Source: an uncultured SAR86 cluster bacterium | Lineage (GTDB): Bacteria > Pseudomonadota > Gammaproteobacteria > Magnimaribacterales > D2472 | Length of the DNA stretch: 64,000 nt | Direction of reading: 5' to 3' | Assembly: GCA_902601475.1 (NCBI GenBank) | Contig: CACKNK010000002.1 | Span: forward strand, 135,739-199,738 | In this document: piece by piece, positions 1 through 64,000 of the stretch | Layout: each line of letters opens with the position of its first letter | Position numbering within the stretch: position 1 is the first letter of the stretch | The notes under the pieces: generated by a model | Seen by the model: the letters and a program-made list of their open reading frames with translations, nothing else | What the model was told of the DNA's origin: nothing | Databases searched by the model: none | Program-made: the position numbers and the translations under genes

Positions 1-2
1 TT

Positions 3-206
3 ATGAAGATTCATGAAAGCCCGATTAAGTTTATTTATTACAATCTTCTTAGAGGGCTTGCCATTGGATTGGGTTCAGTGGTTGGCGCCACATTGCTGGT
101 TTCAATCCTGGTAGCAATTCTTGCTCAGATTGAATTTATTCCAATTCTTGGCAATTATGCTCACGAAGTTATTGAGATTATTGAAAAGCTTGATAAGAAG
201 GGGTAA
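3..206 (+). CDS. Small hydrophobic membrane protein, possibly truncated at the window edge
   Basis: Open frame from the window start. Hydrophobic stretch LLRGLAIGLGSVVGATLLVSILVAILA. No family recognised with certainty. Confidence 0.4.
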   Translation: MKIHESPIKFIYYNLLRGLAIGLGSVVGATLLVSILVAILAQIEFIPILGNYAHEVIEIIEKLDKKG

Positions 207-221
207 GCCTCTATCTTGGCT

Positions 222-764
222 ATGAAAATTACTTTAAGGAAGTTTCATAAATACATCAGTTTGATAGTCTCGGTTCAGCTCTTGCTTTGGACAATCTCAG
301 GAATTTATTTCTCATTCAATAAAATAGAAAACGTACGTGGCGAGCAATATAGGATAGAGAAAAAAGTTATCAGCCCCAATCAAGAAGAACAAACTAAAAT
401 GCTCAGCACAGAAGAGGCAAAAAAAATAGTCTCCCTTAAAACTACCCTCACTCCAATTCAATCATTGTTGATCGATGAAGAAGTTCGTGGCTCTGAATTT
501 AGGGGACGCAATTTACCACTGTACAAAGTAATTTCTGAGAATGAAAAGGGCAAAAAAATAAACGTTTATGTAGACCCATTTTCAGGCGAAGTTAGTGCCA
601 TAAGATCTCTGCAGTGGCGTATCTGGGATTTCATGTGGGGCATCCACATAATGGACTGGGTTGAAAGAGATAATATAGATAATTTATGGTTAAAAGTTTT
701 TTCCTTCATTGCGCTTTTTACATCATTATCAGGCATACTTTTATTTTTTAATCGACGAACATGA
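222..764 (+). CDS. PepSY-domain / PepSY-associated TM helix protein
   Basis: N-terminal RKFHKYISLIVSVQLLLWTISGIYFS is typical of PepSY_TM. PepSY-like NVYVDPFSGEV. C-terminal TM helix. ATG at 222 preferred over the TTG at 216. Confidence 0.6.
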   Translation: MKITLRKFHKYISLIVSVQLLLWTISGIYFSFNKIENVRGEQYRIEKKVISPNQEEQTKMLSTEEAKKIVSLKTTLTPIQSLLIDEEVRGSEFRGRNLPLYKVISENEKGKKINVYVDPFSGEVSAIRSLQWRIWDFMWGIHIMDWVERDNIDNLWLKVFSFIALFTSLSGILLFFNRRT

Positions 765-773
765 GGCTAATTA

Positions 774-1892
774 ATGATTAGAAACAAATATTTACTTTTG
801 GCTACATTGGTTATGAGTGTTGGCATTTATTCGGTTTGCGAAATGTGTGAGCCATTGCTCAGCAAGTTATCTGAAGAAAAGAAAATGGCACACCAACACA
901 TGCATCATCATAAAATGATGAGCGCTTCTGATCATGCACCCATTGGAATAATGGGGGACATGCATCACAGTAAATTTATGCTCTCTTTGAGGCAAGAATA
1001 TATGCATATGAATGGCAACCTGCTTGATGGAAAAGATATTAGAGAACAGGCAATCATAAATTTACCAAACACCGTTTCAAACATGCCAGCAAATCTGTCT
1101 GTGGTGCCTAAAGAAATGAACATGCAAATGACCATGTTGGGGGGAATGTACTCCCCATCCGATAATATAACTTTAATGGCCATGGCCATGTACATGTCTA
1201 AAAGCATGGACTTAAAAACATTCAAGCCAATGATGAACAGGGACTTCATTGGAAAGTTTAAAACCTCATCAAGTGACTTATCTGACTTATCTTTAAGCCT
1301 GCTTTATAGATTTAACCAAAGCATGAGTTCAAGGTGGCATCTAGAAACAGGCCTGCAGCAGTCAATTGGAGAAAATACCTCAAAGGACATAGTGCTAACC
1401 CCAATGAACCAAAGAATGGGTATGATATTGCCTTATGGGATGCAGCCTGGTGATGATGCAACATCAGTGATATTGGGACTAACCAATGTCAGAACATTTA
1501 AAAACGGCATGGTTTGGGGTAACCAGATTAGAAACAAAACTGTTATTAATGACAAAGACTGGGCTTTTGGAGATAAGGCAGAATTTAACTCATGGTTACA
1601 AATGCCCCTAAGCAAATCTGTGTCAATATCATCGAGGTTAAACACAACACATCAAGATAAAATTTCAGGAAGAAACATCTTAATATCTGCGCCAGTACAA
1701 ACTGCAGATCCGAGAAATTATGGTGGTCTTAATATTTACCTTGCTGTTGGGGTTAACCTCCTTACTTCAATATTTTCGAGCGATAATCATAGGTTCGGTT
1801 TAGAAGTCATCTTTCCAATTGATCAGGACAAAGATAACCTACAGATGAAAACAGATTACAAAGTCATTTTTGGTTATCAAAAAAGCTTATAA
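774..1892 (+). CDS. Met/His-rich putative outer-membrane (beta-barrel-like) protein
   Basis: Signal-like N-terminus. Met/His cluster HQHMHHHKMMSASDH...MGDMHH. Alternating beta-type segments and an aromatic-rich C-terminal end KVIFGYQKSL. CopB/PcoB-like flavour only. Confidence 0.45.
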   Translation: MIRNKYLLLATLVMSVGIYSVCEMCEPLLSKLSEEKKMAHQHMHHHKMMSASDHAPIGIMGDMHHSKFMLSLRQEYMHMNGNLLDGKDIREQAIINLPNTVSNMPANLSVVPKEMNMQMTMLGGMYSPSDNITLMAMAMYMSKSMDLKTFKPMMNRDFIGKFKTSSSDLSDLSLSLLYRFNQSMSSRWHLETGLQQSIGENTSKDIVLTPMNQRMGMILPYGMQPGDDATSVILGLTNVRTFKNGMVWGNQIRNKTVINDKDWAFGDKAEFNSWLQMPLSKSVSISSRLNTTHQDKISGRNILISAPVQTADPRNYGGLNIYLAVGVNLLTSIFSSDNHRFGLEVIFPIDQDKDNLQMKTDYKVIFGYQKSL

Positions 1893-1901
1893 ACCTTTTC
1901 A

Positions 1902-2741
1902 ATGCTAGATTCAATTGATCATGTAATTATTGCAGTTGAAGACCTAGATGAGGCATCAAAAAATTATGAAATGATTCTTGGTAACCCTCCTGTCTGGAAA
2001 GGCGAGCATAAAGAATTTGGCACCAAAAACACCCTTTTTAATTTCCAAAACACCTATCTTGAATTGCTTGCCGCTGGGGGCGAGGGGATTGGTGCTGACC
2101 TTATAAAGCATACGCTTGCAAATAGTGGTGAAGGACTAAACGGTATTGTCTTTGGAACCTCAGACATGAATCAGTTTAGAACCACCATGCAAAAAAATTC
2201 ATTCAACTTGGCTGATACATCTCCAGGCGAAGGCGTAAACTTCGAAACGGGAGAGAAGAGAACTTGGATAAATCAATTCTTAGTGCCAGAGCTATCAAGG
2301 GGATTATTCTCATTCATCATTGAGCATACCGCAGGCAAACTGGCTATGGTTAATAAATATTCAGATTCATCAGTTCACCGATTAGATCATGTTGTTATAA
2401 GTACCAGCGATGCGGAAGGCTTTATTAGAACTTACAGAGATATATTCAATATCAGGCTTGCATTAGATAAATTTGTAGAACACTGGCAAAAGCGAATGTT
2501 GTTTTTTAGACTGAATAAAACCACAATCGAAGTGATCGAAGACAAGAATCAAAATGATGTAATCGACAAGCTTTGGGGTTTAGCTTGGAATGTAAGTGAC
2601 CTTGCCTCATGCAGAGAAAGATTGATGAAATTGGGAGTCGATGCAACAGAAATCAAAAAAGGCGTTAAAGAAGGTACTTTGGTTATGACAATTAAAAGTC
2701 ATACACACAGTGTGCCAACACTATTCATAGAGCATACTTAA
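1902..2741 (+). CDS. VOC (glyoxalase/bleomycin-resistance/dioxygenase) family protein, two-domain
   Basis: IDHVIIAVEDLDEASKNYEMILG and a second LDHVVISTSDAEGFIRTY repeat, typical of paired VOC modules. Confidence 0.6.
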   Translation: MLDSIDHVIIAVEDLDEASKNYEMILGNPPVWKGEHKEFGTKNTLFNFQNTYLELLAAGGEGIGADLIKHTLANSGEGLNGIVFGTSDMNQFRTTMQKNSFNLADTSPGEGVNFETGEKRTWINQFLVPELSRGLFSFIIEHTAGKLAMVNKYSDSSVHRLDHVVISTSDAEGFIRTYRDIFNIRLALDKFVEHWQKRMLFFRLNKTTIEVIEDKNQNDVIDKLWGLAWNVSDLASCRERLMKLGVDATEIKKGVKEGTLVMTIKSHTHSVPTLFIEHT

Positions 2742-2802
2742 ATCATTCTATTCTTGATGGTTTTCATAACTGTTTCTATAAACTTTTGATATATTTAGAT
2801 CT

Positions 2803-3309
2803 GTGAAAAAAATAATATTCTCATCGTTTGCAGCTCTTTCTTTTTTTTCATTCCTAAATGCAGATGCAATAGCTAACGATTGCACTCAAATCTCAAATGA
2901 TAAAAAGCGCTTGGCATGCTATGACAGTATTTTTATGGAGGAGCCAAAAGAAGGTGAGGTTGAAAGAATCATCCAAATTGATAAACCACAACCAAAGATT
3001 TCGCAAAAGGATTCGTCTCCTCGAGTGAAAGTAAGAGAAGAATTTGGGCTACCAAAAAAACTCATAGAGGATTCAAAAAAAATAAGTCTTAAAGCAAGAA
3101 TAGTTTCTGTGAAGCAACTCTCCAATAAAAAAGTTAGCGTTCAGCTCAACAATGGACAGACATGGAGGACTGTCGAAGCGCTCAATCGTGGACAGCTCTC
3201 AAAACTTAAAGGTTCAAATAATATTGAAATTAATGAGGCATTAATTAGTGGTTTTGTTTTAAAGGTTGAAGGTAAAAAACTATCAATAAGAGTTAGAAGA
3301 ATAAAATAA
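2803..3309 (+). CDS. Secreted hypothetical protein
   Basis: GTG start. Signal peptide MKKIIFSSFAALSFFSFLNADA. Lys-rich mature part. No recognised domain. Confidence 0.45.
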   Translation: MKKIIFSSFAALSFFSFLNADAIANDCTQISNDKKRLACYDSIFMEEPKEGEVERIIQIDKPQPKISQKDSSPRVKVREEFGLPKKLIEDSKKISLKARIVSVKQLSNKKVSVQLNNGQTWRTVEALNRGQLSKLKGSNNIEINEALISGFVLKVEGKKLSIRVRRIK

Positions 3310-3323
3310 AAAAGGAGTATCAA

Positions 3324-3758
3324 ATGGAAAAAGGAAAAAATCCGTTTCTGCTTATTGCAAGAATAGGATTAAAAGAAGACGTAGCTAAAGGCGGCTTTCT
3401 AGTTGAGGAATATCTTGGAATAGCCCAAGAGGTTGATGAGGCAGTTTATGAGTCTGAGCCTGGTATGTTATTTCATAACTTTGACATGCATCCGGATGGA
3501 GCCAATTCCGGCAAATTTGTTTGGAGCGAAGTCTATCTTAACAGCGAAGCATTGATTGCCCATATTAATAATCCACCTGTTCAAGCCTATGTTGAAAAAC
3601 ACGCCGAGCTGGCAGAAACATTTGAAATCGAGGTTTATGGAAACTTATCAGATGATGCAATTGACGCAGTGGAAGGATTGGGAGTGCCTTTTAAGCACTT
3701 TAGAACTACGGCTGTAGGTTTTATAAGAGAAGATTTTTGGGAATCAGGGATAAGTTAA
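3324..3758 (+). CDS. Hypothetical protein (possibly ABM/dimeric alpha-beta barrel-like)
   Basis: ORF with an AAGGAG-like RBS upstream (aaaaggagtatcaaATG). Family assignment is tentative. Confidence 0.4.
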   Translation: MEKGKNPFLLIARIGLKEDVAKGGFLVEEYLGIAQEVDEAVYESEPGMLFHNFDMHPDGANSGKFVWSEVYLNSEALIAHINNPPVQAYVEKHAELAETFEIEVYGNLSDDAIDAVEGLGVPFKHFRTTAVGFIREDFWESGIS

Positions 3759-5669
3759 GCCAAACCCAAATTTAAAAGTTGGATTCAGAGTATCGTCTGG
3801 AACATCTTCAAGCTGTTCATTCACCTCTTTCATTGAGGAGGGAATTTCAAAAGGTAATTTCCCAGTAGGTTTAGATTCACCAAATAAAGTTTCAAAAATT
3901 ACACTTTCATCAACACCAAAAGTTCCAACTAAAGCAGAGCTCATCTGATTGATGGAATCCAAAATGGCTGGCCTGTTGAGATCAACTATAACGATGAGGG
4001 GCTTGATCGAAGAAAATTCCTCAAGCTTCTCCAAAATTTCTGGAGAAAAGTTAAGGTCTTGGTTAGGAAAAATAGAGCTTAGAACATTATCTATCAGCCT
4101 ATCAATGCCAGATGGCTGATTGCCATTAAAAACTGTATGCACATAAGAAACTACTACGTCAGCATCTTTAATATCATTGACCACATTGCCATGGACAATG
4201 CTTTTATCATTAAACCCATCCACAAAAATATTAATGTTTTTATCAAGCGGTAAAGTTGAGTTATTTTTAAGTAGAACCATGGACTGTTTTTGAGCCTCTC
4301 TTCCGAGCTTAATATTGCGCTCAGTATTTACCCGACTTTTTACTTGATCAACCTCCACATAGGGGTTATCAAATAACCCAAGATCAAATTTATTTTTTAA
4401 GATCCTTTTAACAGAGGCATCTATTCTGGATAACGGCATTAGACCTTTTTTTACAAGCTCTATAACAACTTCTGTATCTTTTTCTCCGCCAAATTGGTCT
4501 ATCCCGGCATCGATAGCTTTAATATAGCGCTCTTCAATTGATAGATCTCCAACTCCCCAGTGTCGACCATTAATGATTCCCCAATCTGAACAAATTACAC
4601 CCTTAAAGCCAAGCTCATCTCTGAGCAGGATGGTTAAAAGGTCTTTATTAAAACCAATAGCAACATTTTCAGAAGTTTGATTTACCGTGATTCCATAGTA
4701 AGGCATGATGACGGCAAGATTATTATTGATAGCATCAATAAAGGGCTTAACGTGGTAATCAAACATATTTCCAGGATAGATCTGATTTCTGCCAGAAAAT
4801 AAATGAGGATCTAAGCCATTTTCTTGAGGTCCGCCCCCAGGAAAATGTTTCACCATGGTCATTACGCTTTGAGAGTTAATGGTCTCACCTTGAAACCCAT
4901 CCATGTAAGCCATGACTAGCTTTGAACTCAAAACATTATCCGACCCAAAGGTACCAAAGTTTCTTGCCCATCTTGGCTCAGTTGCAAGATCAGCCATTGG
5001 ATGCAGCGCAGTTCTGATTCCAACAGCGAGATACTCTTCTCGTGCTATTTCTGCAAATTGCTTCACAAGGCTAGGGTTTTGAGAGGCAGCGAGACCAAGC
5101 TGCGAAGGCCATTTAGAGAACCCATCCAGTGAAAAAGACGCTACACCTCCTCCGTTTGGCACTTCATGAATAGGGTCTGAGCTTATGGTAACTGGAATCC
5201 CCAATCTTGATCTTGAGGCAATCTTTTGGAGGCTGTTTAATCTTTTTGCAAGTCTCTCAGGTTTTGGATTGCCATATAAATTGAAGTGATTAATGTGCTG
5301 ATTAATAATTTCACTTTCAGTAAGCTTTCCGCCATCCACAAATAATGAATAAAGCCTAAACATCCAGTCAGGATTGATCGTCACCGGTGGATGAAACAAT
5401 GTTCCTACTTTCTCTTCAAGGGTCATTTGCGATATTAGATCTTCAACTCTTTGGGCAGTATCAAGCCTATAATCTTCGAATTGATCAAGCTTATTGTTTT
5501 TATTTAGATCCCTAAAAGACATGCCGTCTATATCAAGTGTTTTTACTTCTGGCTTCAATTTCGCTAAATAAATAATCCTCTCAATTGGAGAAAAAATAAA
5601 ATTAACAATTAAGACACTAATTAAAAAAAGTAATACTAAGAAAATTCTGCTAAAAACAGATGATCCCAT
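3744..5669 (-). CDS. Glycoside hydrolase family 3 (beta-glucosidase-like), N-terminally membrane-anchored
   Basis: KHFPGGGPQENGLDPH and the nucleophile motif GVICSDWG. N-terminal TM FLVLLFLISVLIVNFIF. Its 3' end overlaps the convergent upstream ORF by 15 nt. Confidence 0.85.
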   Translation of the reverse strand: MGSSVFSRIFLVLLFLISVLIVNFIFSPIERIIYLAKLKPEVKTLDIDGMSFRDLNKNNKLDQFEDYRLDTAQRVEDLISQMTLEEKVGTLFHPPVTINPDWMFRLYSLFVDGGKLTESEIINQHINHFNLYGNPKPERLAKRLNSLQKIASRSRLGIPVTISSDPIHEVPNGGGVASFSLDGFSKWPSQLGLAASQNPSLVKQFAEIAREEYLAVGIRTALHPMADLATEPRWARNFGTFGSDNVLSSKLVMAYMDGFQGETINSQSVMTMVKHFPGGGPQENGLDPHLFSGRNQIYPGNMFDYHVKPFIDAINNNLAVIMPYYGITVNQTSENVAIGFNKDLLTILLRDELGFKGVICSDWGIINGRHWGVGDLSIEERYIKAIDAGIDQFGGEKDTEVVIELVKKGLMPLSRIDASVKRILKNKFDLGLFDNPYVEVDQVKSRVNTERNIKLGREAQKQSMVLLKNNSTLPLDKNINIFVDGFNDKSIVHGNVVNDIKDADVVVSYVHTVFNGNQPSGIDRLIDNVLSSIFPNQDLNFSPEILEKLEEFSSIKPLIVIVDLNRPAILDSINQMSSALVGTFGVDESVIFETLFGESKPTGKLPFEIPSSMKEVNEQLEDVPDDTLNPTFKFGFGLTYP

Positions 5670-5673
5670 GATC

Positions 5674-6882
5674 TTAATTAATCGATGGTTTTAAGGTTGG
5701 CAATGCAATAAAGTTTAAGGCTACATAAATAAATAAGCCTAGGGCCAGCTGGTAGGTAAGAGGGTCGCTTAACGCATAGACACCAAGTACTACTAGCGCT
5801 ATCAATCGGAGTGATTCAGATTTGTATGCCTTTTTACCATCCAACCAAGCGGCAGTGCAATACATTGTGAATGCCATCATCCCAATGATTATGCATAATT
5901 CGGAGTATTCGAATATACCTGACTCAAGAACTATAAGCCCAACAAAACTCAGCACGACAAATTGAGCAAAAGCATAGAACTTAATTTTTTTCGATGATTG
6001 CGGATCATATTTTTTAAATAAATTTGGATCAAAATCGTCTTTGAATGAATCATTCTCCAATGAGCTTGGGCGCCAGCCGGTTCGGGCAAAGGGAACATAG
6101 AGCTTGTCTTTTAATGATTTTGAGCCCCAAATATCTTTAAGCATCTGAACATAAATATGTAAATTAGCCCAAACTGGGTTAAAGGTTTTAATAGGCCCCC
6201 TTATTCCATATATACACGGAATTTTTGTGTCTTCTTCTTTAAAGGTTCCGAACATTCTGTCCCAAATGATAAAAACACCGCCATAGTTTTTATCTATATA
6301 TTCGTCATTTTGGGCGTGATGAACGCGATGGTTTGAGGGCGTTACAAAAATCCATTCATAGAATCCAAGTTTTGGAATGTGTTCACTATGAACCCAAAAT
6401 TGATAAATTAGATTTAATGAGGCAACACTGACAAATACATAGGAGGGCACACCTATCAAGAAAACTGGTATGTAAAAAACCCACGTCAGTAAAGCGCCTG
6501 TTCCGGTTTGCCTCAGAGCAGTGCTCAGGTTGTAATCTTCGCTTTGATGATGAGCTACATGTGAAGCCCAAAAAATTTGGCGCTCATGGCTTATACGGTG
6601 AAACCAGTAATAAAAAAAATCATAGAACACAAAAGCAAAAACCCAAGTAAAGACTGAGCTTGCATCCATCCGCCAAAGCGTAAGGTTTGTTTCAATCAAG
6701 TAAAATACATAACCACCCAGACCAATAAAAACCAGTTTATTGGCTGTTCGAAGGGACCCCATGAATAAGCTTGAGATCGCATCATTTAGCCTGTAGGTAT
6801 TATTCTTTTTTAAAAAACCATAGGTAAGTTCTACCAAAATGGCTAATAAAAAAAACGGAACTGCATATGGCACATAATCCAT
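5674..6882 (-). CDS. Fatty acid hydroxylase / sterol desaturase superfamily membrane protein
   Basis: Histidine boxes HRISHERQIFWASHVAHHQSEDYN and HRVHHAQN. Multiple TM helices, plus a C-terminal hydrophobic extension. Confidence 0.8.
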   Translation of the reverse strand: MDYVPYAVPFFLLAILVELTYGFLKKNNTYRLNDAISSLFMGSLRTANKLVFIGLGGYVFYLIETNLTLWRMDASSVFTWVFAFVFYDFFYYWFHRISHERQIFWASHVAHHQSEDYNLSTALRQTGTGALLTWVFYIPVFLIGVPSYVFVSVASLNLIYQFWVHSEHIPKLGFYEWIFVTPSNHRVHHAQNDEYIDKNYGGVFIIWDRMFGTFKEEDTKIPCIYGIRGPIKTFNPVWANLHIYVQMLKDIWGSKSLKDKLYVPFARTGWRPSSLENDSFKDDFDPNLFKKYDPQSSKKIKFYAFAQFVVLSFVGLIVLESGIFEYSELCIIIGMMAFTMYCTAAWLDGKKAYKSESLRLIALVVLGVYALSDPLTYQLALGLFIYVALNFIALPTLKPSIN

Positions 6883-6941
6883 GATCGAAATTATACTAAT
6901 TATTGTTTACTTTTATGAGAATCCTGATATTTAAATCAAAA

Positions 6942-7373
6942 ATGGTAATGCTCGCTTTGAGCGGCATATTATTAATGGCATGCTCATTTGATAGAGACGA
7001 GGATGTGAATAAACAAGTTTACAAAATACTAACTACCAGCGAATGGGCAGAAGCGAAATCTTTAGGTGAGATCGAGACAGCTCTGGACCGCAGGGATGGT
7101 TTCATACATTTATCAACCGCACAACAATTAGCGGGAACGCTAGCTTTCTACTTTAAAGATTTTGATTCCTTGATTCTCCTACAAATCAACACACAGGATT
7201 TTAAGGATGAGATTGTTTTTGAGAAAGCAGTTCCGGCTGGAGACAGATTTGGCAAATTTCCTCACTTGTATGGCTCTCTAAAAGTTGAAAAAATCAAAAA
7301 TAAGTGGGAAATTAAAAGGGATGCATTTAGTTTGCCTGATGAGATAATTCTTGAGGCAGAAAATAATATATAA
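6942..7373 (+). CDS. DUF952 family protein with lipoprotein-type signal
   Basis: KILTTSEWAEA...DGFIHLSTAQQLAGTL...FPHLYGSL matches the DUF952 pattern. MVMLALSGILLMACS is lipobox-like, so the ATG at 6942 is preferred. Confidence 0.55.
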   Translation: MVMLALSGILLMACSFDRDEDVNKQVYKILTTSEWAEAKSLGEIETALDRRDGFIHLSTAQQLAGTLAFYFKDFDSLILLQINTQDFKDEIVFEKAVPAGDRFGKFPHLYGSLKVEKIKNKWEIKRDAFSLPDEIILEAENNI

Positions 7374-7385
7374 GTGAGAAAAAAA

Positions 7386-8072
7386 ATGACAGCAAAAATA
7401 GAATTTCAAAATGACATTTCAATCATCACGCTTGATGATGGTAAGGCCAATGTCTTTTCACAAGACATGCTCGAGAGTCTCTATGAGTGTTTGAGTAAAG
7501 CACACAAAGATAAAGGATGCTTGGTTATCACTGGTAGAAAAGGAATGTTTTCTGCTGGATTTGACTTAAAAACATTTGCATCGGGTGACAAAGAAAAGAT
7601 AGCCAAAATGGTGACGCTAGGAAATCAACTTCTCTATGATATTTATACATTTCCAAGACCTGTTATTGTCGCAGCATCAGGTCATTCCATAGCTCTAGGA
7701 GTATTTATACTTTGTTGTGCAGACTACAGAATTGGAGTCTCAGGAGAATATATTTGTCAGGCAAATGAGGTACGCAACAATATGGATATACCCACTCAAA
7801 TGATGGAGATTCTAAAGGATAGAGTTTCTAAAAAGCATTTTTATAATGCAGTATTGCATGGCTTACCTTTTTCAACAGTTGATGCAGTGGAAGTCGGGTA
7901 CCTTGATGAGGTTGTTAGCGAAGAATCTCTTATGAAAGCAGCTTTAGAAAAAGCCGAGGATCTAGCAACTTTGGGCCATCCCTTTTATGAAAATACCAAG
8001 CGTTACGCAAAGGATGACACAGCCAAAGTTGTTTTAGACGCCATGAATAAATTCAAGCAAAAAGTTTTATAA
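7386..8072 (+). CDS. Enoyl-CoA hydratase/isomerase (crotonase) family protein
   Basis: GKANVF...ITGRKGMFSAGFDLK oxyanion-hole region. ATG at 7386 preferred over the GTG at 7374. Confidence 0.75.
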   Translation: MTAKIEFQNDISIITLDDGKANVFSQDMLESLYECLSKAHKDKGCLVITGRKGMFSAGFDLKTFASGDKEKIAKMVTLGNQLLYDIYTFPRPVIVAASGHSIALGVFILCCADYRIGVSGEYICQANEVRNNMDIPTQMMEILKDRVSKKHFYNAVLHGLPFSTVDAVEVGYLDEVVSEESLMKAALEKAEDLATLGHPFYENTKRYAKDDTAKVVLDAMNKFKQKVL

Positions 8073-8083
8073 GCTTCTCAAGC

Positions 8084-8596
8084 ATGGATACTGAAATCCG
8101 CAGACTTTCAAAGAAAGAATCATCTCTATATTTAGATTCCATTTATAAGCTTAACCAAGAGAATACTCCTGAAGTTGGCAGTCTAGAAAATATAGATCAC
8201 TTAAAAAGCTTAATTTCAATGTCCGGTATCGTCATAATTGCTTCAGTTGAAAAGAAAATAGTTGGCTTTATGATTTGCATGTCTGAGGATTCAGAATATG
8301 CATCTAAAAATTATTTATTTTTTTTAAAAAAATATTCATCTTTCACTTACATTGACCGGATAGCAGTTAATAATAAATTTAGAAACTCCGGGTTAGCTTC
8401 TAAAATATATAGATACTTACAAATGCAAGACTCCACCAGAAATAGAGTTTGTTGCGAGGTAAATATAAAACCCTTAAACCAACCTTCGTTAAATTTTCAT
8501 CAAAAACATGGATTTGTTTCAGTTGGTGAAAAAACTTTTGAAGATGGGCATGCAGTCAGATATTTATTAAATGAATTTTTCAAAACCAAGAATTAA
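8084..8596 (+). CDS. GNAT family N-acetyltransferase
   Basis: Acetyl-CoA binding motif IAVNNKFRNSGLASKIY (Q/RxxGxG/A type). Confidence 0.65.
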   Translation: MDTEIRRLSKKESSLYLDSIYKLNQENTPEVGSLENIDHLKSLISMSGIVIIASVEKKIVGFMICMSEDSEYASKNYLFFLKKYSSFTYIDRIAVNNKFRNSGLASKIYRYLQMQDSTRNRVCCEVNIKPLNQPSLNFHQKHGFVSVGEKTFEDGHAVRYLLNEFFKTKN

Positions 8597-9083
8597 GAAA
8601 CATTGTTGTTTGTGGCTAACATTTAAAAATGATGAAGTTTTGGAGCATGCCATAAAGCACTTTGCAATTCAGTATGAAACCCCATTATTTAAACCCCACA
8701 TTTCAATATCTAAAGAGCATGGTTTTTTAACAGAAAGGGAATTTAAATCTCTTGATGAGATAGCAAGATCATTTGAGCCTTTTGAAATTGAAACCGAAAC
8801 TCTCCTCACTGGACAAACATACTTTCAATCTCACTATTTTAGTATCAAGCAAAGTGAAAAGCTTGATCTAATAGTTTCAAAAATTAATTCTATCCTTGGC
8901 CTAACCTATGCAACTCTTTTCCCACATATATCATTGATCTATGGACAACTAAATATTGACCCTAAGAGTGAACTTAATCCTCTACTAAAAGAGAGTTTTA
9001 AATTAACTGTTGATGCAATTCAGGTTATGGAAATCGTGAACGAAATATCTCATTGGCGACCTTTAAAGACTATCCTCATTTAA
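8571..9083 (+). CDS. 2H phosphoesterase superfamily protein (LigT/CPDase-like)
   Basis: Two H-x-S/T-x motifs, KPHISISK and FPHISLIYG, at the expected spacing. Overlaps the GNAT gene by 26 nt. Confidence 0.55.
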   Translation: MNFSKPRIKKHCCLWLTFKNDEVLEHAIKHFAIQYETPLFKPHISISKEHGFLTEREFKSLDEIARSFEPFEIETETLLTGQTYFQSHYFSIKQSEKLDLIVSKINSILGLTYATLFPHISLIYGQLNIDPKSELNPLLKESFKLTVDAIQVMEIVNEISHWRPLKTILI

Positions 9084-10412
9084 AAGAAACTCTCTTGCAA
9101 GGGTTATAACTTTTGGGGCCAAAATTATCGAAGATATAAGAGTGGGGATTGCCATCATCGCAAATGAACCATCAATAATATTAATTGCAGAATCTAAAGA
9201 AATAGAAGCAAAGAAGATGATGGTTGCTATAAAGATGTACAAATATAATTTTTGTCCTTTTGGGCCAAAGAGAAATCTTGCACACACAGAACCATAATAT
9301 GAGTAAGTAAAAATAGTACTAATTCCAAAAAATACCACGCATAAGAAGACAACAATAATGCCTGTGTTTCCAAGGAAAAACTCAAAAGACATCGCTGTTA
9401 GACTTACTCCTGAGTATTCATTACTTGTCCATAAGCCAGAGAGAATAATTACAAGAGCAGTTGCCGTACAGATTAGCAATGTATCAAAAATTGGACCAAT
9501 CATTGCAACAAAACCTTGCTTAATAGGGCTATTTGTTTTTGCTGTGCCATGAATTAATGCCTCTGTTCCAATTCCTGCTTCATTGCTGAAAGCACCTCTT
9601 TGAATACCATACATAATTACGCCCATTAAAGTACCGCCAGCAACAGAGGTGCCCGAAAACGCATCCGTGAAAATTATTTGAATTACTCGTGGCACATCAC
9701 CAAGGTTGAGAAGCAAAATAAAAGTTGCTGTAAACACATACAGCCCTCCCATAATAGGGACAAGCCAAGAAGATGCTTTAGCTATTCTAGTAAGGCCACC
9801 AATAATTACTGTTCCAGCTATAACAGCAATTATAAGGCCGCATAAAATGTTAAAAATTAACTGACTTTCAATTGATAGAATCGGCAAGGCAAACTCACTA
9901 ATTATTTGAACCATTTGATTGCTCTGAACTGCTGGGAGCCCTCCTATCATTCCAAAAAACGCAAAGAAATATGCTAAAAATGCCCACTTGCTAGATAATC
10001 CATTTTTAATTACATACATGGGACCACCCAAAATAGTTCCATCACTAGCTTTCTCTCGATACATTACAGAAAGCGAGCAGGTAAAAAACTTTGTAGCAAT
10101 GCCAAGGCATGCTGTCACCCACATCCAAAAAACAGCCCCTGGGCCAGCAAGCTGAACAGCAAGTGCAACACCCGCTATATTTCCTAATCCTATTGTTCCC
10201 GAAAGTGCTGAACTTAGAGCTTCATATTTAGAAATGTTTCCCTCGGAGGAGCGATCCTTTTGAAACATATATTTAAATCCTTTTTTAAGATTTAAAAATG
10301 GGATAAATCTTGAGAAAACAGAAAAAAAGATTCCTGCACCTACTAACAAGAAAACCAACCATGGACCCCATGCAAGTGAAACAAACAAGTTGGTGATTTC
10401 TGCAAAGCTCAT
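9063..10412 (-). CDS. Alanine/glycine:cation symporter (AGCS family)
   Basis: ALSGTIGLGNIAGVALAVQLAGPGAVFWMW is the signature region. About 11 TM segments. Confidence 0.85.
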   Translation of the reverse strand: MSFAEITNLFVSLAWGPWLVFLLVGAGIFFSVFSRFIPFLNLKKGFKYMFQKDRSSEGNISKYEALSSALSGTIGLGNIAGVALAVQLAGPGAVFWMWVTACLGIATKFFTCSLSVMYREKASDGTILGGPMYVIKNGLSSKWAFLAYFFAFFGMIGGLPAVQSNQMVQIISEFALPILSIESQLIFNILCGLIIAVIAGTVIIGGLTRIAKASSWLVPIMGGLYVFTATFILLLNLGDVPRVIQIIFTDAFSGTSVAGGTLMGVIMYGIQRGAFSNEAGIGTEALIHGTAKTNSPIKQGFVAMIGPIFDTLLICTATALVIILSGLWTSNEYSGVSLTAMSFEFFLGNTGIIVVFLCVVFFGISTIFTYSYYGSVCARFLFGPKGQKLYLYIFIATIIFFASISLDSAINIIDGSFAMMAIPTLISSIILAPKVITLAREFLLNEDSL

Positions 10413-10511
10413 TGTATTAAAGGACTTTAATTGATTGATATTAAAGCATAAAAATAAATTGTTTGATGTTAATTTTTCTTTCGCCTAAGATACCTAAAAT
10501 TTATATTCATT

Positions 10512-11486
10512 ATGAGTAAAATAGACCAATTAAAATCCCAATTAAAAATTCCAGTAATCGGCGCCCCGCTTTTTTTAGTTTCAGGGCCTGAGCTAGTAAT
10601 TTCTCAGTGTAAAGCAGGTATTGTTGGCTCATTTCCTGCATTAAATGCAAGACCTCAAAATATTCTCGATGAATGGATCATAAGGATTAAAGATGAACTA
10701 GCACAAGCAAAAGAAGCTGATCCAGAAAAACGGATAGCACCCTTTGCTGTTAACCAAATTTGTCATGGTTCGAATGATAGGCTGTTTGGTGACATGGAAA
10801 TTTGTGTTAAGCACGAAGTCCCAATCATCATCACATCTCTAAGACCACCAGAGGAGATAGTACAAGCTGCTCACTCTTATGGAGGAATGGTTTTCCACGA
10901 TGTAATTAATGTTAGGCATGCGAAGAAAGCTGCTGAGCAAGGAGTTGACGGTCTAATTTTGGTTTGCTCTGGAGCAGGAGGTCATGCTGGAACGCTATCT
11001 CCATTTGCCTTAGTTAGAGAAGTAAAAGAGTGGTTTGACGGTGCCGTTATTCTCTCTGGTGCAATTAGTTCTGGAAGTGCAGTTGCATCGAGTTTAGCTT
11101 TAGGATCTGACTTTGCTTATATTGGAACTCGATTTATTGCTACCGAAGAAGCAAATGCCGATCAAGGATATAAGGAAATGCTCATTGAAAGTGCAGCTGA
11201 TGATATTGTTTATTCATCATTATTTACTGGTGTCCATGGTAATTATTTAAAAGGCTCAATTGAAAAGGCAGGCCTTGATCCAAAGAATTTACCTGAGGCA
11301 GATAAATCTTCCATGAACTTCGGCTCTGGAGGAAACACAGAATCGAAAGCTTGGAAAGATATTTGGGGTTCAGGTCAGGGAACAGGCTCTATAAAAGATT
11401 CACCCTCGGTTGCAAAACTCGTTGATAATTTAGAGGCTGAATTTAAAGAGGCCATTCAAGACCTCAATCAAAAATCAGAAATATAA
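10512..11486 (+). CDS. Nitronate monooxygenase (NMO / 2-nitropropane dioxygenase-like)
   Basis: IPVIGAPLFLVSGPELV...GIVGSFPALN and CSGAGGHAG motifs. Confidence 0.8.
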   Translation: MSKIDQLKSQLKIPVIGAPLFLVSGPELVISQCKAGIVGSFPALNARPQNILDEWIIRIKDELAQAKEADPEKRIAPFAVNQICHGSNDRLFGDMEICVKHEVPIIITSLRPPEEIVQAAHSYGGMVFHDVINVRHAKKAAEQGVDGLILVCSGAGGHAGTLSPFALVREVKEWFDGAVILSGAISSGSAVASSLALGSDFAYIGTRFIATEEANADQGYKEMLIESAADDIVYSSLFTGVHGNYLKGSIEKAGLDPKNLPEADKSSMNFGSGGNTESKAWKDIWGSGQGTGSIKDSPSVAKLVDNLEAEFKEAIQDLNQKSEI

Positions 11487-11537
11487 CTTTTTAAAACTTT
11501 ATCTACGGAATTGTAAAAAGAGTAAAGCTATCCTCGA

Positions 11538-11954
11538 TCAAAGATCTCCATCTTTTCTGTGTTCGCTTTTTTCAACTTTAAACCCTTTTCCGTAACGTGC
11601 TTCAAGTTTTGACTTATTCTCATTGATCACTTCATAAGGGTCTAGATCAAGAGCCATACATGCCGTGGCCCAATACCAAATAATGTCACCTAATTCTCTT
11701 TTCATATGAAAGACATTGTCTTCAGTAAAAGGCTTGCCTTGTAAAAAAATCTTCTTTACGATTTCAACAAACTCACCACCTTCGCTTCCCAAGCCTAGTG
11801 CGGCAGTAAGGAGTCTTGCAGACTTAATATTCGACTCAGCCTCAATTTCCTCCATTCTCTTAATTAAGGCTTTTTGATCAAGGCTTGGTTCACTTGTTAC
11901 TTTGGTAACAAAATCACAATAATCTTTTAAATAATTTTTAACTTCATTTTCCAT
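11538..11954 (-). CDS. MazG-like nucleoside triphosphate pyrophosphohydrolase
   Basis: EGGEFVEIVKK and ELGDIIWYWA (EExxE/D metal-binding helices of the all-alpha NTP-PPase fold). Confidence 0.7.
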   Translation of the reverse strand: MENEVKNYLKDYCDFVTKVTSEPSLDQKALIKRMEEIEAESNIKSARLLTAALGLGSEGGEFVEIVKKIFLQGKPFTEDNVFHMKRELGDIIWYWATACMALDLDPYEVINENKSKLEARYGKGFKVEKSEHRKDGDL

Positions 11955-11969
11955 AAATATCTCCTATAC

Positions 11970-12965
11970 CTAAAATGGTTTTTCACTAAGTTTTAATTCT
12001 GTAAAATTCTTAAATTCAAAAGCTTTATCTTCATCAAGCACTTTCTTATTTATATAATCTAAGCCACTAAAGGCAGCGTATTCATCTAAAGAATTTATTT
12101 CTCCCAGCCCCCAAAAACTCTCTAGATTCCCTTGAATAAGATTAGTTAACCTGGCAATACTATTATCCTCAAGTTGACGCCACTTTGTGATTCTATTTTT
12201 ATCTTCATCTGGGTTCCAATGAAGCTTGCGCCCAGACGTTGATGGATCGTTATTATAAAGATGATATATAGGAATATTAGGAGTGTGAAAAATCGAATAT
12301 CCTCTGGTGAACGCTCTTAACATTAATGATATCTCTTCACCATAAAAATAATAATTTGGATCATAGGGTACTTCAGTGACAAAATTTCCTTCTGTAAAAA
12401 GACATCCAGCTGCCAATAAAAAGCCATGCACAGGATCTTTTGTTTTTAATGGCCTCCCGATTTGCCTAGAAAACAAATCCTTCATAAAGATACTATCCCT
12501 TCTGTAAGCTATTGAGTAGACTAAGTTATCTGTTGAATTCAACTTAAATTCCTCATCCTTAATACTTATGACTTCAAAACTTCTTGGATATGCAGTAATA
12601 ATTGGTTTTGAAAAATATGGTTCAGAAGATAGTCCTTGAAGAGACCTGAGCTGACCCATAAGAATCACGTCCCAATCTTTATCGAATTGAGTATGCGAAT
12701 CTATTTGCAAAAAATAATCTTCTCCTTGATAGAAACTCTGCAATCTGTTGCGAGCCCAGCAAGGCCCTTTTGAAAGAATGGGGTCAATGTGTTCGTAATG
12801 AATTTTTGCTTTCTTTGATAGCGATGATGCGTCTATCGGTGATGATGATTGATCACATACACCAAACACAAGATCTTGCTCAGCAGATGCTTTCATGCAT
12901 GCACTTTTGATAGTAGATGCCAATAAAGGATCTTGATAAGAGGCTATTGATATAAAAATGGACAT
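11970..12965 (-). CDS. GlcNAc-transferase-like glycosyltransferase (Gnt1/GT60-like GT-A fold)
   Basis: N-terminal SIFISIASYQDP...VFGVCDQS and LQIDSHTQFDKDWD (DxH metal motif) resemble the cytoplasmic GlcNAc transferase family. Recognised by eye only. Confidence 0.55.
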   Translation of the reverse strand: MSIFISIASYQDPLLASTIKSACMKASAEQDLVFGVCDQSSSPIDASSLSKKAKIHYEHIDPILSKGPCWARNRLQSFYQGEDYFLQIDSHTQFDKDWDVILMGQLRSLQGLSSEPYFSKPIITAYPRSFEVISIKDEEFKLNSTDNLVYSIAYRRDSIFMKDLFSRQIGRPLKTKDPVHGFLLAAGCLFTEGNFVTEVPYDPNYYFYGEEISLMLRAFTRGYSIFHTPNIPIYHLYNNDPSTSGRKLHWNPDEDKNRITKWRQLEDNSIARLTNLIQGNLESFWGLGEINSLDEYAAFSGLDYINKKVLDEDKAFEFKNFTELKLSEKPF

Positions 12966-12997
12966 TATAAAAAATAGTTAATATACAATTATCTCAT

Positions 12998-13627
12998 ATG
13001 AGCAAGCCTGAATATCCAAAAAAAATTGCTGATAACGTGACAATGTATGCTGCGGATCCAATTATTTACTTAGTTAAAGACTTTTTAAATGATGAAGAGT
13101 GCGAAGCATTTATAGATGCTGCCCAGGGAAAACTAAAAGACTCTACCGTAATCAGTGATGATCAATACATTACTCATGAAAGCAGAACATCACAAAATTG
13201 TTGGCTTGAACATGATTCTAATGAAATTGTTCATGAAGTAAGCAAAAGACTGTCAATCTTAGTTCAAACACCAATTCGTAATGCAGAGCAATATCAGGTT
13301 GTATATTACAAAAAGTGGGCAGAGTATAAGCCTCACTTTGACTCATTTGATTACAACACTGAAGAGGGAAAAAAGAACTGGGAACCTGGTGGGCAAAGAA
13401 TGATCACCGTTCTAGCATACCTGAATGATGTAAATGCTGGCGGGGGGACAGGCTTTCCTAAATTAGATATCGAAATAAAGGCTAACAAGGGAGACGTATT
13501 GGTATTTCATAATACCCTTCAAGAATCAACTGATATCAATCCAAGATCATTGCATGCTGGTTTGCCAGTAATTGAAGGTGAAAAGTGGGCTATTAATCTT
13601 TGGTTTAGAGAAAGACTGCGTTACTAG
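12998..13627 (+). CDS. Prolyl 4-hydroxylase-like 2OG-Fe(II) oxygenase
   Basis: HxD motif KPHFDSFD, distal His RSLHAGLPV, KWAINLWFRE tail, P4Hc-type LAYLNDV..GGGTGFP. Confidence 0.8.
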   Translation: MSKPEYPKKIADNVTMYAADPIIYLVKDFLNDEECEAFIDAAQGKLKDSTVISDDQYITHESRTSQNCWLEHDSNEIVHEVSKRLSILVQTPIRNAEQYQVVYYKKWAEYKPHFDSFDYNTEEGKKNWEPGGQRMITVLAYLNDVNAGGGTGFPKLDIEIKANKGDVLVFHNTLQESTDINPRSLHAGLPVIEGEKWAINLWFRERLRY

Positions 13628-14470
13628 CTATTTTATTTTTAAAGACGATTGACTAACAATGATATTGTACAAGTGATCTTGTGCTTCAGGTTTTAGTTGA
13701 GCCACCCCAACAGCTAACACATCGATAATTGCCATATAAGCGAGCCTTGAGGTAATCGGACTATTTAGTCTTGCGGAATTGCCAACATCAACCTCCAAAG
13801 AAATATCACATTCCCTAGAGAGCGGTGTCCCCGAGGGCATTAAGCCAATGACACGAGCGTTGAAACTCCTAACAGTTCTAACCGTATCTACCAATGCGCT
13901 GGTAGTTCCTGAATGGGATATTGCAACAACCACATCATCCTCATTTAACGAATTAGCTGACATGAATTGAATATGTGGATCGGATATACAAGAAGATGGA
14001 ATCTTCAGCCTAAAAAACTTATGTTGAGCATCCATGGCAACCGGGGCAGATCCCCCAAAAGCAAAAAATTCAATTCGTTTTGCATTTGCTAATGCCTCAA
14101 TAGCTTCCTCTAGGAGCTCTTGGTTTAATTGCGAGCGGATGTTTAAGATTTCACTTATGGTTGTATCGAAAACTTTCTCAGTTAGTACCTGAATAGAATC
14201 ATCCGGATCAATCTCATACGAGGTGAAGTATTCGTCTGCAGCAAGTTGCTGTGCAAGGGTTAGTTTAAATTCATTAAATCCTGAATAATTTAGCGCCTTA
14301 CAAAACCTATTTAAGGTTGGCTCACTAACACCTATTTTCTCAGCAGCTTGTGCCATAGTACTGGCAACCACATCAGCAGGATTCTCTAAAATAAAGTCAG
14401 CAACTAATTTTTCGGATTTTCTTAAATTGTCGTATGCGCCTTGGATTTCTCTGAGTAATTTAGTCTGCAT
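13628..14470 (-). CDS. MurR/RpiR family transcriptional regulator (HTH + SIS domain)
   Basis: HTH EKIGVSEPTLNRFCKALNYSGFNEFK. SIS motif VVVAISHSGTT. ATG at 14470 preferred. Confidence 0.8.
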   Translation of the reverse strand: MQTKLLREIQGAYDNLRKSEKLVADFILENPADVVASTMAQAAEKIGVSEPTLNRFCKALNYSGFNEFKLTLAQQLAADEYFTSYEIDPDDSIQVLTEKVFDTTISEILNIRSQLNQELLEEAIEALANAKRIEFFAFGGSAPVAMDAQHKFFRLKIPSSCISDPHIQFMSANSLNEDDVVVAISHSGTTSALVDTVRTVRSFNARVIGLMPSGTPLSRECDISLEVDVGNSARLNSPITSRLAYMAIIDVLAVGVAQLKPEAQDHLYNIIVSQSSLKIK

Positions 14471-14512
14471 GAAGGTAAAATAATCTATACATATCAATTG
14501 TAACCTCAAGAA

Positions 14513-16684
14513 ATGGACGTTTCATATATTTTAGAAAGCCTCAATGAAAAGCAGCGTGAGGCTGTTACATCTGAATCACCTCATCTGCTTGTTCTGGCTG
14601 GCGCTGGATCTGGAAAAACAAGAGTACTGGTGCATCGTGTAGCTTGGATTGTAGATGGATTCAGATCGAATCCTGGAACCATTATGACGGTTACCTTTAC
14701 CAATAAGGCTGCGAATGAAATGCAGAGCAGAATTCAGGAGCTGCTTAAATCACCTGTTCCAGAATTATGGTGCGGAACTTTCCATGGATTGGCACACAGA
14801 ACACTAAAAAGATTTTATAAAGAGGCAAATCTTATTTCAGGCTTCACGATTCTTGATGCAGACGACCAGCTCAGGATCATTAAAAGATTAGCCAAAGAGC
14901 TCGAGCTTGAAGATAGTGCATGGCCACCCAAGCAAATTCAATGGCAAATCAACTCATGGAAAGATGATGGAAAAAGATCAAAGGACATTAAGGCTGAAAA
15001 AGATTTCTATACCGAAACCATAAAAGGTCTTTATGAAAAATATGAAGATTTATGTAAGCAAGATAGCTTGGTTGATTTTGCTGAACTTTTGCTGAAAAGT
15101 TACGAGCTTATCCGTGATGATGGAAAGGTAAAGAAATTTTTTCATTCTCGATTTAAGCATATTCTTATCGATGAGTTTCAAGATACAAATAAGATTCAAT
15201 ATAAATGGCTACAAGAGATTGCTTCAAATGAAGCCAATCTGACCGCAGTGGGTGATGATGATCAATCAATCTACGGTTGGCGAGGAGCAAGGGTTGAAAA
15301 CATTGATGCTTATAAAAAATCTCATGATCAAAGTGAAACCATCAGGCTAGAACAGAACTATAGATCAACCAGTGTCATTCTTAATGCTGCGAATGCTCTA
15401 ATAGAAAATAACCAAGAAAGACTTGGCAAGAATTTATGGACTGACTCTAAAGAAGGTGAGTTGATCACGCTTTATCAAGCCTATAGTGAGCAAGATGAGG
15501 CTAGATTTATTGCTGAAGTTATCAAGGGCTGGATGAACAGTGGTGAGCTCTATAAAGATTGTGCGGTTGTGTATAGATCTAATGCTCAGTCTAGAGCAAT
15601 AGAAGAAGCATTATTGAGAATCAGTATTCCATATAGAATTTATGGCGGCTTACGATTTTATGAACGGTTAGAAATTAAAAATGCCATGAGTTTTTTAAAG
15701 GTGATTTTCAATCCACATGACAACCCATCATTTGAGCGCTCAATTGCAAATCCACCCAGAGGCATTGGAGCAAAGACGTTGATCAAAATTAGAAATAAAG
15801 CCAACGAGAATAATCTATCTTACGTTCAAGCTTCTGCAAAAATGCTTGATGAAGGTTTAATCGGCGGCAGAGGTGCTGCTGGCTTAAGATCTTATTTAAA
15901 GTTATTGATCGATCATGGCGAACAACTTGATAAGACTCCGTTATCCGATTTGCTTGATTCAATTATTCAATCATCAGGCTTAATTCAGCATCATGAAAAA
16001 GAACCTGGCGAAAAGGGTAAAACGAGAATAGAGAATTTGGAAGAACTGATCACGGCGGCCAAAAACTTTGAACAGAGTTTTGATAAAGAAAAAACAATTA
16101 AAGAAATCTCCGAATCATTTTTGGACACCGTATCTTTAGATGCGGGTGAGACTCAGGCTGGAGAATTTGACGATGCGGTCCAGCTGATGACATTGCATTC
16201 AGCCAAAGGTTTAGAGTTTCCTTTGGTATTTATGACTGGACTTGAGGAAACTCTGTTTCCTCATGGCAGATCGATGGAATCTCCTAATCAGTTAGAGGAG
16301 GAGAGGCGACTTTGTTATGTTGGTATCACCAGAGCAATGAAAAAACTTTATCTAACTTATGCAGAATCCAGAAGGCTTCACGGTTCTGATGTATTTAATC
16401 CGCCATCAAGATTTATTAAAGAAATACCCGCAGAATATATTGACGAGATTAGACCCAGAGCTTCAGTTAATGTTCCTTATAAAAGAACTTCACAATCAAG
16501 CCCGATGGATTTTAAAGAAGAGATTGGCATTGCGCTCGGCCAAAAAGTCTTGCATCCAAAATTCGGTCAAGGCATAGTTTTAAATTACGAAGGCTCAGGA
16601 GAGTCAGCAAGAGTGCAAATAAATTTTGAATCTGCTGGCACTAAGTGGCTGGTGCTTTCGTTTGCTAATCTTGAGGTAATTTAA
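14513..16684 (+). CDS. uvrD: DNA helicase II (UvrD, SF1)
   Basis: Walker A AGAGSGKTRVL, DEFQDTN, QNYRS, TLHSAKGLEF, RRLCYVGITRA. Confidence 0.9.
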   Translation: MDVSYILESLNEKQREAVTSESPHLLVLAGAGSGKTRVLVHRVAWIVDGFRSNPGTIMTVTFTNKAANEMQSRIQELLKSPVPELWCGTFHGLAHRTLKRFYKEANLISGFTILDADDQLRIIKRLAKELELEDSAWPPKQIQWQINSWKDDGKRSKDIKAEKDFYTETIKGLYEKYEDLCKQDSLVDFAELLLKSYELIRDDGKVKKFFHSRFKHILIDEFQDTNKIQYKWLQEIASNEANLTAVGDDDQSIYGWRGARVENIDAYKKSHDQSETIRLEQNYRSTSVILNAANALIENNQERLGKNLWTDSKEGELITLYQAYSEQDEARFIAEVIKGWMNSGELYKDCAVVYRSNAQSRAIEEALLRISIPYRIYGGLRFYERLEIKNAMSFLKVIFNPHDNPSFERSIANPPRGIGAKTLIKIRNKANENNLSYVQASAKMLDEGLIGGRGAAGLRSYLKLLIDHGEQLDKTPLSDLLDSIIQSSGLIQHHEKEPGEKGKTRIENLEELITAAKNFEQSFDKEKTIKEISESFLDTVSLDAGETQAGEFDDAVQLMTLHSAKGLEFPLVFMTGLEETLFPHGRSMESPNQLEEERRLCYVGITRAMKKLYLTYAESRRLHGSDVFNPPSRFIKEIPAEYIDEIRPRASVNVPYKRTSQSSPMDFKEEIGIALGQKVLHPKFGQGIVLNYEGSGESARVQINFESAGTKWLVLSFANLEVI

Positions 16685-17766
16685 TGAAAAAGTTTTGCGT
16701 ATCTTTTTTTGTTTTATTTTTAATTTCTTGTTCACAGGATTCTGTTCAGTCAGAAGTAGCTGTAAAGAAATTTAATTGGTCCATGGTAACCACGTGGCCA
16801 AAAAACTATCCTGGATTAGGGATGGCACCTGAGCGTTTTAGCAAAATGGTAAATGAGATGTCTCAAGGTCAACTGAAGATAACTGTTTATGGTGCCGGTG
16901 AATTTGTTCCCGCCATGGGAGTCTTCGATGCAGTTTCTTCGGGCTCAGTGGAAATGGGTCATGGCGGCGCTTATTACTGGAAAGGTAAGGTTCCTGCTGC
17001 ACAGTTCTTTGCAGGGGTTCCATTCGGATTCACAGCTGATGAAATTAATGCATGGGTTTATCGAGGCGGCGGTTTAGAGTTGTGGGAAGAAATTTATCAA
17101 CCCTTTAACATTAAACCCTTACCGGGTGGCAATACCGGCACCCAGATGTTTGGGTGGTTTAATAAGGAAATTAATTCACTTGCAGATCTGAAGGGTTTAA
17201 AAATGAGGTTTCCAGGTTTTGGAGGAGAGGTTTTTAAACGAGCAGGCGGCACACCGGTAAATATTCCTGGCGGCGAGCTGTATACAGCTATGCAAACGGG
17301 AACCATTGATGCAGTTGAGTGGGTGGGTCCATATAATGATCTCGCTTTTGGTTTTCAGCAAGTTGCAAAATATTATTATTATCCTGGTTGGCATGAGCCG
17401 GGGTCCATGCTTGAGTTTATGATCAACATTGATGAGTGGAATGGACTGCCTCCGCATTTACAAAAGATTGTTGAGGTTGCTGCCAAGGCAGTTAATCAAG
17501 ATCTTTTAGATGAATACACGGCTTCAAATAATCGAGCCTTACAGGAACTAATTAATACTCATGATGTTCAGTTAAGAAGATTACCCGATGATGTGATCAA
17601 TGAATTCAGAGCAATATCCGATGATATTTTGACATCCTCAGCAGAGAACGATGCAGATGTTAAAAAAGTTTATGAATCATTCAAAAAATTTATGGGAGAA
17701 GTTAGATCTTTTAATGCAATTGCCGAAGATGCATTTGTTGAAGCACGTAATTTGAGTGAAGAATAA
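16684..17766 (+). CDS. dctP: TRAP transporter substrate-binding protein (DctP family)
   Basis: Lipoprotein-like signal (LISCS). WPKNYPGLGMAPERF and GAYYWKGKVPAAQFF are typical of the COG4663-type TRAP SBP. TAATG overlap with the uvrD stop. Confidence 0.85.
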   Translation: MKKFCVSFFVLFLISCSQDSVQSEVAVKKFNWSMVTTWPKNYPGLGMAPERFSKMVNEMSQGQLKITVYGAGEFVPAMGVFDAVSSGSVEMGHGGAYYWKGKVPAAQFFAGVPFGFTADEINAWVYRGGGLELWEEIYQPFNIKPLPGGNTGTQMFGWFNKEINSLADLKGLKMRFPGFGGEVFKRAGGTPVNIPGGELYTAMQTGTIDAVEWVGPYNDLAFGFQQVAKYYYYPGWHEPGSMLEFMINIDEWNGLPPHLQKIVEVAAKAVNQDLLDEYTASNNRALQELINTHDVQLRRLPDDVINEFRAISDDILTSSAENDADVKKVYESFKKFMGEVRSFNAIAEDAFVEARNLSEE

Positions 17767-18358
17767 TTTGAAATTTTCTTATCTAGGAAAACAAGCTTAT
17801 CAAGACACATATAAGGATATGAAAGAACATATCCAAAATTTTTCCAGCAATCAGATCTGGATGCTGGAGCATGATGCAGTATTTACCTTGGGCACAGCAG
17901 CAGATGAATCTCACATTATTAATGCTGGTCAGATCCCCGTAATCCAAACCGATCGAGGTGGTGAGGTTACCTATCATGGACCAGGACAACTGGTAATTTA
18001 CTTTTTGATCGACATTAAAGAAATAAAACTTGGACCCAAGGCATTGGTTCAAAAGCTTCAAGAATTAATTTCAAGCATTCTGGGTCATTATGATATTGAA
18101 TCAAGTTTTATAGAGGGTGCACCTGGAGTCTATGTTGATGATAAAAAAATAGCCTCAATTGGGTTAAGGATTTCACAGGGGAAAACCTATCACGGCATTA
18201 GCATCAATGTGGACATGGACCTAACCCCTTTTTCATTTATTAATCCATGTGGGTATGAGGGCTTAGAGGTTACTCAAATAAAAAATTATGATTCAAATGT
18301 GAAAATGAAAGATGTAGAATCTATTGCCCAACAAGAAATAAGTAAAATTTTTGAGTAA
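17756..18358 (+). CDS. lipB: Octanoyltransferase LipB
   Basis: [18 protein letters not shown] and the catalytic region [17 protein letters not shown]...PCG. The exact start is uncertain (GTG at 17756). Confidence 0.9.
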
Positions 18359-19320
18359 TGGAAATCATACCAACAAAAAAAATCGTTAATCGAGATGGCA
18401 TCAAGGCTGTAAAAAATGGCCAAAAAGCCAATAAGTATTCTACGATTCCCAACCAAAAGAAACCGGATTGGATTCGGGTTAAAGCAACCTTTGATAAAAA
18501 CTTTAAGGCAGTTAAGGCACAAGTTGATGGCAAAAGACTTAATACAGTATGCGAGGAGGGTATGTGCCCAAATATGTCAGAGTGCTGGTCAGCAGGTACC
18601 GCAACATTTATGCTCATGGGTTCTGTTTGCACACGTGCCTGTAAGTTTTGTTCTGTAGATACGGGTAATCCAAAAGGATGGCTGGATCAGGATGAACCAC
18701 TCAATACTGCCAAAGCAGTTAAAACTATGGGACTTAAGTATGTTGTCCTAACCTCGGTCAATAGAGATGATTTAGAGGATGGGGGAGCAGAACATTACGC
18801 CAATACAGTCAAGGCCATTAAAGAACTTAATCCCAATACGGCGGTTGAGGCTTTAACACCTGACTTCAAAGGTTTGTCTTCATCAATTGAAACTTTGGTT
18901 AACTGCGGACTCGAAGTATTTGCTCAAAATGTTGAAACTGTGAAAAGACTCACTCACCCAGTTAGGGACATAAGAGCTGGATATCAACAAACTCTAGATG
19001 TGCTTGCAGAATCAAAAAGAATTAATCCCAAGGTGCTAACAAAAACCAGTTTAATACTTGGCTTGGGGGAAACCGATGCTGAGATCGAAGAGACCATGGA
19101 TGATTTAATTAAAAACAAGGTCGACATCCTAACTTTAGGTCAGTATCTAAGACCAACCCTTAATCATTTACCTGTTGAGCGATGGGTAACTCCAGAAGAG
19201 TTTGATAGATATAGAGACATCGGTCTCAAAAAAGGATTTCTTGAAGTGGTTTCTGGGCCCATGGTTAGATCAAGCTACAGAGCTGAAAGAGCTCTAGAGA
19301 AAAATAACGCTGGGCTCTGA
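18358..19320 (+). CDS. lipA: Lipoyl synthase LipA (radical SAM)
   Basis: [13 protein letters not shown] auxiliary cluster and [10 protein letters not shown] radical-SAM cluster. Confidence 0.95.
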
Positions 19321-19369
19321 ATGATAATTATCTTCTTAGATCTTTAACAAAGCAGAAAATTTAAATTCT

Positions 19370-20215
19370 TCAACCCTCACTCAACCAATCATTTACCAAG
19401 TAGGAGGGAAACCAACCATCTTCTCCTTTTTCATGAGCTTCATACCACCCAGAACCACCTTGAAAATCTAGATGAAAATCATGTCGCTCACCTTTATAGT
19501 CAACCGCTCTGATAGTATCTTCATCAAATGGCTTATCTCTATTTTGACCCAAAATACCATCGAATACATTGCAATAGTAGAGCCATGAAAGGTCATATTC
19601 TTCATTGGTGTCAGGATTATCGATAATCAATTTTAGGTCTCTAAGCTTAAAATCGTTAGCTACTTCAAAAGAGGTGTGAAGGGTTCCAGAGGAATAAGGT
19701 ATAACTTCAAATATGACAGTATGCCCCTCTGCAATAGCTTCCTTAGCCCCCAAATGCTGGAAGTCATCGTCACCAATTGGTTTCCAAACACAATCATCTG
19801 CATCAACATTATCTGGAGAACCATATGGAAAACCATAGTCTGTAATAGCCATTTCGATATAGTCAGAGTTTTCAAAATCTTCCATTTCAGTATATTCAAA
19901 CATACACGGGAAAAATGCCTTCTCCTCTCCATCAATACTGGCAGTATATTTGCAGCCTTCATTTCGAGCTGCGATACCATGTGAAATCAATGTAACCTTA
20001 GAATGCTCCTCCACAATCTCTATTGGCTCTCGATAAATTAAACCATTAGCCTCATTTTCTTTTATGCGTTTTTTTTCCTCTTCATCCAATTCAGGTATTC
20101 CAGTTTCCTTAAAAACATTATTAGCATTTTCTTTTAGTAGTTCCTTAGTTGCTGCATCGATTTCGTATGCATAAACTTGGACTCCTGGTGCTTCAATTTT
20201 TAGCTCTAATTTCAT
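19370..20215 (-). CDS. Hypothetical acidic protein (281 aa), last gene of the island operon
   Basis: Long ORF. ATG at 20215 preceded by GGGGA. Asp/Glu-rich. No recognised domain. Confidence 0.5.
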   Translation of the reverse strand: MKLELKIEAPGVQVYAYEIDAATKELLKENANNVFKETGIPELDEEEKKRIKENEANGLIYREPIEIVEEHSKVTLISHGIAARNEGCKYTASIDGEEKAFFPCMFEYTEMEDFENSDYIEMAITDYGFPYGSPDNVDADDCVWKPIGDDDFQHLGAKEAIAEGHTVIFEVIPYSSGTLHTSFEVANDFKLRDLKLIIDNPDTNEEYDLSWLYYCNVFDGILGQNRDKPFDEDTIRAVDYKGERHDFHLDFQGGSGWYEAHEKGEDGWFPSYLVNDWLSEG

Positions 20216-20304
20216 AATTTTTATTTTCCCCAACTTTTAAAATTTAATACTTATTACCTTAGCAGCGATAATATTAATAGGGAAATAAAAAGATTCTGAG
20301 GTGA

Positions 20305-20646
20305 CTATTTAAGATGGATATTGCTACCTTTAGCTGAAAAATCAGCCGCATCAAATTCTTTTTTTTCTATATCATCGCCATAAATTCCAAACATACTGTC
20401 TTGTCCAGGCAGGTAAACAAAAATATACAAACCTCCTCTATTGTGAGCAAAGAAATGATTTTCTCCCCATGCCAACTCATTGGTTTTATAAAGAAAAATT
20501 ATATTTTTTTCTGGATGGTTAATGGGATAAAGGCTGTGTTCATTTCCTAAATCTCCAGTCTTAACAAGTTTTTCTCCGTTAAGGACATTCAAAAAATAAA
20601 CAATGGTGTTTGGTTTTGCATAGTAAATATTGGTTTTTGATTTCAA
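20305..20646 (-). CDS. Hypothetical protein (113 aa)
   Basis: ORF co-oriented with the operon. Only a TTG start is available and there is no clear SD. No recognised domain. Confidence 0.4.
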   Translation of the reverse strand: MKSKTNIYYAKPNTIVYFLNVLNGEKLVKTGDLGNEHSLYPINHPEKNIIFLYKTNELAWGENHFFAHNRGGLYIFVYLPGQDSMFGIYGDDIEKKEFDAADFSAKGSNIHLK

Positions 20647-20668
20647 ATTTTTTAAATACCAAAAATAA

Positions 20669-20905
20669 TTAATGTGCTAAATTAAAAATCACTACAAATA
20701 AGACTCCTGTAGCAAGGACCCCCAGTACACAGATCAACCAATCCACAAAGAACACTTTAAACAGCTTAGCCCAAACACCATCATGAGCTTCATTCGCTGT
20801 GAGTTCTTTTTTGAAGACCTCCATTGCTGCATCTTTAAAAAATGAAAAGACACACAAGAAAGTTAGGCCTCCCAAAAGAAATATAAATGCATTCGTATTG
20901 ATCAT
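20669..20905 (-). CDS. Small 2-TM membrane protein (78 aa)
   Basis: Two hydrophobic helices (AFIFLLGGLTFLCVFSFF and WLICVLGVLATGVLFVVIF). Strong SD AAGGAGAAAACC-ATG. ATGA overlap with the upstream gene. Confidence 0.55.
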   Translation of the reverse strand: MINTNAFIFLLGGLTFLCVFSFFKDAAMEVFKKELTANEAHDGVWAKLFKVFFVDWLICVLGVLATGVLFVVIFNLAH

Positions 20906-21231
20906 GGTTTTCTCCTTAAATTTATTAAAGCTTTAATTATTCTTGAAAGTTCCGCATCAGCCCTTCGGAAATTTGTTTTAGTTAATGTTCTTGCTTGCCA
21001 GTAATCCTCATAACCATCTTCCATCCATTGTTTTCGAAATAATTGAAAGGTCCTTTGCAGGTACTTCTGCAATAATCGGATATCTGCAATTGCGTTAAAA
21101 TTATTCTTTTTTAGCCACGATTCAACTTCAAAAGAATCACTCTGAGCAACTTTTTTTACAAACATTTCTAGAATAGTAGATAACTCAGTATTGATGTTTT
21201 TTAGATCTTTTATTGATTTTGAATCTTTCAT
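20902..21231 (-). CDS. Hypothetical helical protein (109 aa)
   Basis: ORF 7 nt downstream of the HAD gene and translationally coupled to the 2-TM gene. No recognised domain. Confidence 0.5.
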   Translation of the reverse strand: MKDSKSIKDLKNINTELSTILEMFVKKVAQSDSFEVESWLKKNNFNAIADIRLLQKYLQRTFQLFRKQWMEDGYEDYWQARTLTKTNFRRADAELSRIIKALINLRRKP

Positions 21232-21238
21232 GATTAAT

Positions 21239-21820
21239 TTAAAAATTTGTTCTCTTAATCATAGTATCATCAACATGTTTTGGAATAATCCTTATTTTGG
21301 GGAATACCTTTTTGAGCTGAATAAAGCTTTGAATATTATCCATAGAGTCGTCGAACAGATAAGCTGCTTGGTATTGATGAGATTTTAAATATTTACTGAT
21401 AATTAATTTTTTTGCTTCAGCAGTTTTTAGCTTAGCTAAGTTTCCTGCCCTTTCAACATAGATATGATTGATGTCTAATCCTGAGGAGTTTAGGTATTCA
21501 AGAAAAATATCTTTACAATCAAAATCGGATCTTGCTGTTAATAAAATTGTTTTGGAACCATGGGCAGCTTCTTTTATGCAATCCTGCGCCTTTTTAATAA
21601 TTGGATTGATTGGCTGTGACTCATTTACAAATTTTTTTGAGTCCTTGAACTCTGCAAAACAAATGGTTTCATCATCTTTTAACTTAAAGTCCTTTAATTC
21701 TTGCGAGTTTAAATATATTACTTTACCCTCGCTATTTTTTACTTTTGCTCTTGCGGTAGTTCGGAAAAGGGTGTCATCTATATCAAAAACATAGAGAGAT
21801 TTAATATGCCTTCTAGTCAT
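21239..21820 (-). CDS. HAD-superfamily phosphatase (small, capless type)
   Basis: Motif I VFDIDDTLF (DxDxT). Motif II ILLTARS. Motif III/IV K...YLFDDSMDN. Confidence 0.7.
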   Translation of the reverse strand: MTRRHIKSLYVFDIDDTLFRTTARAKVKNSEGKVIYLNSQELKDFKLKDDETICFAEFKDSKKFVNESQPINPIIKKAQDCIKEAAHGSKTILLTARSDFDCKDIFLEYLNSSGLDINHIYVERAGNLAKLKTAEAKKLIISKYLKSHQYQAAYLFDDSMDNIQSFIQLKKVFPKIRIIPKHVDDTMIKRTNF

Positions 21821-22304
21821 AGCTTTCAGAGCTCCAAATCATGTTAAGTTTATTTTTATCAAGCTCCCAAACTTCAACTTTTATGTTTGATGAAAATTCA
21901 AGCGTCAACCCATCTTCGGATAGATGATCTTTCTTATTCCACTGAATTAACATGGCTTTACAAGTATTTTCTTTGGATAAATGTTTGGCTCTAGATTTAA
22001 GATAAATCTTTAGTTGACTCAAGTACTCAATTTTATTTTCTAATGCTGCTTGTTTTGTCTCAATAATAAGGTCTTCTTTTATGCCAAAGTTTTTTTGTTG
22101 AGGTATATAAAAATCAGCAACAATATACCCAACCGGATGCTTTTTATATAACACATCAAGTGAAAGCTCTTTCTCGTAGGCAACTCTAGAATTTATGAAT
22201 TCAACTGCTAATGCAGCTTGCAAAACATTTTCTTTAAATCCTGCACCTAGCTCTCTTTGAATTCGTTTAGAGAGTTTGGTGACGTGTTTATAAAATTCTT
22301 TCAT
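21813..22304 (-). CDS. GxxExxY-family PD-(D/E)xK nuclease-fold protein
   Basis: ELGAGFKENVLQAALAVEF (GxxExxY-like, Y replaced by L), ADFYIP...LIIETKQ (D...E-x-K), YLSQLKIYL. Strong SD AAGGAGGA upstream. Confidence 0.6.
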   Translation of the reverse strand: MKEFYKHVTKLSKRIQRELGAGFKENVLQAALAVEFINSRVAYEKELSLDVLYKKHPVGYIVADFYIPQQKNFGIKEDLIIETKQAALENKIEYLSQLKIYLKSRAKHLSKENTCKAMLIQWNKKDHLSEDGLTLEFSSNIKVEVWELDKNKLNMIWSSESYD

Positions 22305-22339
22305 AGCAAATCCTCCTTAACTGTCTTGTTAATAATTTT

Positions 22340-23752
22340 TTATCCATAAGCATTTACCTCGATTTTATTTTTTATAAATTGCTCAACCCCCTGAATGATT
22401 TTTAGATCTGATGGTGAGGATCTATCTTCTATTAATTCCTCGGCTTCTTTTAAACATGCTGAGCTTGAAGGCCAAGGACCCTCAGATGTCCATCGTTCTC
22501 TAATTAACTCTTGATAATAAGAGGTGAGTTCAGTTGGAAGATCAGATTCATTTTTTTGGGATAAGATTCGGTAGCCAAACTCTTTTGCTCTAGGATCATT
22601 GAATTTTTTGCAAATAAATAACTGCTCTTCCAAGCTCTTTGAATTATGAAATTGTTCAAATAGTTTCTTATCTTCATAGTCGAAGAATTTTTCATAGATT
22701 GTCTCTTCAATAAGGTTTTTCTTTGGCCATTTTCTTTGTTCGGTTTCTGTAGATGCAACAAGAACTTTTTCAATCCAATCTTCATTCCTAGAGTAATTTT
22801 CGGCATTTGAATTCAGCTCTTTCATTGAGCAATCAAAATTGAAGTCAAATTCATTTGCGTCAGCCAAGCCGCTTGATCTATTCAGTCGAATAATTTTGAA
22901 GGGTGATTCAGTAAAAGGTTTTTCTAAAAACTTTGTGATCTCTTCATAACTAAGATTTAAAACTTCATCAACTGGATAGTTAAGGTCCACACATATGGCT
23001 TCATTTTGATTAGTTGGATTGATACCAACGAATTTAATGGGGTATGTCCAAAATCTAGCAAACGGCTGATATCGATAGCCAATTACTTTTGTGTTTTTTA
23101 AAAATTCAGCACAACCTTGTTTTGTTCCCTGGCTCAGAAAGTCTGTTACTAACTTTTCTGCTGATAAATGAAAAAAATTAAGTAACTCGATCATAAAAAT
23201 ACAATCTGATAATGCATCATGTGCATTAGTAGTATCGATGCCGATTCGTTCAGCTACCGAGGATAATGAACATACTGGATGCCCATTTGCATTTATTTCG
23301 AAGTCAATCATCTTTGGGAAGAGCTGACTAACCAATCTGGTTAGCATGAGTAAATCAGATCGGCCATTGCCGTTTGTATTTGTGATGAATGGATCCATTA
23401 AATTCCAAAAGAATTGACGCCTGTATAACTCTTCATCAAAGTTATGACCGTTATAAGTAATAAAAAGGGCAGGGCCATCATTGCTCCAATTTTTCCACTG
23501 ACCATGAATGGTTTTCATCATTTGATAATGTGTTTCTGAGCTAGATAAGGTTTCTATTTTCTTATGAGTTAAATATGCCCCAGGTGAAGGAACCACCCAG
23601 GGTAAGGGAGCACAAGAAACATTCATTGAATCTTGAATGTTGTAATTTTGATCTGTCACCACCGAAGCTGACTGTATTATTTGAATAAAATCTTTTGGAT
23701 CTTTTCCGGTGGTTTCAGTGTCACTAAAGATAAGCTTATTTTGAAATTTCAT
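22340..23752 (-). CDS. sbcB: Exodeoxyribonuclease I-like DEDDh 3'-5' exonuclease (SbcB homologue, divergent)
   Basis: Collinear with my recollection of E. coli ExoI. FSDTETTG (Exo I motif), YNGHNFDEELYRRQFFWNLMDPF (Exo II), GRSDLLMLTRL, NAHDALSDCIFMIEL (Exo III H-x4-D). C-terminal SH3-like/helical region PFKIIRLNRS. 470 aa. Confidence 0.8.
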   Translation of the reverse strand: MKFQNKLIFSDTETTGKDPKDFIQIIQSASVVTDQNYNIQDSMNVSCAPLPWVVPSPGAYLTHKKIETLSSSETHYQMMKTIHGQWKNWSNDGPALFITYNGHNFDEELYRRQFFWNLMDPFITNTNGNGRSDLLMLTRLVSQLFPKMIDFEINANGHPVCSLSSVAERIGIDTTNAHDALSDCIFMIELLNFFHLSAEKLVTDFLSQGTKQGCAEFLKNTKVIGYRYQPFARFWTYPIKFVGINPTNQNEAICVDLNYPVDEVLNLSYEEITKFLEKPFTESPFKIIRLNRSSGLADANEFDFNFDCSMKELNSNAENYSRNEDWIEKVLVASTETEQRKWPKKNLIEETIYEKFFDYEDKKLFEQFHNSKSLEEQLFICKKFNDPRAKEFGYRILSQKNESDLPTELTSYYQELIRERWTSEGPWPSSSACLKEAEELIEDRSSPSDLKIIQGVEQFIKNKIEVNAYG

Positions 23753-24359
23753 TTAATTTTCCTTTTTTATATGAATAGGTTGTTACTTTTTGATCAGCCT
23801 GATCGGTGAAACGCAAGACATCTCCATCCCTTTTGTCTTCGTGCCAATAAGTTAATGAATTTAATCTGCCATCAGGATAGAAGTAAGTTGCTTTGCCATG
23901 TTTTTTTCCAGCTAAGAAGTTGTACTCTCTCCATTTATGGAAATTACTGAGAAAATGAATGAACCTGCCATGCAATAAACCATTGTTAAAATCGGCACTA
24001 ATTTCAATTGATCCATCCTCATGATATGTTTCATAAGTGCCGGTGAACTCAACAACGATGCATTTATTTATAGGTGTTTCATTTGATGGCTCACGAAGAA
24101 TTTCTTTATTATCAATGAGCTTTAAATCCATATATCTACAGAACTTTCCATTTAAATAAAACAAATCCAGCTTGGAATTTTCTCTCAGGACAAATCCAAG
24201 ATTACGATGATCGAATTCTTTATCCCATTCACATTCCAATTCAAATCGAATATCTTCATAATTAGCGTCTTCATCAATCAAATCCTTTTTCTTTTCCAAA
24301 GCTTTTTCACGATCGATGAGCTTTTGTTTGTATTCTTTGAGGTAGATAACTTTTTGCAT
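23736..24359 (-). CDS. MORN-repeat (YwqK-like) protein, first gene of the operon
   Basis: Repeats of the G-x-x-H/K-G...Y...G type: NGLLHGRFIHF, AGKKHGKATYFYPDGRL, EDKRDGDVLRF. Overlaps the ExoI start by 17 nt. Confidence 0.6.
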   Translation of the reverse strand: MQKVIYLKEYKQKLIDREKALEKKKDLIDEDANYEDIRFELECEWDKEFDHRNLGFVLRENSKLDLFYLNGKFCRYMDLKLIDNKEILREPSNETPINKCIVVEFTGTYETYHEDGSIEISADFNNGLLHGRFIHFLSNFHKWREYNFLAGKKHGKATYFYPDGRLNSLTYWHEDKRDGDVLRFTDQADQKVTTYSYKKGKLNEISK

Positions 24360-24383
24360 ATAGATTTATTATGCTTTACCTAT

Positions 24384-24400
24384 ACGACATATAATGTCGT
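24384..24400. promoter_or_regulatory. Operator candidate 1: palindrome ACGACATATAATGTCGT
   Basis: Perfect 7-bp arms around ATA. Lies 24 nt upstream of the MORN-operon start codon (24359, minus strand). Contains a TATAAT hexamer. Confidence 0.6.
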
Positions 24401-24450
24401 CTTTAAAAACATATTCTTAATTTTTGTATTAAAGATAGTAAATTATTGTA

Positions 24451-24467
24451 ACGACATATAATGTCGT
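24451..24467. promoter_or_regulatory. Operator candidate 2: identical palindrome ACGACATATAATGTCGT
   Basis: Identical 17-mer, 67 bp centre-to-centre from copy 1. Ends 13 nt before the WYL-regulator ATG. Followed by TATATGA. Confidence 0.6.
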
Positions 24468-24480
24468 ATATGATCTTGCT

Positions 24481-25482
24481 ATGAATAATGATACATCCTT
24501 ACGTTATTTAGAAATGCTTCAATACTTGCCTGTATATCCTGCTAAAAGATCTTTATCTGAGATTCGATCTCATTTATCGGAGTACGGACATTCGGTGAGC
24601 GATAGAACAATTCAGCGAGACCTTAGAAAGCTTGAAGGATCGTTTGGATTATATTGTGATGATCGGAGTATTCCTCATGGTTGGTGCTGGATGAAGGATG
24701 CAAAAAGGGTAGACATTGCTGCAATGGATCATGCAGAAGCGCTTACCTTGAGTCTTGCTAAAAAATATCTCTCTAGTGTACTGCCTCTTCAGCACTCCTC
24801 TAGAATAACTGGCCTGTTTAAGAGAGCCGAAGCTTTTTTGAATCAAACCCAAAGCTCTGACCTAATAAAATGGAATGATAAAGTAAGAGTAGTGCCTGCT
24901 AGCCATGAATACATAGGCCCAAAAATAAAAGGGGATATTCAACAAGTCATTTATGAAGCAGTCCTTAGAGAAAAAAAATTCAGTGGTAGCTATCAGTCTA
25001 GAGAATCACAAAAACCCAAAAAAGGAATTTATAATCCGTTGGCTATAATTTCACATGGTGTTGTAACGCGAGTCATCTGCACTAGAGAATTAAAAGGAGA
25101 GGCTGATAACTTAATTAGGTATTTACCCCTTCACAGATTTAAATCTGCAAGCCCCTTAGAGGATTCGATCAATATACCAAAAGAATTTGACCTTGATGAA
25201 TATCTTGATAAAGGCGAACTGAATTACTTATACGATAAAGAAATCGATTTGCATTTGGAGTTTTCTCAGAGTGCAGGCTCGCATTTAATTGAGACGCCTT
25301 TTTCTAAAAATCAATCTATAAAAATCATAAAAAATGGATTTATTATTCTTAAAGCAAAGACTCCTTATACAGAAACACTTAAGAGGTGGATTCTTGGTTT
25401 TGGTGACCAAGTAAGAGTATTAGGTCCTTCAAACCTTAAAAAAGAAATTCAAGAAATACATAAAAGATCCATCAAGAAATAG
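24481..25482 (+). CDS. HTH-WYL-WCX transcriptional regulator (BrxR/CapW/PafBC-like)
   Basis: N-terminal wHTH LSEIRSHLSEYGHSVSDRTIQRDLRKLE. Central WYL-type SH3 barrel FSGSY...YNPLAIISHGVVTRVICT...IRYLPLHRFKS. C-terminal WCX LKRWILGFGDQVRVLGPSNLKKEI. Confidence 0.8.
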   Translation: MNNDTSLRYLEMLQYLPVYPAKRSLSEIRSHLSEYGHSVSDRTIQRDLRKLEGSFGLYCDDRSIPHGWCWMKDAKRVDIAAMDHAEALTLSLAKKYLSSVLPLQHSSRITGLFKRAEAFLNQTQSSDLIKWNDKVRVVPASHEYIGPKIKGDIQQVIYEAVLREKKFSGSYQSRESQKPKKGIYNPLAIISHGVVTRVICTRELKGEADNLIRYLPLHRFKSASPLEDSINIPKEFDLDEYLDKGELNYLYDKEIDLHLEFSQSAGSHLIETPFSKNQSIKIIKNGFIILKAKTPYTETLKRWILGFGDQVRVLGPSNLKKEIQEIHKRSIKK

Positions 25483-25506
25483 TATTGATTTTAAGATAAG
25501 AATTGT

Positions 25507-26787
25507 TCAATTTAAGATATCTGTAATATTTAAATCCCTATTCTCATTACCTAAAATTTTTATTTCCAACGGAGAGAATACTTTGCTGGTTTTAGGATGA
25601 TCAAGAAGATATTTATAAGCAAGGGAAAATTCAAAATTTTCAAATTTTTCATATTTTTTTTCCTTCCCTTCTTTTTTGGCTTCTCTAGCAAGTCTTTTTT
25701 CAACTAGGTTTTTTCGCTTTAGACCAAGAAGCTTTCTTGAGTTATCATTTTCTCGAAGCTCCAAACTCATCCTAATTGATGTTATATCTCTTAATGATGC
25801 CAGCACCTTTAATGATATTGGTTCTTTAAATTCTTTCTCTTTTTCGGGCTCCTTGGGATCGTAACTATCTAATCTCGTAAAGTTCTCTAATTTGTCTATC
25901 AGTCTATTAATTCCTCCTAATACGCATTCTTCATAAAGCTTAAATTCAGTAGAGCTTGTTAACCAATAGCTCTGGGCAGACTCTGCTTTTTCACCAGGTT
26001 TATATAATGTTTTTCTAAATCTTGATGCAAGCAAATTCATCCCAAATATTGTTGCTTTAATAGGATTTTCAAAAGCATATTGTTCTTGCTCGTTTTTTGA
26101 ATTCCTATTTCCATAAGGGTTAATTCCATTCAATAATAATAGAGCCCTAATTAATATTGTTCTTTCAACCAGTGCTTGAGGCGTATCATAAATACCATGT
26201 TTGTAGATAAAATTATGATTAAATATCTCTTGCTCTCTATCCTGAAAACTTTTGGTAGTATCTGGTTTTGTATCACTTATGATTTTTTCCACAAACGATC
26301 TAAGATCAGTGTCGTTAATTTTTTTTAATAACAAAGAATCTGGTATTTCTCTTTCATAACTCATCTTTAACAAATCTGAAATTTCCATATCTTCTTTAAA
26401 TGCATTTTCTGCTGATTCTTTTGCATTTTTAAGATCCCAAGTTTTTTTATATAGACTGTTTTCATATTCTTGTTGTCGACATGATGCATATATTGTCCAG
26501 ATATCCTCTAACCATGTGCGAGGCTCATCAAATCGTATTTTTATTTGAGTGCCAACCATGTAATAACAAATATCATTCATTAATTTTTCTTTAACTTGAG
26601 CAAATTTACTGTGCTGCATCTTATTTTTTTCATCAAATAAGTCAGGATTTTCTCTTTTATGTCTAATATTTTTACCCAGGAAATACTCATCAATAATTTT
26701 CTCTATGCCTGCAAATTTACCATTAAGGGTTCTTATTTGACTTCTACAGAATTGAAGAACTGAATTTTTGCTATCATATTTCGCCAT
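25507..26787 (-). CDS. Hypothetical protein (426 aa), no recognised domain, Lys/Glu-rich C-terminal segment
   Basis: Uninterrupted 426-codon ORF with an ATG start, convergent with the WYL gene. Predicted mostly helical. KE-rich stretch LAREAKKEGKEKKYEKFE. Confidence 0.6.
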   Translation of the reverse strand: MAKYDSKNSVLQFCRSQIRTLNGKFAGIEKIIDEYFLGKNIRHKRENPDLFDEKNKMQHSKFAQVKEKLMNDICYYMVGTQIKIRFDEPRTWLEDIWTIYASCRQQEYENSLYKKTWDLKNAKESAENAFKEDMEISDLLKMSYEREIPDSLLLKKINDTDLRSFVEKIISDTKPDTTKSFQDREQEIFNHNFIYKHGIYDTPQALVERTILIRALLLLNGINPYGNRNSKNEQEQYAFENPIKATIFGMNLLASRFRKTLYKPGEKAESAQSYWLTSSTEFKLYEECVLGGINRLIDKLENFTRLDSYDPKEPEKEKEFKEPISLKVLASLRDITSIRMSLELRENDNSRKLLGLKRKNLVEKRLAREAKKEGKEKKYEKFENFEFSLAYKYLLDHPKTSKVFSPLEIKILGNENRDLNITDILN

Positions 26788-26847
26788 TTAATTATTTTAC
26801 ATTAAAATTAATAATTACAAAAAGTTAAAATTATTTATAATTTCTTG

Positions 26848-26876
26848 TTGACATTATTACTAGCAGAGTCTAAATT
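26848..26876 (+). promoter_or_regulatory. Sigma70-type promoter candidate for the acidic-protein genes
   Basis: TTGACA (26848-26853), 17-nt spacer, TAAATT (26871-26876), about 47 nt upstream of the ATG at 26924. Confidence 0.45.
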
Positions 26877-26923
26877 ATTGCCCTCCAATTTTGGAAAATA
26901 TAAAAAATTTTAAAGGAAATAAT

Positions 26924-27205
26924 ATGGCTACAATTAAATATATGCAACTCGAAAAACATCAGGTCTCAGTCAGGAAGGGTATGATCGCTACTACTGAAGA
27001 TTGGGACGGTAACGAGGTAGTATCAGAAGAGGATCTAAGAACTTTTCTAGAAGAAGGCACTACAGGCAATGATGAAACAGACGATATATGCTTAGAACAA
27101 GTCCAAGATTCAGAATGTGTGACTGACAGAGACGAGGATTGGATTAGTGACAGGAAGGGTTATACGGAGGTGGAGTATTACTCAATAGGTCAAGAATTTG
27201 AATAA
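26924..27205 (+). CDS. Small highly acidic protein (93 aa)
   Basis: ATG at 26924 with SD AAAGGAA. Runs of D/E (EEDLRTFLEEGTTGNDETDDICLEQVQDSECVTDRDEDW). Confidence 0.55.
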   Translation: MATIKYMQLEKHQVSVRKGMIATTEDWDGNEVVSEEDLRTFLEEGTTGNDETDDICLEQVQDSECVTDRDEDWISDRKGYTEVEYYSIGQEFE

Positions 27206-27220
27206 ATAAAAACTAACTTT

Positions 27221-27245
27221 TCAAGCTGAACTAAGTTCAGCTTGA
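27221..27245. repeat. Perfect 25-nt inverted repeat (11-bp stem, 3-nt loop)
   Basis: TCAAGCTGAAC-TAA-GTTCAGCTTGA, 15 nt after the stop of the 93-aa gene. No U-tract follows. Confidence 0.6.
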
Positions 27246-27266
27246 GCTAACAACACAGACAAAAAT

Positions 27267-27695
27267 ATGAATTTAAACAAAGACTATGATTGGGCCAGGG
27301 TTATTGGTAAAAGAGATAGTTTACTAATGCAATCAATGGAAGACGATATGAGCCAGGTAATCTTAGATTATCTAGGGGTTGAAAGTGAGGAGGATGTTTC
27401 AAAAGAACATGTCGAGGAACTTTTGGAGATTAGAAAATTTCTAGAAACACCTTTTAGCGAAGGTGGTAAGGGGTTTACCTTAAGTAGTTCACCACATTTT
27501 GAGGTTTTGTATAACTCAATCCAGATGTTGGCAGATGAGATCTTAGAAGAGGCCGAAGGAGTTTCACAAGAAGGAAAAATTGTTAACATTAACAAACAGC
27601 CTAATCAGCCACCTGAAATTAATCTTGATGATGAGTCAATGTGGGATGAGTTAATAGATGAAATGATAGAGGAAGATAAAGATAAGAAGAATTAA
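27267..27695 (+). CDS. Small acidic protein (142 aa)
   Basis: ATG start. D/E-rich throughout, with C-terminal DDESMWDELIDEMIEEDKDKKN. Confidence 0.55.
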   Translation: MNLNKDYDWARVIGKRDSLLMQSMEDDMSQVILDYLGVESEEDVSKEHVEELLEIRKFLETPFSEGGKGFTLSSSPHFEVLYNSIQMLADEILEEAEGVSQEGKIVNINKQPNQPPEINLDDESMWDELIDEMIEEDKDKKN

Positions 27696-27779
27696 TATAA
27701 AAGACACCAAAAAAAGAGTCATATCAACTTAACCTATGACTTAGAAGAAATTTAAAACCATAATAAAAAGGAGAACATT

Positions 27780-27842
27780 ATGAGATTAATTTTAGGAATA
27801 GCACAAGAAGAGCTTTTTAGTAGTTGTTTTAACAATGTGTAG
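27780..27842 (+). CDS. 20-codon mini-ORF (MRLILGIAQEELFSSCFNNV) with strong SD, upstream of the GIY-YIG gene
   Basis: AAGGAG 6 nt before the ATG. Stop lies 33 nt before the 27876 ATG. Too short for the ORF track. Confidence 0.3.
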   Translation: MRLILGIAQEELFSSCFNNV

Positions 27843-27875
27843 AATTAAATTTTTTAATAAAAGGGATGAAATTAT

Positions 27876-28793
27876 ATGAGTTGGAGTGAGTTTAGACCTT
27901 TTACTGATTATATTGATATCAAACATTTCACTGGTTACTCTGGTGGTGGAAAAAATATTTGGAAAACCAAATTACAAGAAGAAGCTAATAAAGAACCAGA
28001 TCTTTTGAGCTTTTCTCAAGCAGAAGGGTGCACACCAGTCAAAGGGGGTGTTCTCGATTATAGAAAAGATAATAGCTCTGGGGAATGCCCTGAAATTACA
28101 TGTGGAATTTACTTTATTCGTATTGATGATGAGAGCGCTAAACATAACGAAGAAACTCCATCTGGATATTATGATTACATTGGTTTGTCATCTAATTTCA
28201 CTAAAAAAACTTTTCAATCCGGCATCTATGGAAGACTATATGATCATTACAGGAAATTAGTATGCCTCCCTAAAAGAGGTAATTTTGGCGAGTTAATTAT
28301 AAGAAATCATTTTAAAGATATTAACTTAAGTAATTTGAATAAAGGCCAGAAAAAGGCTCTACTCAAAAAACATCAACTTAAAGCTATAGAACATCTCCAG
28401 AAGCAATCTTTTGAAGATTACCAAAAACTAAGAGACTATTTTGGGGGAGACGATATAGGTAATAATCTAGATTTATACGGCACTACTGAATACTTCTTTA
28501 AAGCTTTTAAAGCATGCAGTGAAACAAATGATCTGAATACAATTAATGGAATTAAACATTTTTTCAAAGAAAAAGTACATCTTTCATTTTATAAACATAC
28601 ATTTGGTGGTGAAGATCAGTTTCGTTCAAAAGGTAATAACCCGCAAATAAATGAGTCGTGGAAGAAGTTCGTCGAATTTATTGCAAAAGGAGAAGGGGTA
28701 GCTTTAGCAGCTTATAAAAATATAAATGGAAAGTTACCATATTTAAATAAGAGAGATGAGATAAAAAACCTTGATATTCTGCCCAACCACTGA
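27876..28793 (+). CDS. GIY-YIG-like nuclease-domain protein with a large internal insertion
   Basis: CGIYFIRI...YYDYIGLSS...SGIYGRLYDHYRKL (GIY, YIG, Arg-x3-His). A distal E/N region EFIAKGEGVALAAYKNINGKLPYLN lies about 170 aa later. Between them is a K-rich helical insert. Confidence 0.5.
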   Translation: MSWSEFRPFTDYIDIKHFTGYSGGGKNIWKTKLQEEANKEPDLLSFSQAEGCTPVKGGVLDYRKDNSSGECPEITCGIYFIRIDDESAKHNEETPSGYYDYIGLSSNFTKKTFQSGIYGRLYDHYRKLVCLPKRGNFGELIIRNHFKDINLSNLNKGQKKALLKKHQLKAIEHLQKQSFEDYQKLRDYFGGDDIGNNLDLYGTTEYFFKAFKACSETNDLNTINGIKHFFKEKVHLSFYKHTFGGEDQFRSKGNNPQINESWKKFVEFIAKGEGVALAAYKNINGKLPYLNKRDEIKNLDILPNH

Positions 28794-28940
28794 CGTCATT
28801 TTAACAGTAACATCACCAGTTAAACTTTACGAAAAGAATTTAATCAACCACCTCACATCGAAGAAAATTAATAAGGATAATTTTTCAGACTTGCTAGGTA
28901 GATCAAGAGTTAATTTAATCAAAGATTAATTTTCTCTATA

Positions 28941-28957
28941 ACGACAATATGTGTCGT
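28941..28957. promoter_or_regulatory. Operator candidate 3: ACGACAATATGTGTCGT
   Basis: Same 6-bp arms ACGACA/TGTCGT with a 5-nt spacer. Ends 23 nt before the ATG at 28981. Followed by GTATATGA, similar to copy 2. Confidence 0.55.
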
Positions 28958-28980
28958 GTATATGAGTTCTAATAGAACAT

Positions 28981-29487
28981 ATGAAAAAAAATACTGATAA
29001 CTGGTTAAATGTACGGGCAAACTCGAGCATATCATTTAATAATATAACCATCCATAATTCAAAGTATGTGAAAGTTAGCTCGATTAAGGTAACAATTTCA
29101 CTTCATTACTCTGATGATGATGGTACTTGCGTTTTTTTAACTAAAAATCCTCAACTTATTCATATGATGATTGATCGATGTGAAATTGAAAGAAACTTGC
29201 CTTATGGGGAGTGGGAAAAAACCGTTAGATCAATTCTTTTTAAAGAAAAAGGAATAAAAAATAGCGACCTTGATCAGTTTGTTAGTTGGAACCTAGCAAA
29301 CCCATCATTCTCACTGGCAAAGTATAGAAAATGCACAAAAAAAGAAATTGATGCTTTCAGATTTCATCGTGCTGATCAAAGAAGCGAAATTTTGTCTGGT
29401 AATGATAAGGTGGTTTATCAGCAATACATTAAAGCATCCTATAACGACCAAGACAGTTCAGTACCTCACAACTTTGTTATGCCATAG
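28981..29487 (+). CDS. Hypothetical protein (168 aa)
   Basis: ATG ORF directly downstream of operator copy 3. No recognised domain. Confidence 0.55.
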   Translation: MKKNTDNWLNVRANSSISFNNITIHNSKYVKVSSIKVTISLHYSDDDGTCVFLTKNPQLIHMMIDRCEIERNLPYGEWEKTVRSILFKEKGIKNSDLDQFVSWNLANPSFSLAKYRKCTKKEIDAFRFHRADQRSEILSGNDKVVYQQYIKASYNDQDSSVPHNFVMP

Positions 29488-29548
29488 GATTACAATAAGG
29501 TTAATAATATTTTATAAATTATTTTGAGTTAAAAAATGGAGAAAACCA

Positions 29549-29809
29549 ATGAGTGATTTGATTAGAGTGAAAAGAACAAGAACTGTAGTAACGACCTACC
29601 GGGATTTTGCCGATATAGATCGAGAGCAGATGATTAATGATTTAGGAATAACGGTACATGATTATGATGATTTTATGAATGAACTAGAAGATTGGATACT
29701 GAAATGGGAGATGCTTGATAAACCAACAGAGATCGAAGTAGATCAAAGTGAAACAGTTTCAGAGGAGGAGGAACTAGATTGTTGGATAGATGCTGATTGC
29801 ATCGATTAA
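29549..29809 (+). CDS. Small highly acidic protein (86 aa)
   Basis: SD GGAG 8 nt before the ATG. C-terminal EVDQSETVSEEEELDCWIDADCID. Confidence 0.55.
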   Translation: MSDLIRVKRTRTVVTTYRDFADIDREQMINDLGITVHDYDDFMNELEDWILKWEMLDKPTEIEVDQSETVSEEEELDCWIDADCID

Positions 29810-29811
29810 AT

Positions 29812-31140
29812 TTATAAAATTACAAATGGAAAAACTATAACAAATAGCAAAACCAATATTTGGATGATGATAAAAGGAATAACTCCTCTATAAATATCTG
29901 TAGTTTTAATGCTCGCGTCAGCAACCCCTCTCAAGTAAAACAAAGAAAATCCAAAGGGCGGTGTAAGGAAGGATGTCTGTAAGTTGATGGCCATTAATAT
30001 TCCAAGCCAGACAGGATCAAAGCCCATCATTAATAAAGGCGGAGCCACTAGTGGAATAATGACATAACAGATTTCAATGAAATCCAAAATAAAGCCAAAA
30101 AGAAAGATGGCAAAAAGGATAAAGAATAGGGCAGTGTATTTCCCACCTGGCATCATCTCAAAAATTTGATCAACTAAGAGATCACCACCCACTCCTCTAA
30201 AAATTAGTGAAAAAATTGAAGCTCCAATAAGGATGCTAAATATCATGGTGGTAACGGTTGCTGCCTTATAACTGGTTGCTTTAATAAGCTCTAAGTTAGC
30301 ATTGCCATTAATGGCAGCAATAATGAGTGCTCCAAGAGCACCCACTCCAGCAGCTTCAGTAGGCGTTGCTATACCTCCAATAATTGATCCGAGCACAACA
30401 AAAATTAGAGTGGCTGGGGGCAGTAGGGTTTTGAGAATGTTGGCTTCACCTTTAGTTTCTTCAATGACAACAAACTCTTTTTTCCTATTTATTAATATTG
30501 TGTAGATCAAATAGCCAATTACTATCATTAGGCCAGGGACAACCGCTCCAACAAATAAATCACCCACAGAGACCGTTTCCTGAGAGAACACTCCAAGATT
30601 ATTTTGCGCTCTTTGATAGGCATTCGACATCACATCACCGAGCAGTACCAACGCAATTGAGGGCGGAATAATTTGTCCCAATGTTCCTGTTGAAGCAACC
30701 AAGCCGGAGGCAAAGTCCTTGTCATAACCTTGTTTCAACATCGCTGGTAAAGACATTAGTCCCATGGTTACAACGGTAGCACCCACAATTCCAGTGCTGG
30801 CTGCTAAAAGTGCCCCCACAACAATTATTGAAATACTCAATCCCGAATTAGTATTTTTAAAAACGATTGCCATATCTCTTAGCATTTTGGAGGCAATGCC
30901 TGACCTCTCTAAAACCACTCCCATAAACACAAACAAAGGAACAGCCAAAAGCGTTTGATTATTCATGATCCCAAAAAGTCGCATGGGCAAAGTCTTAAAT
31001 AAATTAGCATCAAAGAAACCAAAAACGGTTCCTAGAAGAGCAAATAATATAGAGGTGCCCGCCAAGGTAAATGCAACTGGATACCCGACTAGCAGCGCCA
31101 TGCAAATTAGAGCAATTAAGAGAATGGGGATTATTTCCAT
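29812..31140 (-). CDS. dctM: TRAP transporter large permease (DctM family)
   Basis: About 12 TM helices. N-terminus MEIIPILLIALICMALLVGYPVAFTLAG and the LFVFMG/GIATPTEAAGVGA regions are typical of DctM. Confidence 0.9.
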   Translation of the reverse strand: MEIIPILLIALICMALLVGYPVAFTLAGTSILFALLGTVFGFFDANLFKTLPMRLFGIMNNQTLLAVPLFVFMGVVLERSGIASKMLRDMAIVFKNTNSGLSISIIVVGALLAASTGIVGATVVTMGLMSLPAMLKQGYDKDFASGLVASTGTLGQIIPPSIALVLLGDVMSNAYQRAQNNLGVFSQETVSVGDLFVGAVVPGLMIVIGYLIYTILINRKKEFVVIEETKGEANILKTLLPPATLIFVVLGSIIGGIATPTEAAGVGALGALIIAAINGNANLELIKATSYKAATVTTMIFSILIGASIFSLIFRGVGGDLLVDQIFEMMPGGKYTALFFILFAIFLFGFILDFIEICYVIIPLVAPPLLMMGFDPVWLGILMAINLQTSFLTPPFGFSLFYLRGVADASIKTTDIYRGVIPFIIIQILVLLFVIVFPFVIL

Positions 31141-31583
31141 AATTTATAAAGCTCCTTTAATCCGGCAAATGCTAAAACTATTGGAAATAAGAAAATTAAA
31201 CTTTTTTGAAAATAAACAAACTCCAAACCTCCTGGCTCAGTCGAAATTTCTTTTACCGACCAAGAAGTTGATACAAAATCAATTGAGTAATAAGCAAGCA
31301 CTCCTATGGTTGGAAAAAGAAAAAATATTATTCCTAAGGTATTAACTAATTTTTTGTATTGTGGCTTTGAGTTGCGATACAAAATATCTACTCTGACGTG
31401 TTCATCCTCAAGATAAGCCCATCCAGCACACCCAAGGAAAATTAAAGCATGCAAGTAGAGCGTTAATTCCTGCAAGTCTGTCCTGCCGACCCCAAAAAAA
31501 TACCTGCTCACTACAACAGCAATCATTAGCACTAAAAGTAGCGGAAGAAAAAGAGCAAAAAACTTTCCAATCCTGTTATTCAT
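31131..31583 (-). CDS. dctQ: TRAP transporter small permease (DctQ family)
   Basis: Four TM helices. HVRVDILY motif. Overlaps the dctM start by 10 nt. Confidence 0.75.
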   Translation of the reverse strand: MNNRIGKFFALFLPLLLVLMIAVVVSRYFFGVGRTDLQELTLYLHALIFLGCAGWAYLEDEHVRVDILYRNSKPQYKKLVNTLGIIFFLFPTIGVLAYYSIDFVSTSWSVKEISTEPGGLEFVYFQKSLIFLFPIVLAFAGLKELYKLWK

Positions 31584-31621
31584 ATTGCCTTAATTTAAAA
31601 GATGTAAGTAAAATAACTAAC

Positions 31622-32389
31622 ATGATTATTTTATTATCCCCTGCCAAAACATTAGATTACAGTAAGGACTTTAATTTCCAACCTTCTGTGCCCACTTTTT
31701 TAAATGACTCTGCAAAGCTTGTTAAGGGTCTTAAATCAAAAGAACCTAAAGATATAGCGAGCTTAATGGGCTTAAGTGATAAGTTAGCGACGCTTAACTT
31801 TGAAAGATTTCAGTCTTGGTCTGCAGCAAAAAAGATAGGATCTGATTCAAAGCATGCTCTGTTTGTTTTTCAGGGAGACGTTTATCAAGGCTTGCAAGCC
31901 GAAAACTTATCAAAAGGAGAAGTTATTTTTGCACAAAAACATCTACGAATCCTTTCAGGTCTTTATGGAGAGCTCAAACCCTTAGATTTAATTAAGCCTT
32001 ATAGGTTGGAAATGGGAACCAAATATAAAAATGAACGTGGTGATAACCTGTATCAGTTTTGGGGAGATAAGATTCAAAAAAATATCGTAAATGAGCTTAA
32101 GGCTAATAAGTCTAATTTAGTTATTAATCTTGCCTCAAAGGAGTATTTCTCTGTTGTTGGTAGGTTGCCAGAAGATATTGAAGTAGTTTCACCCATCTTT
32201 AAAGATTATAAGAATGATCAATATAAGATCATCAGTTTTTACGCAAAAAAAGCACGTGGATATATGAGCAGTTGGATTATTAAAAATAAGGTTACAAAAA
32301 GCGAAGACTTAAAAGGCTTTGATTTAGAGGGCTACAAGTTTTCAAAAAAAATGTCGACGCCACTAGAACCAGTTTTTATACGAAAATAA
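31622..32389 (+). CDS. yaaA: Peroxide stress protein YaaA (UPF0246)
   Basis: MIILLSPAKTLD N-terminus and LRILSGLYGELKPLDLIKPYRLEM. Confidence 0.9.
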   Translation: MIILLSPAKTLDYSKDFNFQPSVPTFLNDSAKLVKGLKSKEPKDIASLMGLSDKLATLNFERFQSWSAAKKIGSDSKHALFVFQGDVYQGLQAENLSKGEVIFAQKHLRILSGLYGELKPLDLIKPYRLEMGTKYKNERGDNLYQFWGDKIQKNIVNELKANKSNLVINLASKEYFSVVGRLPEDIEVVSPIFKDYKNDQYKIISFYAKKARGYMSSWIIKNKVTKSEDLKGFDLEGYKFSKKMSTPLEPVFIRK

Positions 32390-32403
32390 ATTAGGAGGTA
32401 AAT

Positions 32404-32658
32404 ATGCAAATTTTCTTAAACATTAGCCAAGTTGAACCTGAGGATACTCTAAGTGAAATGAAAGATCATGGTCTTGAATTTGAAACAGTTTCAGTTGAGG
32501 CAGATATGATGAATGGCTCATCTATAGTGACTGCAAACGTTAGTGATCTTTCTGAATTTCTGAACAAACTTAATGCGATTAAGGATGAAAATGAATACGA
32601 GTTGGAAATGTTAAGTGCAATTTTAGACGATGAGGATAACTGCCACTTCGAATACTAA
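32404..32658 (+). CDS. Small acidic protein (84 aa)
   Basis: Strong SD AGGAGG 6 nt before the ATG. D/E-rich. No recognised domain. Confidence 0.5.
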   Translation: MQIFLNISQVEPEDTLSEMKDHGLEFETVSVEADMMNGSSIVTANVSDLSEFLNKLNAIKDENEYELEMLSAILDDEDNCHFEY

Positions 32659-32666
32659 AAAAGTTA

Positions 32667-33527
32667 TTACGAGATTAATCCACTCTTTTCCCAAAAAGAT
32701 TTTTTGGGCTCAAGGTCTTCAAAATCACCAGAGACTTTTTCCATATAAGCTTTCATAGCTGATTCCATATCAGAAGAGCTAATCAAGGCTGAATTCCATA
32801 TCGCATGATAATCAAGCGCATCATCAACACTATTATCACGCGCATAATTGATTTGCTTCTTTATAACGCTTGTGACTAAGGGAGACTTTGATGCGATTTC
32901 TTCAGCGAGCCTAGTAGTCTCTTCTAATAGTTGGTCATGATCTTGAAAGACTTTTTCAACAAAGCCAAGTTGCTGAGCTTCAGCTGAGTCAAACTTTCTA
33001 CCGGTGTAAGCCAATTCTCTTACCGCACCCAAAGGCATTAGGGTGGGCAGTCTTTGCAGGGTGCCTACATCGGCTGCAAGACCAATATCAACTTCAGCAA
33101 TTTTGTAAAAAGCGTCAGTCGAGCAATAACGCATATCACAAGCAGCAGCCATATCAATGGCACCTCCAACACAAGCACCTTGGATTGCAGCAATTGTTGG
33201 CATACGGCACTTTTCTAATGCAGTAAATGCTCCCTGAAGTTCTAATAACTCATGATAAAAAGCCTCTCTTGTTCTTGAAGGATCTTTTTTCTTCTTACCA
33301 GAGCCGTCGTTAACAAAATTAGCTAAATCCATGCCTGCACTAAAGTGTTTACCTTCACCTCGAAGAAGAATCACTCTTGCATCAGCATTTTTATCAATTG
33401 TTTTGATAATTTCTGGAAGCTCTTTCCAGAATAGTCGTGTCATGGTGTTAAGCTCATTACCACGAGACATAATAATGTGAGCAACACCGTTAGATATTTC
33501 AGTTTTAAAGCATGTATAGTCACTCAT
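32667..33527 (-). CDS. Enoyl-CoA hydratase/isomerase family (dienoyl-CoA isomerase-like)
   Basis: LRGEGKHFSAGMDL and AAIQGACVGGAIDMAAACDMRY. Confidence 0.8.
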   Translation of the reverse strand: MSDYTCFKTEISNGVAHIIMSRGNELNTMTRLFWKELPEIIKTIDKNADARVILLRGEGKHFSAGMDLANFVNDGSGKKKKDPSRTREAFYHELLELQGAFTALEKCRMPTIAAIQGACVGGAIDMAAACDMRYCSTDAFYKIAEVDIGLAADVGTLQRLPTLMPLGAVRELAYTGRKFDSAEAQQLGFVEKVFQDHDQLLEETTRLAEEIASKSPLVTSVIKKQINYARDNSVDDALDYHAIWNSALISSSDMESAMKAYMEKVSGDFEDLEPKKSFWEKSGLIS

Positions 33528-33685
33528 TGACCGGACTCCTTTGTCTTAAGTTCTTTAACAGTTGTTAGCATTTCATCAATTAGATCGAAGGTTTTGTGAT
33601 GCGGTAGAACAACCTTTCGGTCTCTAGATAGCAGCTTTAACCCTTTTTCTAGCTCGTTTAATTTTTCCTGTAACTCTTTTGACAT
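33524..33685 (-). CDS. 53-aa coiled-coil-like small ORF, translationally coupled to the crotonase gene
   Basis: MSKELQEKLNELEKGLKLL... Its TGA stop overlaps the crotonase ATG (ATGA). Below the ORF-track size cut-off. Confidence 0.35.
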   Translation of the reverse strand: MSKELQEKLNELEKGLKLLSRDRKVVLPHHKTFDLIDEMLTTVKELKTKESGQ

Positions 33686-33730
33686 AATTAGATACTTTGT
33701 TTAGACAAAAAATTATAATAGCACCTCATC

Positions 33731-34558
33731 ATGAAAGCACCTTTAATTTACCTTTTCTTTTTATTATTTGCATTTAACTTTTCTGCAGAGGATTTTAGTC
33801 ATGAAGAACAACGCATGCTCTCAACCCTTTATGTACAAACAGCTGCAGAGCATCGCGCCTCTGTGCTCCAAACTTTTAAGACAGCAACCAACTTGTTGCC
33901 AGAAGCCATTGAGGATGCATCATGGAATGCCTTGCCAAACCTTGCATCAAACAATCGCGATCTAGCCCCAGCAATAATCATAGATGTTGATGACACAGTA
34001 TTGGATAACTCACCTTATGAAGCGCGGCTTATTAAATCTGGACAATCTTATCCTTCAGGATGGGGAGATTGGTGCAACGAATCACAAGCAAAACCTTTAC
34101 CAGGTGTTTTGGAATTTCTTCTAAAAGCAGAGCAAATGGGAGTCAAGATTTTTTATGTGACCAATAGAAAATATGAATACGAAAAAGGGACGCTTGAGAA
34201 TTTTAAAAAATTTGGTATCCCTATTGAGGGTGATGAAGACTCACTCTTGATGAGATATGAAAATGGTTGGGACTCAAATAAAACATCTAGAAGAGAACTT
34301 ATAGCTAAAAATCACAGAGTGATATTTCAAATCGGGGATAATCTTGGTGATTTTGTAGATCTTTCTCTTAGTCATCAATCGCCAGAAAAGCGTGTTGAAG
34401 TTGTTACCGAATTTAATGATATGTGGGGTAAGTATTGGTTCATGATTGAAAATCCTACTTACGGTGACTGGGAAGGCGCTCTATATAAATTTAATTTTGA
34501 TAGATCAAATCAAGAAATCATTCAGATTAGAAATAAAAAGTTGGATGAGGCCAGATGA
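33731..34558 (+). CDS. Class C acid phosphatase / 5'-nucleotidase, lipoprotein e(P4) family (HAD)
   Basis: IIIDVDDTVLDNSPY (DDDD-type motif I), YVTNR, GDNLGDF. Signal peptide present. Confidence 0.75.
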   Translation: MKAPLIYLFFLLFAFNFSAEDFSHEEQRMLSTLYVQTAAEHRASVLQTFKTATNLLPEAIEDASWNALPNLASNNRDLAPAIIIDVDDTVLDNSPYEARLIKSGQSYPSGWGDWCNESQAKPLPGVLEFLLKAEQMGVKIFYVTNRKYEYEKGTLENFKKFGIPIEGDEDSLLMRYENGWDSNKTSRRELIAKNHRVIFQIGDNLGDFVDLSLSHQSPEKRVEVVTEFNDMWGKYWFMIENPTYGDWEGALYKFNFDRSNQEIIQIRNKKLDEAR

Positions 34559-35679
34559 AAAGGGTCTTAGTGGTAGCAGCTTTGATTGCAATTTCTGCAA
34601 TTTATTTTTTTCAATCCAATAATCAAGAAAAAGTAAAGATTGGATCATCCGCTAGTCCTGAAAAACTTACTCAAAGAGACTATCAAGGTCCTCCGAAAAA
34701 AATCATCCTTCTTATTGGAGACGGGATGGGGCTTAATCATATACTTTTAGGTCGAATTGCATTCGGGGGTCCAGAGTTCAATATGGCAATGGATAGAATG
34801 CCAGTATTTGGAATTGTCACTACTCATTCAGTTGATGACTTAAATACTGATTCAGCAGCAAGCGCCACCGCATGGAATACAGGCTTTAAAACAAAAAATA
34901 GATTTGTTGGAGTAACCGTCGACAAAGAACCTAAAAAAAATATTTCAGAAACCATCAAAGACTTTGGTTTTATTTCTGGCTTAGTAGCAACATCATCAGT
35001 GACACACGCAACGCCTGCAGCTCAATATGCTCATACAGATAGTAGATACAAAGAAGAGCTAATTGCTCAACAACTAGTAGAATCTGAAATTCGAATAGCT
35101 TTAGGTGGAGGAACAGAGTTTTTCGAACAAGAAAATAAACAAGATTTATTTTTTATCGAAGATCTAAGTAGATTAAAAAACATCAGCACTGACAGTCGCG
35201 TTATAGGCTTGTTTGCTGAAGATGGCATCGAAAGATCTGTTGGCCCATCACAAATTGTAATGACAAAAGCAGCACTAAAGTTTTTATCCTCCGCTGCAAA
35301 AGACTGTAATAATTTCTTTCTTATGAGTGAAGGCAGTCAGATTGATTGGGAGTCTCACGACAATAAAGTAGATGAAATGCTGGTTGAACTAAAAGATTTT
35401 AATGAAACGATCAATTATGTATTGGATTATGCTGCAACTAGAGAAGACACACTGGTGATCGTTTCTTCAGATCACGAGACTGGAGGATTGGATGTCATAA
35501 AGCAGTCTGGTGATGATGTTGTCATAGGCTGGACTAGCGGAAGTCACACACTCGCACCAATTGGGATTTTTGCCTATGGTCCAGGCGCTGAAAATTTTTC
35601 AGGCAAGATTGATCAAACAGAAATATATAAAATCATTACAGAGCTTGCATCTGAGGCAAGCTGCTCAGCGGATCAATGA
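34555..35679 (+). CDS. phoA: Alkaline phosphatase (PhoA family)
   Basis: LLIGDGMG, TDSAASATAWNTG (active-site Ser), THATPA, DHETGG. ATGA overlap with the upstream gene. Confidence 0.85.
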   Translation: MKRVLVVAALIAISAIYFFQSNNQEKVKIGSSASPEKLTQRDYQGPPKKIILLIGDGMGLNHILLGRIAFGGPEFNMAMDRMPVFGIVTTHSVDDLNTDSAASATAWNTGFKTKNRFVGVTVDKEPKKNISETIKDFGFISGLVATSSVTHATPAAQYAHTDSRYKEELIAQQLVESEIRIALGGGTEFFEQENKQDLFFIEDLSRLKNISTDSRVIGLFAEDGIERSVGPSQIVMTKAALKFLSSAAKDCNNFFLMSEGSQIDWESHDNKVDEMLVELKDFNETINYVLDYAATREDTLVIVSSDHETGGLDVIKQSGDDVVIGWTSGSHTLAPIGIFAYGPGAENFSGKIDQTEIYKIITELASEASCSADQ

Positions 35680-36488
35680 AACTAGATGATAATTTCTTTT
35701 TGGAAGCAGAATCAGTCTTGCGTGAAATAGAGCATGAATGCTCAATAAAAATACTTGATATTTATGAGTCCAATGAAATTTTGCAAGAAAATAAATCAGA
35801 CGGCTCCCCTGTTACAGCTGCGGACTTAGCTGCAAATGAAATAATTAAAAATAGTCTTAATAGTATCTTTCCTGATATTCCAGTGCTTTCAGAGGAGCTC
35901 GAGTATCCAGAAAATATTCCAGAAACATTTTGGTTAGTTGATCCCCTTGATGGCACAAAAGAATTCATTAAAAAAACTAATCAATTTACAGTAAATATTG
36001 CCTTAGTTCATAAATCTGAATCAATTTTTGGAATGGTAAGCGCGCCTGCCATGAAAAAGATTTGGCTATCAGCCAAATCAAATCAAGTTATAAAAACTCA
36101 AGAGTCAGTTTTTGATCGCAAAATTAATGTAGCTACCAGTGCTAGCCACTCGTCTAGTGATGACAGCAGCTTTTTAAATTTTCTTAAGGATAGCGGAGTA
36201 GACGCAGAACCCATGCCACTTGGGAGCTCTTTGAAGATCTGCTTAGCAGCAGATGGCGATGTAGATATTTATCCAAGATTTGGCCCAACAAGTGAATGGG
36301 ATATAGCTGCTGCAAATGCCGTACTTAGTAATGTCGGGGGGCTTTTAGTAGATTTAGAATCACATCAAAAATTAGCTTATGGAAAGCAAGATTCTGTTCT
36401 AAATCCTAGTTTTATAGCAATAAGCCCTTATATAAATAGCATAGAGGTTTTAAAATTAGTAGAAGAGTTTAATAAAACCTTGCTATAA
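35676..36488 (+). CDS. cysQ: 3'(2'),5'-bisphosphate nucleotidase CysQ
   Basis: DGSPVTAADLAANEII, WLVDPLDGTKEF, SEWDIAAA. ATGA overlap with phoA. Confidence 0.8.
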   Translation: MKLDDNFFLEAESVLREIEHECSIKILDIYESNEILQENKSDGSPVTAADLAANEIIKNSLNSIFPDIPVLSEELEYPENIPETFWLVDPLDGTKEFIKKTNQFTVNIALVHKSESIFGMVSAPAMKKIWLSAKSNQVIKTQESVFDRKINVATSASHSSSDDSSFLNFLKDSGVDAEPMPLGSSLKICLAADGDVDIYPRFGPTSEWDIAAANAVLSNVGGLLVDLESHQKLAYGKQDSVLNPSFIAISPYINSIEVLKLVEEFNKTLL

Positions 36489-36539
36489 TTATGATATTAT
36501 ATAATTGAAACTTATAAATACTTATACTAATATTTTATA

Positions 36540-37400
36540 ATGGGAACCGAATTACAGACAATTGAGTTATCAACTCCGGGAAAGGATATCGAATCCTATC
36601 TTTCGTCTGTGCATTCAATTCCAATTCTAACGCCTGTTCAAGAGAGAGAGTTAGCCCAAAAACTTTATGATAATGACGATCTTGATGCAGCTAGACAGCT
36701 AGTGCTGGCTCATTTACGTTTTGTGGTTCATATCTCAAGAACCTATTCAGGTTACGGACTTCCACTTGCGGATATTATTCAGGAAGGGAATGTGGGTTTA
36801 ATGAAAGCGGTTGATCGATTTGACCCTAATAAAGGTGTAAGGCTTGTATCATTTGCTGTTCACTGGATTAAGGCAGAGATACATGAGTACATTTTAAAGA
36901 ATTGGAGGCTCGTAAAAATAGCGACCACAAAAGCTCAAAGAAAATTGTTCTTTAATCTTAGAAGCAAAAAGAAGTCATTGGATTGGCTTACCAAAGATGA
37001 GGCAGAGAAAATAGCTGAAGATTTAAATGTTGAAGTCAAAGACGTCCTTCATATGGAAAATAGATTGTCTTCAAATGATTCGTCATTTGACGGACCAGCA
37101 GATCATGATGATGAGAGTGATGTTATGGCACCTTCACAGTATCTTGAGGATAAAAGATTTAGTCCAGAAGATATTGTTGAAGCAGATGACTTTGAGCAAC
37201 ATAACAATCAGTTGCTTTTCTCAGCACTCAAAGATCTTGATGAGAGAAGCAAGGACATTATCAACAGGAGATTTCTTTCTGATCAGAAGGTTACGCTTCA
37301 TGATTTAGCAGATGAGTATGGCATTTCTGCTGAAAGAGTTAGACAAATCGAAAATGGCGCATTGAAAAAGTTGAAGTCTGCAATGTCAGATGCCGCCTAA
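36540..37400 (+). CDS. rpoH: RNA polymerase sigma-32 factor RpoH
   Basis: RpoH box QRKLFFNLR. Region 2 IQEGNVGLMKAVDRFDP. Region 4 ISAERVRQIENGALKKL. Confidence 0.92.
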   Translation: MGTELQTIELSTPGKDIESYLSSVHSIPILTPVQERELAQKLYDNDDLDAARQLVLAHLRFVVHISRTYSGYGLPLADIIQEGNVGLMKAVDRFDPNKGVRLVSFAVHWIKAEIHEYILKNWRLVKIATTKAQRKLFFNLRSKKKSLDWLTKDEAEKIAEDLNVEVKDVLHMENRLSSNDSSFDGPADHDDESDVMAPSQYLEDKRFSPEDIVEADDFEQHNNQLLFSALKDLDERSKDIINRRFLSDQKVTLHDLADEYGISAERVRQIENGALKKLKSAMSDAA

Positions 37401-37599
37401 ACTATCAATTACTCTCAACGGAGAATCCATCACACTACCTTCGAATAAACTTGAAGATCTTTTAGATTCCTTAAATCTACAAAATAAAAGATATGCTGTT
37501 GAAATAAACAGAGAAATTATTCCACGATCAAAACATTCATCCTATCAGCTGTCAGAGAATGATAGAATCGAAATCGTTGAAGCAGTAGGTGGAGGATAA
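37390..37599 (+). CDS. thiS: Sulfur carrier protein ThiS
   Basis: 66-69 aa ubiquitin-fold protein ending in VEAVGGG. Overlaps the rpoH 3' end by 11 nt. Confidence 0.8.
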
Positions 37600-38378
37600 T
37601 GGATAAAACACTAAAAATAGGCACGCATTCTTTTCAATCTCGTTTGATGGTTGGAACTGGCAAATATAAAGATTTTGAAGAAACTAAAAATGCTATCACT
37701 TCATCTGGTGCGGAAGTAGTTACAGTTGCATTGCGCAGAACTAATATGGGTCAGAACAAAGATGAGCCAAATCTGCTGGACTTTATCGATCCAAATAAGT
37801 GGACCATCCTTCCAAATACTGCTGGGTGCTTTAACGCTGAGGATGCAGTCAGAACATGCCAGCTCTCAAGAGAGCTTTTGGATGGAAAGGCCTTTGTAAA
37901 ACTAGAGGTTCTTGGCGAGAAAAAAAATCTGTTTCCTCATATGTCGCAAACCATCGAGGCCGCAAAGACGTTGATCGATGACGGCTTTGAGGTCCTTGTT
38001 TATTGTTCTGATGATCCAATTTTTTGCCAGGAGCTCGATGACATGGGTTGTGCAGCAGTTATGCCGCTTGCATCACCTATTGGCTCCGGTTTAGGGATTA
38101 TTAATCCTTATAACATTGAAATTATCTTGGAAAATTCATCTAAGCCAATCATTGTTGATGCTGGTGTTGGCACAGCCTCAGATGCTGCAATAGCAATGGA
38201 GCTAGGTTGCGATGGAATCTTGATGAATACCGCAATTGCACACGCTAAAAACCCTGTCTTGATGGCTGAATCGATGAAGGAAGCAGTGTTATCAGGTCGC
38301 AAAGCTTTTCTTGCAGGCAGAATGTCGAAAAGAGAAACAGCTTCTCCATCATCGCCAACAACAAATCTAATTGAATAA
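37599..38378 (+). CDS. thiG: Thiazole synthase ThiG
   Basis: [42 protein letters not shown]. Confidence 0.92.
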
Positions 38379-39006
38379 ACAAAAAAAATATCTTCCAAGT
38401 TTTGTAAAGCGGTTGGGTAGAATTACAGCTGCACAAAAAGCGAATCTAAATGATTTAGATCTCTACAAGACAAAGATAAAGGACTTAAAAAACAAAAATA
38501 TTGTTTTAGATATTGGTTTTGGTAATGGCGAATATACTGCTGCTTATGCGAATGCTTTTCAAGAAAAACACTTAATAGCAACTGAGGTCTATTTATCTGG
38601 AATAGGAAGCCTGATAGGTTTAATTAATAAGTATAAAATCTCAAACATTAGTATCTTCGATGAAGATGTAAGGTTATTAATGGACCAAATGCCCAAGGAT
38701 TTTTTAGATTCGGTTAATATTCTATTTCCTGATCCTTGGCAAAAGGCAAAACACCACAAAAGACGACTCATCAGCGAAGACTTTTTGTATCAGTTACATC
38801 CTTTGCTTAAGCCTAATGCAAGAATTTTTGTACGAACTGATTGGGAAGACTATGCCGAACAAATAAGTGAATTAGATGAAGTAATGAGTTCTCATTTCAG
38901 ATTAAAGAGAACACAAAATATTGAGTTTGAATTTGAGACGCGCTTTCATCAGCGCGCAATAAAAGAGGGCAGGGAGATAAACAGTTTTTTATTCACAAAA
39001 CTATGA
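38371..39006 (+). CDS. trmB: tRNA (guanine-N7)-methyltransferase TrmB
   Basis: [12 protein letters not shown] motif and [15 protein letters not shown]. Confidence 0.88.
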
Positions 39007-40119
39007 AAATAAAGAAACTGCATCATCCAAAAACTTAAAACCTTTCTCAGTTGTCCCAAGCCTTCTCTTTTGAAAATATCCTAGATCAACTCCGATTTCA
39101 TATTTTTTAATAAAGCGCTCAGATAATTTAATTTGATTGGTTGCTAGGTTTTTGTCATCTATGCCTAATTTATTTCTTAAAATGTTGATAGCTAAATCAA
39201 AGTCCAATTCTTTGCCCTCTAATTTTTCCATATGGATGGGTTTTGTGTCATTGATGTAACTCTTTATTGAATTACGTTTTCTAAAACGATGATGAAAATT
39301 ATCTTTAAAAATTTTGCTGGATGCGCCAGGCCCAATTCCTAAATAATCTCCGTACTTCCAGTAATTTTGATTATGAATGGATTTTGAATTTTCTTTTGAC
39401 CAAGATGAAATTTCATACTGGTTAAAATCATTTTTCACTAAAAGATCTGAAGAAACTATTTCAGCTTTTTCAATTTCATTTTCAGTTGGCAGTAGAGGCC
39501 TTTTTTTATAAAAAATAGTATTTGGCTCAATATTTAGTTGGTACAAAGAAAGATGATTTATCCCTGCATCAAGGAATATCTCCAGATCACTTTTTAGAGT
39601 TTGAGAATTTGAATTCGGCCCTCCATATATTAAGTCAATTGTTCCAATCAGCTCGCTTTCTGAAAGAAGCCTAAGAGCTTTTAATGAATCAGACGCATTA
39701 TGATTTCTTCCCAAAGAGCCAAGGTACTGATCATCAAAGCTTTGTATTCCAACAGACATTCGATTAATGCCACCATCTTTTAGTTCGACAATATAATCTG
39801 AAGTGAGATCTATGGGGTTTGCTTCAAAACTTACCTCGCAATTCAAAACAACCTTAAATTTACTATGTAAGAAATCTAAAAAATCTTTTATGAAGCTTGT
39901 TGGAACCTTAGATGGAGTGCCACCACCAAAATAGATTGACTTAAAAGGCCTTTGATTAATTAATTGCTCGGATTGGTCAAGGTCATTTTTAAGCGCATTA
40001 AAAAGTTCTTTAACGGAATCATTCAAAGAATCAGTTGTAATATTAAAGTCACAGTAGGGACATTTTTTATCACACCAAGGCAAATGAACATACAGCGATA
40101 GCTCCGGCAAATTATCCAT
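39001..40119 (-). CDS. hemW: Radical SAM heme chaperone HemW (HemN-like)
   Basis: LYVHLPWCDKKCPYCDF and YFGGGTPS. Confidence 0.85.
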   Translation of the reverse strand: MDNLPELSLYVHLPWCDKKCPYCDFNITTDSLNDSVKELFNALKNDLDQSEQLINQRPFKSIYFGGGTPSKVPTSFIKDFLDFLHSKFKVVLNCEVSFEANPIDLTSDYIVELKDGGINRMSVGIQSFDDQYLGSLGRNHNASDSLKALRLLSESELIGTIDLIYGGPNSNSQTLKSDLEIFLDAGINHLSLYQLNIEPNTIFYKKRPLLPTENEIEKAEIVSSDLLVKNDFNQYEISSWSKENSKSIHNQNYWKYGDYLGIGPGASSKIFKDNFHHRFRKRNSIKSYINDTKPIHMEKLEGKELDFDLAINILRNKLGIDDKNLATNQIKLSERFIKKYEIGVDLGYFQKRRLGTTEKGFKFLDDAVSLFS

Positions 40120-40710
40120 TTATTTTAATTTGTCTTTTAATACTGCAAATGCTTTTCCTCGATGACTTAGCTTTAATTTTGTTGAGGCATTTATGGAGGC
40201 AAAGGACTCGTTGTAGCCATCAGGGTAGAACATATCGTCATAGCCAAAGCCATGATCACCAATTGATTTTGTTTTAATTATGCCATTTGACCTTCCTTCT
40301 ACATACAGCGGAAGAGGATCATTTTTTGAAGTAATCATCACCAACACACACACAAAATAAGCCGGCATTTCTTCGAAGCCTAGACGACGCATTTCACTTT
40401 TAAGTTTTTCTTTGTTTTCATCATCTGAAGCATCATTGGATGCATATCTTGCAGACTTTAATCCGGGTTCATTATCAAGGCCAGGCACTATCAGACCAGA
40501 GTCATCCGCTATAACACTGTGATCTGTGAATTCAGAAACTCCCCTAGCCTTGAGAAGCGCATTTTCAAAAAAAGTTGAGCCAGTTTCATCAACCTCTAAC
40601 TGGACTATTTCACTTTGGGGAATAATTTCGGCAGGGGACAGCAGAGTCTTAAATTCATTAATTTTACCTTTGTTATTTGATGCGATAACAAAGACATCGT
40701 TAGGCCCCAA
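40120..40710 (-). CDS. rdgB: XTP/dITP diphosphatase RdgB (Ham1 family)
   Basis: VIASNNKGKINEF, GDHGFGYDDMF, SHRGKAF. Confidence 0.88.
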   Translation of the reverse strand: MGPNDVFVIASNNKGKINEFKTLLSPAEIIPQSEIVQLEVDETGSTFFENALLKARGVSEFTDHSVIADDSGLIVPGLDNEPGLKSARYASNDASDDENKEKLKSEMRRLGFEEMPAYFVCVLVMITSKNDPLPLYVEGRSNGIIKTKSIGDHGFGYDDMFYPDGYNESFASINASTKLKLSHRGKAFAVLKDKLK

Positions 40711-41278
40711 TTAAATAAACTCCCTCAGCTGCTAACAGATTTCCTCTTTTAAGTTTTTTTAAAGACCTCCCATGATCATCGAGATAAATTTTTTCTAAGA
40801 TCTTTAAATTCAGCTCAGCACAGAGCTCCTCAAAATCTTTAATAGTACACAGGTGGATATTTTTGGTCTCATACCATTTTGATGGCAATCTTGAAGAAAC
40901 AGGCATTCTTCCAGCCATCATTAATAGTCTAATTTTCCAATAACCAAAATTAGGTATTGAAACCACACAAGTTGTTGCGACATCCAACAAATCAATCAAA
41001 GCACTCTTAGGGTTTCTGAGGCATTGAATGGAGCTAGCCATGATGGCAGCATCAAAACCAAGATGTTTAAAATCTTTCAGTCCATCATCCAAATCATGCT
41101 GAATTACAGGAACATTATTTTCGATGCATTTTTTTATTTTTTCTAAATCATTCTCTACACCGAAACCATTAACACTTTTTGTATTCATAAGATCTCTAAG
41201 CAATGAACCATCACCGCAGCCAAGATCAATAACCTTGCTTTCATCCTTGATCCAATTATTTAAATAAGCAGAGTCCAT
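40700..41278 (-). CDS. metW: Methionine biosynthesis protein MetW
   Basis: VIDLGCGDGSLL SAM-MTase-like motif. Immediately downstream of metX. Confidence 0.85.
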   Translation of the reverse strand: MDSAYLNNWIKDESKVIDLGCGDGSLLRDLMNTKSVNGFGVENDLEKIKKCIENNVPVIQHDLDDGLKDFKHLGFDAAIMASSIQCLRNPKSALIDLLDVATTCVVSIPNFGYWKIRLLMMAGRMPVSSRLPSKWYETKNIHLCTIKDFEELCAELNLKILEKIYLDDHGRSLKKLKRGNLLAAEGVYLIGA

Positions 41279-41280
41279 AA

Positions 41281-42375
41281 TTATGAGCTTAAAAAAGTTT
41301 TTAGTATTTTTGAATATTCAGGTGAAGCGAACAAAAAGCTGTCATGCCCGTACGAACCTTCTAGCTCAATGAAAGAACTTTCTACATCAGAAAGAATGCA
41401 ATCTTTTTGTAAGCGTCGGCTATGCCAGCTTGGGAATAACCAGTCTGAAGTAAAACTAATAATGAGCAGTTTTGATTTAATTCTTTCTAACGCCTTGCTC
41501 ATACTGCCTTCAAATTGATCAGCTAAATTATATTCATCCATCGCCTTGGTCATCAAAATGTAGGAATTTGCATCAAAAAATTCAGAAAACTGATCTCCCT
41601 TATATTGTAGGTAATTTTCAATTTCGAAATTAACTTCTTCGGCAACTTTGGTTCCAGGCGCTTGTTTTTTTCTTCCAAACCTTCTTTGAATATTAGTCTC
41701 AGACAGGTAAGTAATATGTCCCAGCATCCTCGCAGTTTTTAAGCCTTCTTTTGGCGTTGTGTTATGCGTAATATATTCACCGTTATTAAAGGAAGAGTCT
41801 TTTCTAATTATTTGGCGTGCAACTTCATTGAGCGCAATGTTCTGAGGAGAAGTTTGTGCAGTGGCTGCAATTATTGCTGCTCTCTTAATTTTTTCTGGGT
41901 AGGATACTGCCCACTGAAGGGCTTGCATACCACCTAAACTTCCACCCGCAACCATTTCCCAACAACCAATTTCTAGTTCATCCATCAAAAGTTTTTGTGA
42001 ATTAACCCAATCCAAAACACAAACATCAGGAAACTTTGAGCCATAGGGCTCATTTGTTTCCATGCTTATGGACTTCGGCCCAGAAGATCCATAGCAACTC
42101 CCTAAGTTATTCACCGACACCACAAAATATTTTTCGGTGTCAATTGCTTTGCCCGGCCCAATAATTTCATCCCACCAACCGGTTTTATTCCCATCACTAG
42201 TTAAACCTGCTGCTTCATGACTTCCAGAAAAGGCATGACAAACTAAAACCGCATTAGTTTTATCTGCATTAATTTCGCCATATGTTTCGTATACGAGCTC
42301 GATCGAGGGAAGCATTTTATTGCTAGCAAATTTAAAATTTACATCGGATTTAAAGACGGCACTATTTTTTTTCAC
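41281..42375 (-). CDS. metX: Homoserine O-acyltransferase MetX
   Basis: NAVLVCHAFSGS and the nucleophile elbow GGSLGGMQALQW. C-terminal GHDSFL. Confidence 0.9.
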   Translation of the reverse strand: MKKNSAVFKSDVNFKFASNKMLPSIELVYETYGEINADKTNAVLVCHAFSGSHEAAGLTSDGNKTGWWDEIIGPGKAIDTEKYFVVSVNNLGSCYGSSGPKSISMETNEPYGSKFPDVCVLDWVNSQKLLMDELEIGCWEMVAGGSLGGMQALQWAVSYPEKIKRAAIIAATAQTSPQNIALNEVARQIIRKDSSFNNGEYITHNTTPKEGLKTARMLGHITYLSETNIQRRFGRKKQAPGTKVAEEVNFEIENYLQYKGDQFSEFFDANSYILMTKAMDEYNLADQFEGSMSKALERIKSKLLIISFTSDWLFPSWHSRRLQKDCILSDVESSFIELEGSYGHDSFLFASPEYSKILKTFLSS

Positions 42376-42911
42376 AGCAGGGGACCTGACAAACTTTTAA
42401 TTAAACTGATCAATACTGAGTTCACCAAGTTTAATAGCAACAAGCCTATAATAGGTGAGAAATCTAAGCCTCCCATTGATGGCAGATATTTTCTAATGGG
42501 ACTCAATACCGCATCAGAAAGACTATTAACCAACTCTGCAATGGGGTGTTGATTCATGGGCGCTACCCAACTAAGGATGACCGATCCAATTACAGCGTAA
42601 AACATTATCCTAAATAGAAAATTTACAACATCCACAAAAGAAAGAATCGATATAAATATCAAAGAATAACTATCTGAGTAGGCAACAAATAGGCCAACTA
42701 TTCTTAATCCCAATGCAAACAGCAAACTTGAAAATAAAGGATTTCCTAGAGGTAATACCAAACTTGAAACAGGCTCTACTTTTGTTGCAAGAAAGTTAAC
42801 TACAGGGTTGTAAAAATTTACTCTAGTGATTCTGAATAGAAATGAAAATAGGAATAAGTAACTTAAAAACATTGTAATTAGAACAACAAAGAAGCTGTAT
42901 TCAATATTCAT
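42372..42911 (-). CDS. yggT: YggT family membrane protein
   Basis: Four TM helices with the repeated YGGT-type organisation. Conserved position between proC and metX. Confidence 0.7.
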   Translation of the reverse strand: MNIEYSFFVVLITMFLSYLFLFSFLFRITRVNFYNPVVNFLATKVEPVSSLVLPLGNPLFSSLLFALGLRIVGLFVAYSDSYSLIFISILSFVDVVNFLFRIMFYAVIGSVILSWVAPMNQHPIAELVNSLSDAVLSPIRKYLPSMGGLDFSPIIGLLLLNLVNSVLISLIKSLSGPLL

Positions 42912-43692
42912 TTTGTATTTCCTTTGACCTTTTCTCAGCAGCCTTAAATGCAGACTTAAAGATGTTACTAATTTTGTTTTTCTTGAGAGCTTTTAATCCG
43001 CTGTAAGTAGTGCCTTTAGGCGACATAATTTTTTTTATGGACGGCTCAATGCCATTATTTAATTCAATATGTTGGGCGATACTAGATATAAACATAGCTA
43101 AATTTTTTGAGGCAGCATTTTTATTTTTTGAAAACTTTAATAGTTTTTCATCATACTGCTTTAAGGCCTCCATTATGAAAGCTTGTCCGCTACCCACAAC
43201 AGCAGTAAATTCGTGAAGATCCTTTTCTGATGATAGCTCAATTGTAGAGCCCATTTTATTTAGGAGGGGAATTAATTCTTTTGTTTGTTTTTTTTGTTCT
43301 TCTGCCATGAAAATAGCAGTAATGCTTTTACCAAATTCTGCACTGGTAGTTGGCATTATTCTTATAACCTTCTCCGAATTTACGAGTATTTTTAGCTTTT
43401 GAGATGAAATTCCTGCAACTACAGAAACAAGGGTAGTTTTACCCCAATTAATTGTAGACCCTTCAATGGCATCTTTTACATCTTTAGGCTTTACGCATAA
43501 AAAAATAAAGTCAAATTTAGCTGAATTTGCCTTACTTACAGCAAGACTTTTAATTGAGTTTTTTTCATAAAACTTTTTCTTTTTTTGGTTTCTGGTTAGT
43601 ACGGTAATAGAGGTAGGATTTAATCCGCTATCAAGCAAACCCATAATCATGGCTTGCGCAATGTTCCCACAACCTAAGAAACCAATATTCAT
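42901..43692 (-). CDS. proC: Pyrroline-5-carboxylate reductase ProC
   Basis: IGFLGCGNIAQAMI Rossmann motif and the SPKGTTYSGL C-terminal motif. Confidence 0.85.
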   Translation of the reverse strand: MNIGFLGCGNIAQAMIMGLLDSGLNPTSITVLTRNQKKKKFYEKNSIKSLAVSKANSAKFDFIFLCVKPKDVKDAIEGSTINWGKTTLVSVVAGISSQKLKILVNSEKVIRIMPTTSAEFGKSITAIFMAEEQKKQTKELIPLLNKMGSTIELSSEKDLHEFTAVVGSGQAFIMEALKQYDEKLLKFSKNKNAASKNLAMFISSIAQHIELNNGIEPSIKKIMSPKGTTYSGLKALKKNKISNIFKSAFKAAEKRSKEIQNEY

Positions 43693-44360
43693 TCTCTTTT
43701 ACCAAAAATATTTTCGCCCACTCTTATCAGATTAGAGCCATATTTTAATGCAATTGGATAATCATGCGATGTACCAAATGAAAAAGTATCAAAATTGTTA
43801 AAGTCCGAGCTGATGGCTTCGATTGCGTGTTTTATTCTCTCCATCGACTCATTCTTTTCATTTTCAGACTTAGTTAAGCTTGGCATAAACATCAGTCCGC
43901 GAAGCCTCAAATTAGAACAATGCTCCTCAATAAATTTTGCCAAGGGATGAACATCGCCTATTTGCACGCCGGATTTAGAAATTTCATCATCGATATTAAC
44001 TTGAATCAAAACATTCATAGATTTATTCAAATCAAAACAATGTTTGTTTAACCTTTCTGCAATTTTAATTCTTTCAACAGAGTGCACCCAGGTTGCAAAA
44101 GAGGCGATAGTCTTTGTTTTATTGCTTTGAATTGGCCCAATAAAGTGCCATACAGCATTGGCATTGATAGATTTAGCTTTTTCTGCAAGCTCGGCGGCAT
44201 AGTTTTCTCCAAAATTATTTATTCCCTGATTTAATGCAGCCAAAATGTGATCTACAGATTTCTTTTTTGAGACCGCAACAATCATTGGCTCTGATTGAGT
44301 TGCAGATGAAATATTAGCCTTAAGGCTTTCAACATTATTTTTTATTAATTCTTCGAGCAT
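43689..44360 (-). CDS. yggS: PLP homeostasis protein YggS (UPF0001)
   Basis: IVAVSKKKS (PLP Lys), HFIGPIQSNK, SFGTSHDY. Confidence 0.85.
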   Translation of the reverse strand: MLEELIKNNVESLKANISSATQSEPMIVAVSKKKSVDHILAALNQGINNFGENYAAELAEKAKSINANAVWHFIGPIQSNKTKTIASFATWVHSVERIKIAERLNKHCFDLNKSMNVLIQVNIDDEISKSGVQIGDVHPLAKFIEEHCSNLRLRGLMFMPSLTKSENEKNESMERIKHAIEAISSDFNNFDTFSFGTSHDYPIALKYGSNLIRVGENIFGKRE

Positions 44361-44884
44361 CTTTGTCGAATCAATGGCGATCTTCCTGACTTTATGAGAA
44401 TCTCTCTGGCATTGTTTACAGCAGATTTATTCTCATATGGGCCAGACATTAACCTAAAGTAGGCTTTGCCGGGCTCTTTGGAGCTAAAATAATTATCAAT
44501 ATAAGGTTGCAAGCCTAGTTTTAGAATATTAGTTAGCTCTTCCTGTGCATAAATTTTTCTCCCATATGTCTCTATCTGTAATATGTAGTTACATTCCTCA
44601 TTTGATCTATCTAGGTCTTCTGTATAGATCCAGTCTTCTGTAAGGCCAACTGGATAGGAGAATTCAATATTAGAAGTTATATCAAGCCCAACCATTTTTT
44701 TTACATCAGTATTCATGTTATTAATAAGAGCAAATGCACCAATTGCTGAGATAATTACAAGAGTAAGCCCTGTTTTTAAGCTAAAGGGATTTTTATATGT
44801 TTTTTTTGTAATAAATCTTTGATTTACTGATTTATTTTTTTTTAAACTCTTTTTGCTATTTATGCGCTTGGCAAAATCCTTCAT
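44345..44884 (-). CDS. SPOR-domain membrane protein
   Basis: TM LTLVIISAIGAFALI. C-terminal SPOR-like YILQIETYGRKIYAQE...AYFRLMSGPYENKSAVNNA. The ATG at 44884 lies 1 nt after the argS stop and is preferred over 44914. Confidence 0.6.
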   Translation of the reverse strand: MKDFAKRINSKKSLKKNKSVNQRFITKKTYKNPFSLKTGLTLVIISAIGAFALINNMNTDVKKMVGLDITSNIEFSYPVGLTEDWIYTEDLDRSNEECNYILQIETYGRKIYAQEELTNILKLGLQPYIDNYFSSKEPGKAYFRLMSGPYENKSAVNNAREILIKSGRSPLIRQRCSKN

Positions 44885-44885
44885 A

Positions 44886-46598
44886 TTACATTTTGTCCAT
44901 TGCATTAATTCCAAGTAAATCTAGGGATTTTGAAAAAATCTTTTTCACATTACTCAAGACAAACATAATGTCATTTTGGGTTTTTACATCAGATTTTAAA
45001 ATATTATGGTCATTATAGAATTGATGAAATTGATGGGCTAAGTCTTTTAAATAAAAAATGATAAGGTGAGGCTGTAAGTTTTCAACAGCACTATCAATAA
45101 TCTCATCAAATTTAAGCGACTTGAGTATTAATTTATCGCAAAGATAGAATTCAGTTGATATCAATTCTGAAGGGAGGCCATCATTATTTAATAGGTACTT
45201 TTGTTCCAAAGAAGAAATCCTTGCATGTGCATACTGAATGTAAAAATAGATATTTTCTTTATTTTCTTCTGTTGCCAGTGACAAATCAAAGTCAAGATGC
45301 TGATCAGCCTGTTTAGACAAATAATAAAACCTCGAAACATCCGTACCCAGCTTTTCAATCAAATCCGATAGCTTATAAAACTCTCCTGATCTGGTAGACA
45401 TTTTTACCTTTTTTCCACTTTCAAAGAGATTAGCAAATTGAACTAATTGAACTCTCAATCTTTCTTTTGAGTAACCCATAGATTCAATGGATGACTCTAT
45501 TCTTTTGATGTAACCATGATGATCTGAGCCCCAAACATTAACGATAACATCAAAGTTTCTATCAAGTTTATTTTTATGATATGCAACGTCTGATGCTAAA
45601 TATGTACCTCGCCCATCTTCTCTAACCAAGACCCTATCTTTGTCATCACCATGATTGGTCGATTGAAGCCATAATGCTCCATCTTTTTCATAGCCATTGT
45701 TCTCTTTTACAGTTTCTATGGCTTTTCCTAGCAGAGATTCTTTGTCTTCAATGCTCCCAAGGCTAGATTCATAAAACCAATGTTCATGGATGACATTAAA
45801 TTTTTGCAGATCATCTTTAATTAATTCAATCACATAAGCCAACCCAATTTTCCTTGATTCAGCCCATAGATCCGGACTCTCTTTTTTAAAAACTGCAATC
45901 AGGTCATCAATTTGCTTTTCAGGATCATTTTGACTTTGTTCTAATTCATCAATACTGAAATTTTCAAAGAATTCAGGATTAATTTTGGCAGCAATATCAA
46001 TAATATATTCTGCCTTATATGCAGATTCTGGAAAGTCATCATCATTAAATAAGTTCTTTCCTCTGAGGATTATGCTGCAAGTTAGGATATCAATTTGTCT
46101 GCCAGCATCATTTACATAATACTCACCTGTAGCATCATGACCTTTGAAATTAAGCAATCTTATTATTGCATCTCCATAAGCAGCACCCCGTCCATGCCCA
46201 ACATGGAGTGGCCCTGTAGGATTTGCTGAAACGAATTCAACCTGAATTTTTTGTTTTTCTTTTTTTGGAACTTGATTTGAGAATTGAACGCATTCACATA
46301 ACAGATCTAAAAATATTCTTTGTTCAAGGAAGATATTGATGAAGCCTGGTCCAGCAATTTCAATTTTATTAATGGATTGATCTTCTAAAAGACTTTTTTT
46401 GATAAATTCAGCAATCTCTTTAGGATTCTTTTTTGCAACTCCTGCACCGACCATTGCAATATTTGTTGTTAAGTGACCCTTGTCTAGATTATCCGAAAAT
46501 GAAAGCTTCGAATTTTTAATAATTTGATTTGTTGATTGATCCTCAAGCCCTAAATCAGATAATCTCTTATTAATAAGTGCACTAATCTTTGCAATCAT
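44886..46598 (-). CDS. argS: Arginine--tRNA ligase
   Basis: HIGH-type SANPTGPLHVGHGRGA, MSTR (KMSKS-like), DALR anticodon-binding C-terminus. Confidence 0.93.
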   Translation of the reverse strand: MIAKISALINKRLSDLGLEDQSTNQIIKNSKLSFSDNLDKGHLTTNIAMVGAGVAKKNPKEIAEFIKKSLLEDQSINKIEIAGPGFINIFLEQRIFLDLLCECVQFSNQVPKKEKQKIQVEFVSANPTGPLHVGHGRGAAYGDAIIRLLNFKGHDATGEYYVNDAGRQIDILTCSIILRGKNLFNDDDFPESAYKAEYIIDIAAKINPEFFENFSIDELEQSQNDPEKQIDDLIAVFKKESPDLWAESRKIGLAYVIELIKDDLQKFNVIHEHWFYESSLGSIEDKESLLGKAIETVKENNGYEKDGALWLQSTNHGDDKDRVLVREDGRGTYLASDVAYHKNKLDRNFDVIVNVWGSDHHGYIKRIESSIESMGYSKERLRVQLVQFANLFESGKKVKMSTRSGEFYKLSDLIEKLGTDVSRFYYLSKQADQHLDFDLSLATEENKENIYFYIQYAHARISSLEQKYLLNNDGLPSELISTEFYLCDKLILKSLKFDEIIDSAVENLQPHLIIFYLKDLAHQFHQFYNDHNILKSDVKTQNDIMFVLSNVKKIFSKSLDLLGINAMDKM

Positions 46599-47161
46599 TA
46601 TTTTCTTCCAGCGTATTCACTGGTTCTTGTGTCAACCTTGATAGTTTCTCCTTCTTCAACAAAAAGAGGAACCTGAATTGAAACTCCAGTCTCCAGTTTC
46701 GCAGGCTTTGTAGCTCCTGATACGGTGTCCCCTTTAACCCCTGGCTCTGAACTGGTAATTTTTAATTCTACAAATGGAGGTACTTCAATACTAATAGGCG
46801 ATCCATTCCAACTAATTACCTCGCAAGCCTCTTGTCCAATTAACCATTGTTTTGCATCAGACATAATGTCTTCATTGATGCTAATTTGATCGAAGTTCTC
46901 TTGATCCATGAAGTGCCAATTATCACCATCGGAATATAGATATGTCATCTCTTTTGCAATCACATCTGCTTGATCAACGCTTTCACCAGATTTAAAGGTT
47001 TTGTCGATCACTTTGCCAGTTAGTAGGTTTCTATATTTAACTCTCATTACAGCTTGACCCTTACCAGGTTTATGAAACTCATGATCAAGTATTGAGCAAG
47101 GTGCGCCATTGAGTATAATCTTTAGTCCGTTTTTGAATTGATTAGTCGAGGTTTTAGTCAT
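46598..47161 (-). CDS. efp: Elongation factor P
   Basis: KPGKGQAVMRVKYRNLLTG (modified-Lys loop) and the three-domain length of 187 aa. Confidence 0.93.
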   Translation of the reverse strand: MTKTSTNQFKNGLKIILNGAPCSILDHEFHKPGKGQAVMRVKYRNLLTGKVIDKTFKSGESVDQADVIAKEMTYLYSDGDNWHFMDQENFDQISINEDIMSDAKQWLIGQEACEVISWNGSPISIEVPPFVELKITSSEPGVKGDTVSGATKPAKLETGVSIQVPLFVEEGETIKVDTRTSEYAGRK

Positions 47162-47195
47162 ATCTATGCGGTTTTAATTAAATAAGGGTTTTATC

Positions 47196-49007
47196 ATGAA
47201 GAGATTTTATACGTTTTTAGCAAGTTTATTACTAATTGTATCTTGCTCAGATACAAATTCATCCACTTATACAGAAGCTGATGCATTAGAGTTTTTGGAA
47301 CGAATCGAGAAAGAGGATGAGACGCTTGGACCTATAGCTAGTTCAGCTTATTGGATCGGCTCTAATTTTATTACCTACGATTCACAAAAAATAGTTTCTG
47401 ACTTCGGCATGAGATTGCAACTTTTATCCTTGGAGAGGGCTAGGGAAGCAGCCTTATTTAATAATTCCGAACTATCTGACTCAACTAGGAGGAAGCTGGA
47501 TTTAATAAAGGGTTCATTTGTAATGCCATCACCTTATGATAGTGAGCTTGCCAAAGAATTATCAAATATATCAACTGAACTAGAAGCAATGTATGGGACT
47601 GGCACACATTGCTTTGAGGATGGAGAGTGTTATGACCTTGAGGCCTTTGAAAATGTGATTGATAACTCTAGAGACACAGATGAATTATTGAGAGCTTGGA
47701 CTGGCTGGAGAGAAATTGGCAAACCTATGAAAGAAAAATACCTCAGAATGGTAGAAATAGGCAATCAAGGTGCAGAAGATCTAGGATACTCCGGCCTTCT
47801 TGATTTATGGTTTAGTAAATATGATATGCCGGTTGAAGAGTTTCAGAATGAGACCGAGAGAGTATGGCAAGAATTAAAGCCCTTATATGACTCACTTCAG
47901 TGCCATGTCAAAAACAAGCTTACTGAATATTATGGTCCTGAAATAATGCCAGGCGATGGAACCATTCCAGCTCACATTTTAGGAAATATGTGGGGTCAAT
48001 CATGGATAAATATTTATGATCTTGTCTATGAGCCTGCAGGAGAGCAATCTGCCATTGATTTAACTGCCATCATAAATGAAAGAAACCTTGATGAGATAGA
48101 GATGGTAGAAATAGCTGAAAACTTTTTCTTATCATTGGGGTTTGATGAGCTTTCAGATACTTTTTGGGACAGATCCCTTTTTGTAAAACCACAGGATCGC
48201 GATGTTGTATGTCATGCATCAGCTTGGAATCTTGACTCCAATGAAGATCTAAGGATTAAGATGTGCATTGAGAAAAATTCAGAAGACTTCACAACGATTC
48301 ACCATGAATTAGGACATATATTTTATTATCAAGCTTACAATCATCTTCCTAGCGTATTTGAAGGTGGAGCCAATGATGGCTTTCATGAAGCAGTTGGAGA
48401 CTTACTAGCTCTTTCGATAACACCAGATTATCTTGAAAGGATTGGCTTCATTTCAAAAGAAGAAGCTGATGCTGCAAATAGCGATCCCATAGCGTTATTA
48501 ATGCAGCAAGCTTTAGATGGCGTCGTAGGAGTTCCATGGACATTAATGCTTGATAGATGGAGGGGAGGTGTTTTTGAAGGAACAACCAGTAATCAAGAAC
48601 TTAATTCTAGCTGGTGGGACCTTAGAAAGGAGTACCAAGGAATAACATCACCAGCTCAAAGACCCTTAGATGCATTCGATCCAGGAGCTAAATATCATAT
48701 TCCTGGCAATACTCCCTACACAAGATATTATCTTGCTAGGATCATGCAATATCAGTTTCATGAAGCCCTATGTAAAAAGATTGGATTTCAGGGACCACTT
48801 CATGAGTGTTCCATATATAACAGTAAAATTGCTGGAGAAAGCTTAAGAGATATGCTTAGCCTGGGACAAAGTGTTCCTTGGCAAGATGCATTTGAAAAAA
48901 TAACAGGAACAAGGTCTTTAAGCGGAACCTCAATGCTAAACTACTACATGCCACTAAAAGAATGGCTTGATGAGCAAAATGATGGCCTCGAGTGTGGCTG
49001 GGAGTAA
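47196..49007 (+). CDS. Peptidyl-dipeptidase A (peptidase M2, ACE-like), lipoprotein
   Basis: Zincin HHELGHIFYY plus the downstream FHEAVGD third ligand. Lipobox LLIVSCS. Confidence 0.85.
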   Translation: MKRFYTFLASLLLIVSCSDTNSSTYTEADALEFLERIEKEDETLGPIASSAYWIGSNFITYDSQKIVSDFGMRLQLLSLERAREAALFNNSELSDSTRRKLDLIKGSFVMPSPYDSELAKELSNISTELEAMYGTGTHCFEDGECYDLEAFENVIDNSRDTDELLRAWTGWREIGKPMKEKYLRMVEIGNQGAEDLGYSGLLDLWFSKYDMPVEEFQNETERVWQELKPLYDSLQCHVKNKLTEYYGPEIMPGDGTIPAHILGNMWGQSWINIYDLVYEPAGEQSAIDLTAIINERNLDEIEMVEIAENFFLSLGFDELSDTFWDRSLFVKPQDRDVVCHASAWNLDSNEDLRIKMCIEKNSEDFTTIHHELGHIFYYQAYNHLPSVFEGGANDGFHEAVGDLLALSITPDYLERIGFISKEEADAANSDPIALLMQQALDGVVGVPWTLMLDRWRGGVFEGTTSNQELNSSWWDLRKEYQGITSPAQRPLDAFDPGAKYHIPGNTPYTRYYLARIMQYQFHEALCKKIGFQGPLHECSIYNSKIAGESLRDMLSLGQSVPWQDAFEKITGTRSLSGTSMLNYYMPLKEWLDEQNDGLECGWE

Positions 49008-49010
49008 ATT

Positions 49011-49874
49011 TTGATTAATATATTAATAACCCTTGGGGTTGTAATTTTCGCTCTGCTATTTTCATGGATGATTTCTGGAGAGTCATTGATTTTTAATGAC
49101 CATCCAGCTTTGATTTTACTGTTTGGATTGTCATTCCTCATCCAGTGGATGGCTTATATTCCATCTGTAACTTTAAAAACAGAAAAGTTTTATGATCTTA
49201 CAGGCAGTATCACATATATAACTGTAATGCTGATATCTATTTACTTAGCCTCATTATTTAACGTTCTATCGATACCAAAAATTATTATCGCTGGGGCAAT
49301 AATCATTTGGGCTCTTAGGCTTGGCTCATTTTTATTCATGAGAATTCATAAAGCTGGAGAGGATAAAAGATTTGCTGATATCAAGGTTAATCCTCCTCGA
49401 TTACTAATGACGTGGACTTTGCAGGGATTATGGGTATGCATATGTTCGGCATCTGCACTGGTTGCCCTAACAAGCTCTATGATGCTTGATATCTCGACTA
49501 TTTTTATAGCCGGTTTAGCTTTATTTATTATCGGGTTTCTTTTGGAGGTAATCGCTGATAACCAAAAAACTAAATTTAATTCCTTGCCTGAAAACAAAGA
49601 TAAATTTATAAACGTTGGCTTATGGTCAAGATCTAGACATCCAAACTACTTTGGTGAGTTTTTGGTGTGGGCGGGAATTAGCATAATGTCTATTGAATAC
49701 ATGTCGGGACTCTCTTATGCAGCGCTAATATCCCCTGTTTTTTCATATTTGCTTATTAATTATGTAAGCGGGGTAAGAATGCTCGAAAACAAAGCCAGGA
49801 AGAAGTGGGGGCATTTAGACTCGTATAAGGAATATTTAGCAAAAACTCCGAAATTTATGCCAAAGTTGTTTTAA
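49011..49874 (+). CDS. DUF1295 / steroid 5-alpha-reductase-like membrane protein
   Basis: Polytopic membrane protein with SRHPNYFGEFLVW. Confidence 0.7.
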   Translation: MINILITLGVVIFALLFSWMISGESLIFNDHPALILLFGLSFLIQWMAYIPSVTLKTEKFYDLTGSITYITVMLISIYLASLFNVLSIPKIIIAGAIIIWALRLGSFLFMRIHKAGEDKRFADIKVNPPRLLMTWTLQGLWVCICSASALVALTSSMMLDISTIFIAGLALFIIGFLLEVIADNQKTKFNSLPENKDKFINVGLWSRSRHPNYFGEFLVWAGISIMSIEYMSGLSYAALISPVFSYLLINYVSGVRMLENKARKKWGHLDSYKEYLAKTPKFMPKLF

Positions 49875-50000
49875 AATACCACTAAATATTAAAATTAAAA
49901 AATATAGAAGATTAAGAGTAGGTAAAGCAGTTGAAATTATATTTTGTCATTACATTGTCTTCTGTTAGTATTAATTTTCTCGAATCACAAGGGGTCTAAT

Positions 50001-50750
50001 ATGTTACGTAATAAATTAGTAATTGCTGGGATCTTTTGCGCATCACTCACCGCTTCAGAAATGGAGCTGGTTTTAGATGTAGGCAAAGATAACACCAATT
50101 TATCAGCACAATCTCAAGCTAAAATCGATTCAACTGAGAGCGATACAGACAAGATTGTTAATGAATATAAGGTTGTCTCAAAGCAGGTTGAAGGTTTAAA
50201 ACTATACAACGCTCAGAAGAGAATCCAAATCCAAGCACAGCTTGATCTAATGGACAAATATGATGAGCAACTTATTCAGGTTGTAATCATGCAAAGACAA
50301 ATACCACCACTAGCGCAAAGAATGCTAGAAGGTTTAGAGAAGTACGTAAACTTAGATACACCTTTCCATATTGAGGAAAGAAGACAGAGAATCGACTTGG
50401 TAAGAAGCTCACTATCTAACCCCAAAGTGACAGCTTCAGAACAAGTTAGACAGATCTTAGAAGCTTTTAACATTGAGGCTGAATACGGAAGAAAGCTTGA
50501 TGCTTATGAAGAAACAATAGTCTTGGACAATCAAGAAATTGTAGTGAATATTCTAAGAGTGGGTAGATTAGGCATGTTCTATCAAACTAAAGATGGAAGA
50601 GATACTGGTTATTGGGATCCAGAACTAGGCTCATGGGAATCATTACCAGGAGGTTACCGAACTCAAGTAAGAGACGGAATTAGAATGGCTAAGAAAGAAG
50701 CTCCTATCGACATGCTGGTGTTGCCAGTAAAAATGGGAGGTAATTCCTAA
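50001..50750 (+). CDS. DUF3450-type periplasmic protein (TtpB-like) of the TonB2-style cluster
   Basis: Signal peptide, coiled-coil region, and position directly upstream of the large MotA/ExbB protein. ATG at 50001 with a GGGG RBS preferred. Confidence 0.6.
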   Translation: MLRNKLVIAGIFCASLTASEMELVLDVGKDNTNLSAQSQAKIDSTESDTDKIVNEYKVVSKQVEGLKLYNAQKRIQIQAQLDLMDKYDEQLIQVVIMQRQIPPLAQRMLEGLEKYVNLDTPFHIEERRQRIDLVRSSLSNPKVTASEQVRQILEAFNIEAEYGRKLDAYEETIVLDNQEIVVNILRVGRLGMFYQTKDGRDTGYWDPELGSWESLPGGYRTQVRDGIRMAKKEAPIDMLVLPVKMGGNS

Positions 50751-52135
50751 TGAAAAATCTATATTTAATACCGCTTTTAATAGCATTTTTCCTATCTATA
50801 CCTTTTATAGCGCAAGAAACTGATGCTGAAGGCGAACCAACCACAATTCAAGGTTTGCTGCAGTTAGTCCAAGAGGGCAGAACAACTGAGCAAAATGAAA
50901 ATACAAAGCGTGAGCAGACATTTCTTGCTGAAAAGAGCAAACAAGCATCTATTTTAGCTGCAGAAAAAAGAGAGCTAGCCAGGCAAGAAAGGATAGCTGA
51001 TCAATTAGAAGCTGAGTATAAGAAAAATGAAGAAATCCTAAAGGTAAAAGAAGAAGCATATAAAAAAGAGCTTGGTTCTTTGGTTGAGCTTTTTGGACAC
51101 CTTCAAAGTACAGCTGGTGAGGCAAGCTCATTATTCTCTGAATCTATAACTGCTGCTGAGTATGGAAGAGAAAGGGAAACATTCCTAAATGAACTGGCTA
51201 AGAAAATGTCTGATGCCACTGAACTTCCAACTATTACAGAACTTGAAAGACTTTGGTTTGAGTTGCAAAGAGAAATGGTTGCTGGATCAGAAGTTACTAG
51301 GTTTACTACTAGTGTTATTGGTCTCGATGGAGAAAGTACTAATTGCGACGTAGTAAGGGTGGGGCTTTACAATGCAATATGTGATGGCAAGTATTTAGAA
51401 TACGTTGCGTCAAAAGGCCAATATGCCTTTCTTCCAAAACAACCTGAAAGAAAATATAGAGGCGGTGCTGGTGATATTTCTGACGCATCAGCGGGTGAAA
51501 TCATTAAATTTGGTGTTGACCCAACAGGACCTGCAGGCGGAAGCTTATTGGCTAACTTGATTCTTGCACCGAGTTTACTTGAAAGAATTAATCAAGGTAG
51601 AGAAGTCGGATATATCATTATATTTGTAGGTTTCTTTGGTGTTGTTATTGCTCTTTGGAAACTCTATCAACTTTACATGATGGGAAGAGCTGTCAAAGCT
51701 CAATCATCTGCTAAGAAACCTAATGCTAATAACCCATTAGGTAGAGTCATGAAAGTGGGTAATGACAATCTTGATAAAGATATTGAAACACTAGAACTTA
51801 AGCTTGCAGAAGCAATTATGTCTGAAAGGCCTGCTATTGAGAGAGGCATCAATGTTGTAAAAATTATATCAGTTGTAGCTCCCTTAGCAGGACTGTTAGG
51901 TACTGTTACAGGTATGATTGTTACTTTCCAACAAATTACTTTATTTGGAACCGGTGATCCTAAGATCATGGCAGGAGGTATATCACAAGCACTAGTTACC
52001 ACTGTTCTTGGTCTTGTTGTTGCGATACCAACAACCTTACTCCATTCATTTGCTAACTCCTCTGCAAGAGGAATTATCAATGTGCTAGAGGAGCAAAGTA
52101 CTGGGATTGTTGCAGAGCATTCTGAGAATAGATAA
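50750..52135 (+). CDS. Large MotA/TolQ/ExbB proton-channel family protein (TtpC-like)
   Basis: Long periplasmic coiled-coil N-terminal part. C-terminal VAPLAGLLGTVTGMIVTFQ channel motif. Confidence 0.8.
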   Translation: MKNLYLIPLLIAFFLSIPFIAQETDAEGEPTTIQGLLQLVQEGRTTEQNENTKREQTFLAEKSKQASILAAEKRELARQERIADQLEAEYKKNEEILKVKEEAYKKELGSLVELFGHLQSTAGEASSLFSESITAAEYGRERETFLNELAKKMSDATELPTITELERLWFELQREMVAGSEVTRFTTSVIGLDGESTNCDVVRVGLYNAICDGKYLEYVASKGQYAFLPKQPERKYRGGAGDISDASAGEIIKFGVDPTGPAGGSLLANLILAPSLLERINQGREVGYIIIFVGFFGVVIALWKLYQLYMMGRAVKAQSSAKKPNANNPLGRVMKVGNDNLDKDIETLELKLAEAIMSERPAIERGINVVKIISVVAPLAGLLGTVTGMIVTFQQITLFGTGDPKIMAGGISQALVTTVLGLVVAIPTTLLHSFANSSARGIINVLEEQSTGIVAEHSENR

Positions 52136-52139
52136 TTAA

Positions 52140-52661
52140 ATGTACGCTATTTTCGAAGCATTTGATTCTCTCAATGACTTTATGTCAGCTGGGGGAATGG
52201 TGCTTTGGTTAATAGCGTTTTTAGCCCTTTTCATGTGGGCACTTATTCTAGAAAGAATTTGGTACTTTAATTCAGGACATAAAGAGTTTATGAAGCCCCT
52301 AGTCAAACAGTGGAATGGGATTTCTGATCACTCTAGCTGGAAGGCATCACAAATCAAAGATAAGTTGAGGTCCGAAGCAAAGGAGGAGATCAACAAGCAT
52401 ATGTCTTTGATTCAAACATGCGTTGCTCTTGCTCCGTTATTTGGATTGCTTGGAACCGTGACCGGAATGATTGAGGTATTCCAAGTTATGGCTTTTACTG
52501 GTGGTGGAGATGCAAGATCAATGGCAGGCGGTGTCTCTAAGGCCACCCTTCCAACGATGGCTGGCATGACAACAGCACTTTCTGGTGTTTTTGCTACAAT
52601 TTATTTAAATGCAGCAAAAAATAATGAAGAAATCCATCTTAAAGAACTTATTAAAAACTAA
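52140..52661 (+). CDS. exbB: ExbB/TolQ-type proton channel
   Basis: APLFGLLGTVTGMIEVFQ and three TM helices. Confidence 0.85.
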   Translation: MYAIFEAFDSLNDFMSAGGMVLWLIAFLALFMWALILERIWYFNSGHKEFMKPLVKQWNGISDHSSWKASQIKDKLRSEAKEEINKHMSLIQTCVALAPLFGLLGTVTGMIEVFQVMAFTGGGDARSMAGGVSKATLPTMAGMTTALSGVFATIYLNAAKNNEEIHLKELIKN

Positions 52662-52673
52662 AAGGAGATTATT

Positions 52674-53084
52674 GTGAGAAGAAATGCAATATCATCAGCT
52701 GTTCAAGAAGAAGAAAGCGAAATTAATCTAACTCCAATGCTTGATGTTGTTTTCATCATGCTAATCTTTTTTATTGTTACAGCAAACTTTATTAAGGAGC
52801 CAGGTTTAGAAATCAACCGTCCAGATGCTGAAACTTCTGAAGTTCAAGAAAATGCAGCTATTTTAATTGCCGTTGGACCTACAGGTGAAATCTGGATGGA
52901 CGGAAGAAGAATCGATGCAAGACAAGTAAAAGCTAACGTTGTAAAACTTCTTGCAGATAATCCACAAGGGTCAGTAGTGATTCAGGCTGATGAAAAAGCA
53001 ATGGCTGATACAATTATTCAAGTAATGGACGGAGCAAGAGATGCAGGAGTGTTCAACATTTCGCTAGCATCTGAACCAAAATAA
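52674..53084 (+). CDS. exbD: Biopolymer transport protein ExbD/TolR
   Basis: INLTPMLDVVFIMLIFFIV and a periplasmic domain. Confidence 0.85.
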   Translation: MRRNAISSAVQEEESEINLTPMLDVVFIMLIFFIVTANFIKEPGLEINRPDAETSEVQENAAILIAVGPTGEIWMDGRRIDARQVKANVVKLLADNPQGSVVIQADEKAMADTIIQVMDGARDAGVFNISLASEPK

Positions 53085-53088
53085 TATC

Positions 53089-53796
53089 ATGGACGGAGTG
53101 CTGAAATCGATCACTGATCCTATAAACAAAGCACTTGCACCCCTATACGACTTAATAAATAAAGCTTTTGAATATAATAAGTTTCTAGCAGGAGGCGCTT
53201 TAGCTACATTCATAACTGTTGCTTTATTTTTTCTCATGGTTGCATTGATATCTCTTGGAGATACGGGCATCAAAACGGATAATTCTAGAAAATTAGCTGA
53301 TGTCATCATGCCAGAAAGAGATATTGATACTCTCTTTGACGATTTTGAAAAACCTGAAGAACCCGAAGAACAGCCCGAGGACATAGCTCAACCAGAATTG
53401 GATTTATCTCCAGTTGATAATGTTCAGGTTGCAATGCCAAAGCCAAAAGCAAACTTTACAGCCGGAAGTGGATTTTTTAGGGACGGAGAGTATATTCCAT
53501 TATTTAAAGTCACACCTATTTATCCAAGACGAGCACAAGAAAGAGGCATCATGGGATATTCAATCGTTGCCTTCACCATAACGGAAACAGGAACCGTTGA
53601 AAATGTTGAAGCACTTGAAGGTGCCTGTGGAGATCCAAGGGATCCCGCCACCGAGTTTAGACCATGCTCAATTTTTAATAGCTCAGCAAAACGTGCGGCA
53701 GTTAAATTAAAGTACAAACCAAAAATTGTAGATGGAAAAGCAGTTCCGGTGCCTGATGTACCACATAAATTTACATTTATTTTAGAGGATGACTAA
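53089..53796 (+). CDS. tonB: TonB-family energy transducer
   Basis: N-terminal TM. Pro/Glu-rich linker EKPEEPEEQPEDIAQPE. C-terminal domain YPRRAQERGIMGYSIVAFTITETGTVENV. Confidence 0.8.
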   Translation: MDGVLKSITDPINKALAPLYDLINKAFEYNKFLAGGALATFITVALFFLMVALISLGDTGIKTDNSRKLADVIMPERDIDTLFDDFEKPEEPEEQPEDIAQPELDLSPVDNVQVAMPKPKANFTAGSGFFRDGEYIPLFKVTPIYPRRAQERGIMGYSIVAFTITETGTVENVEALEGACGDPRDPATEFRPCSIFNSSAKRAAVKLKYKPKIVDGKAVPVPDVPHKFTFILEDD

Positions 53797-53797
53797 C

Positions 53798-55222
53798 ATG
53801 AGAAACTTTTTAAGCATTATCTTCGTTGCCTCTTTACTAATCACAGCTCCGTTGTCTTTTGATCTTAATGCGCAAGCCGGCACACAGAAGAATCAGAATG
53901 ATGACATGAAGCAAAAATACCGAAAAGCTCGTGTCCTCCAAACCAGTACCGCCAAAAAGATTACTAAAGTTGTTGAAGCCTTAGAAAGAGTTAATGAGGA
54001 AGGAAAAGAGGACCCCGACTGGGTTACCGTCAGAGTAATATTAAATGAACTGCTAGCCAATAAAGATGAGCTTAAAAGCTATGACAGATCAGTCATGTGG
54101 AATTATTGGGGATACGTATATTTTAGTGATGAGGATTATGACAGTGCGATGTATGCCTATGAACAGCTCCTCCAAGAACCAGAAGCAACTATTCCACTCA
54201 GAACAGCTTCATTATTTACAGTTGCACAACTTTATATGGTTAAAGGCAACTTCAAAAAGGGTATTGATTACATACTTAGATGGATGGATGAGGTTGAGAA
54301 AGTTACAGCTCAATCTTACTCATTATTAGCTACAGCCTATTATCAAATAGATGACTTTATCAAGGCTAGAGATAGCATGCTAGAAGCTGTAAGGTTGGCA
54401 GAAGAAGTTGAAGAATATAGACCCAAAGAAAATTGGTATGTTTTATTAGCAGCTTGTTATGCAGAATTGCTGGATGCTAAGAAAATGACGAAGCAAGAGT
54501 CATTAGAAAAGCGTTTAGAGATATATGAAATCTTAGTTAATTACTATCCTAAAAAACAATATTTTCTTCAGCTAGGTGGTGTCTATTCACAGATGGATAG
54601 AGAAACTGATTACATGATTACGCTTAAAGCTGCCTATATGAAAGATCTGCTCGATAAAGAGTCTGAGTATATGGCACTTGCTCAATTACTATTATTGAAT
54701 AAAAATCCTTACTGGGCTGCTCAAGTAATTGTTGATGGTCAAGAAAAACAGGTTCTTGTTAAGGATGAAGAAACCGAAAAAGAGGAGCTTAAACCAGTTG
54801 TAAAAGATACGTTTAAGAACCTAAAAGTATTAGCTGACTCCTGGAGAATGGCTCAAGAAATAGATAAAGCAATTCCAGTTTTAGAGCAAGCAGCAAAGTT
54901 AGCTAAAGATGGCGAGACATTTATCCTTCTAGGAAACCTTTACTTATTTGAAGACAGATTGGATGATGCGATTGTTGCAATTCAAAATGGTATCAAGAAA
55001 GGCGGACTTAAGAAAACTTCCCAAGCTCATTTAGTGCTTGGCCAGGCATTTTTTGAACTGCAGAACTTTGATGATGCCAAGAAATATTTCAGAATGGCTG
55101 CTAGGGATGATGATAAGCGCATCAAGAAAACAGCAAACTCTTGGATAAAGTATTCTGAAAATGAAGAAGTAAGAGTCAGGAATTTACAGCTAAGAAGAGA
55201 ATTTATAGAGCAAAACTCCTAA
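53798..55222 (+). CDS. TPR-repeat protein (TtpD-like) of the TonB2-style cluster
   Basis: Signal peptide. Multiple TPR-like A/Y/L helices (AMYAYEQLL, LGQAFFELQNFDDAKKYF). The second ATG (53798) has a GAGGA RBS. Confidence 0.7.
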   Translation: MRNFLSIIFVASLLITAPLSFDLNAQAGTQKNQNDDMKQKYRKARVLQTSTAKKITKVVEALERVNEEGKEDPDWVTVRVILNELLANKDELKSYDRSVMWNYWGYVYFSDEDYDSAMYAYEQLLQEPEATIPLRTASLFTVAQLYMVKGNFKKGIDYILRWMDEVEKVTAQSYSLLATAYYQIDDFIKARDSMLEAVRLAEEVEEYRPKENWYVLLAACYAELLDAKKMTKQESLEKRLEIYEILVNYYPKKQYFLQLGGVYSQMDRETDYMITLKAAYMKDLLDKESEYMALAQLLLLNKNPYWAAQVIVDGQEKQVLVKDEETEKEELKPVVKDTFKNLKVLADSWRMAQEIDKAIPVLEQAAKLAKDGETFILLGNLYLFEDRLDDAIVAIQNGIKKGGLKKTSQAHLVLGQAFFELQNFDDAKKYFRMAARDDDKRIKKTANSWIKYSENEEVRVRNLQLRREFIEQNS

Positions 55223-55725
55223 ATTTTTTCATATAAATCTATACTAAAATCAAATTGGTTTTTTTCATCCTTTAAATGTTTTGATACATTTTTTCTAGAA
55301 AAATTTTGCATATCAATTTCAGGATAGAAGACGTCACCATCAATTTCACAATCAACTTGCGTTAACACTAGCCTATTCATTATAGGAAGAGTCTCATTAA
55401 AGATTTGTGCTCCACCAATTATTATTACTTCATCTTCTAACTGGTGTTTCTCGTTATATTGATTTGCAAAAGCAATTCCATCTTCCACTTCACTAAAAAC
55501 ATTTACACCCTCAATTTCTGATAGAGACCTAGAAATCACAATATTTATTCTTTGAGGCAAAGGTTTTCCAATTGACTCAAAAGTCTTTCTACCCATAACT
55601 ATCGGTTTATTCAATGTATATTGTTTAAAGTGATTTAAGTCATCAGGCAAACTCCAAGGAAGATCATTATTGACTCCAATAACTCTATTTTTTGCCATAG
55701 CAACTAAATGAGATATCACTGACAT
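55219..55725 (-). CDS. folA: Dihydrofolate reductase
   Basis: VIGVNNDLPWSLPDDLNHFKQYTLNKPIVMGRKTFESIG. Confidence 0.9.
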   Translation of the reverse strand: MSVISHLVAMAKNRVIGVNNDLPWSLPDDLNHFKQYTLNKPIVMGRKTFESIGKPLPQRINIVISRSLSEIEGVNVFSEVEDGIAFANQYNEKHQLEDEVIIIGGAQIFNETLPIMNRLVLTQVDCEIDGDVFYPEIDMQNFSRKNVSKHLKDEKNQFDFSIDLYEKI

Positions 55726-55727
55726 AT

Positions 55728-56594
55728 TTATACGGCCATTTCTGCAGTTATCGCTGGATGAGGATTATAGCCGTCTAATGCAAAATCATCCAAAGACAGA
55801 GAATTTAATTCTTCGATTGATTTAATATTTGGCATCTTAAGTTTAGGAAGTTTTTTTGGCTCTCGGGAAATTTGTTCATTTACCTGTTCGACACAGTTCA
55901 TATAGATATGACAATCACCAAAGGAATGAACAAAATCTCCAACCTCTAATTCAAGGATGCTTGCAAGAATATGTGTGAGTAGAGCATAGCTAGCAATATT
56001 AAAGGGTACACCCAAAAACATGTCCGCACTTCGCTGATACATATGACATGAAAGCTCAGACTTATTACTAACATAAAATTGGGACATCACATGACATGGA
56101 GGAAGAGCCATCTGATCTATCTCTCCAACATTCCACGCAGTAAGAATATGCCTTCGACTGTGTGGATTATGTTTAAGGTTTGTAATCAGCTCTTTTATTT
56201 GATCTTTACCTCCCCAATTTCTCCATTGAACACCATAGATCGGCCCAAGCCTTTTTTCAGTTTCAGAATTGGTGTATCCAAGTGAAACACCTTGATTATC
56301 AGCATTATCAGTCCAGATCGTAGAAAATTTGCCTTGATCAGTTAAGTTTTCCCTGGACTCATTAAATCTTATTTCAGCGAGTCTACGCTCATCATCAGAA
56401 CCCTCTAAAAACCAAAGTAATTCTGATACAACTCCTTTCCAAGCAAGTTTCTTGGTCGTTACCGCAGGAAAACCATCTTTTAAGTTAAACCTAAGTTGTT
56501 TGCCAAATAAACCAATTGTTCCAACCCCAGTTCTATCAGATTTTTCTTCTCCGGAATCTAGAATTTCTTTTAAAAGCTCAAGATAGTTTTGCAT
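55728..56594 (-). CDS. thyA: Thymidylate synthase (ThyA)
   Basis: DRTGVGT, ALPPCH active-site Cys, RSADMFLGVPFNIASYA. Confidence 0.95.
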   Translation of the reverse strand: MQNYLELLKEILDSGEEKSDRTGVGTIGLFGKQLRFNLKDGFPAVTTKKLAWKGVVSELLWFLEGSDDERRLAEIRFNESRENLTDQGKFSTIWTDNADNQGVSLGYTNSETEKRLGPIYGVQWRNWGGKDQIKELITNLKHNPHSRRHILTAWNVGEIDQMALPPCHVMSQFYVSNKSELSCHMYQRSADMFLGVPFNIASYALLTHILASILELEVGDFVHSFGDCHIYMNCVEQVNEQISREPKKLPKLKMPNIKSIEELNSLSLDDFALDGYNPHPAITAEMAV

Positions 56595-57381
56595 ATTTAT
56601 TTGAAAAGAAGAGTACCAATATTATCCCAATAATTATCATTGGCAAGGATAAAATTTGACCCATACTTAAGTTAAATGTGAGGTAACCTAAATGAGCATC
56701 GGGCTCTCTAAAAAACTCTACCGAGAACCTAAATAATCCATAAAAAACAAGTAGTGATGATGCAACAACTCCTGGTTTAGGCTTGAATTTACTGACTAAA
56801 TATAAAACATAGAACAAAACAAACCCTTCCAGAATAAGTTCATAGATTTGTGAAGGATGTCTTGGATACCCATATGGATCTGTAGGAAATATAAAGCCCC
56901 ATGATCCACTTGTGGGCTTACCAAATAATTCTCCGTTTAAGAAGTTTCCTAATCTCACAAGACCAAGGCCAATAGGCATGCTGAGAGCTACCGCATCCAT
57001 GATTGATAAAAAGCTTATTTTTTTCTTAACAGAAAATAAAAACATACTAGCTATGACACCCAATAATCCACCGTGAAAGCTAAGGCCTCCCTGCCATACA
57101 TAAAATAAACTTAAAGGATTTGATATTAGTTGTTCAGTTCCATAAAAAATCATATACCCCACACGACCGCCCAACATCGCTCCAAAGAAGAGGCCCCATA
57201 TAAAAACCATGTCGTTAATTTGTTCTGGAGAAAGCCCCTCAGCTGCTAAGATTTTACTTCGTTTTAAATGTTGAAAGATTAATATCGCTGAAAGAATCCA
57301 CGTTAAGGCATAGTACTGAATTCTAAAATTACCTATTTCAATAATGCTCGGATTATTAAAAAATTCTGGAAGTTCAATCAT
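56578..57381 (-). CDS. lgt: Prolipoprotein diacylglyceryl transferase
   Basis: YALTWILS, GGRVGYMIFY, HGGLLGV, HPSQIYE. Confidence 0.9.
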   Translation of the reverse strand: MIELPEFFNNPSIIEIGNFRIQYYALTWILSAILIFQHLKRSKILAAEGLSPEQINDMVFIWGLFFGAMLGGRVGYMIFYGTEQLISNPLSLFYVWQGGLSFHGGLLGVIASMFLFSVKKKISFLSIMDAVALSMPIGLGLVRLGNFLNGELFGKPTSGSWGFIFPTDPYGYPRHPSQIYELILEGFVLFYVLYLVSKFKPKPGVVASSLLVFYGLFRFSVEFFREPDAHLGYLTFNLSMGQILSLPMIIIGIILVLFFSNKYAKLS

Positions 57382-58164
57382 TCAAATAACTAAAAAAATT
57401 GCAACGATAAAAACGAAGACCCCAAATATTCTTTTTAAAAGATCCTCTTTGATTAGATAGGTTAGTCTAGCACCTAATCTTGAAAAGATGATGCTACTGA
57501 AGCTAATCCAAAACACTCCAGGCCAATAGATAAGATTTTCATTGAATCGGAGTGAAGCTAATTCTATTGGTAGGCTAAAGAAAATTGTTGCAGTTACTGC
57601 TATCACAATTCCACAAGCTGCGGAGGTACCAATTGCTTTTCTAATGTCATGCCCAAGTGATTTTAGATATGGGACGGTAAAAGTTCCTCCTCCGATTCCC
57701 AAAGGAATTGATAGAAAGCCAATTATTGAACCAGGAAAAAAATGATTAGTATTTTGGAGCATGATGTTTTTAGTTACTTTAGTTTTACTTGAGAGCATAT
57801 TGATGCCGATATAAATCATAAAAATGACAATTAAAATTTTTAAAAGAAATCCTGAAATTAAGTTAACCAATACCACACCCAACAAAGCTCCTAGGGGTAT
57901 ACCCATACCTATTGATTTAACAAGGTTCCACATAACACCATTTTTTTGATGATGTGCATAGGTTGAAGAAATGCTTGTAATCACAATACATGCCATTGAT
58001 GTAGCAACTGACATTTGAATTATTTGATTGGTGTTTGTATCAGAGAATTCAAAAAGAAAAATTAATGCAGGAACGATAATTGTCCCACCACCAACACCAA
58101 GAAGCCCAGCGATCAAACCTGCTATAGCTCCAACGCCAATCAACAGCAATATTTCAACTAACAT
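57382..58164 (-). CDS. TSUP (TauE/SafE) family anion exporter
   Basis: Duplicated 4-TM halves with LLGVGGGTIIVP and PLGIGGGTFTVPYL motifs. Confidence 0.8.
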   Translation of the reverse strand: MLVEILLLIGVGAIAGLIAGLLGVGGGTIIVPALIFLFEFSDTNTNQIIQMSVATSMACIVITSISSTYAHHQKNGVMWNLVKSIGMGIPLGALLGVVLVNLISGFLLKILIVIFMIYIGINMLSSKTKVTKNIMLQNTNHFFPGSIIGFLSIPLGIGGGTFTVPYLKSLGHDIRKAIGTSAACGIVIAVTATIFFSLPIELASLRFNENLIYWPGVFWISFSSIIFSRLGARLTYLIKEDLLKRIFGVFVFIVAIFLVI

Positions 58165-58687
58165 TAAGCTCAGAATAATGATTTGAAAAAAATCTCAAAA
58201 CTTTTTTATACACATCCTTTTTAAAAAAGATAATCTTTCTAAGAGGATACCAAAAACTTACCCATTCGTACCCGTCAAATTCCTGATCATCATCATTATT
58301 AAAATGTATGTCTGCATTTCTACATAATTTAAACAAATACCATTTTTGCTTTTGACCTAAAAAGCCTCTGAGATTTTTTTTATTTTTTTTATACTCATCA
58401 GGAAGTTCGTATGTTGCCCAGAAATTTGTTGAGCCTATAAATTTTATTTCATTCCTTTTAATATTTACTTCTTCGTATAACTCTCTATAAGCAGCTCTTT
58501 TAGGAGTTTCACCCTGATCAATGCCACCTTGAGGAAATTGCCATGAATTGCTTTTTTTTCTTCTACACAGCAGGACTTTCCCTTGATCATTTATAATTAT
58601 CAGGCCAACATTTTTTCTATATCTTGAAGTATTCAATTTATAAATGAGCGAAGAGAAGTTAGTTATATTTGATCTTGATAATACCAT
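58154..58687 (-). CDS. rppH: RNA pyrophosphohydrolase RppH (NUDIX)
   Basis: YRKNVGLIIIN start region and the Nudix box GGIDQGETPKRAAYRELYEEVNI. The start is uncertain (ATG 58687 or TTG 58637). Confidence 0.85.
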   Translation of the reverse strand: MVLSRSNITNFSSLIYKLNTSRYRKNVGLIIINDQGKVLLCRRKKSNSWQFPQGGIDQGETPKRAAYRELYEEVNIKRNEIKFIGSTNFWATYELPDEYKKNKKNLRGFLGQKQKWYLFKLCRNADIHFNNDDDQEFDGYEWVSFWYPLRKIIFFKKDVYKKVLRFFSNHYSELNVS

Positions 58688-59309
58688 TCTAAATGGTGAT
58701 TCAGATTATTCCATGATCAATTTCTTGGTAGCAAAATCAATTCTTGATAATTCAGCTCTTGATGTAAATCAATCTTTTATGGACGACTATGAGAAAGGCA
58801 AGCTAGATTTTGATGAATACACTAAATTTGCTCTTAAATCATTTATAGGGATGAGCCATATTGAAATTAGTAAACTTACCATTGAATTTGTAAAAGAAGT
58901 CATTGAGCCAATGATCAATATTTATGCTCTTAAGATTATTCATGATCATCAAGATGATGGGTGCAAGATTCTTATAGCAAGTGCTACTAATGAACTTATT
59001 GTAAAACCAATTGCAAAGAGGCTAGAGGTAGCTGATTACTTGGGTACAAAAGTAGAATTTATTGACAATAAGTGTACTGGGAAATATTTACCACCCCCAG
59101 CTTTAGGAGAGGGCAAACTAAAGCTTGTTACCGAGTGGGCAAAGATTGAAGGTTTTAATTTAGAGCTTGCAACCTTTTATAGTGATTCAATTAATGATCT
59201 GCCTTTGTTGGAAAAAGTTAATAATCCTATAGCAGTTAATCCTGATCCAAAATTAGAAAGAATATCAATTAAAAGAGGCTGGGAGATATTGGACTTGCCC
59301 AGAATATAG
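58644..59309 (+). CDS. HAD-IB family hydrolase (SerB-like)
   Basis: VIFDLDNTILNGDSD motif I, ILIASATN, YSDSINDLPLL motif IV. Confidence 0.75.
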   Translation: MSEEKLVIFDLDNTILNGDSDYSMINFLVAKSILDNSALDVNQSFMDDYEKGKLDFDEYTKFALKSFIGMSHIEISKLTIEFVKEVIEPMINIYALKIIHDHQDDGCKILIASATNELIVKPIAKRLEVADYLGTKVEFIDNKCTGKYLPPPALGEGKLKLVTEWAKIEGFNLELATFYSDSINDLPLLEKVNNPIAVNPDPKLERISIKRGWEILDLPRI

Positions 59310-59311
59310 AA

Positions 59312-62197
59312 TTACTCAAAATCTTTAATTGAAGGGCAAGAGCACATAAGATTTCTGTCACCGTGAACATTATCAATTCTGGACACGGGCACCCAATACT
59401 TTGATCTTTTTAGATACTTAAGTGGATAAACAGCTTTCTCTCTTGAGTATGGATGCTCCCATCTATCACTAGTAACTTCCTCTGCTGAATGGGGGGCATG
59501 TTTAAGAACATTATTGTCCAACGGGTAATCTCCATTCTCAACCTCGCTTATTTCATTTCTGATTTCAATCATTGCATCACAAAATCTATCTATCTCTTTT
59601 AATGATTCACTCTCTGTAGGTTCTATCATTAAAGTTCCAGGAACTGGGAATGACATTGTCGGTGCATGAAAGCCAAAGTCTACCAGTCGTTTTGCAATAT
59701 CATCGACTTCAATTCCAATACTCTCTTTTAAAGGCCTTATATCAATAATGCATTCATGGGCAATCATGCCATTTTGACCAGTGTAAAGAATGGCGTAATG
59801 TTCCCTTAACTTATGAGCAATATAGTTAGCGCTCAGGATGGCTACTTGTGTAGCTAATCGCAAAGCCTGTGAGCCCATCATCTGAATGTACATCCAGCTG
59901 ATTGGGAGAATTGAAGCACTTCCAAAATTTGAAGCTGAGATTGGACCAGTTGTATTTTCATCTGAATATGTAAGAGGATCAGAGGGCAAGTAGTCTGATA
60001 ATTCTTCTTCTACTCCAATAGGTCCGACTCCAGGACCACCTCCGCCATGCGGTATACAAAAAGTTTTATGAAGATTTAAGTGAGAAACATCCCCACCAAA
60101 TAAACCAGGCTTACAAAGAGATACCATTGCATTTAGGTTAGCTCCATCTATATATACCTTTCCACCATGAGAATGAATAACATTACAGACTTCTGTGACG
60201 GTTTCTTCAAACACTCCATGCGTAGAGGGATAAGTAATCATAATGCCAGCAAGTTCCTCTGAATTATTGTTTGCCTTATCTTGAAGGTCGTTTAAATCAA
60301 TGTTGCCAGATTTATCACATTTAACAGGCACAACTTTCATGCCTGCCATTTGAGCAGAAGCAGGATTAGTGCCGTGTGCAGATTCTGGTATTAGGCAGAC
60401 TTTTCTATTGTGGTGACCATTGCTTTTATGAAAAGCATCAATTGCTAGTAAGCCAGCATATTCTCCTTGAGAGCCCGCATTAGGCTGCAAAGAAATCGCG
60501 CTGTAGCCGGTAATTTTTTCAAGCATTTGTTCTAGATCATCTATTAACTGGAGGTAGCCTTTAACTTGATGCTCGGGTGCATAGGGATGAATAGATGAGA
60601 ATTCTTCCCAGCCAACCGGAATCATTTCAGAGGTTGCATTTAATTTCATTGTGCAAGATCCAAGAGGGATCATGGCTCGATCAAGAGCGATGTCTTTATC
60701 GCTTAACTTCCTAATGTATCTCAGTAAGTCAGTTTCAGTAAAATAAGTATTAAATACAGGGTGGGCAAGGTAATCAGATTCTCTTTTTGTGTAAGCAGGT
60801 ATTGAATTTAGCTTTGATTTAATTTTTGTCTGCTTTTCATTTTCAAATATTTTTTTAATTATTATCAAATCCTCATCTTCGGTGGTTTCATCAATAGATA
60901 GAGCAACATGATCATTATCAAATTTTCTGAAGCCATATCCAGCTGATTCCGCGGCATCAATAATCTCTTCTGTTTTTTCTTTGGTATTAATTACTAGGGT
61001 ATCGAAGAAACTTGAAGATAAGATTTCATAACCACTTTCAATTAAGAAATTAGCCAAACTTTCGGTTTTCTTATTTATTGAAAGCGCAATGTTTTTTAAA
61101 CCTTTAGGGCCATGATAAACAGCATAGAAGCCTGCAATAATTGCAAGCAAAGCCTGCGCGGTGCAGATATTTGATGTAGCTTTTTCCCTTCGGATATGTT
61201 GCTCACGAGTCTGCAGTGAAAGTCTATAAGAGGTGTTTCCAAGCTTATCCACTGATGCTCCAATGAGCCTGCCTGGCAAAGATCTTTTAAATTTTTCATT
61301 TGCTGCCATGAATGCAGCATGAGGTCCACCGAAACCCAGCGGAACACCAAATCTCTGAGAGTTGCCTATAGCAATATCAAACCCTAGGTCCCCAGGTGCT
61401 TTGATCAAAGTAAGAGCTAGCAAGTCTGTTGCAGCTATAGTGATTATGCCTCTATCTTTTAGAGGCGCTAACAATTCTGTTGAAATCTCAACTGAACCAT
61501 CATTTCCTGGATACTGGAACAACGCTCCAAAAGCTTCACTTGCATTGAATTCCTTTAAATCAATAAGTTCAACATTAATGCCTAATGGTTTAGCTCTTGC
61601 CTTAACTATTGAAATGGTTTGTGGAAAACAATTCTTATCGACAAGAAAAGTATCGCTTTTAGATTTTGAAGACCTATGAGCAAGTGTCATAGCTTCAGCA
61701 GCAGCAGTTGGCTCATCCAACAGAGAAGCATTAGCAATATCAAGGTTTGTTAAATCAGCAACCATTGTTTGAAAGTTGATGAGTGCTTCCAAACGCCCTT
61801 GAGAAATTTCAGCTTGGTAAGGAGTATAGGATGTATACCAGCCTGGATTTTCAAATACGTTTCGCTTGATGACATTTGGCATATATCCTGAGTAATAGCC
61901 TTGACCAATCATTGATTTCACGACAACATTTTTTTTAGCAATTTCTTTTATTTTCTTAAGAGCGCTTTGTTCCGACAAGGGTTCTCCTATATCGGGTAAA
62001 TCATTATTGAGAATATTCTTTGGAACAACCGCTTCAGTAAAGGCATCTATATCTTTGTAACCCAAAGTATCAAGCATATGGTTGATATCATCAGTACTTA
62101 AACCAATATGTCTTGCAGCAAAACCACTCAAGGTTTCTTTAACATTAGTTAAGTAATTGTCATTAGAGCTGTTTTCAGCCTTAAGATTTTTTTTCAT
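59312..62197 (-). CDS. gcvP: Glycine dehydrogenase (decarboxylating), single-chain P protein
   Basis: 961 aa. PLP-Lys region SHLNLHKTFCIPHGGGGPG. YQAEISQGRLEAL. Confidence 0.95.
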   Translation of the reverse strand: MKKNLKAENSSNDNYLTNVKETLSGFAARHIGLSTDDINHMLDTLGYKDIDAFTEAVVPKNILNNDLPDIGEPLSEQSALKKIKEIAKKNVVVKSMIGQGYYSGYMPNVIKRNVFENPGWYTSYTPYQAEISQGRLEALINFQTMVADLTNLDIANASLLDEPTAAAEAMTLAHRSSKSKSDTFLVDKNCFPQTISIVKARAKPLGINVELIDLKEFNASEAFGALFQYPGNDGSVEISTELLAPLKDRGIITIAATDLLALTLIKAPGDLGFDIAIGNSQRFGVPLGFGGPHAAFMAANEKFKRSLPGRLIGASVDKLGNTSYRLSLQTREQHIRREKATSNICTAQALLAIIAGFYAVYHGPKGLKNIALSINKKTESLANFLIESGYEILSSSFFDTLVINTKEKTEEIIDAAESAGYGFRKFDNDHVALSIDETTEDEDLIIIKKIFENEKQTKIKSKLNSIPAYTKRESDYLAHPVFNTYFTETDLLRYIRKLSDKDIALDRAMIPLGSCTMKLNATSEMIPVGWEEFSSIHPYAPEHQVKGYLQLIDDLEQMLEKITGYSAISLQPNAGSQGEYAGLLAIDAFHKSNGHHNRKVCLIPESAHGTNPASAQMAGMKVVPVKCDKSGNIDLNDLQDKANNNSEELAGIMITYPSTHGVFEETVTEVCNVIHSHGGKVYIDGANLNAMVSLCKPGLFGGDVSHLNLHKTFCIPHGGGGPGVGPIGVEEELSDYLPSDPLTYSDENTTGPISASNFGSASILPISWMYIQMMGSQALRLATQVAILSANYIAHKLREHYAILYTGQNGMIAHECIIDIRPLKESIGIEVDDIAKRLVDFGFHAPTMSFPVPGTLMIEPTESESLKEIDRFCDAMIEIRNEISEVENGDYPLDNNVLKHAPHSAEEVTSDRWEHPYSREKAVYPLKYLKRSKYWVPVSRIDNVHGDRNLMCSCPSIKDFE

Positions 62198-62214
62198 ACA
62201 AAATTTAGGATGTT

Positions 62215-62601
62215 TTAGTCTTCACAAACTTCTGAGTATTCTTCTGGGCTTAACAGATCACTCATCTCATCTACATTGATAGGCTTCACTTTAAAAAACC
62301 AACCATCATCATAAGGAGAACCATTCACTGTTTCAGGTTGTTCCTCCAGAGCTGAATTCACTTCAATAATTTCTCCACTTATAGGCGTATAGACATCTGA
62401 TGCTGCCTTTACAGACTCTACTATTGCAGCATCTCCCTCAGCTTCAACTTCTTTGCCAACTTCAGGAAGTTCTATGAAAACTATATCTCCTAATAAATCT
62501 TGAGCATGATCACTGATACCCACAGTAACAGTGCCATCATCTTCAAGTCTTGCCCATTCGTGCGAAGAAAGAAATTTCAAATCACCTGGAATTTCACTCA
62601 T
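62215..62601 (-). CDS. gcvH: Glycine cleavage system H protein
   Basis: Lipoyl-Lys motif [18 protein letters not shown]-terminus. Confidence 0.93.
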
Positions 62602-62609
62602 GTCTTATT

Positions 62610-63659
62610 TTATATTTTTTTTAGGAATCTAGGGGAAACAAATTCAATTTCAAGCTCTTTATTTCTAATTTTTACTCGCCCGCTTTGTTCAACTGTTCGA
62701 TCAACCCTTGCAAGACCGATACTTTTTTTAAGCGTTGGAGAGAAGGTACCTGATAAGACTGTTCCTTTTCCATCTATGTGAGTAATTTCATATCCTGGCC
62801 TTAGGATACCTTTATCTTTGAGAAGAATTCCAATCATTTTCTGTTCATCTCTCTCATTTATATTTAAAAAAGCTTGCTTACCTATAAACTCTCTGTCCTC
62901 ATCATTTAGATCCACTGTCCAAGTTAGTCCACAAGCATGTGGATTAACGGACTCATCCATATCTGATCCATATAAACAAAATCCAGCTTCCAGTCTTAAC
63001 GTATCCCTTGCAGCTAGGCCTATTGGTTTAGCTCCGCTTTCTATTGCGGAGTTCCAAATCTTTCGAAGATATTTGTTTTCGCATATAACCTCGAAACCTT
63101 CCTCGCCTGTATAGCCTGTTTTTGCAATCATCACCCCATCAACTTTTACACATTCATTTGTGTTTAGAGATGATGCTTCTCCCCCAAATATTTTTTCAAT
63201 TACCTTTATTGAATTAGGGCCTTGAACGGCCAATATACCCTCGTTATCAATGTATTCAACAGAGACATCAAATTCACTTGCATGTCTTTGATACCAGGCT
63301 TCGTTTTTTTCTTTTGTAGCGCAATTAGAAACAATCATGAAATCACCTTCCAAACAATAAACAATTAGGTCATCAATAATTCCAGCATTTTCATTTAGCA
63401 ACAGACCATATAAGGCCTTATTTTTGCTACTTATTTTTTTTACATCATTCGAAAAAATATATCTTAAATAACCTTCTGCATTTTGACCTGAGATCTTAAA
63501 AATACTCATATGCGAAACATCAAAGATACCAACATCATTTCTTACTTGGTGATGTTCATCAATTTGTGAGCCATAGTTGATGGGCATGCTCCAGCCAGAA
63601 AAATCAACCATCTTGGCACCATGAGAAAGGTGATCCTCATATAAAAATGTTTTTTTCAT
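62610..63659 (-). CDS. gcvT: Aminomethyltransferase (glycine cleavage T protein)
   Basis: GWSMPINYGSQIDEHHQVRNDVGIFDVSHM. Confidence 0.93.
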   Translation of the reverse strand: MKKTFLYEDHLSHGAKMVDFSGWSMPINYGSQIDEHHQVRNDVGIFDVSHMSIFKISGQNAEGYLRYIFSNDVKKISSKNKALYGLLLNENAGIIDDLIVYCLEGDFMIVSNCATKEKNEAWYQRHASEFDVSVEYIDNEGILAVQGPNSIKVIEKIFGGEASSLNTNECVKVDGVMIAKTGYTGEEGFEVICENKYLRKIWNSAIESGAKPIGLAARDTLRLEAGFCLYGSDMDESVNPHACGLTWTVDLNDEDREFIGKQAFLNINERDEQKMIGILLKDKGILRPGYEITHIDGKGTVLSGTFSPTLKKSIGLARVDRTVEQSGRVKIRNKELEIEFVSPRFLKKI

Positions 63660-64000
63660 TTATTTATTTTGCTTTGATTCTGTAACTAAAATTATAGCAA
63701 GTAGGGTGCTAATAATTACAAGGACTAGACTTGGATTTGCAGCTAACTCCCACTGTCCTTCAGTAGTGAAGTTGTACACCTGTGTTGATAATGTTTCAAA
63801 TCCTGAAGGCCTTAATAAGATGGTTGCAGGCTGCTCCTTCATGCACTCAATTGCTATGAATAAGAACCCAAACACAAAAGGCTTTTTCAGAAAGCCTAAA
63901 TAACCACTTTTAAATGCTGGCCAAGGCTTTAAGTTATGCAATGCGATTACATGAGTATTATTTTTGGGAATTTGATCTAGTGCCGTAGAAAAGTATCTAT
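63660..64000 (-). CDS. ABC transporter permease, C-terminal part (gene continues beyond the window)
   Basis: The frame stays open upstream of the TTG at 63941 to the window edge (...ALDQIPKNN...). ILLRPSGFETLSTQVYNFTTEGQWELAANPSLVLVIIS resembles the C-terminus of FbpB/ThiP-type permeases. Confidence 0.5.
   Translation of the reverse strand, partial: RYFSTALDQIPKNNTHVIALHNLKPWPAFKSGYLGFLKKPFVFGFLFIAIECMKEQPATILLRPSGFETLSTQVYNFTTEGQWELAANPSLVLVIISTLLAIILVTESKQNK

Follow-up and report, generated by a model that had tools for sequence, protein, structure and literature searches.

The gene cluster described here, from an uncultured SAR86 bacterium, is probably the local regulon of a WYL factor of the DriD/DdaA type, and would form a LexA-independent DNA-damage module that is activated by single-stranded DNA (ssDNA). 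We give this reading a probability of about 60%. The conserved core comprises the genes for the WYL regulator, a MORN-repeat protein, an exonuclease I (ExoI), a PDDEXK_3 protein and a HAD protein, all within a 64-kb window, by which we mean the whole stretch of DNA that was analysed. A preliminary description had suggested, as one possibility, a LexA-independent damage module analogous to PafBC. The operator and promoter geometry and the nuclease neighbours argue for such a module, but DriD and DdaA, and not PafBC, are its nearest analogues.

All eight open reading frames that had been reported as co-oriented (G1 to G8) lie on the minus strand, divergent from the gene of the wHTH-WYL-WCX regulator (24481-25482, plus strand, 333 aa). 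The spacings also agree with the earlier account, the junctions from G1 to G8 being -17, +35, -8, +7, -4, +22 and +89 nt, where the -4-nt junction of G5 and G6 is an ATGA overlap. The strong AAGGAG sites mentioned there are seen as AAGGAG or GGAG upstream of G2, G3, G4 and G6, while inspection for these motifs found no ribosome-binding site before G1. The proposed check on gene-neighbourhood conservation recovered the same order from SAR86 genomes and 66 metagenomic loci, which excludes a chance arrangement of genes. A single SAR86 population is the source of most supporting loci, which are not independent.

Control of the operon by the WYL factor, as had been suggested, is borne out by conserved operator boxes between the regulator gene and G1. 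Two identical palindromes (ACGACATATAATGTCGT) are found in this intergenic region, and a third box precedes a gene for a 168-aa protein at 28981, a ninth predicted target that lies beyond the coordinates of the preliminary description. Exact ACGAC-N7-GTCGT sites occur three times in the 64-kb window, against 0.13 expected, all of them within this island and immediately before G1, the WYL gene and the 168-aa gene. The palindromes match the experimentally defined DriD consensus ATACGAC-N7-GTCGTAT (PMC10853764) as well as the DdaA motif CGWCA-N5-TGWCG (PMC13010146, PMC12392091), and the core of the third box, CGACAATATGTGTCG, has exactly the sequence of the DdaA site in the aciT promoter of A. 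baylyi (PMC13010146). Since the Acinetobacter DdaA has defence genes among its targets as well, a box of the DdaA type is compatible with a defence role.

Behind each 21-bp box, after a spacer of 8 bp, comes a -10-like hexamer; none of the box promoters was found to have a -35 element. For box 1, the proximal operator (24382-24402, minus strand, read on that strand as AGACGACATTATATGTCGTAT), the order on the operon strand is box, 8 bp, CATAAT (24368-24373, minus strand; the putative -10 hexamer of promoter P1), 8 bp and the ATG of G1. No -35-like hexamer was found at P1, where CATTAT occupies the -35 register, and the G1 mRNA from P1 may be leaderless or nearly so. Box 1 is kept in every member of the clade, and the P1 -10 equivalent in relatives is TATAAT, CATAAT or CATACT, with the 8-bp spacing in every case. 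Box 2, the distal operator (24449-24469, minus strand, ATACGACATTATATGTCGTTA), is an exact ACGAC-N7-GTCGT match that lies 11 nt before the start codon of the WYL gene; on the operon strand TACTAT (24435-24440) comes 8 bp after it, and relatives have TATTCT, TATACT or TATAAT at this spacing. Facing the WYL gene, the same box lies between a promoter-like pair, TTGTAA...TATGAT, which makes autoregulation of this gene possible. Box 3 (28939-28959, plus strand, TAACGACAATATGTGTCGTGT) has TCTAAT 8 bp behind it, with another 7 nt to the ATG of the 168-aa gene, and is kept before the orthologous gene in L001, L002, L006-L008 and L042. A hexamer at the 8-bp spacing is present in nearly every gene-facing orientation and rare in the opposite one. 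This layout without a -35 has the spacing of DriD-activated Caulobacter promoters, for example that of CCNA_03891, which reads ATACGACCGTTTCTGTCGCAA-TGCGCGGA-CAATCT (PMC13004042). Among damage-repair genes, uvrD is within the window and has no box; recA, uvrA and ssb lie outside it.

The regulator matches the Pfam families WCX (1.5e-11) and WYL (1.3e-3). A profile of seven orthologues has its best solved relatives in Caulobacter DriD structures (7u02, 7tzv, 9cu3, 9pfq and 8tp8), a weak similarity (E of about 5e-4) whose alignment is limited to the C-terminal 115 residues; the N-terminal 100 residues had no match in the PDB. On this basis the regulator stands nearer, among solved structures, to the damage activator DriD than to BrxR or CapW. 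Helix motifs of the form R-T-x-x-R are widespread in WYL/YafY regulators, and hence non-specific. The recognition-helix motif R42-T-I-Q-R46 is invariant, and shares the pattern R-T-x-(E/Q)-R with the base-reading Arg37 and Arg41 of DriD (PMC10853764).

The earlier calls of MORN, ExoI-like, PD-(D/E)xK, HAD, two-transmembrane (2-TM) and domainless proteins were all reproduced. G1 (23736-24359, 207 aa) matches MORN_2 (1.8e-5, below the Pfam cut-off) and MORN (7e-4), and is the first gene after the box both in the clade of the window and in another lineage, represented by L025 and L090 (33-35% identity). G2 (22340-23752, 470 aa) matches Exonuc_X-T_C (3.8e-17) and RNase_T (6e-6), and over its full length also the NCBIfam ExoI model, where its 140 bits fall short of the 260-bit cut-off. 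Intact DEDDh motifs (FSDTETTG, FDEE, HDALSD) point to a 3'-5' ssDNA exonuclease of the exonuclease I (SbcB) family; orthologues that are 44-46% identical occur in housekeeping contexts of other SAR86 genomes. G3 (21813-22304, 163 aa, PDDEXK_3/GxxExxY) matches PDDEXK_3 (2.7e-12) and TIGR04256 (8.6e-11), with D64 and E82-x-K84 invariant. In L027 and L086 a box and -10 hexamer of its own precede it, and the L027 protein is 74% identical, although the WYL regulator there is only 43% identical. The matches of G4 (21239-21820, 193 aa) are to phrog_415, a phage polynucleotide-kinase family (7e-7), and weakly to HAD_SAK_1 (7.5e-4); with DIDDT as its DxDxT motif, it is probably a HAD-superfamily phosphatase that resembles the phosphatase part of phage polynucleotide kinase. 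It lies directly 3' of G3 in 52 of the 60 loci with sufficient sequence, and relatives (35-41% identical) are found on viral contigs.

Domain and family searches found no domain in G5, G7 or G8. G5 (20902-21231) is a basic protein of 109 aa that matches only 12 clusters among 1.84 billion representative proteins. It is coupled to G6 (20669-20905, 78 aa), which has hydropathy peaks at residues 5-25 and 50-76 and two predicted transmembrane segments; the two genes occur together in 35 of 40 loci, with a further three cut by a contig end. G7 (20305-20646, 113 aa) is present in the closest relatives only (91-95% identity), and is absent from L001, L002 and all nine more distant loci with sufficient downstream sequence. 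G8 (19370-20233, 287 aa, or 281 aa from an ATG start at 20215) is an acidic ORFan found in three of nine loci with sufficient sequence. Its presence, position and strand all vary (L066 and L068 have it on the other strand), its domain is that of the N-terminus of DUF4116-repeat proteins of 637-664 aa, and its AlphaFold2 model, with a pLDDT of 36, was too poor to use. The 168-aa protein (28981-29487, plus strand), a further candidate member of the regulon, has no Pfam, PADLOC or PHROG match; its orthologues (62-98% identical) all carry the box and invariably occupy the dctM end of the island.

The eight genes had been presented as one unit, yet they are not fixed, with G1-G4 forming a stable core and G7 and G8 varying between strains. 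An 88-aa gene that most relatives carry between ExoI and PDDEXK_3 is missing here. G5-G6 are a separable sub-operon, predicted to be under the same control. In at least 13 loci in which variable cargo interrupts the operon, G5-G6, with or without a 167-aa gene in front, are preceded by a new box with its -10 hexamer, and G5 has its own box-N8-(-10) promoter wherever it is parted from G4. We read the box regained by the split-off pair as apparent selection for control. More widely, box and spacing recur beside WYL relatives down to 34% identity, and these relatives always adjoin nuclease genes (ExoI, RNase T-like, PDDEXK_3, PDDEXK_1, RmuC or AddAB-like). Examples are a divergent WYL-ExoI pair by itself (L004, L009 and L010), MORN-77aa-PDDEXK_3 (L025 and L090), RNase T-like, PDDEXK_1 and PDDEXK_3 genes with separate boxes (L027 and L089), PDDEXK_1 (L097) and RmuC (L098 and L099). 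In L018 the box precedes a membrane-protein-ExoI operon without an adjacent WYL gene.

The variability of the locus could mean that there is no eight-gene system at all, and that only ExoI, or perhaps G1-G4, is regulated while the rest is unrelated cargo of a SAR86 hypervariable region, expressed by accidental read-through. The restricted G7, the inconstant G8, the absent 88-aa gene and the 0-5 kb of cargo inserted after G4 would all agree with this. We nevertheless consider it very unlikely, given that G5-G6 regain a predicted box-dependent promoter whenever parted from G4, that other lineages have a separate box for G3, and that MORN and PDDEXK_3 accompany the regulator in a lineage without ExoI in the locus. 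The direction of control is a separate matter. The preliminary description had the operon derepressed by the WYL regulator, as would be expected of a CapW/BrxR-type repressor that sits on boxes overlapping the core promoters until ssDNA releases it. WYL repressors with an ssDNA-sensing function are documented (PMC11662680), the boxes overlap the region that RNA polymerase must occupy, a site over the -35 position would suit a repressor too, and box 2 lies between the -35-like and -10-like hexamers of the WYL gene's own promoter. However, the operon promoters have neither a recognisable -35 nor an extended -10, and so should be weak unaided. Their box-to-(-10) spacing is that of promoters at which activation by DriD has been shown by cryo-EM and reporters (PMC13004042), and DdaA, with the same motif, is likewise an activator. 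The lack of a -35, together with a box at the DriD-activating position, makes activation more likely than derepression, and we regard a repressor as quite improbable.

A new anti-phage or anti-mobile-element system, the other proposal of the preliminary description, is somewhat less improbable, though still unlikely. Phage ssDNA intermediates would trigger the WYL factor, ExoI and PDDEXK_3 would then break down foreign DNA or that of the host, with the 2-TM protein as an abortive-infection effector. The island is hypervariable and carries strain-specific ORFan cargo, like defence hot-spots; the distant relatives in L098 and L099 adjoin a large helicase and an RM system; in Moraxellaceae, CRISPR, RM and Zorya genes are among those driven by DdaA (PMC12392091); and SbcB of E. 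coli modulates DRT10 defence (bioRxiv 10.64898/2026.04.29.721553). PADLOC, however, detected no known defence system at the locus. Its matches were limited to the WYL regulator, ExoI (best against an RT-associated SbcB model, 7e-55) and G3 (weakly, HamA), with none among 20 cargo and flanking proteins. No reverse-transcriptase domain accompanies the SbcB match, and searches for an integrase domain, a tRNA gene, island-bounding repeats and Rfam matches likewise found none. Furthermore, this ExoI belongs to the SAR86 sbcB family, known elsewhere from plain housekeeping contexts, the lone WYL-ExoI pair also adjoins rpoD and dnaG, and the solved structures nearest to the regulator are those of DriD.

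Under the damage-module reading, ssDNA, from DNA damage or other exposure, would bind the WYL/WCX part of the dimeric regulator, and the freed wHTH domains would bind the 21-bp palindromes (ATACGAC-N7-GTCGTAT type), which overlap the missing -35 position 8 bp upstream of the -10 hexamer. Recruitment of RNA polymerase would then switch on two tandem operon promoters and a third at the 168-aa gene; of these, the proximal operon promoter and the one at the 168-aa gene are near the start codon and may give leaderless or nearly leaderless mRNAs. Judging from their families, the HAD enzyme, which resembles polynucleotide 3'-phosphatases, would remove blocks from 3' ends, exonuclease I would degrade single-stranded 3' tails, and the PDDEXK_3 enzyme would act as an endonuclease, with the MORN-repeat protein as a partner or scaffold. 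G5 and the 2-TM protein G6 may form an output arm directed at the membrane, possibly one that blocks division upon damage in the manner of DidA or AciT, while G7 and G8 would be strain-specific passengers. Taken together, the comparative evidence points to a damage-inducible DNA-end-processing operon in SAR86, rather than to a recognisable anti-phage system.

The most economical reading of this locus, to which we give a probability of roughly 0.6, is that it may be a local DriD/DdaA-type regulon, in which a WYL-domain regulator would act as do the known DNA-damage activators of Caulobacter (DriD) and Acinetobacter (DdaA). The candidate targets begin with eight minus-strand ORFs at 19370-24359, here G1 to G8, with junctions of -17, +35, -8, +7, -4, +22 and +89 nt. 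The preliminary description had reported eight co-oriented and closely spaced genes, and our ORF coordinates and junction lengths agree with it. Sites of the AAGGAG or GGAG type lie upstream of G2, G3, G4 and G6, and a ribosome-binding site is absent upstream of G1. The operon is part of an island of about 10 kb with a lower GC content (31-34%), bounded by lipA (ends 19320) and dctM (begins 29812), that also holds the divergent regulator gene (24481-25482, plus strand) and, at the far end, a 168-aa gene (28981-29487, plus strand). The TRAP transporter genes are split, with dctP upstream of lipB and lipA (16684-17766) and dctQ and dctM across the island on the opposite strand (29812-31583), and the same arrangement is found in the Fram Strait MAG locus L002.

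The gene products are of unequal clarity. G1 carries MORN_2 repeats. G2 is a full-length match to the ExoI (SbcB) family (residues 4-463) that scores 140 bits against an NCBIfam equivalog cut-off of 260 bits, and phmmer finds the solved ExoI structures at no better than E about 1e-17. As in E. coli ExoI, the protein is full length, with DEDDh exonuclease, ExoI SH3-like and C-terminal domains, and its DEDDh catalytic motifs are intact; unlike the E. coli gene, that of G2 has a WYL-type operator and translational coupling to the MORN gene. We describe G2 as belonging to a divergent ExoI family that is particular to SAR86 and its relatives. In other SAR86 lineages an ExoI orthologue (44-46% identity) stands alone among metabolic genes, which argues that G2 belongs to the lineage's own sbcB family and is not an imported defence gene. 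By sequence criteria, G3 is a member of the PDDEXK_3/GxxExxY nuclease family, as it passes both curated cut-offs (PF13366, 47.5 bits against 22; TIGR04256, 42.2 bits against 35) and has the catalytic triad D64, E82 and K84 (D...ExK), which is invariant. G4, a HAD phosphatase, has a DxDxT motif, and its top match is the phage polynucleotide-kinase family phrog_415. Relatives of G4 (35-41% identical) are also found on viral contigs (L020-L024, from IMG/VR, 20-358 kb), which agrees with that match, and no other operon gene accompanies them there. Sequence searches of G3 and G4 against solved structures returned nothing useful.

G6 has two hydrophobic segments, and no family match was found for G5, G7 or G8. 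The whole of G8 does align with the N-terminal 280 residues (34% identity) of two larger proteins (P0241 and P0242, 637-664 aa), the remainder of which consists of DUF4116 repeats; G8 is thus a stand-alone copy of a domain used in larger repeat proteins. No viral-contig relatives were found for G8 or the 168-aa protein. A joined query of G8, the 168-aa protein, G5, G7 and G1 gave two homologue matches, both for G8, and the predicted structures are of low confidence (pLDDT 36 for G8 from a 3-sequence alignment, 38 for G1 from a single sequence).

The evidence that carries the regulon reading lies in the intergenic DNA. Two copies of one palindrome, ACGACATATAATGTCGT, lie in the 121-bp spacer between the regulator gene and G1, at 24384-24400 and 24451-24467, within 21-bp candidate operators at 24382-24402 and 24449-24469 (minus strand; boxes 1 and 2). 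A third palindrome, ACGACAATATGTGTCGT, lies at 28941-28957 within box 3 (28939-28959, plus strand), 24 nt ahead of the 168-aa gene. These are the only three exact matches in 64 kb, where 0.13 would be expected by chance, and all are upstream of island genes; relaxed searches of the 64-kb window returned no further sites. All three match the operators of two damage activators, both defined by experiment: the DriD consensus from Caulobacter, ATACGAC-N7-GTCGTAT (PMC10853764), with which they share an AT-rich centre, and the DdaA motif from Acinetobacter, CGWCA-N5-TGWCG (PMC12392091). In A. baylyi the aciT promoter has a DdaA site identical in every letter to the core of box 3 (PMC13010146). This likeness to DdaA concerns the motif.

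Read toward G1, box 1 gives AGACGACATTATATGTCGTAT, 8 bp, CATAAT, 8 nt and ATG. Box 2 has the same 8-bp layout with the hexamer TACTAT, and box 3 has it with TCTAAT followed by 7 nt and ATG. No TTGACA-like hexamer occurs in the -35 register of the window boxes, and an extended -10 is also absent. The Caulobacter CCNA_03891 promoter, as used for cryo-EM, has the order ATACGACCGTTTCTGTCGCAA-TGCGCGGA-CAATCT, in which 8 bp separate a 21-bp box from the -10, and the authors of that work put an optimised -35 at box positions 7-12 (PMC13004042). The window boxes share this register, overlapping the missing -35 position and leaving 8 bp to a -10-like hexamer. Also as for DriD, a box near the regulator's own start codon serves a divergent operon, although here there are two boxes in tandem and two of the three promoters are apparently leaderless. 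The latter follows from the 6-9 nt between the -10 hexamer and ATG, from which we infer that the mRNAs of G1 and the 168-aa gene are leaderless or nearly so, and this fits the lack of a ribosome-binding site ahead of G1. Some targets in other lineages have an equally short distance.

The spacing is conserved beyond the window. In the fetched loci almost all intergenic boxes are followed, on the side facing the gene, by a -10-like hexamer at a spacing of exactly 8 bp (TATAAT, CATAAT, TATTCT, TACTAT, TATCCT, TAAAAT, TATAGT, TATACT, CATACT or TACAAT), and the side facing away usually has none. A general promoter and terminator scan was uninformative in this AT-rich DNA, with 37 promoter-like sites against 44.6 expected. 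In one sub-clade a CGAC-N7-GTCG match (ATTCGACTCAATAGGTCGCAT) also occurs about 860 nt into ExoI (L049 905, L054 7194, L060 3014, L061 4889 and L063 4152). We rejected it as a promoter since it departs from the DdaA motif and lacks the -10 spacing, and it is probably a coincidence of the coding region.

The regulator itself (333 aa; DriD is likewise a wHTH-WYL-WCX protein of about 330 aa) matches WCX at 1.5e-11, WYL at 1.3e-3 and the PADLOC WYL models at 3e-20. With a profile of seven orthologues the top five solved relatives are all DriD structures, a similarity that is weak (E about 5e-4) and confined to the C-terminus, i.e. the last 115 residues. PafC is marginal (E = 0.62), and BrxR and CapW are not among the significant solved-structure matches of this profile. 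The N-terminal domain finds nothing in the PDB and has no significant alignment to DriD. Its recognition helix, R42-T-I-Q-R46, is invariant and has the spacing of the base-reading Arg37 and Arg41 of DriD, a motif that is common in WYL/YafY regulators. In a partial alignment R213, R219 and Y251 lie opposite the ssDNA-contacting R204, R210 and Y240 of DriD, and R207 of DriD is without a counterpart.

The preliminary description had proposed to check whether these genes are found together in other genomes, and the gene order does recur, in five genomes or MAGs and in metagenomic loci. A scan of species-representative genomes found ExoI 91-98% identical in three SAR86 single-cell genomes, which puts the locus in the SAR86 cluster. 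The five genomes or MAGs share the lipA-to-dctM island, with the order WYL, MORN, ExoI, PDDEXK_3, HAD, G5 and G6, and with G7 and G8 afterwards in some. A G3 profile collected a further view of 66 metagenomic loci, which come mostly from one population and are not independent; each fraction counts the loci with enough flanking sequence. HAD directly follows G3 in 52/60, and ExoI is upstream of G3 in 39/43, as are WYL and MORN in 13/14 each. Downstream of G3 we find G5 and G6 each in 7 of 9 loci, G8 in 3 of 9 and G7 in none of 9. In the L002 locus the MORN gene (9394-10017) is interrupted by three in-frame stops, so that two short ORFs are called in its place; it is either a pseudogene or an assembly error.

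Between these conserved genes the island is changeable. Strain-specific cargo of 0-5 kb, with genes of up to 575 aa, lies between HAD and G5 (L001 12707-18001; also L040, L043, L057, L058 and L082), and nearly all of it consists of ORFans without a Pfam, PADLOC or PHROG match. One gene of 243-246 aa (MKLTAYTDSKLQFFYLDQ...) recurs in this cargo, just ahead of the new box. In the window, four ORFans lie between the regulator and the 168-aa gene at 25507-28793, a 426-aa gene on the minus strand and then 104-, 142- and 305-aa genes on the plus strand; the 104- and 142-aa proteins are strongly acidic. None of the four has a Pfam, PADLOC or PHROG match, and between strains they vary far more than the operon (25-96% identity, or absent). 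Most relatives have an 88-aa gene between ExoI and PDDEXK_3 (e.g. L001 11406-11672) that is absent in the window and its closest clade, where there is a 35-nt gap instead (22305-22339). The 88-aa product has no family match and is 35% identical to the 77-aa product that precedes PDDEXK_3 in L025. Its role may be that of a nuclease partner or inhibitor, one that the window clade has lost.

The boxes are conserved among relatives down to 34% regulator identity, and the genes that they precede are largely nucleases. With regulators 49% identical (L025 and L090) the box stands before MORN, the 77-aa gene and PDDEXK_3, and ExoI is absent. At 45% identity a single box lies between WYL and ExoI, beside rpoD and dnaG and with nothing else (L004, L009 and L010), or the nuclease is a PDDEXK_1 (L097). 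At 42-43% (L027 and L089) a perfect ATACGACATTTAATGTCGTAT precedes an RNase T-like exonuclease; in L027 a PDDEXK_1 comes next, and a second box precedes a PDDEXK_3 that is 74% identical to G3 though the regulator is only 43% identical. The most distant loci have RmuC (34%; L098 and L099) or adjoin an AddAB-like helicase-nuclease, with no clear box (35%; L029 and L030). In L018, from a different SAR86 lineage, there is no WYL gene nearby, and an exact box, 8 bp, TAAAAT, 6 nt and ATG lead into a membrane protein that is translationally coupled to ExoI. This locus (9232-11377) encodes a 237-aa multi-pass protein that overlaps ExoI by 4 nt. It indicates that ExoI may be a member of the regulon even where the regulator is encoded elsewhere. 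In the SAR86 island, where cargo lies between HAD and G5-G6, a fresh box and -10 hexamer occur before G5-G6, or before a 167-aa gene and G5-G6, in at least 13 loci. That a fresh box appears wherever cargo splits off G5-G6 is the best evidence that this pair is selected to stay under the regulator; G7 and G8 lack a comparable sign of selection.

Taken as a DriD/DdaA-type regulon, the locus would work as follows. A WYL dimer activated by single-stranded DNA would occupy the boxes and bring RNA polymerase to promoters without a -35. G4 could then act as an end-cleaning 3'-phosphatase, G2 could digest 3' single-stranded tails, G3 would provide an endonuclease activity and G1 may serve as a partner or scaffold. 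G5-G6 would be a membrane-directed output that might block cell division, by analogy with DidA and AciT. The kinds of predicted target resemble those of DriD, which also controls an ssDNA exonuclease (recJ; here ExoI), an endonuclease (bapE; here PDDEXK_3) and a small membrane protein (didA; here possibly G6). However, the SAR86 targets are not homologous to them and are clustered in one hypervariable island whereas those of DriD are scattered, and the host is a gammaproteobacterium of 36% GC. DdaA, which replaced LexA in Acinetobacter and other Moraxellaceae, is likewise a gammaproteobacterial WYL activator, and in lineages that keep LexA it controls few genes, the nuclease genes recC and sbcC among them. 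Its known targets (recA, ssb, uvrA, aciT and CRISPR/RM) are, in contrast, not within this window. A literature search on LexA in SAR86 found nothing.

The regulon reading supports, at the level of predicted operators and promoter geometry, one of two earlier proposals, that of a LexA-independent damage-response module, although PafBC of mycobacteria, then named as the analogue, fits less well than DriD and DdaA. PafBC is also an ssDNA-triggered WYL-domain activator with its motif in place of the -35, inducing repair genes independently of LexA, but it is a heterodimer with a non-palindromic motif and does not bind DNA without RNA polymerase. Derepression by the WYL protein had also been proposed. 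The repressors BrxR and CapW do offer a parallel, being ssDNA-responsive WYL regulators with a palindromic operator that lie divergent from or upstream of a variable cluster. They differ in sitting beside recognisable defence genes (BREX, CBASS and others), none of which can be recognised here, and the anatomy of the window promoters, without a -35 and with a DriD-like box register, makes activation the probable mode of control.

The other earlier proposal, that the operon is a new anti-phage or anti-mobile-element system, now seems unlikely and gained no positive support. It would accord with the hypervariability of the island, with the defence genes that DdaA also drives and with the RM or helicase genes that adjoin some distant relatives. 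In L099 (11463-11483) and L098 (487-507), boxes with the same spacing precede two kinds of target, a 131-aa gene beside an NgoFVII-type restriction-modification system and an operon of a 69-aa gene, WYL, a 112-aa gene, RmuC, a 1071-aa gene and a helicase, a hint that defence-like genes are at times under regulators of this family. Against this, the PADLOC matches are limited to ExoI (RTasSbcB, 7e-55), G3 (HamA, 2.5e-3) and the WYL models of the regulator, with no other signature gene of any known PADLOC system; 10 further flanking and cargo proteins have no match. Despite the RTasSbcB match, none of 14 island proteins has a reverse-transcriptase domain, and a DRT system with an RT-linked SbcB was rejected on this ground. 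Hallmarks of mobile elements are absent too: the island proteins include no integrase domain, the island flanks have no meaningful (att-like) repeats and the window has no tRNA gene, so a prophage or integrative element was rejected. An Rfam search found no structured RNAs in the island. A more far-reaching and doubtful reading is that the lipA-dctM island is an ssDNA-triggered platform, with a WYL activator whose box-dependent promoters would drive a stable nuclease core and strain-specific, freely exchanged ORFan cassettes, and with G5-G6 as a new effector pair. Under the platform reading G5-G6, which may exist in SAR86 only and keep WYL control wherever they are moved, could be a new inhibitor of division that damage induces, or could form the membrane part of a new nuclease-based abortive infection system.

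The DriD/DdaA mechanism itself is already known (DriD from 2014-2026, DdaA from 2025-2026). What is new is its probable presence in SAR86, the conserved exact spacing from box to -10, targets that are apparently leaderless, a set of targets that recurs (3'-5' exonuclease, PDDEXK_3, MORN and HAD) and the link between a hypervariable ORFan island and an activator of the damage type. The mechanism, with its unusual promoter spacing, would thus extend from Caulobacter and Acinetobacter to streamlined marine bacteria, and would be linked to a recurring set of nucleases (ExoI, RNase T-like, PDDEXK_3, PDDEXK_1 and RmuC) that are candidate repair genes. To our knowledge nobody has so far connected the MORN-repeat protein or the small ORFans of the locus to DNA repair. 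The predicted operator is open to in vitro test with a 21-bp oligonucleotide (box sequence ATACGACATATAATGTCGTCT). SAR86 is uncultured, and few heterotrophs are more abundant in the sunlit ocean. The operator is defined, the activator is predicted and the list of targets is short; these can be tracked in metatranscriptomes over day-night cycles and in UV experiments, and the locus bears on the sensing and repair of UV and oxidative DNA damage in SAR86. The locus further suggests that DNA stress is the only condition under which part of a SAR86 hypervariable island is expressed.

Follow-up and report, generated by a model that had tools for sequence, protein, structure and literature searches.

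A second exonuclease I gene in a strain-variable SAR86 island with a DriD-like WYL regulator

The operon, its regulator and three boxes

Between the 3′ ends of lipA and dctM, the window (the whole 64,000-nucleotide stretch of SAR86 DNA analysed here) carries a 10.5-kb accessory island in which an exonuclease I (ExoI) gene is second in an operon of eight genes, with the gene for a WYL-domain regulator divergent from them (Table 1). The 3′ end of the first gene of the operon, for a MORN-repeat protein, overlaps the start of the ExoI gene by 17 nt and contains an AAGGA ribosome-binding site 8 nt ahead of the ExoI ATG, an arrangement from which ExoI is predicted to be translationally coupled to the MORN gene. 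A gene for a PD-(D/E)xK nuclease starts 35 nt after the ExoI gene and is overlapped in turn, by 8 nt, by the start of the gene for a small HAD phosphatase. Both immediate neighbours are thus as the original prediction had them, an overlapping MORN gene upstream and a PD-(D/E)xK gene downstream. Four further co-directional genes complete the operon, the 78-aa product of one having two hydrophobic helices, and a search of the operon (minus) strand from 19370 to 24359 found no terminator-like sites.

Table 1. Positions of the island, its genes and its boxes in the window
Feature	Position	Strand	Remarks
Whole accessory island, 10.5 kb	19314..29856		absent from G007, G003, G008 and G005
lipA	18358..19320		3′ end bounds the island
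Four co-directional operon genes (109, 78, 113 and 287 aa)	19370..21231	-	conserved in L024, L025, L029 and L091
Small HAD phosphatase, 193 aa	21239..21820	-	DIDDT motif I; phrog_415, weak Pfam HAD_SAK_1
PD-(D/E)xK nuclease, PDDEXK_3/GxxExxY family, 163 aa	21813..22304	-	Pfam/NCBIfam match
Accessory ExoI (SbcB/XonA-like), 470 aa	22340..23752	-	DEDDh residues intact; dN/dS 0.08-0.18
MORN gene, operon gene 1, 207 aa	23736..24359	-	Pfam MORN_2 and MORN, both below cut-off
Box 1 (ACGACATATAATGTCGT)	24384..24400		upstream of MORN gene
Box 2 (same sequence as box 1)	24451..24467		13 nt upstream of regulator ATG
wHTH-WYL-WCX regulator, DriD-like, 333 aa	24481..25482	+	Pfam WCX and WYL; divergent from operon
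Variable module without box (426, 104, 142 and 305 aa)	25507..28793		absent from G001
Box 3 (ACGACAATATGTGTCGT)	28941..28957		conserved in L024, L025, L029 and L091
168-aa and 86-aa genes behind box 3	28981..29809	+	no family match
dctM	29812..31140		3′ end bounds the island

The MORN protein has only 23 homologues, all of them island orthologues, one of which is labelled YwqK-like by JGI. An alignment of 25 sequences shows no variation at D64, E82 and K84 of the PD-(D/E)xK protein, whose AF2 model has a pLDDT of 92; its fold matches are weak and generic (cap-snatching endonuclease, Cas4, HincII, Hjc, RecU), and assignment to a subtype by fold was dropped. The HAD protein matches phrog_415 (polynucleotide kinase) at 7e-7 and Pfam HAD_SAK_1 weakly. 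Its substrate was likewise not assigned from its fold, as the best Foldseek matches of the AF2 model (pLDDT 88) are split, at E ~2e-3, between the HAD domain of the protein phosphatase Lem4, the T4 PNK phosphatase and the AphA nucleotidase. No match was found in Pfam, PHROGs, NCBIfam or PADLOC for 11 proteins of the window or for 10 extra proteins of the locus L024.

A 17-bp box, ACGACA-N5-TGTCGT, is present in three perfect copies in the 1.35-Mb assembly, where 0.47 would be expected, each of them in an intergenic stretch of the island. The assembly has no copies with one mismatch; eight matches with two mismatches, considered as possible further members of the regulon, lie mostly within ORFs and so were rejected as noise. 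On the operon strand box 1 is followed by 10 nt, CATAAT (24373-24368), 8 nt and the ATG of the MORN gene, and box 3 is followed by 10 nt, TCTAAT, 7 nt and the ATG of the 168-aa gene. Spacing of exactly 10 nt between box and −10-like hexamer recurs in at least 12 promoters from nine loci, and the location of the box at the −35 position indicates, as far as sequence can tell, the geometry of an activator. The published site for DriD, ATACGAC(N7)GTCGTAT, is matched by the island box and is also at the −35 position of its promoters (PMC13004042), while the match to the published DdaA site, CGWCA-N5-TGWCG, is exact (PMC12392091). Box 2 falls between the two hexamers of a promoter-like TTGTAA-17-TATGAT site for the regulator gene itself, which looks like a position for repression, and so the WYL protein may act both ways. 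Perfect boxes are conserved in nine loci (L024, L025, L029, L073, L074, L091, L092, L093 and L101), and the regulator-free genomes G007 and G102 have none.

When the regulator profile was compared with PDB entries, the five for DriD were best (2e-12 to 1e-11), with PafC (3e-4) and 7qfz (0.28), which we take to be BrxR, behind them. Its recognition helix has the pattern R-T-I-Q-R, to be compared with R37-x-x-E40-R41 of DriD if equivalence is judged by pattern. DriD of Caulobacter senses single-stranded DNA (ssDNA). Among the residues with which DriD contacts ssDNA, the counterparts of Y168 and R204 are kept, those of R176 and R178 are Lys, and R189, Y192 and R207 are not kept; with such partial retention the ligand could differ from that of DriD. 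Within the genus the regulator is found only in genomes with the accessory ExoI. The proposal that the operon is under a damage- or phage-responsive regulator accords with a neighbour that is apparently of the DriD/DdaA type and with boxes standing before the operon. The idea that the WYL circuit substitutes for a missing SOS response was rejected, as LexA is present in the genome itself (G000), and in 20 of the 21 genomes of the order that were searched (18 above the family cut-off); the circuit is accordingly additional to SOS.

Two exonuclease I genes in one genome

The accessory ExoI is collinear with the exodeoxyribonuclease I profile NF008746 over nearly its full length, residues 4-463 corresponding to profile positions 6-473 of 477. 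Pfam places RNase_T at residues 9-190 and Exonuc_X-T_C (PF08411) at residues 237-461 (3.8e-17), and the top PDB matches are the ExoI structures 1fxx, 4jrp and 4rg8 (E ~1e-17). D11 and E13 align with D15 and E17 of the E. coli enzyme, D106 with D108, and H178 and D183 with H181 and D186; these five DEDDh residues are invariant across 32 aligned SAR86 ExoI homologues. Profile span and alignment bear out the earlier identification of a full-length ExoI with its catalytic residues, and the gene has been under purifying selection (dN/dS 0.08-0.18). It most likely encodes a working 3′-5′ ssDNA exonuclease I, as predicted from these features.

The accessory copy is about 23-24% identical to E. coli sbcB and scores 140.6 bits on NF008746, where the curated equivalog cut-off is 260. 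A second ExoI gene (C1:64912-66279; 35% identity to the accessory copy) lies on contig C1 next to an acyl-CoA dehydrogenase gene, in a core context whose gene order recurs across the family, in genera g1, g2 and g6. This core copy scores 146 bits, the bottom of a range of 146-171 bits for core ExoI in the lineage that is entirely under the cut-off, and low identity is therefore a lineage-wide trait; on these scores SAR86 ExoI is, as a whole, an order-wide divergent subfamily. The low identity that had been remarked on is real but no peculiarity of the accessory copy, and the second sbcB whose existence had been raised is there, though it is not canonical by the NCBI threshold. Another distinction that does not hold is loss of SSB binding. 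R148 of E. coli ExoI is part of the pocket for the C-terminal tail of SSB, and its counterpart is F145 in the accessory copy and likewise a Phe in the core copy, so R148 cannot tell the two apart, and the remaining pocket residues are poorly aligned. A phage origin, suggested by a match to phrog_19080, was likewise rejected: IMG/VR has no relatives and the matches in GenBank phages are fragments of E. coli sbcB. Those fragments sit at Stx-prophage junctions.

A single ExoI per genome is found in 37 of the 40 relatives surveyed, an extra copy being present only in G000, G001 and G006 and, beyond that survey, in G103. In the ExoI tree the accessory copies form a clade (support 100/97) apart from the core clade of family f1 (100/100) and sister to the g8-type ExoI of SAR86 (joint support 100/99); fixed differences between accessory and core clades number only 10 in the alignment. 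The phylogenetic placement called for by the original prediction thus puts this copy outside the core clade of its family, and the accessory ExoI is probably a xenologue rather than a recent duplicate. The picture of a sole sbcB in a conserved core context is contradicted by the C1 copy and by the absence of the island from genus mates.

Distribution of the island and of the regulator-ExoI link

Four genus mates (G007, G003, G008 and G005) are without the whole segment and in them the flanks abut, with a spacing of 76 bp in G007 and 290 bp in G008, so that the operon which houses ExoI is accessory, as had been supposed. The lipA/dctM site is also occupied in L025 and L091 and, wherever seen, is either empty or has the same island. 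Compared with G103, island proteins are 81-94% identical and flanking core proteins 56-83%; with L025 the pattern is reversed, and the opposition of the two suggests horizontal transfer between genomes at one constant site. ExoI is present in every version of the island, at identities from 98% down to about 51-54%, and the 168-aa protein is 62-77% identical across all versions. Strain variability, exchange and richness in family-less genes make up a profile that fits defence islands and repair cassettes alike.

The association of ExoI with the regulator extends beyond the island. L073, L092 and L093 have a minimal regulator-ExoI pair with one box, the genome concerned, G101, having a single ExoI. 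In G100 the sole perfect box stands before the sole ExoI gene, while the WYL gene is on another contig beside a MORN-PDDEXK_3 pair, and so the box of ExoI has persisted even with the regulator and ExoI genes apart. As the accessory-clade ExoI of G100 and G101, the only one in the cell, bears a box, the link between regulator and ExoI is older than the recruitment of ExoI into the operon. In island, minimal pair and in trans, this ExoI clade is, by its gene neighbourhoods and boxes, associated time and again with a WYL regulator that resembles DriD. The original view of an ExoI recruited into an accessory operon stands for the operon but not for the origin of the regulatory link.

Interpretation and relation to known circuits

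Judged by its boxes, the accessory ExoI appears to be switched on by the neighbouring DriD-type regulator, and the reading that we incline to, at somewhat better than even, is that the island is an ssDNA- or damage-inducible cassette for processing DNA ends in which a xenologous ExoI has come under a DriD-type WYL activator. In the SAR86 lineage from which this ExoI derives, its gene would have been a target of such an activator, with the regulator controlling a MORN-PD-(D/E)xK operon and, in trans, the only ExoI of the cell. In an ancestor of the island, the ExoI gene would have been captured between the MORN and PD-(D/E)xK genes, giving a self-contained cassette of regulator, boxes and eight-gene operon that was then exchanged among SAR86 species at the lipA|dctM site and now stands beside the unregulated core ExoI of its host. 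The regulator would bind ssDNA arising from damage, stalled replication or incoming DNA, occupy the ACGAC-N7-GTCGT box standing in for a −35 element and recruit RNA polymerase to the almost leaderless operon. MORN protein, ExoI, PD-(D/E)xK nuclease and HAD phosphatase would be co-produced, with the nuclease and phosphatase perhaps opening or cleaning DNA ends and ExoI digesting 3′ single strands. Such digestion would also remove the inducer and so reset the circuit.

A bolder version, which we think rather doubtful, is that the island is a mobile and self-contained ‘ssDNA alarm’ cassette of an undescribed kind, with its own trigger, effector and reset: a DriD-type sensor that switches on a nuclease pair, BapE-like, for suicide or defence. 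The MORN protein would then restrain the PD-(D/E)xK nuclease, the captured ExoI would finish the degradation of DNA and destroy the ssDNA signal, and the cassette could pass whole from one SAR86 species to another.

A defence function, against phages or mobile elements, is less probable than the end-processing cassette but is a serious competitor. The WYL protein would sense ssDNA or another infection cue and induce nucleases against foreign DNA, or against the cell's own DNA in abortive infection, the induced set being ExoI, the PD-(D/E)xK nuclease and perhaps the protein with two transmembrane helices, with the MORN protein as inhibitor or adaptor; the YwqK label, that of an antitoxin-like protein, comes from a single source. 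Apart from the strain-variable, horizontally exchanged and family-poor character of the island, it is in keeping with this that other WYL paralogues in the order adjoin a DUF4011-helicase-REase giant, an RNase_H_2-SF1 helicase and MoxR-VWA modules, and that distant homologues of the HAD protein are on phage-like contigs. Nevertheless, PADLOC-DB 2.0 reports no defence system in the island, only generic DEDDh and WYL matches and a marginal HamA (E 0.0025), and the lipA|dctM site, being empty or holding this same island, is not a general defence hotspot. The boxed ExoI of G100 and G101, as the sole ExoI, is a housekeeping enzyme rather than a dedicated effector, and the regulator resembles the activator DriD more than it does 7qfz, which we take to be the defence repressor BrxR, with boxes in activator-type geometry. 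DdaA-type regulators do also control CRISPR-Cas and R-M (PMC12392091), and ExoI gates the DRT10 defence system (bioRxiv 10.64898/2026.04.29.721553). A DRT connection was suggested by a match of the accessory ExoI to PADLOC RTasSbcB, but was rejected: the core copy scores higher (202.7 versus 184.7 bits), as do housekeeping ExoI of the g8 type, which makes the match non-specific and a matter of subfamily resemblance, and the island proteins have no match to an RT or SLATT (PADLOC, Pfam) nor the island to an ncRNA (Rfam).

Two other explanations have far less to commend them. That ExoI came with the island by chance and as a redundant passenger adds nothing to the core ExoI is very improbable; the two copies share their catalytic residues, R148 is absent from both and few positions separate the clades, but purifying selection, retention of ExoI in all island versions and in the minimal pair, a box conserved even away from the regulator and the translational coupling all speak against it. 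Hardly likely either, and if anything the least so, is catabolism of DNA for phosphorus salvage, with incoming ssDNA inducing the nucleases to yield dNMPs from which the HAD protein, as a nucleotidase, would free phosphate and nucleosides. ExoI does release 5′-dNMPs, the HAD model is about equally close to the class B nucleotidase AphA and to the T4 PNK phosphatase, and the bacterium has the streamlined genome of a marine oligotroph. However, the island has no genes for transport, competence or nucleoside catabolism, the module in its smallest form consists of regulator and ExoI alone, and regulators of this type are linked to damage responses in all studied cases.

SAR86 are among the most abundant uncultured bacteria of the surface ocean and have heavily streamlined genomes. 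A strain-variable cassette with a second and separately regulated ExoI would bring responses to damage or foreign DNA within their flexible gene pool. From a regulatory perspective, it would extend DriD/DdaA-type WYL activators, hitherto studied as chromosomal master regulators, to a portable single-locus circuit, and would name ExoI as a recurrent target of theirs. Made up of three boxes, a single regulator and a single operon, the local regulon may serve as a compact test bed for the mechanism of WYL activators, for feedback by ExoI on an ssDNA signal, and for the roles of the widespread GxxExxY PD-(D/E)xK nucleases and their MORN partners.

With E. coli ExoI (SbcB/XonA; PDB 1FXX, 4JRP) the accessory enzyme shares a DEDDh exonuclease domain followed by an ExoI-specific C-terminal region, the same three-part layout collinear over the full length, and all five catalytic residues, and it differs in its low identity, its sub-threshold score, the replacement of R148 by Phe and its place as second of eight genes in an island operon behind a WYL-regulator box, in a cell that has a core ExoI besides. 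In DRT10, ExoI sets the threshold of defence by degrading cDNA (bioRxiv 10.64898/2026.04.29.721553). The likeness to DRT10/UG17 is in the full-length match of the accessory ExoI to RTasSbcB. The WYL repressors of CBASS and BREX, CapW and BrxR, have the same domain architecture and are also divergent from the system controlled; against 7qfz, presumably BrxR, the SAR86 regulator has an E of 0.28, versus 1e-12 against DriD, and the placement of its box relative to the −10 element indicates probable activation of the operon. CapW is another sensor of ssDNA (PMC11662680).

DdaA of Acinetobacter and other Moraxellaceae is also a gammaproteobacterial WYL activator, with the motif CGWCA-N5-TGWCG. Where the SAR86 regulator has three sites, all local, and a LexA beside it, DdaA has taken the place of SOS as master regulator on the chromosome, with recA, ssb, uvrA, CRISPR-Cas and R-M under its control (PMC12392091). 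The regulon of DriD in Caulobacter crescentus comprises didA, bapE, recJ, dnaG and the CCNA_03891 operon, and activation of recJ is that of another ssDNA exonuclease gene (PMC13004042). Common to DriD and the SAR86 circuit are the wHTH-WYL-WCX layout, the CGAC-N7-GTCG core, a box at −35 with a fixed distance to −10, a box by the start codon of the regulator's own gene facing a divergent operon, and an ssDNA exonuclease gene among the putative targets. The SAR86 circuit differs in being wholly on a mobile 10.5-kb island to which its boxes are confined, in having ExoI (3′-5′) rather than RecJ (5′-3′) as exonuclease, in a regulator that keeps the ssDNA-binding residues only in part, and in a host that also has LexA. 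It is a variation on a known damage-response circuit rather than a new type of system.

Exonuclease I genes of the order

The accessory exonuclease I (ExoI) was originally predicted to be collinear with the E. coli enzyme and to keep its DEDDh residues, and this is borne out. The NCBIfam exodeoxyribonuclease I model aligns end-to-end with the protein (residues 4-463 to profile positions 6-473 of 477), and D11/E13, D106 and H178/D183 align with D15/E17, D108 and H181/D186 of E. coli ExoI. It matches Pfam PF08411, the ExoI-specific C-terminal domain (3.8e-17), and RNase_T, the DEDD exonuclease domain, and ExoI structures are its closest solved relatives in a PDB search. A PADLOC match to 'RT-associated SbcB' was set aside as non-specific. 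The catalytic residues are invariant across all three SAR86 ExoI clades, where dN/dS is 0.08-0.18.

A second ExoI gene, looked for because recruitment of the first into an accessory operon had been proposed, is present in the assembly (1.35 Mb, 22 contigs, 81% complete), on contig C1, and is 35% identical to the island copy. Its neighbour is an acyl-CoA dehydrogenase gene, and genera g1, g2 and g6 share the synteny of this region; its context is thus that of a core gene, but at 146.4 bits it falls under NCBI's 260-bit equivalog cut-off for a canonical sbcB. The low identity noted for the island copy stands (~23-24% to E. coli sbcB) but is not special to it: as it scores 140.6 bits, both copies being far under the cut-off, and non-SAR86 gammaproteobacterial ExoIs are only 22-31% identical, low identity is a trait of the whole order. 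The SSB-pocket residue R148 of E. coli ExoI is lost in both copies alike. With the island protein, a divergent ExoI subfamily found throughout SAR86 gains a new member.

One intact ExoI gene is found in 37 of 40 same-order relatives, and two only in G001 and G006; no ExoI gene was seen in the partial genome G004, and both matches in G040 are fragments. A species found later, beyond the 40 (G103), also has two. In a maximum-likelihood tree of 63 ExoI sequences (a quick version was built besides) the SAR86-order proteins form a single clade at a distance from those of other Gammaproteobacteria. One clade within it (support 100/100) holds the core copies of family f1, that of this genome among them. 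The window copy lies outside this f1 clade, in a second clade (100/97) with the other island copies, a metagenomic group at 66-69% identity and a 49-54% group (P0015, P0016, P0017), whose sister is the 'g8-type' ExoI (100/99 together). The window copy is therefore a xenologue from another SAR86 lineage rather than a recent duplicate.

An exchanged island

DNA comparison of the window with six genus mates showed the island to be missing from G007, G003, G008 and G005, the lipA-dctM flanks being 76 bp (G007) or 290 bp (G008) apart at the island-less site. Other SAR86 lineages have the same island at this site. Its proteins are 81-94% identical to those of G103 versus 56-83% for flanking core proteins, while in locus L025 the flanks are 68-93% identical versus 55-77% for the island; island and flanks have diverged to different degrees from case to case, and the island has therefore passed from species to species, presumably through recombination within the conserved flanking sequence. 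It has no tRNA, and none of its proteins was assigned to an integrase or transposase family.

Between the regulator and a 168-aa gene lies a box-less variable module (426, 104, 142 and 305 aa), which G001 lacks and which has been replaced in part in L025. Its proteins have no match in Pfam, PHROGs, NCBIfam or PADLOC, and none of these libraries confirmed the GIY-YIG identity suggested for the 305-aa protein. In L024 (GCA_028340075.1) the island has five genes more (234, 433, 165, 444 and 244 aa), none with a Pfam match, that separate the HAD gene from the 167-103-78 aa genes, and an additional box (CCGACAATCTTTGTCGC) stands ahead of the 167-aa gene. The TRAP transporter genes are split, with dctP upstream of lipB-lipA and dctM-dctQ beyond the island on the opposite strand; since G007 and G008 show the same split without the island, the split is older.

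Features of the window and of related loci
Feature	Sequence	Positions	Strand	Remarks
Island	window	19314-29856
Accessory ExoI	window	22340-23752	minus	470-aa ORF
MORN-repeat gene	window	23736-24359	minus	upstream of ExoI, 17-nt overlap with ExoI start
WYL-WCX regulator	window	24481-25482	divergent from operon	Pfam
Box 1	window	24384-24400		intergenic, in island
Box 2	window	24451-24467		intergenic, in island
Box 3	window	28941-28957		intergenic, in island
Variable module	window	25507-28793
TRAP transporter genes	window	16684-17766 and 29812-31583
Short LexA-like or UmuD-like peptidase gene	contig C1	177979-178308		156 aa open frame
lexA	contig C1	204292-204897
Regulator locus of G100	L107 (G100:C3:84000-100500)	7844-10493
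Boxed operon of G100	L101	6234-8377		237-aa membrane protein-ExoI
81-88-aa gene	L024	9406-9672
81-88-aa gene	L025	9406-9672
81-88-aa gene	L074	3551-3811
81-88-aa gene	L107	9413-9658
Five extra genes	L024	10836-15929
HAD homologue	L108	6001-6624
HAD homologue	L110	6001-6561		177-kb freshwater contig
Distant WYL paralogue	L085 (G025)	8347-14764
Distant WYL paralogue	L086 (G031)	8404-11730
Distant WYL paralogue	L087 (G019)	3103-7472
Distant WYL paralogue	L088 (G030)	4345-7597

The operon, its regulator and their history

The overlapping MORN gene upstream and the PD-(D/E)xK gene downstream of ExoI are both as first described; an AAGGA ribosome-binding site for ExoI lies within the 3′ end of the former, and the latter (PDDEXK_3/GxxExxY) follows after a 35-nt gap. 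No terminator-like site was found on the operon strand (minus) across eight co-directional genes (24359-19370). With D64, E82 and K84 invariant in the PD-(D/E)xK protein, and DIDDT, TARS and DD motifs in the HAD phosphatase, both partners look catalytically competent from their sequences. Fold searches did not narrow either substrate, matching T4 PNK phosphatase, Lem4 and AphA for the HAD protein and only generic PD-(D/E)xK folds for the nuclease. Among 5.8 billion proteins, homologues of the MORN protein are island orthologues only. In four related loci an 81-88-aa gene lies before PDDEXK_3 and after ExoI (or MORN); the window, with its short gap, is without it. Homologues of the HAD protein, ~43% identical, occur on two contigs whose dense, small, unidirectional ORFs of unknown function look like regions of large-phage genomes.

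Exactly three copies of ACGACA-N5-TGTCGT are present in the assembly as a whole, against 0.47 expected, and none with one mismatch. A -10-like hexamer (CATAAT, TATAAT, TATTAT, GATAAT, TAAAAT or TCTAAT, for example) follows the box by exactly 10 nt in at least 12 promoters at nine loci, and the start codon is either 6-9 nt past it, giving a nearly leaderless message, or behind a leader with a Shine-Dalgarno sequence. Within the genus the regulator is found only in genomes with the extra ExoI.

Four architectures of regulator and ExoI were found. The full module, regulator / MORN-ExoI-(86-88 aa)-PDDEXK_3-HAD, is retained to ~51-54% ExoI identity. The minimal pair of G101, regulator / ExoI with one box, lies beside rpoD-dnaG and holds that genome's sole ExoI. 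In G100 (SAG AG-917-I09) the regulator is next to MORN-81 aa-PDDEXK_3-110 aa with a degenerate box and no ExoI, and the only perfect ACGAC-N7-GTCGT box of the genome is on another contig, in the same geometry, before its only ExoI. The fourth architecture is unregulated: g8-type genomes without the regulator have no box. The link between ExoI and regulator is older than the operon. In the simplest history an ancestral WYL regulon would have comprised MORN-PD-(D/E)xK and the cell's ExoI; the operon would then have captured ExoI, and the cassette would have spread into genus g1, whose own core ExoI stayed. The second copy, the island status, the tree and the regulator link together support the original view of a divergent ExoI recruited into an accessory operon.

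Distant WYL paralogues of the order flank genes for a 1696-aa DUF4011-SF1 helicase-MTES_1575 REase, a 1108-aa RNase_H_2-SF1 helicase and MoxR(AAA_5)-DUF2201/VWA modules; three boxes of the GCGAC-N7-GTCG type lie in L087 itself.

Function and relation to known circuits

The favoured reading is that the island may be an end-processing module inducible by ssDNA or damage, as its kind of regulator and the layout of its promoters are known from activators of damage responses, DriD is already known to regulate a different ssDNA exonuclease gene, recJ (PMC13004042), and the boxed gene in G100 and G101 is the sole ExoI of the cell. The presumed inducer would itself be removed by ExoI, which would close a negative feedback loop. 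A role in defence carries substantial weight, given that the island is strain-variable and horizontally exchanged, many of its genes belong to no known family, giant helicase-nuclease genes are neighbours of WYL paralogues elsewhere in the order, and CRISPR-Cas and R-M systems are also under DdaA (PMC12392091). That PADLOC found no recognised defence system again favours end-processing. Searches for viral relatives of the island ExoI and for Rfam matches found none. This genome encodes LexA, and a search of 21 genomes of the order found it in 20 (in 18 of them above the family cut-off); the WYL circuit therefore exists in addition to SOS. Besides lexA, this genome and most order genomes searched have a short gene for a LexA-like or UmuD-like peptidase.

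A profile of the regulator and its relatives has DriD structures as its best solved matches (2e-12 to 1e-11), with PafC at 3e-4 and 7qfz, which we take to be BrxR, at 0.28. Its recognition helix, R-T-I-Q-R, appears to follow the pattern of the base-reading R37/E40/R41 of DriD. The box matches the published sites of DriD, ATACGAC(N7)GTCGTAT (PMC13004042), and DdaA, CGWCA-N5-TGWCG (PMC12392091), alike. In DriD promoters the site replaces the -35 element (PMC13004042), and at the bidirectional driD promoter the box is beside the regulator's own ATG and the divergent operon is activated; the spacing of box and hexamer here suggests the same arrangement. The parts of the system are of known kinds, and as a whole it is a portable variant of the DriD/DdaA-type circuit with a fully local regulon and ExoI as its conserved target.

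Follow-up and report, generated by a model that had tools for sequence, protein, structure and literature searches.

DriD of Caulobacter crescentus is a wHTH–three-helix-bundle–WYL–WCX activator that senses single-stranded DNA (ssDNA). Its boxes follow the consensus ATACGAC-N7-GTCGTAT (PMC10853764), and its domains span residues 1–70, 79–133, 134–245 and 246–327. In the promoters of the DriD cryo-EM structures, an 11-nt gap separates the box from the −10 element and an optimised −35 element was set at core positions 4–9 (PMC13004042), which places the DriD core at −38 to −24. Among 69 alphaproteobacterial DriD homologues, 68 have a box upstream of their own gene, at a distance of ~17 nt. In Caulobacter, where the box lies 13 nt ahead of the driD ATG, it activates the divergently transcribed operon rather than driD itself, and the regulon includes the nuclease genes recJ and bapE. 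A second system, DdaA, is a non-SOS DNA-damage activator of Acinetobacter and the Moraxellaceae that recognizes the motif CGWCA-N5-TGWCG and also controls CRISPR-Cas and restriction-modification loci (PMC12392091). The aciT site of A. baylyi, CGACAATATGTGTCG, is bound by DdaA in EMSA and is needed in vivo (PMC13010146). DdaA boxes have been reported ~50 bp upstream of transcription start sites.

SAR86 is a very abundant, uncultured marine lineage with a streamlined genome. The window analysed here, a 64-kb stretch of SAR86 DNA (64,000 nt), had attracted attention because of two palindromes between divergent genes. Exact matches to ACGACATATAATGTCGT lie at 24384–24400 (box 1; core CGAC-N7-GTCG at 24385–24399) and 24451–24467 (box 2; core at 24452–24466), with centres 67 bp apart, inside the 121 bp that separate the start codon at 24359 (minus strand) from the regulator ATG at 24481 (plus strand). 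Box 1 is 24 nt from the minus-strand start codon and box 2 is 13 nt from the regulator ATG; all of these positions and distances agree with the original prediction. The two copies are identical, as had been claimed, but they are imperfect as 17-bp palindromes: 7-bp arms (ACGACAT and ATGTCGT) enclose an asymmetric ATA, and the reverse complement differs at three positions. The count of two was also incomplete. A third box with an exact arm match, ACGACAATATGTGTCGT, had been missed at 28941–28957, 23 nt 5′ of the ATG of an orphan ORF (28981–29487), and its core is letter for letter the aciT site. Only 0.08 matches to the 17-mer with up to three mismatches are expected in the shuffled window, and the arm pattern ACGACA-N5-TGTCGT gives three matches against 0.01 expected. 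These three copies, each directly upstream of a gene start, are the only ones in the window. A one-mismatch box at 44354–44368 overlaps a start codon and is probably a chance match. The repeat had been thought to differ from known operators; it is in fact the published DriD/DdaA box.

The association between box and regulator extends well beyond SAR86. Across 79 homologous loci drawn from many Proteobacteria, 43 have a perfect CGAC-N7-GTCG in the 250 nt ahead of the WYL gene, where the remainder of those loci would predict ~1.75. This supports the prediction that the two boxes of the divergent promoter are operator-type sites for the neighbouring HTH-WYL-WCX regulator. As a sequence logo, the family box reads (G/A)CGACA-N5-TGTCG(C/T), with conserved A5 and T11, and in distant relatives the box adjoins large AAA+ ATPases and nucleases. 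Closer to the window, the arms of box 1 are kept and its centre varies in 12 aligned SAR86 loci; box 3 is kept 5′ of the same orphan gene in five relatives, again with a variable centre. The spacing of boxes 1 and 2 among relatives is either 67–68 bp or 78–79 bp, values one helical turn apart, so that the two boxes stay in the same rotational phase relative to each other.

A generic σ70 promoter scan found no more sites than in shuffles of this AT-rich DNA and was uninformative, so we compared relatives instead; the start sites given below are predicted from sequence, and −10 calls are error-prone at 33% GC. The minus-strand promoter of the nuclease operon (P1) has a predicted −10 hexamer, CATAAT, at 24368–24373, 11 nt past box 1 and 8 nt before the MORN ATG. 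It is kept in 12 of 12 SAR86 relatives, as TATAAT in most, and the order is constant: box 1, 11 nt, (C/T)ATAAT, 6–9 nt, ATG. P1 has neither a recognizable −35 element nor an extended −10 and should therefore be weak unaided. Box 1, at −38 to −24, is the predicted activating site of P1, and the operon mRNA is predicted to be leaderless or nearly so. On the plus strand, the scan placed the regulator promoter at a −35-like TTGTAA (24446–24451), 17 nt and TATGAT (24469–24474), 6 nt before the ATG at 24481; box 2 would occupy the 17-bp spacer, at −29 to −15. Among relatives the −35-like hexamer is TTGTTA or TTGTAA in subclade 1 and weaker in subclade 2, and the −10 is TATAAT, TACAAT or TATGAT, always 6 nt before the ATG, which supports the earlier suggestion of a leaderless regulator mRNA.

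That suggestion had been coupled to another, namely that the TATAAT at the centre of each palindrome is itself a −10 element, and this part does not hold. The centre is not conserved (CATAAT, TAGAAT, TATATT, TTTAAT, TATAAC and TATAGT occur in close relatives), whereas the conserved −10 hexamers flank the boxes, at 24469–24474 on the plus strand and 24373–24368 on the minus strand. The central TATAAT is better seen as the AT-rich spacer common to all DriD boxes.

Two further candidate promoters share the P1 geometry. A candidate −10, TACTAT (24435–24440, minus strand), lies 11 nt past box 2; at this offset both SAR86 subclades have A at position 2 and T at position 6 (TACTAT, TATTAT, TATTCT, TATAAT, CATTAT), and this hexamer is probably the −10 of a second promoter, P2. 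Box 3 is followed after 11 nt by a −10-like TCTAAT (28968–28973, plus strand), 7 nt before the ATG at 28981. Position 2 of this hexamer is not the usual A, and the geometry is common to five relatives (TCTAAT, TTAAAT, TTTAAT, TCTACT). The predicted mRNAs of the operon, the regulator and the orphan would all three be leaderless. Transcription is predicted to start at 24359–24361 (minus strand) from P1, at ~24428 (minus strand) from P2, at 24481 (plus strand) for the regulator and at 28981 (plus strand) for the orphan. Two other related loci carry the box, 11 nt and TATCCT upstream of ExoI, with a Shine–Dalgarno leader. A regulator promoter driven on the plus strand from box 1 was also considered and rejected, since the two subclades do not share the hexamer at offset 11. 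Over ~90 related loci, TANNNT occurs exactly at offset 11 in 84 of 269 non-redundant box flanks, against a background of 1.8% per offset (P ~4e-77), and the −10 is directed away from the regulator gene more often (38 cases) than toward it (17). So exact a spacing points to stereospecific contact with RNA polymerase, and hence to activation, although repressors too classically sit over the −35 position.

Family searches confirmed the gene calls: a regulator with WCX and weak WYL matches, a MORN protein, an SbcB/exonuclease I (ExoI)-like protein, a PD-(D/E)XK protein and a HAD/PNK-like protein. The first gene of the minus-strand operon (23736–24359) encodes a 207-aa MORN-repeat protein, whose Pfam matches to MORN_2 and MORN are both below the curated cut-off, and it adjoins the regulator gene in seven related loci. 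It is overlapped by 17 nt by the gene (22340–23752, minus strand) for a 470-aa SbcB/ExoI-like DEDDh exonuclease, which matches Pfam Exonuc_X-T_C (3.8e-17), PADLOC RTasSbcB (7e-55) and NCBIfam exodeoxyribonuclease I (5.8e-41; 140 bits against a cut-off of 260). On the same strand follow a 163-aa PD-(D/E)XK_3/GxxExxY protein (21813–22304; Pfam and NCBIfam) and a 193-aa HAD-fold, polynucleotide-kinase-phosphatase-like protein (21239–21820) with a weak HAD_SAK_1 match and a match to phrog_415, a polynucleotide kinase (7e-7). Together these four proteins look like a DNA-end-processing kit. Three small co-directional ORFs of 109, 78 and 113 aa (20305–21231, minus strand), whose order is kept in three related loci, have no match in Pfam, NCBIfam or PHROG and may form the tail of the operon.

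The third gene under predicted box control encodes the 168-aa orphan protein (28981–29487, plus strand), which has no match in Pfam, NCBIfam, PHROG or PADLOC. Its AlphaFold model is mediocre (pLDDT 67) and found no significant fold match in the PDB. Its homologues, all at least 56% identical, are unnamed and without Pfam domains, and the located copies are on SAR86 loci; conservation of the N-terminal MKK backs the assigned start codon. The module as a whole sits in a ~10-kb low-GC island between lipA and dctQM, beside a slot that varies between strains, with no tRNA and no integrase at the island. PADLOC found no complete known defence system: its matches are the WYL protein, the SbcB-like exonuclease and a marginal HamA-like stretch, and it found nothing in the other island ORFs. 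The 11-kb island matched no phage genome in a megablast search, and the regulator had no relative in a scan of IMG/VR viral contigs, so a phage origin is not supported.

The regulator itself is a 333-aa protein (24481–25482, plus strand) with the order wHTH, three-helix bundle, WYL and WCX according to Pfam, AlphaFold and Foldseek. Pfam gives WCX at 1.5e-11 and WYL weakly at 1.3e-3; the AlphaFold model (pLDDT 79) shows a wHTH at residues 1–72, helices at 84–134, a beta-barrel at 151–229 and WCX at 238–332. A single-sequence phmmer search against the PDB had no match at E ≤ 0.01, and for this reason a family profile and a fold search were used. The profile matched DriD sequences at E ~3e-11 to 1e-10, in the WYL-WCX part only. 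The top Foldseek matches are all DriD (best 8tp8, E ~2e-15, TM 0.52, with ~16% identity in the structural alignment), PafBC comes second, and BrxR/CapW, to which the original prediction had likened the architecture, rank below all DriD and PafBC entries (E 2e-9 or weaker, TM ~0.3). In a set of 5.8 billion proteins, the profile search returned only unnamed or generically named proteins, none of them Acinetobacter-named, and did not separate the DriD from the DdaA cluster.

Residues of the DNA-binding domain are consistent with this assignment. R42, T43 and R46 are invariant in 21 members of the regulator family, and the i, i+4 spacing of R42 and R46 is that of the guanine-reading pairs R37/R41 of DriD, R47/R51 of DdaA and R46/R50 of PafB, a motif that also occurs in other HTH_11/YafY regulators and is therefore necessary but not sufficient. 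Contacts to ssDNA in the WYL domain are made by Y168, S172, R178, Y192, K202, R204 and W206 in DriD and by Y173 and Y200 in DdaA. Y171, S176 and R213 of the SAR86 protein align with DriD Y168, S172 and R204, and in place of R178 the window protein has Gly, with K180 and K181 beside it. At the WYL-motif Tyr (DriD Y192, DdaA Y200), distant members have Tyr but the SAR86 clade has Arg197, and the counterparts of K202 and W206 are not conserved, so the protein might respond to a ligand other than ssDNA. The locus has a single WYL gene, with unrelated ORFs on both sides, and its sites are full palindromes.

We propose, with a probability of roughly 0.7, that a signal-dependent DriD/DdaA-type activator acting on three boxes switches on the DNA-end-processing operon and limits its own synthesis; the sites are read from the sequence, and we infer the behaviour of the protein. 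The regulator would be made from a constitutive, leaderless σ70-type promoter (TTGTAA, 17 nt, TATGAT, 6 nt, ATG). A signal, which by homology with DriD, DdaA and PafBC is presumably ssDNA from damage or phage, would bind the WYL domain and free the wHTH domains, so that a homodimer could bind the boxes. On box 1, the dimer would recruit RNA polymerase as DriD does to P1, with its near-consensus −10 and no −35, and turn on a leaderless mRNA for the MORN, ExoI-like, PD-(D/E)XK and HAD proteins, with the ExoI-like protein serving as a 3′–5′ exonuclease. Box 3, with the same geometry, would turn on the 168-aa orphan. On box 2, the dimer would fill the −35/−10 spacer of the regulator promoter, capping the synthesis of the regulator or at least not raising it, much as Caulobacter driD is not induced, and it would probably also drive P2 as a second, upstream promoter toward the nuclease operon.

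One challenge to activation is the opposite sign of control. The original prediction favoured a BrxR/CapW-like repressor, a dimer of which would hold both boxes in unstressed cells, block both promoters and leave when a signal arrives, de-repressing the operon. A protein bound to box 2, inside the regulator-promoter spacer, or to box 1, over the −35 position of P1, could block RNA polymerase; the operon lies in a low-GC island beside a variable cargo slot; and WYL repressors that free DNA on binding ssDNA are described (CapW; PMC11662680). Yet the fold match to BrxR/CapW (E ~1e-9, TM 0.3) is far weaker than that to DriD (~1e-15, 0.5), the protein has the DriD-type helical linker and DriD length, the box is that of the DriD/DdaA activators, and PADLOC recognized no defence system. 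The promoter architecture points the same way: P1, lacking both a −35 and an extended −10, should be weak unaided; box 1 sits at −38 to −24, where DriD activates; and the exact 11-nt spacing to the −10, which a repressor does not need, is very strongly enriched. The nuclease operon is thus unlikely to be repressed. We regard it as very improbable that the boxes serve another factor or represent a repeat, whether structural or dispersed (a REP-like element or a hairpin, for example). There are only three copies in 64 kb, all just upstream of gene starts, with no T-run or terminator at the boxes in a promoter/terminator scan, and the box accompanies the regulator family in 43 of 79 loci from unrelated genomes. 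The gammaproteobacterial LexA box, CTGT-N8-ACAG, has arms in the opposite orientation and was rejected.

Other alternatives keep the activator and change what it is for. The module might be an inducible anti-phage or anti-plasmid nuclease system that responds to infection-derived ssDNA or another nucleic-acid cue, in place of a chromosomal DNA-repair response. Such a role would fit the control of CRISPR-Cas and restriction-modification by DdaA (PMC12392091), the low-GC island with its strain-variable neighbouring slot, the large AAA+ ATPases and nucleases beside the boxes of distant relatives, and the ExoI-like protein, which PADLOC matches best to the SbcB partner of DRT defence systems (7e-55) and which scores below the NCBIfam ExoI cut-off. 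Against it stand the lack of a complete known defence system in the PADLOC results, the absence of regulator relatives from IMG/VR viral contigs and the recJ and bapE nucleases of the Caulobacter regulon; moreover, ExoI, PD-(D/E)XK and a 3′-phosphatase fit end repair equally well. We consider a defence role possible but would hold to it only tentatively. A bolder claim, that the regulator is divergent in sensing and runs an undescribed inducible end-processing or anti-invader module (MORN protein, ExoI paralogue, PD-(D/E)XK protein, PNK-like phosphatase and a lineage-specific orphan) through a two-box bidirectional switch, in which a dimer on box 2 shuts the regulator promoter and fires the back-to-back promoter toward the nucleases, seems doubtful when taken as a whole.

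The DriD/DdaA-type activator that we favour would extend the non-SOS, WYL-based DNA-damage circuit of DriD, DdaA and PafBC to SAR86 and many other Proteobacteria, and it proposes a three-promoter regulon for an organism that cannot be grown. The advance is incremental, since the literature already describes the motif, the type of regulator and the divergent arrangement; box, 11 nt and −10 nevertheless make a simple sequence-only rule for predicting regulons.

Among the known systems, BrxR/CapW share with the SAR86 locus a wHTH-WYL-WCX dimer on inverted repeats near its own gene and a setting in genomic islands. They are shorter (~280–290 aa), lack the extra helices seen at residues 84–134 of the SAR86 query, use a different operator sequence and repress BREX, CBASS and other defence loci, whereas PADLOC finds no known defence system adjacent to the SAR86 regulator. 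PafBC, the heterodimeric WYL system of mycobacteria that works by sigma adaptation, is closer in promoter geometry: in SAR86 the promoter-proximal half-site, TGTCG, falls at −28 to −24, and GTCG, 11 nt and the −10 reproduce the PafBC motif tGTCgg-N10-tANNNT. PafBC target promoters also lack a −35, and an Arg pair reads the guanines. PafBC, however, has two paralogous subunits (pafB, pafC), uses a single half-site and does not bind DNA without RNA polymerase; the single gene and full palindrome of SAR86 imply a homodimer. DdaA, compared here through its published motif and residues, shares CGWCA-N5-TGWCG with the conserved A5 and T11, the aciT core of box 3 and a gammaproteobacterial host; its R47/R51 and Y173 correspond to SAR86 R42/R46 and Y171, and its homologues are reported in Desulfuromonadales, which also appear among the relatives of the SAR86 regulator. 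It differs in the ~50-bp distance of its motif from start sites, against a predicted −31 in SAR86, and in Y200, the equivalent of which is Arg.

DriD (8tp8, 9pfq, 9pfv) resembles the SAR86 regulator in its box, with an AT-rich centre, in the Arg pair on its recognition helix, and in domain order, protein length and helical linker module. It also has a box 13–14 nt before its own ATG in a bidirectional promoter, target promoters without a −35 in which the box, at −38 to −24, precedes the −10 by 11 nt, and a regulon with nucleases. In sequence the two proteins are similar at the profile level only, and the WYL-motif Tyr has become Arg in SAR86. The SAR86 divergent region has two boxes where that of DriD has one, and its targets are MORN, ExoI-like, PD-(D/E)XK and HAD proteins and one orphan, from predicted mRNAs that are all leaderless. 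The family rule of a box, exactly 11 nt and a −10 agrees with both the 2026 cryo-EM geometry of DriD and the −26 element of PafBC, which suggests one shared mode of RNA polymerase docking across these WYL activators.

The 121-bp gap between the minus-strand ORF starting at 24359 and the plus-strand ORF starting at 24481 contains ACGACATATAATGTCGT twice, at 24384–24400 (box 1) and 24451–24467 (box 2), exactly as the original prediction had it. The description as a palindrome holds for the 7-bp inverted arms and not for perfect symmetry, as the central ATA is asymmetric. The arm pattern ACGACA-N5-TGTCGT has three matches in 64 kb (0.01 expected), and a box that was overlooked at first reading, ACGACAATATGTGTCGT at 28941–28957 (box 3), lies 23 nt upstream of an ORF encoding a 168-aa orphan protein (28981–29487, plus strand). 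A one-mismatch box, CGAGCATCTTTGTCG at 44354–44368, covers the start codon of the ORF at 43689–44360 (minus strand) and is probably a chance match. In close SAR86 relatives (L001–L003 and L081–L089, 66–96% identity), the arms are invariant and the center drifts (CATAAT, TAGAAT, TATATT, TTTAAT, TATAAC or TATAGT), the pattern expected where a protein recognizes its binding site through the arms. Boxes 1 and 2 are 67–68 bp apart, center to center, in one SAR86 subclade and 78–79 bp apart in the other (comparison of 24385–24466 with L082–L084 and L087–L089). The two spacings differ by roughly one helical turn, which preserves the boxes' rotational phasing despite differing sequence between them.

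The repeat had been thought to differ from known ones; it is in fact the DriD/DdaA box, as indicated by its match to the sites of Caulobacter DriD (ATACGAC-N7-GTCGTAT; PMC10853764) and Acinetobacter DdaA (CGWCA-N5-TGWCG; PMC12392091) and by the identity of the box 3 core to the A. baylyi aciT site CGACAATATGTGTCG, which is shifted by DdaA in EMSA and is essential in vivo (PMC13010146). Of 79 homologous loci, drawn from many proteobacterial orders, 43 carry a perfect CGAC-N7-GTCG in the 250 nt upstream of the regulator gene; the box density elsewhere in these loci predicts ~1.75. The box-adjacent gene in distant relatives often encodes a ~700-aa AAA+ ATPase (Pfam AAA in 10 of 65 box-adjacent proteins; box-neighbor loci L014, L024, L040, L041, L048, L051, L057, L074 and others). 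Other neighbors are a DUF2779 nuclease, a DnaQ-like exonuclease (L008) and, in Neptuniibacter (L068 and L073), an FtsZ/tubulin-family GTPase.

The 333-aa regulator (24481–25482, plus strand) has a WCX domain and a weak WYL domain. Its single sequence found no match in a PDB search; a profile of 21 family members matched DriD chains over the WYL–WCX part (~3e-11 to 1e-10). The AlphaFold model (pLDDT 79) has the DriD domain order at nearly the DriD boundaries, and DriD accounts for all of its top Foldseek matches (E 1.7e-15, TM ~0.52), with PafBC next and BrxR and CapW far weaker (E ~1e-9, TM ~0.3). R42, T43 and R46 are invariant, and R42 and R46 are spaced like the arginines that read guanines in DriD (R37/R41), DdaA (R47/R51) and PafB (R46/R50). 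The single-stranded DNA (ssDNA) pocket is only partly retained, Y171, S176 and R213 corresponding to DriD Y168, S172 and R204; in the SAR86 clade, Arg197 takes the place of the WYL-motif tyrosine, which distant family members have. The SAR86 regulator and boxes belong to the DriD/DdaA kind, and the feature is real, functional-looking and well explained by a published system.

Because a generic promoter scan was uninformative in the AT-rich DNA of the window, we compared relatives to locate promoters. Every relative carries TATAAT, TACAAT or TATGAT downstream of box 2, exactly 6 nt before the regulator ATG (24469–24474, plus strand). Together with a −35-like TTGTAA at 24446–24451 (plus strand), this hexamer is predicted to form a promoter giving a leaderless regulator mRNA, in agreement with the original prediction; box 2 occupies the 17-bp spacer (−29 to −15). 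On the minus strand, box 1 is followed, always after exactly 11 nt, by (C/T)ATAAT (24373–24368, conserved in relatives) and 6–9 nt later by the ATG of the MORN gene. This predicted operon promoter, P1, has neither a −35 nor an extended −10, and box 1 spans −38 to −24. The box 3 promoter is arranged in the same way, with T(C/T)(T/A)A(A/C)T after 11 nt and the ATG after a further 7 nt. A −10-like TACTAT (24440–24435, minus strand), 11 nt from box 2 and retained in both subclades, possibly marks a second operon promoter, P2, driven from box 2. Across the window, a recognizable Shine–Dalgarno sequence precedes just 13 of the 44 ORFs that reach 200 aa, and TANNNT ending 5–8 nt before the ATG is somewhat over-represented (17 of 60 ORFs, among them the minus-strand ORF at 5674–6882, with TATAAT 7 nt ahead of its start); this SAR86 genome may commonly use leaderless mRNAs.

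The geometry of box 1 is that of the DriD promoters didA and CCNA_03891, in which GTCG is followed after 11 nt by CAAGGT or CAATCT (construct sequences, PMC13004042), and also that of the PafBC motif tGTCgg-N10-tANNNT. According to the 2026 cryo-EM study (PMC13004042), in promoters without a −35 the DriD box overlaps the place that element would take and keeps a constant distance to the −10; an optimized −35 in the study's constructs was set at core positions 4–9. Around each perfect box in the window and ~90 loci, we counted −10-like hexamers offset by offset, using non-redundant flanks, and found TANNNT at exactly offset 11 in 84 of 269 flanks, against a background of ~1.8% per offset (P ~4e-77). 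Such single-nucleotide spacing is what a stereospecific RNA polymerase contact needs, whereas a roadblock has no such need. Within the regulator family, 38 of the offset-11 −10 hexamers point away from the regulator gene and 17 point toward it. There is also a precedent in Caulobacter: the bidirectional promoter of driD has its box 13 nt from the driD start codon, and this box switches on the divergent operon, with no induction of driD. Given the DriD/PafBC-like geometry, the offset-11 enrichment and this precedent, activation of the operon is more likely than repression. A BrxR/CapW-like repressor is a less likely alternative: the boxes do overlap core promoter regions, but the fold match, box identity, missing −35 and fixed spacing disfavor it. 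It is very unlikely that the box is a dispersed repeat or serves an unrelated factor, considering its scarcity in the 64 kb and its recurrence upstream of the regulator.

The operon encodes a MORN-repeat protein, an SbcB/ExoI-like exonuclease (140 bits, short of the 260 bits that NCBIfam requires of a true exonuclease I), a PD-(D/E)XK (GxxExxY) protein and a HAD protein resembling polynucleotide kinase phosphatase; three small same-strand ORFs of no assigned family follow the HAD gene. Homologs of the orphan protein are all close (at least 56% identity) and unnamed, and its model had no fold match. This chromosomal locus of a SAR86-cluster gammaproteobacterium recurs in three SAR86 single-cell genomes (regulator identity 88–96%). 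Its genes lie within a ~10-kb stretch of lower GC (0.31–0.34 versus ~0.37), flanked by lipB/lipA and dctQ/dctM, with no tRNA or integrase marking it and no relatives in the phage collections searched. The TRAP genes are split (16684–17766 and 29812–31583), with dctP left of lipB/lipA and the island and dctM and dctQ directly right of it on the opposite strand. Between the regulator and orphan genes, 25507–28793 (ORFs of 426, 104, 142 and 305 aa, with no Pfam or PADLOC match) is strain-variable: L001 lacks it, so that the orphan gene there comes straight after the regulator gene, and in L002, L003, L081 and L084 it has been replaced in part or has diverged strongly. It looks like a cargo slot between box-controlled promoters.

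The regulon may serve repair or defense. For defense speak the control of defense loci by DdaA (PMC12392091), the resemblance of the ExoI paralog to the SbcB partner of DRT systems and the variability of the slot adjoining the regulator; against it, PADLOC found no complete defense system at the locus.

Site positions are established from the sequence; DNA binding by the regulator, the direction of regulation and the nature of the ligand are inferred. In our proposed model, the regulator would be made constitutively from its leaderless promoter and, upon a signal (presumably ssDNA), would bind the boxes and recruit RNA polymerase to P1, probably P2, and the box 3 promoter. Recruitment would turn on the end-processing nuclease and phosphatase set and the orphan protein, while occupancy of box 2 would lower the regulator's own promoter or leave it unchanged. 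As a member of the DriD/DdaA kind, the SAR86 system has a different regulon, a two-box layout and predicted leaderless promoters.
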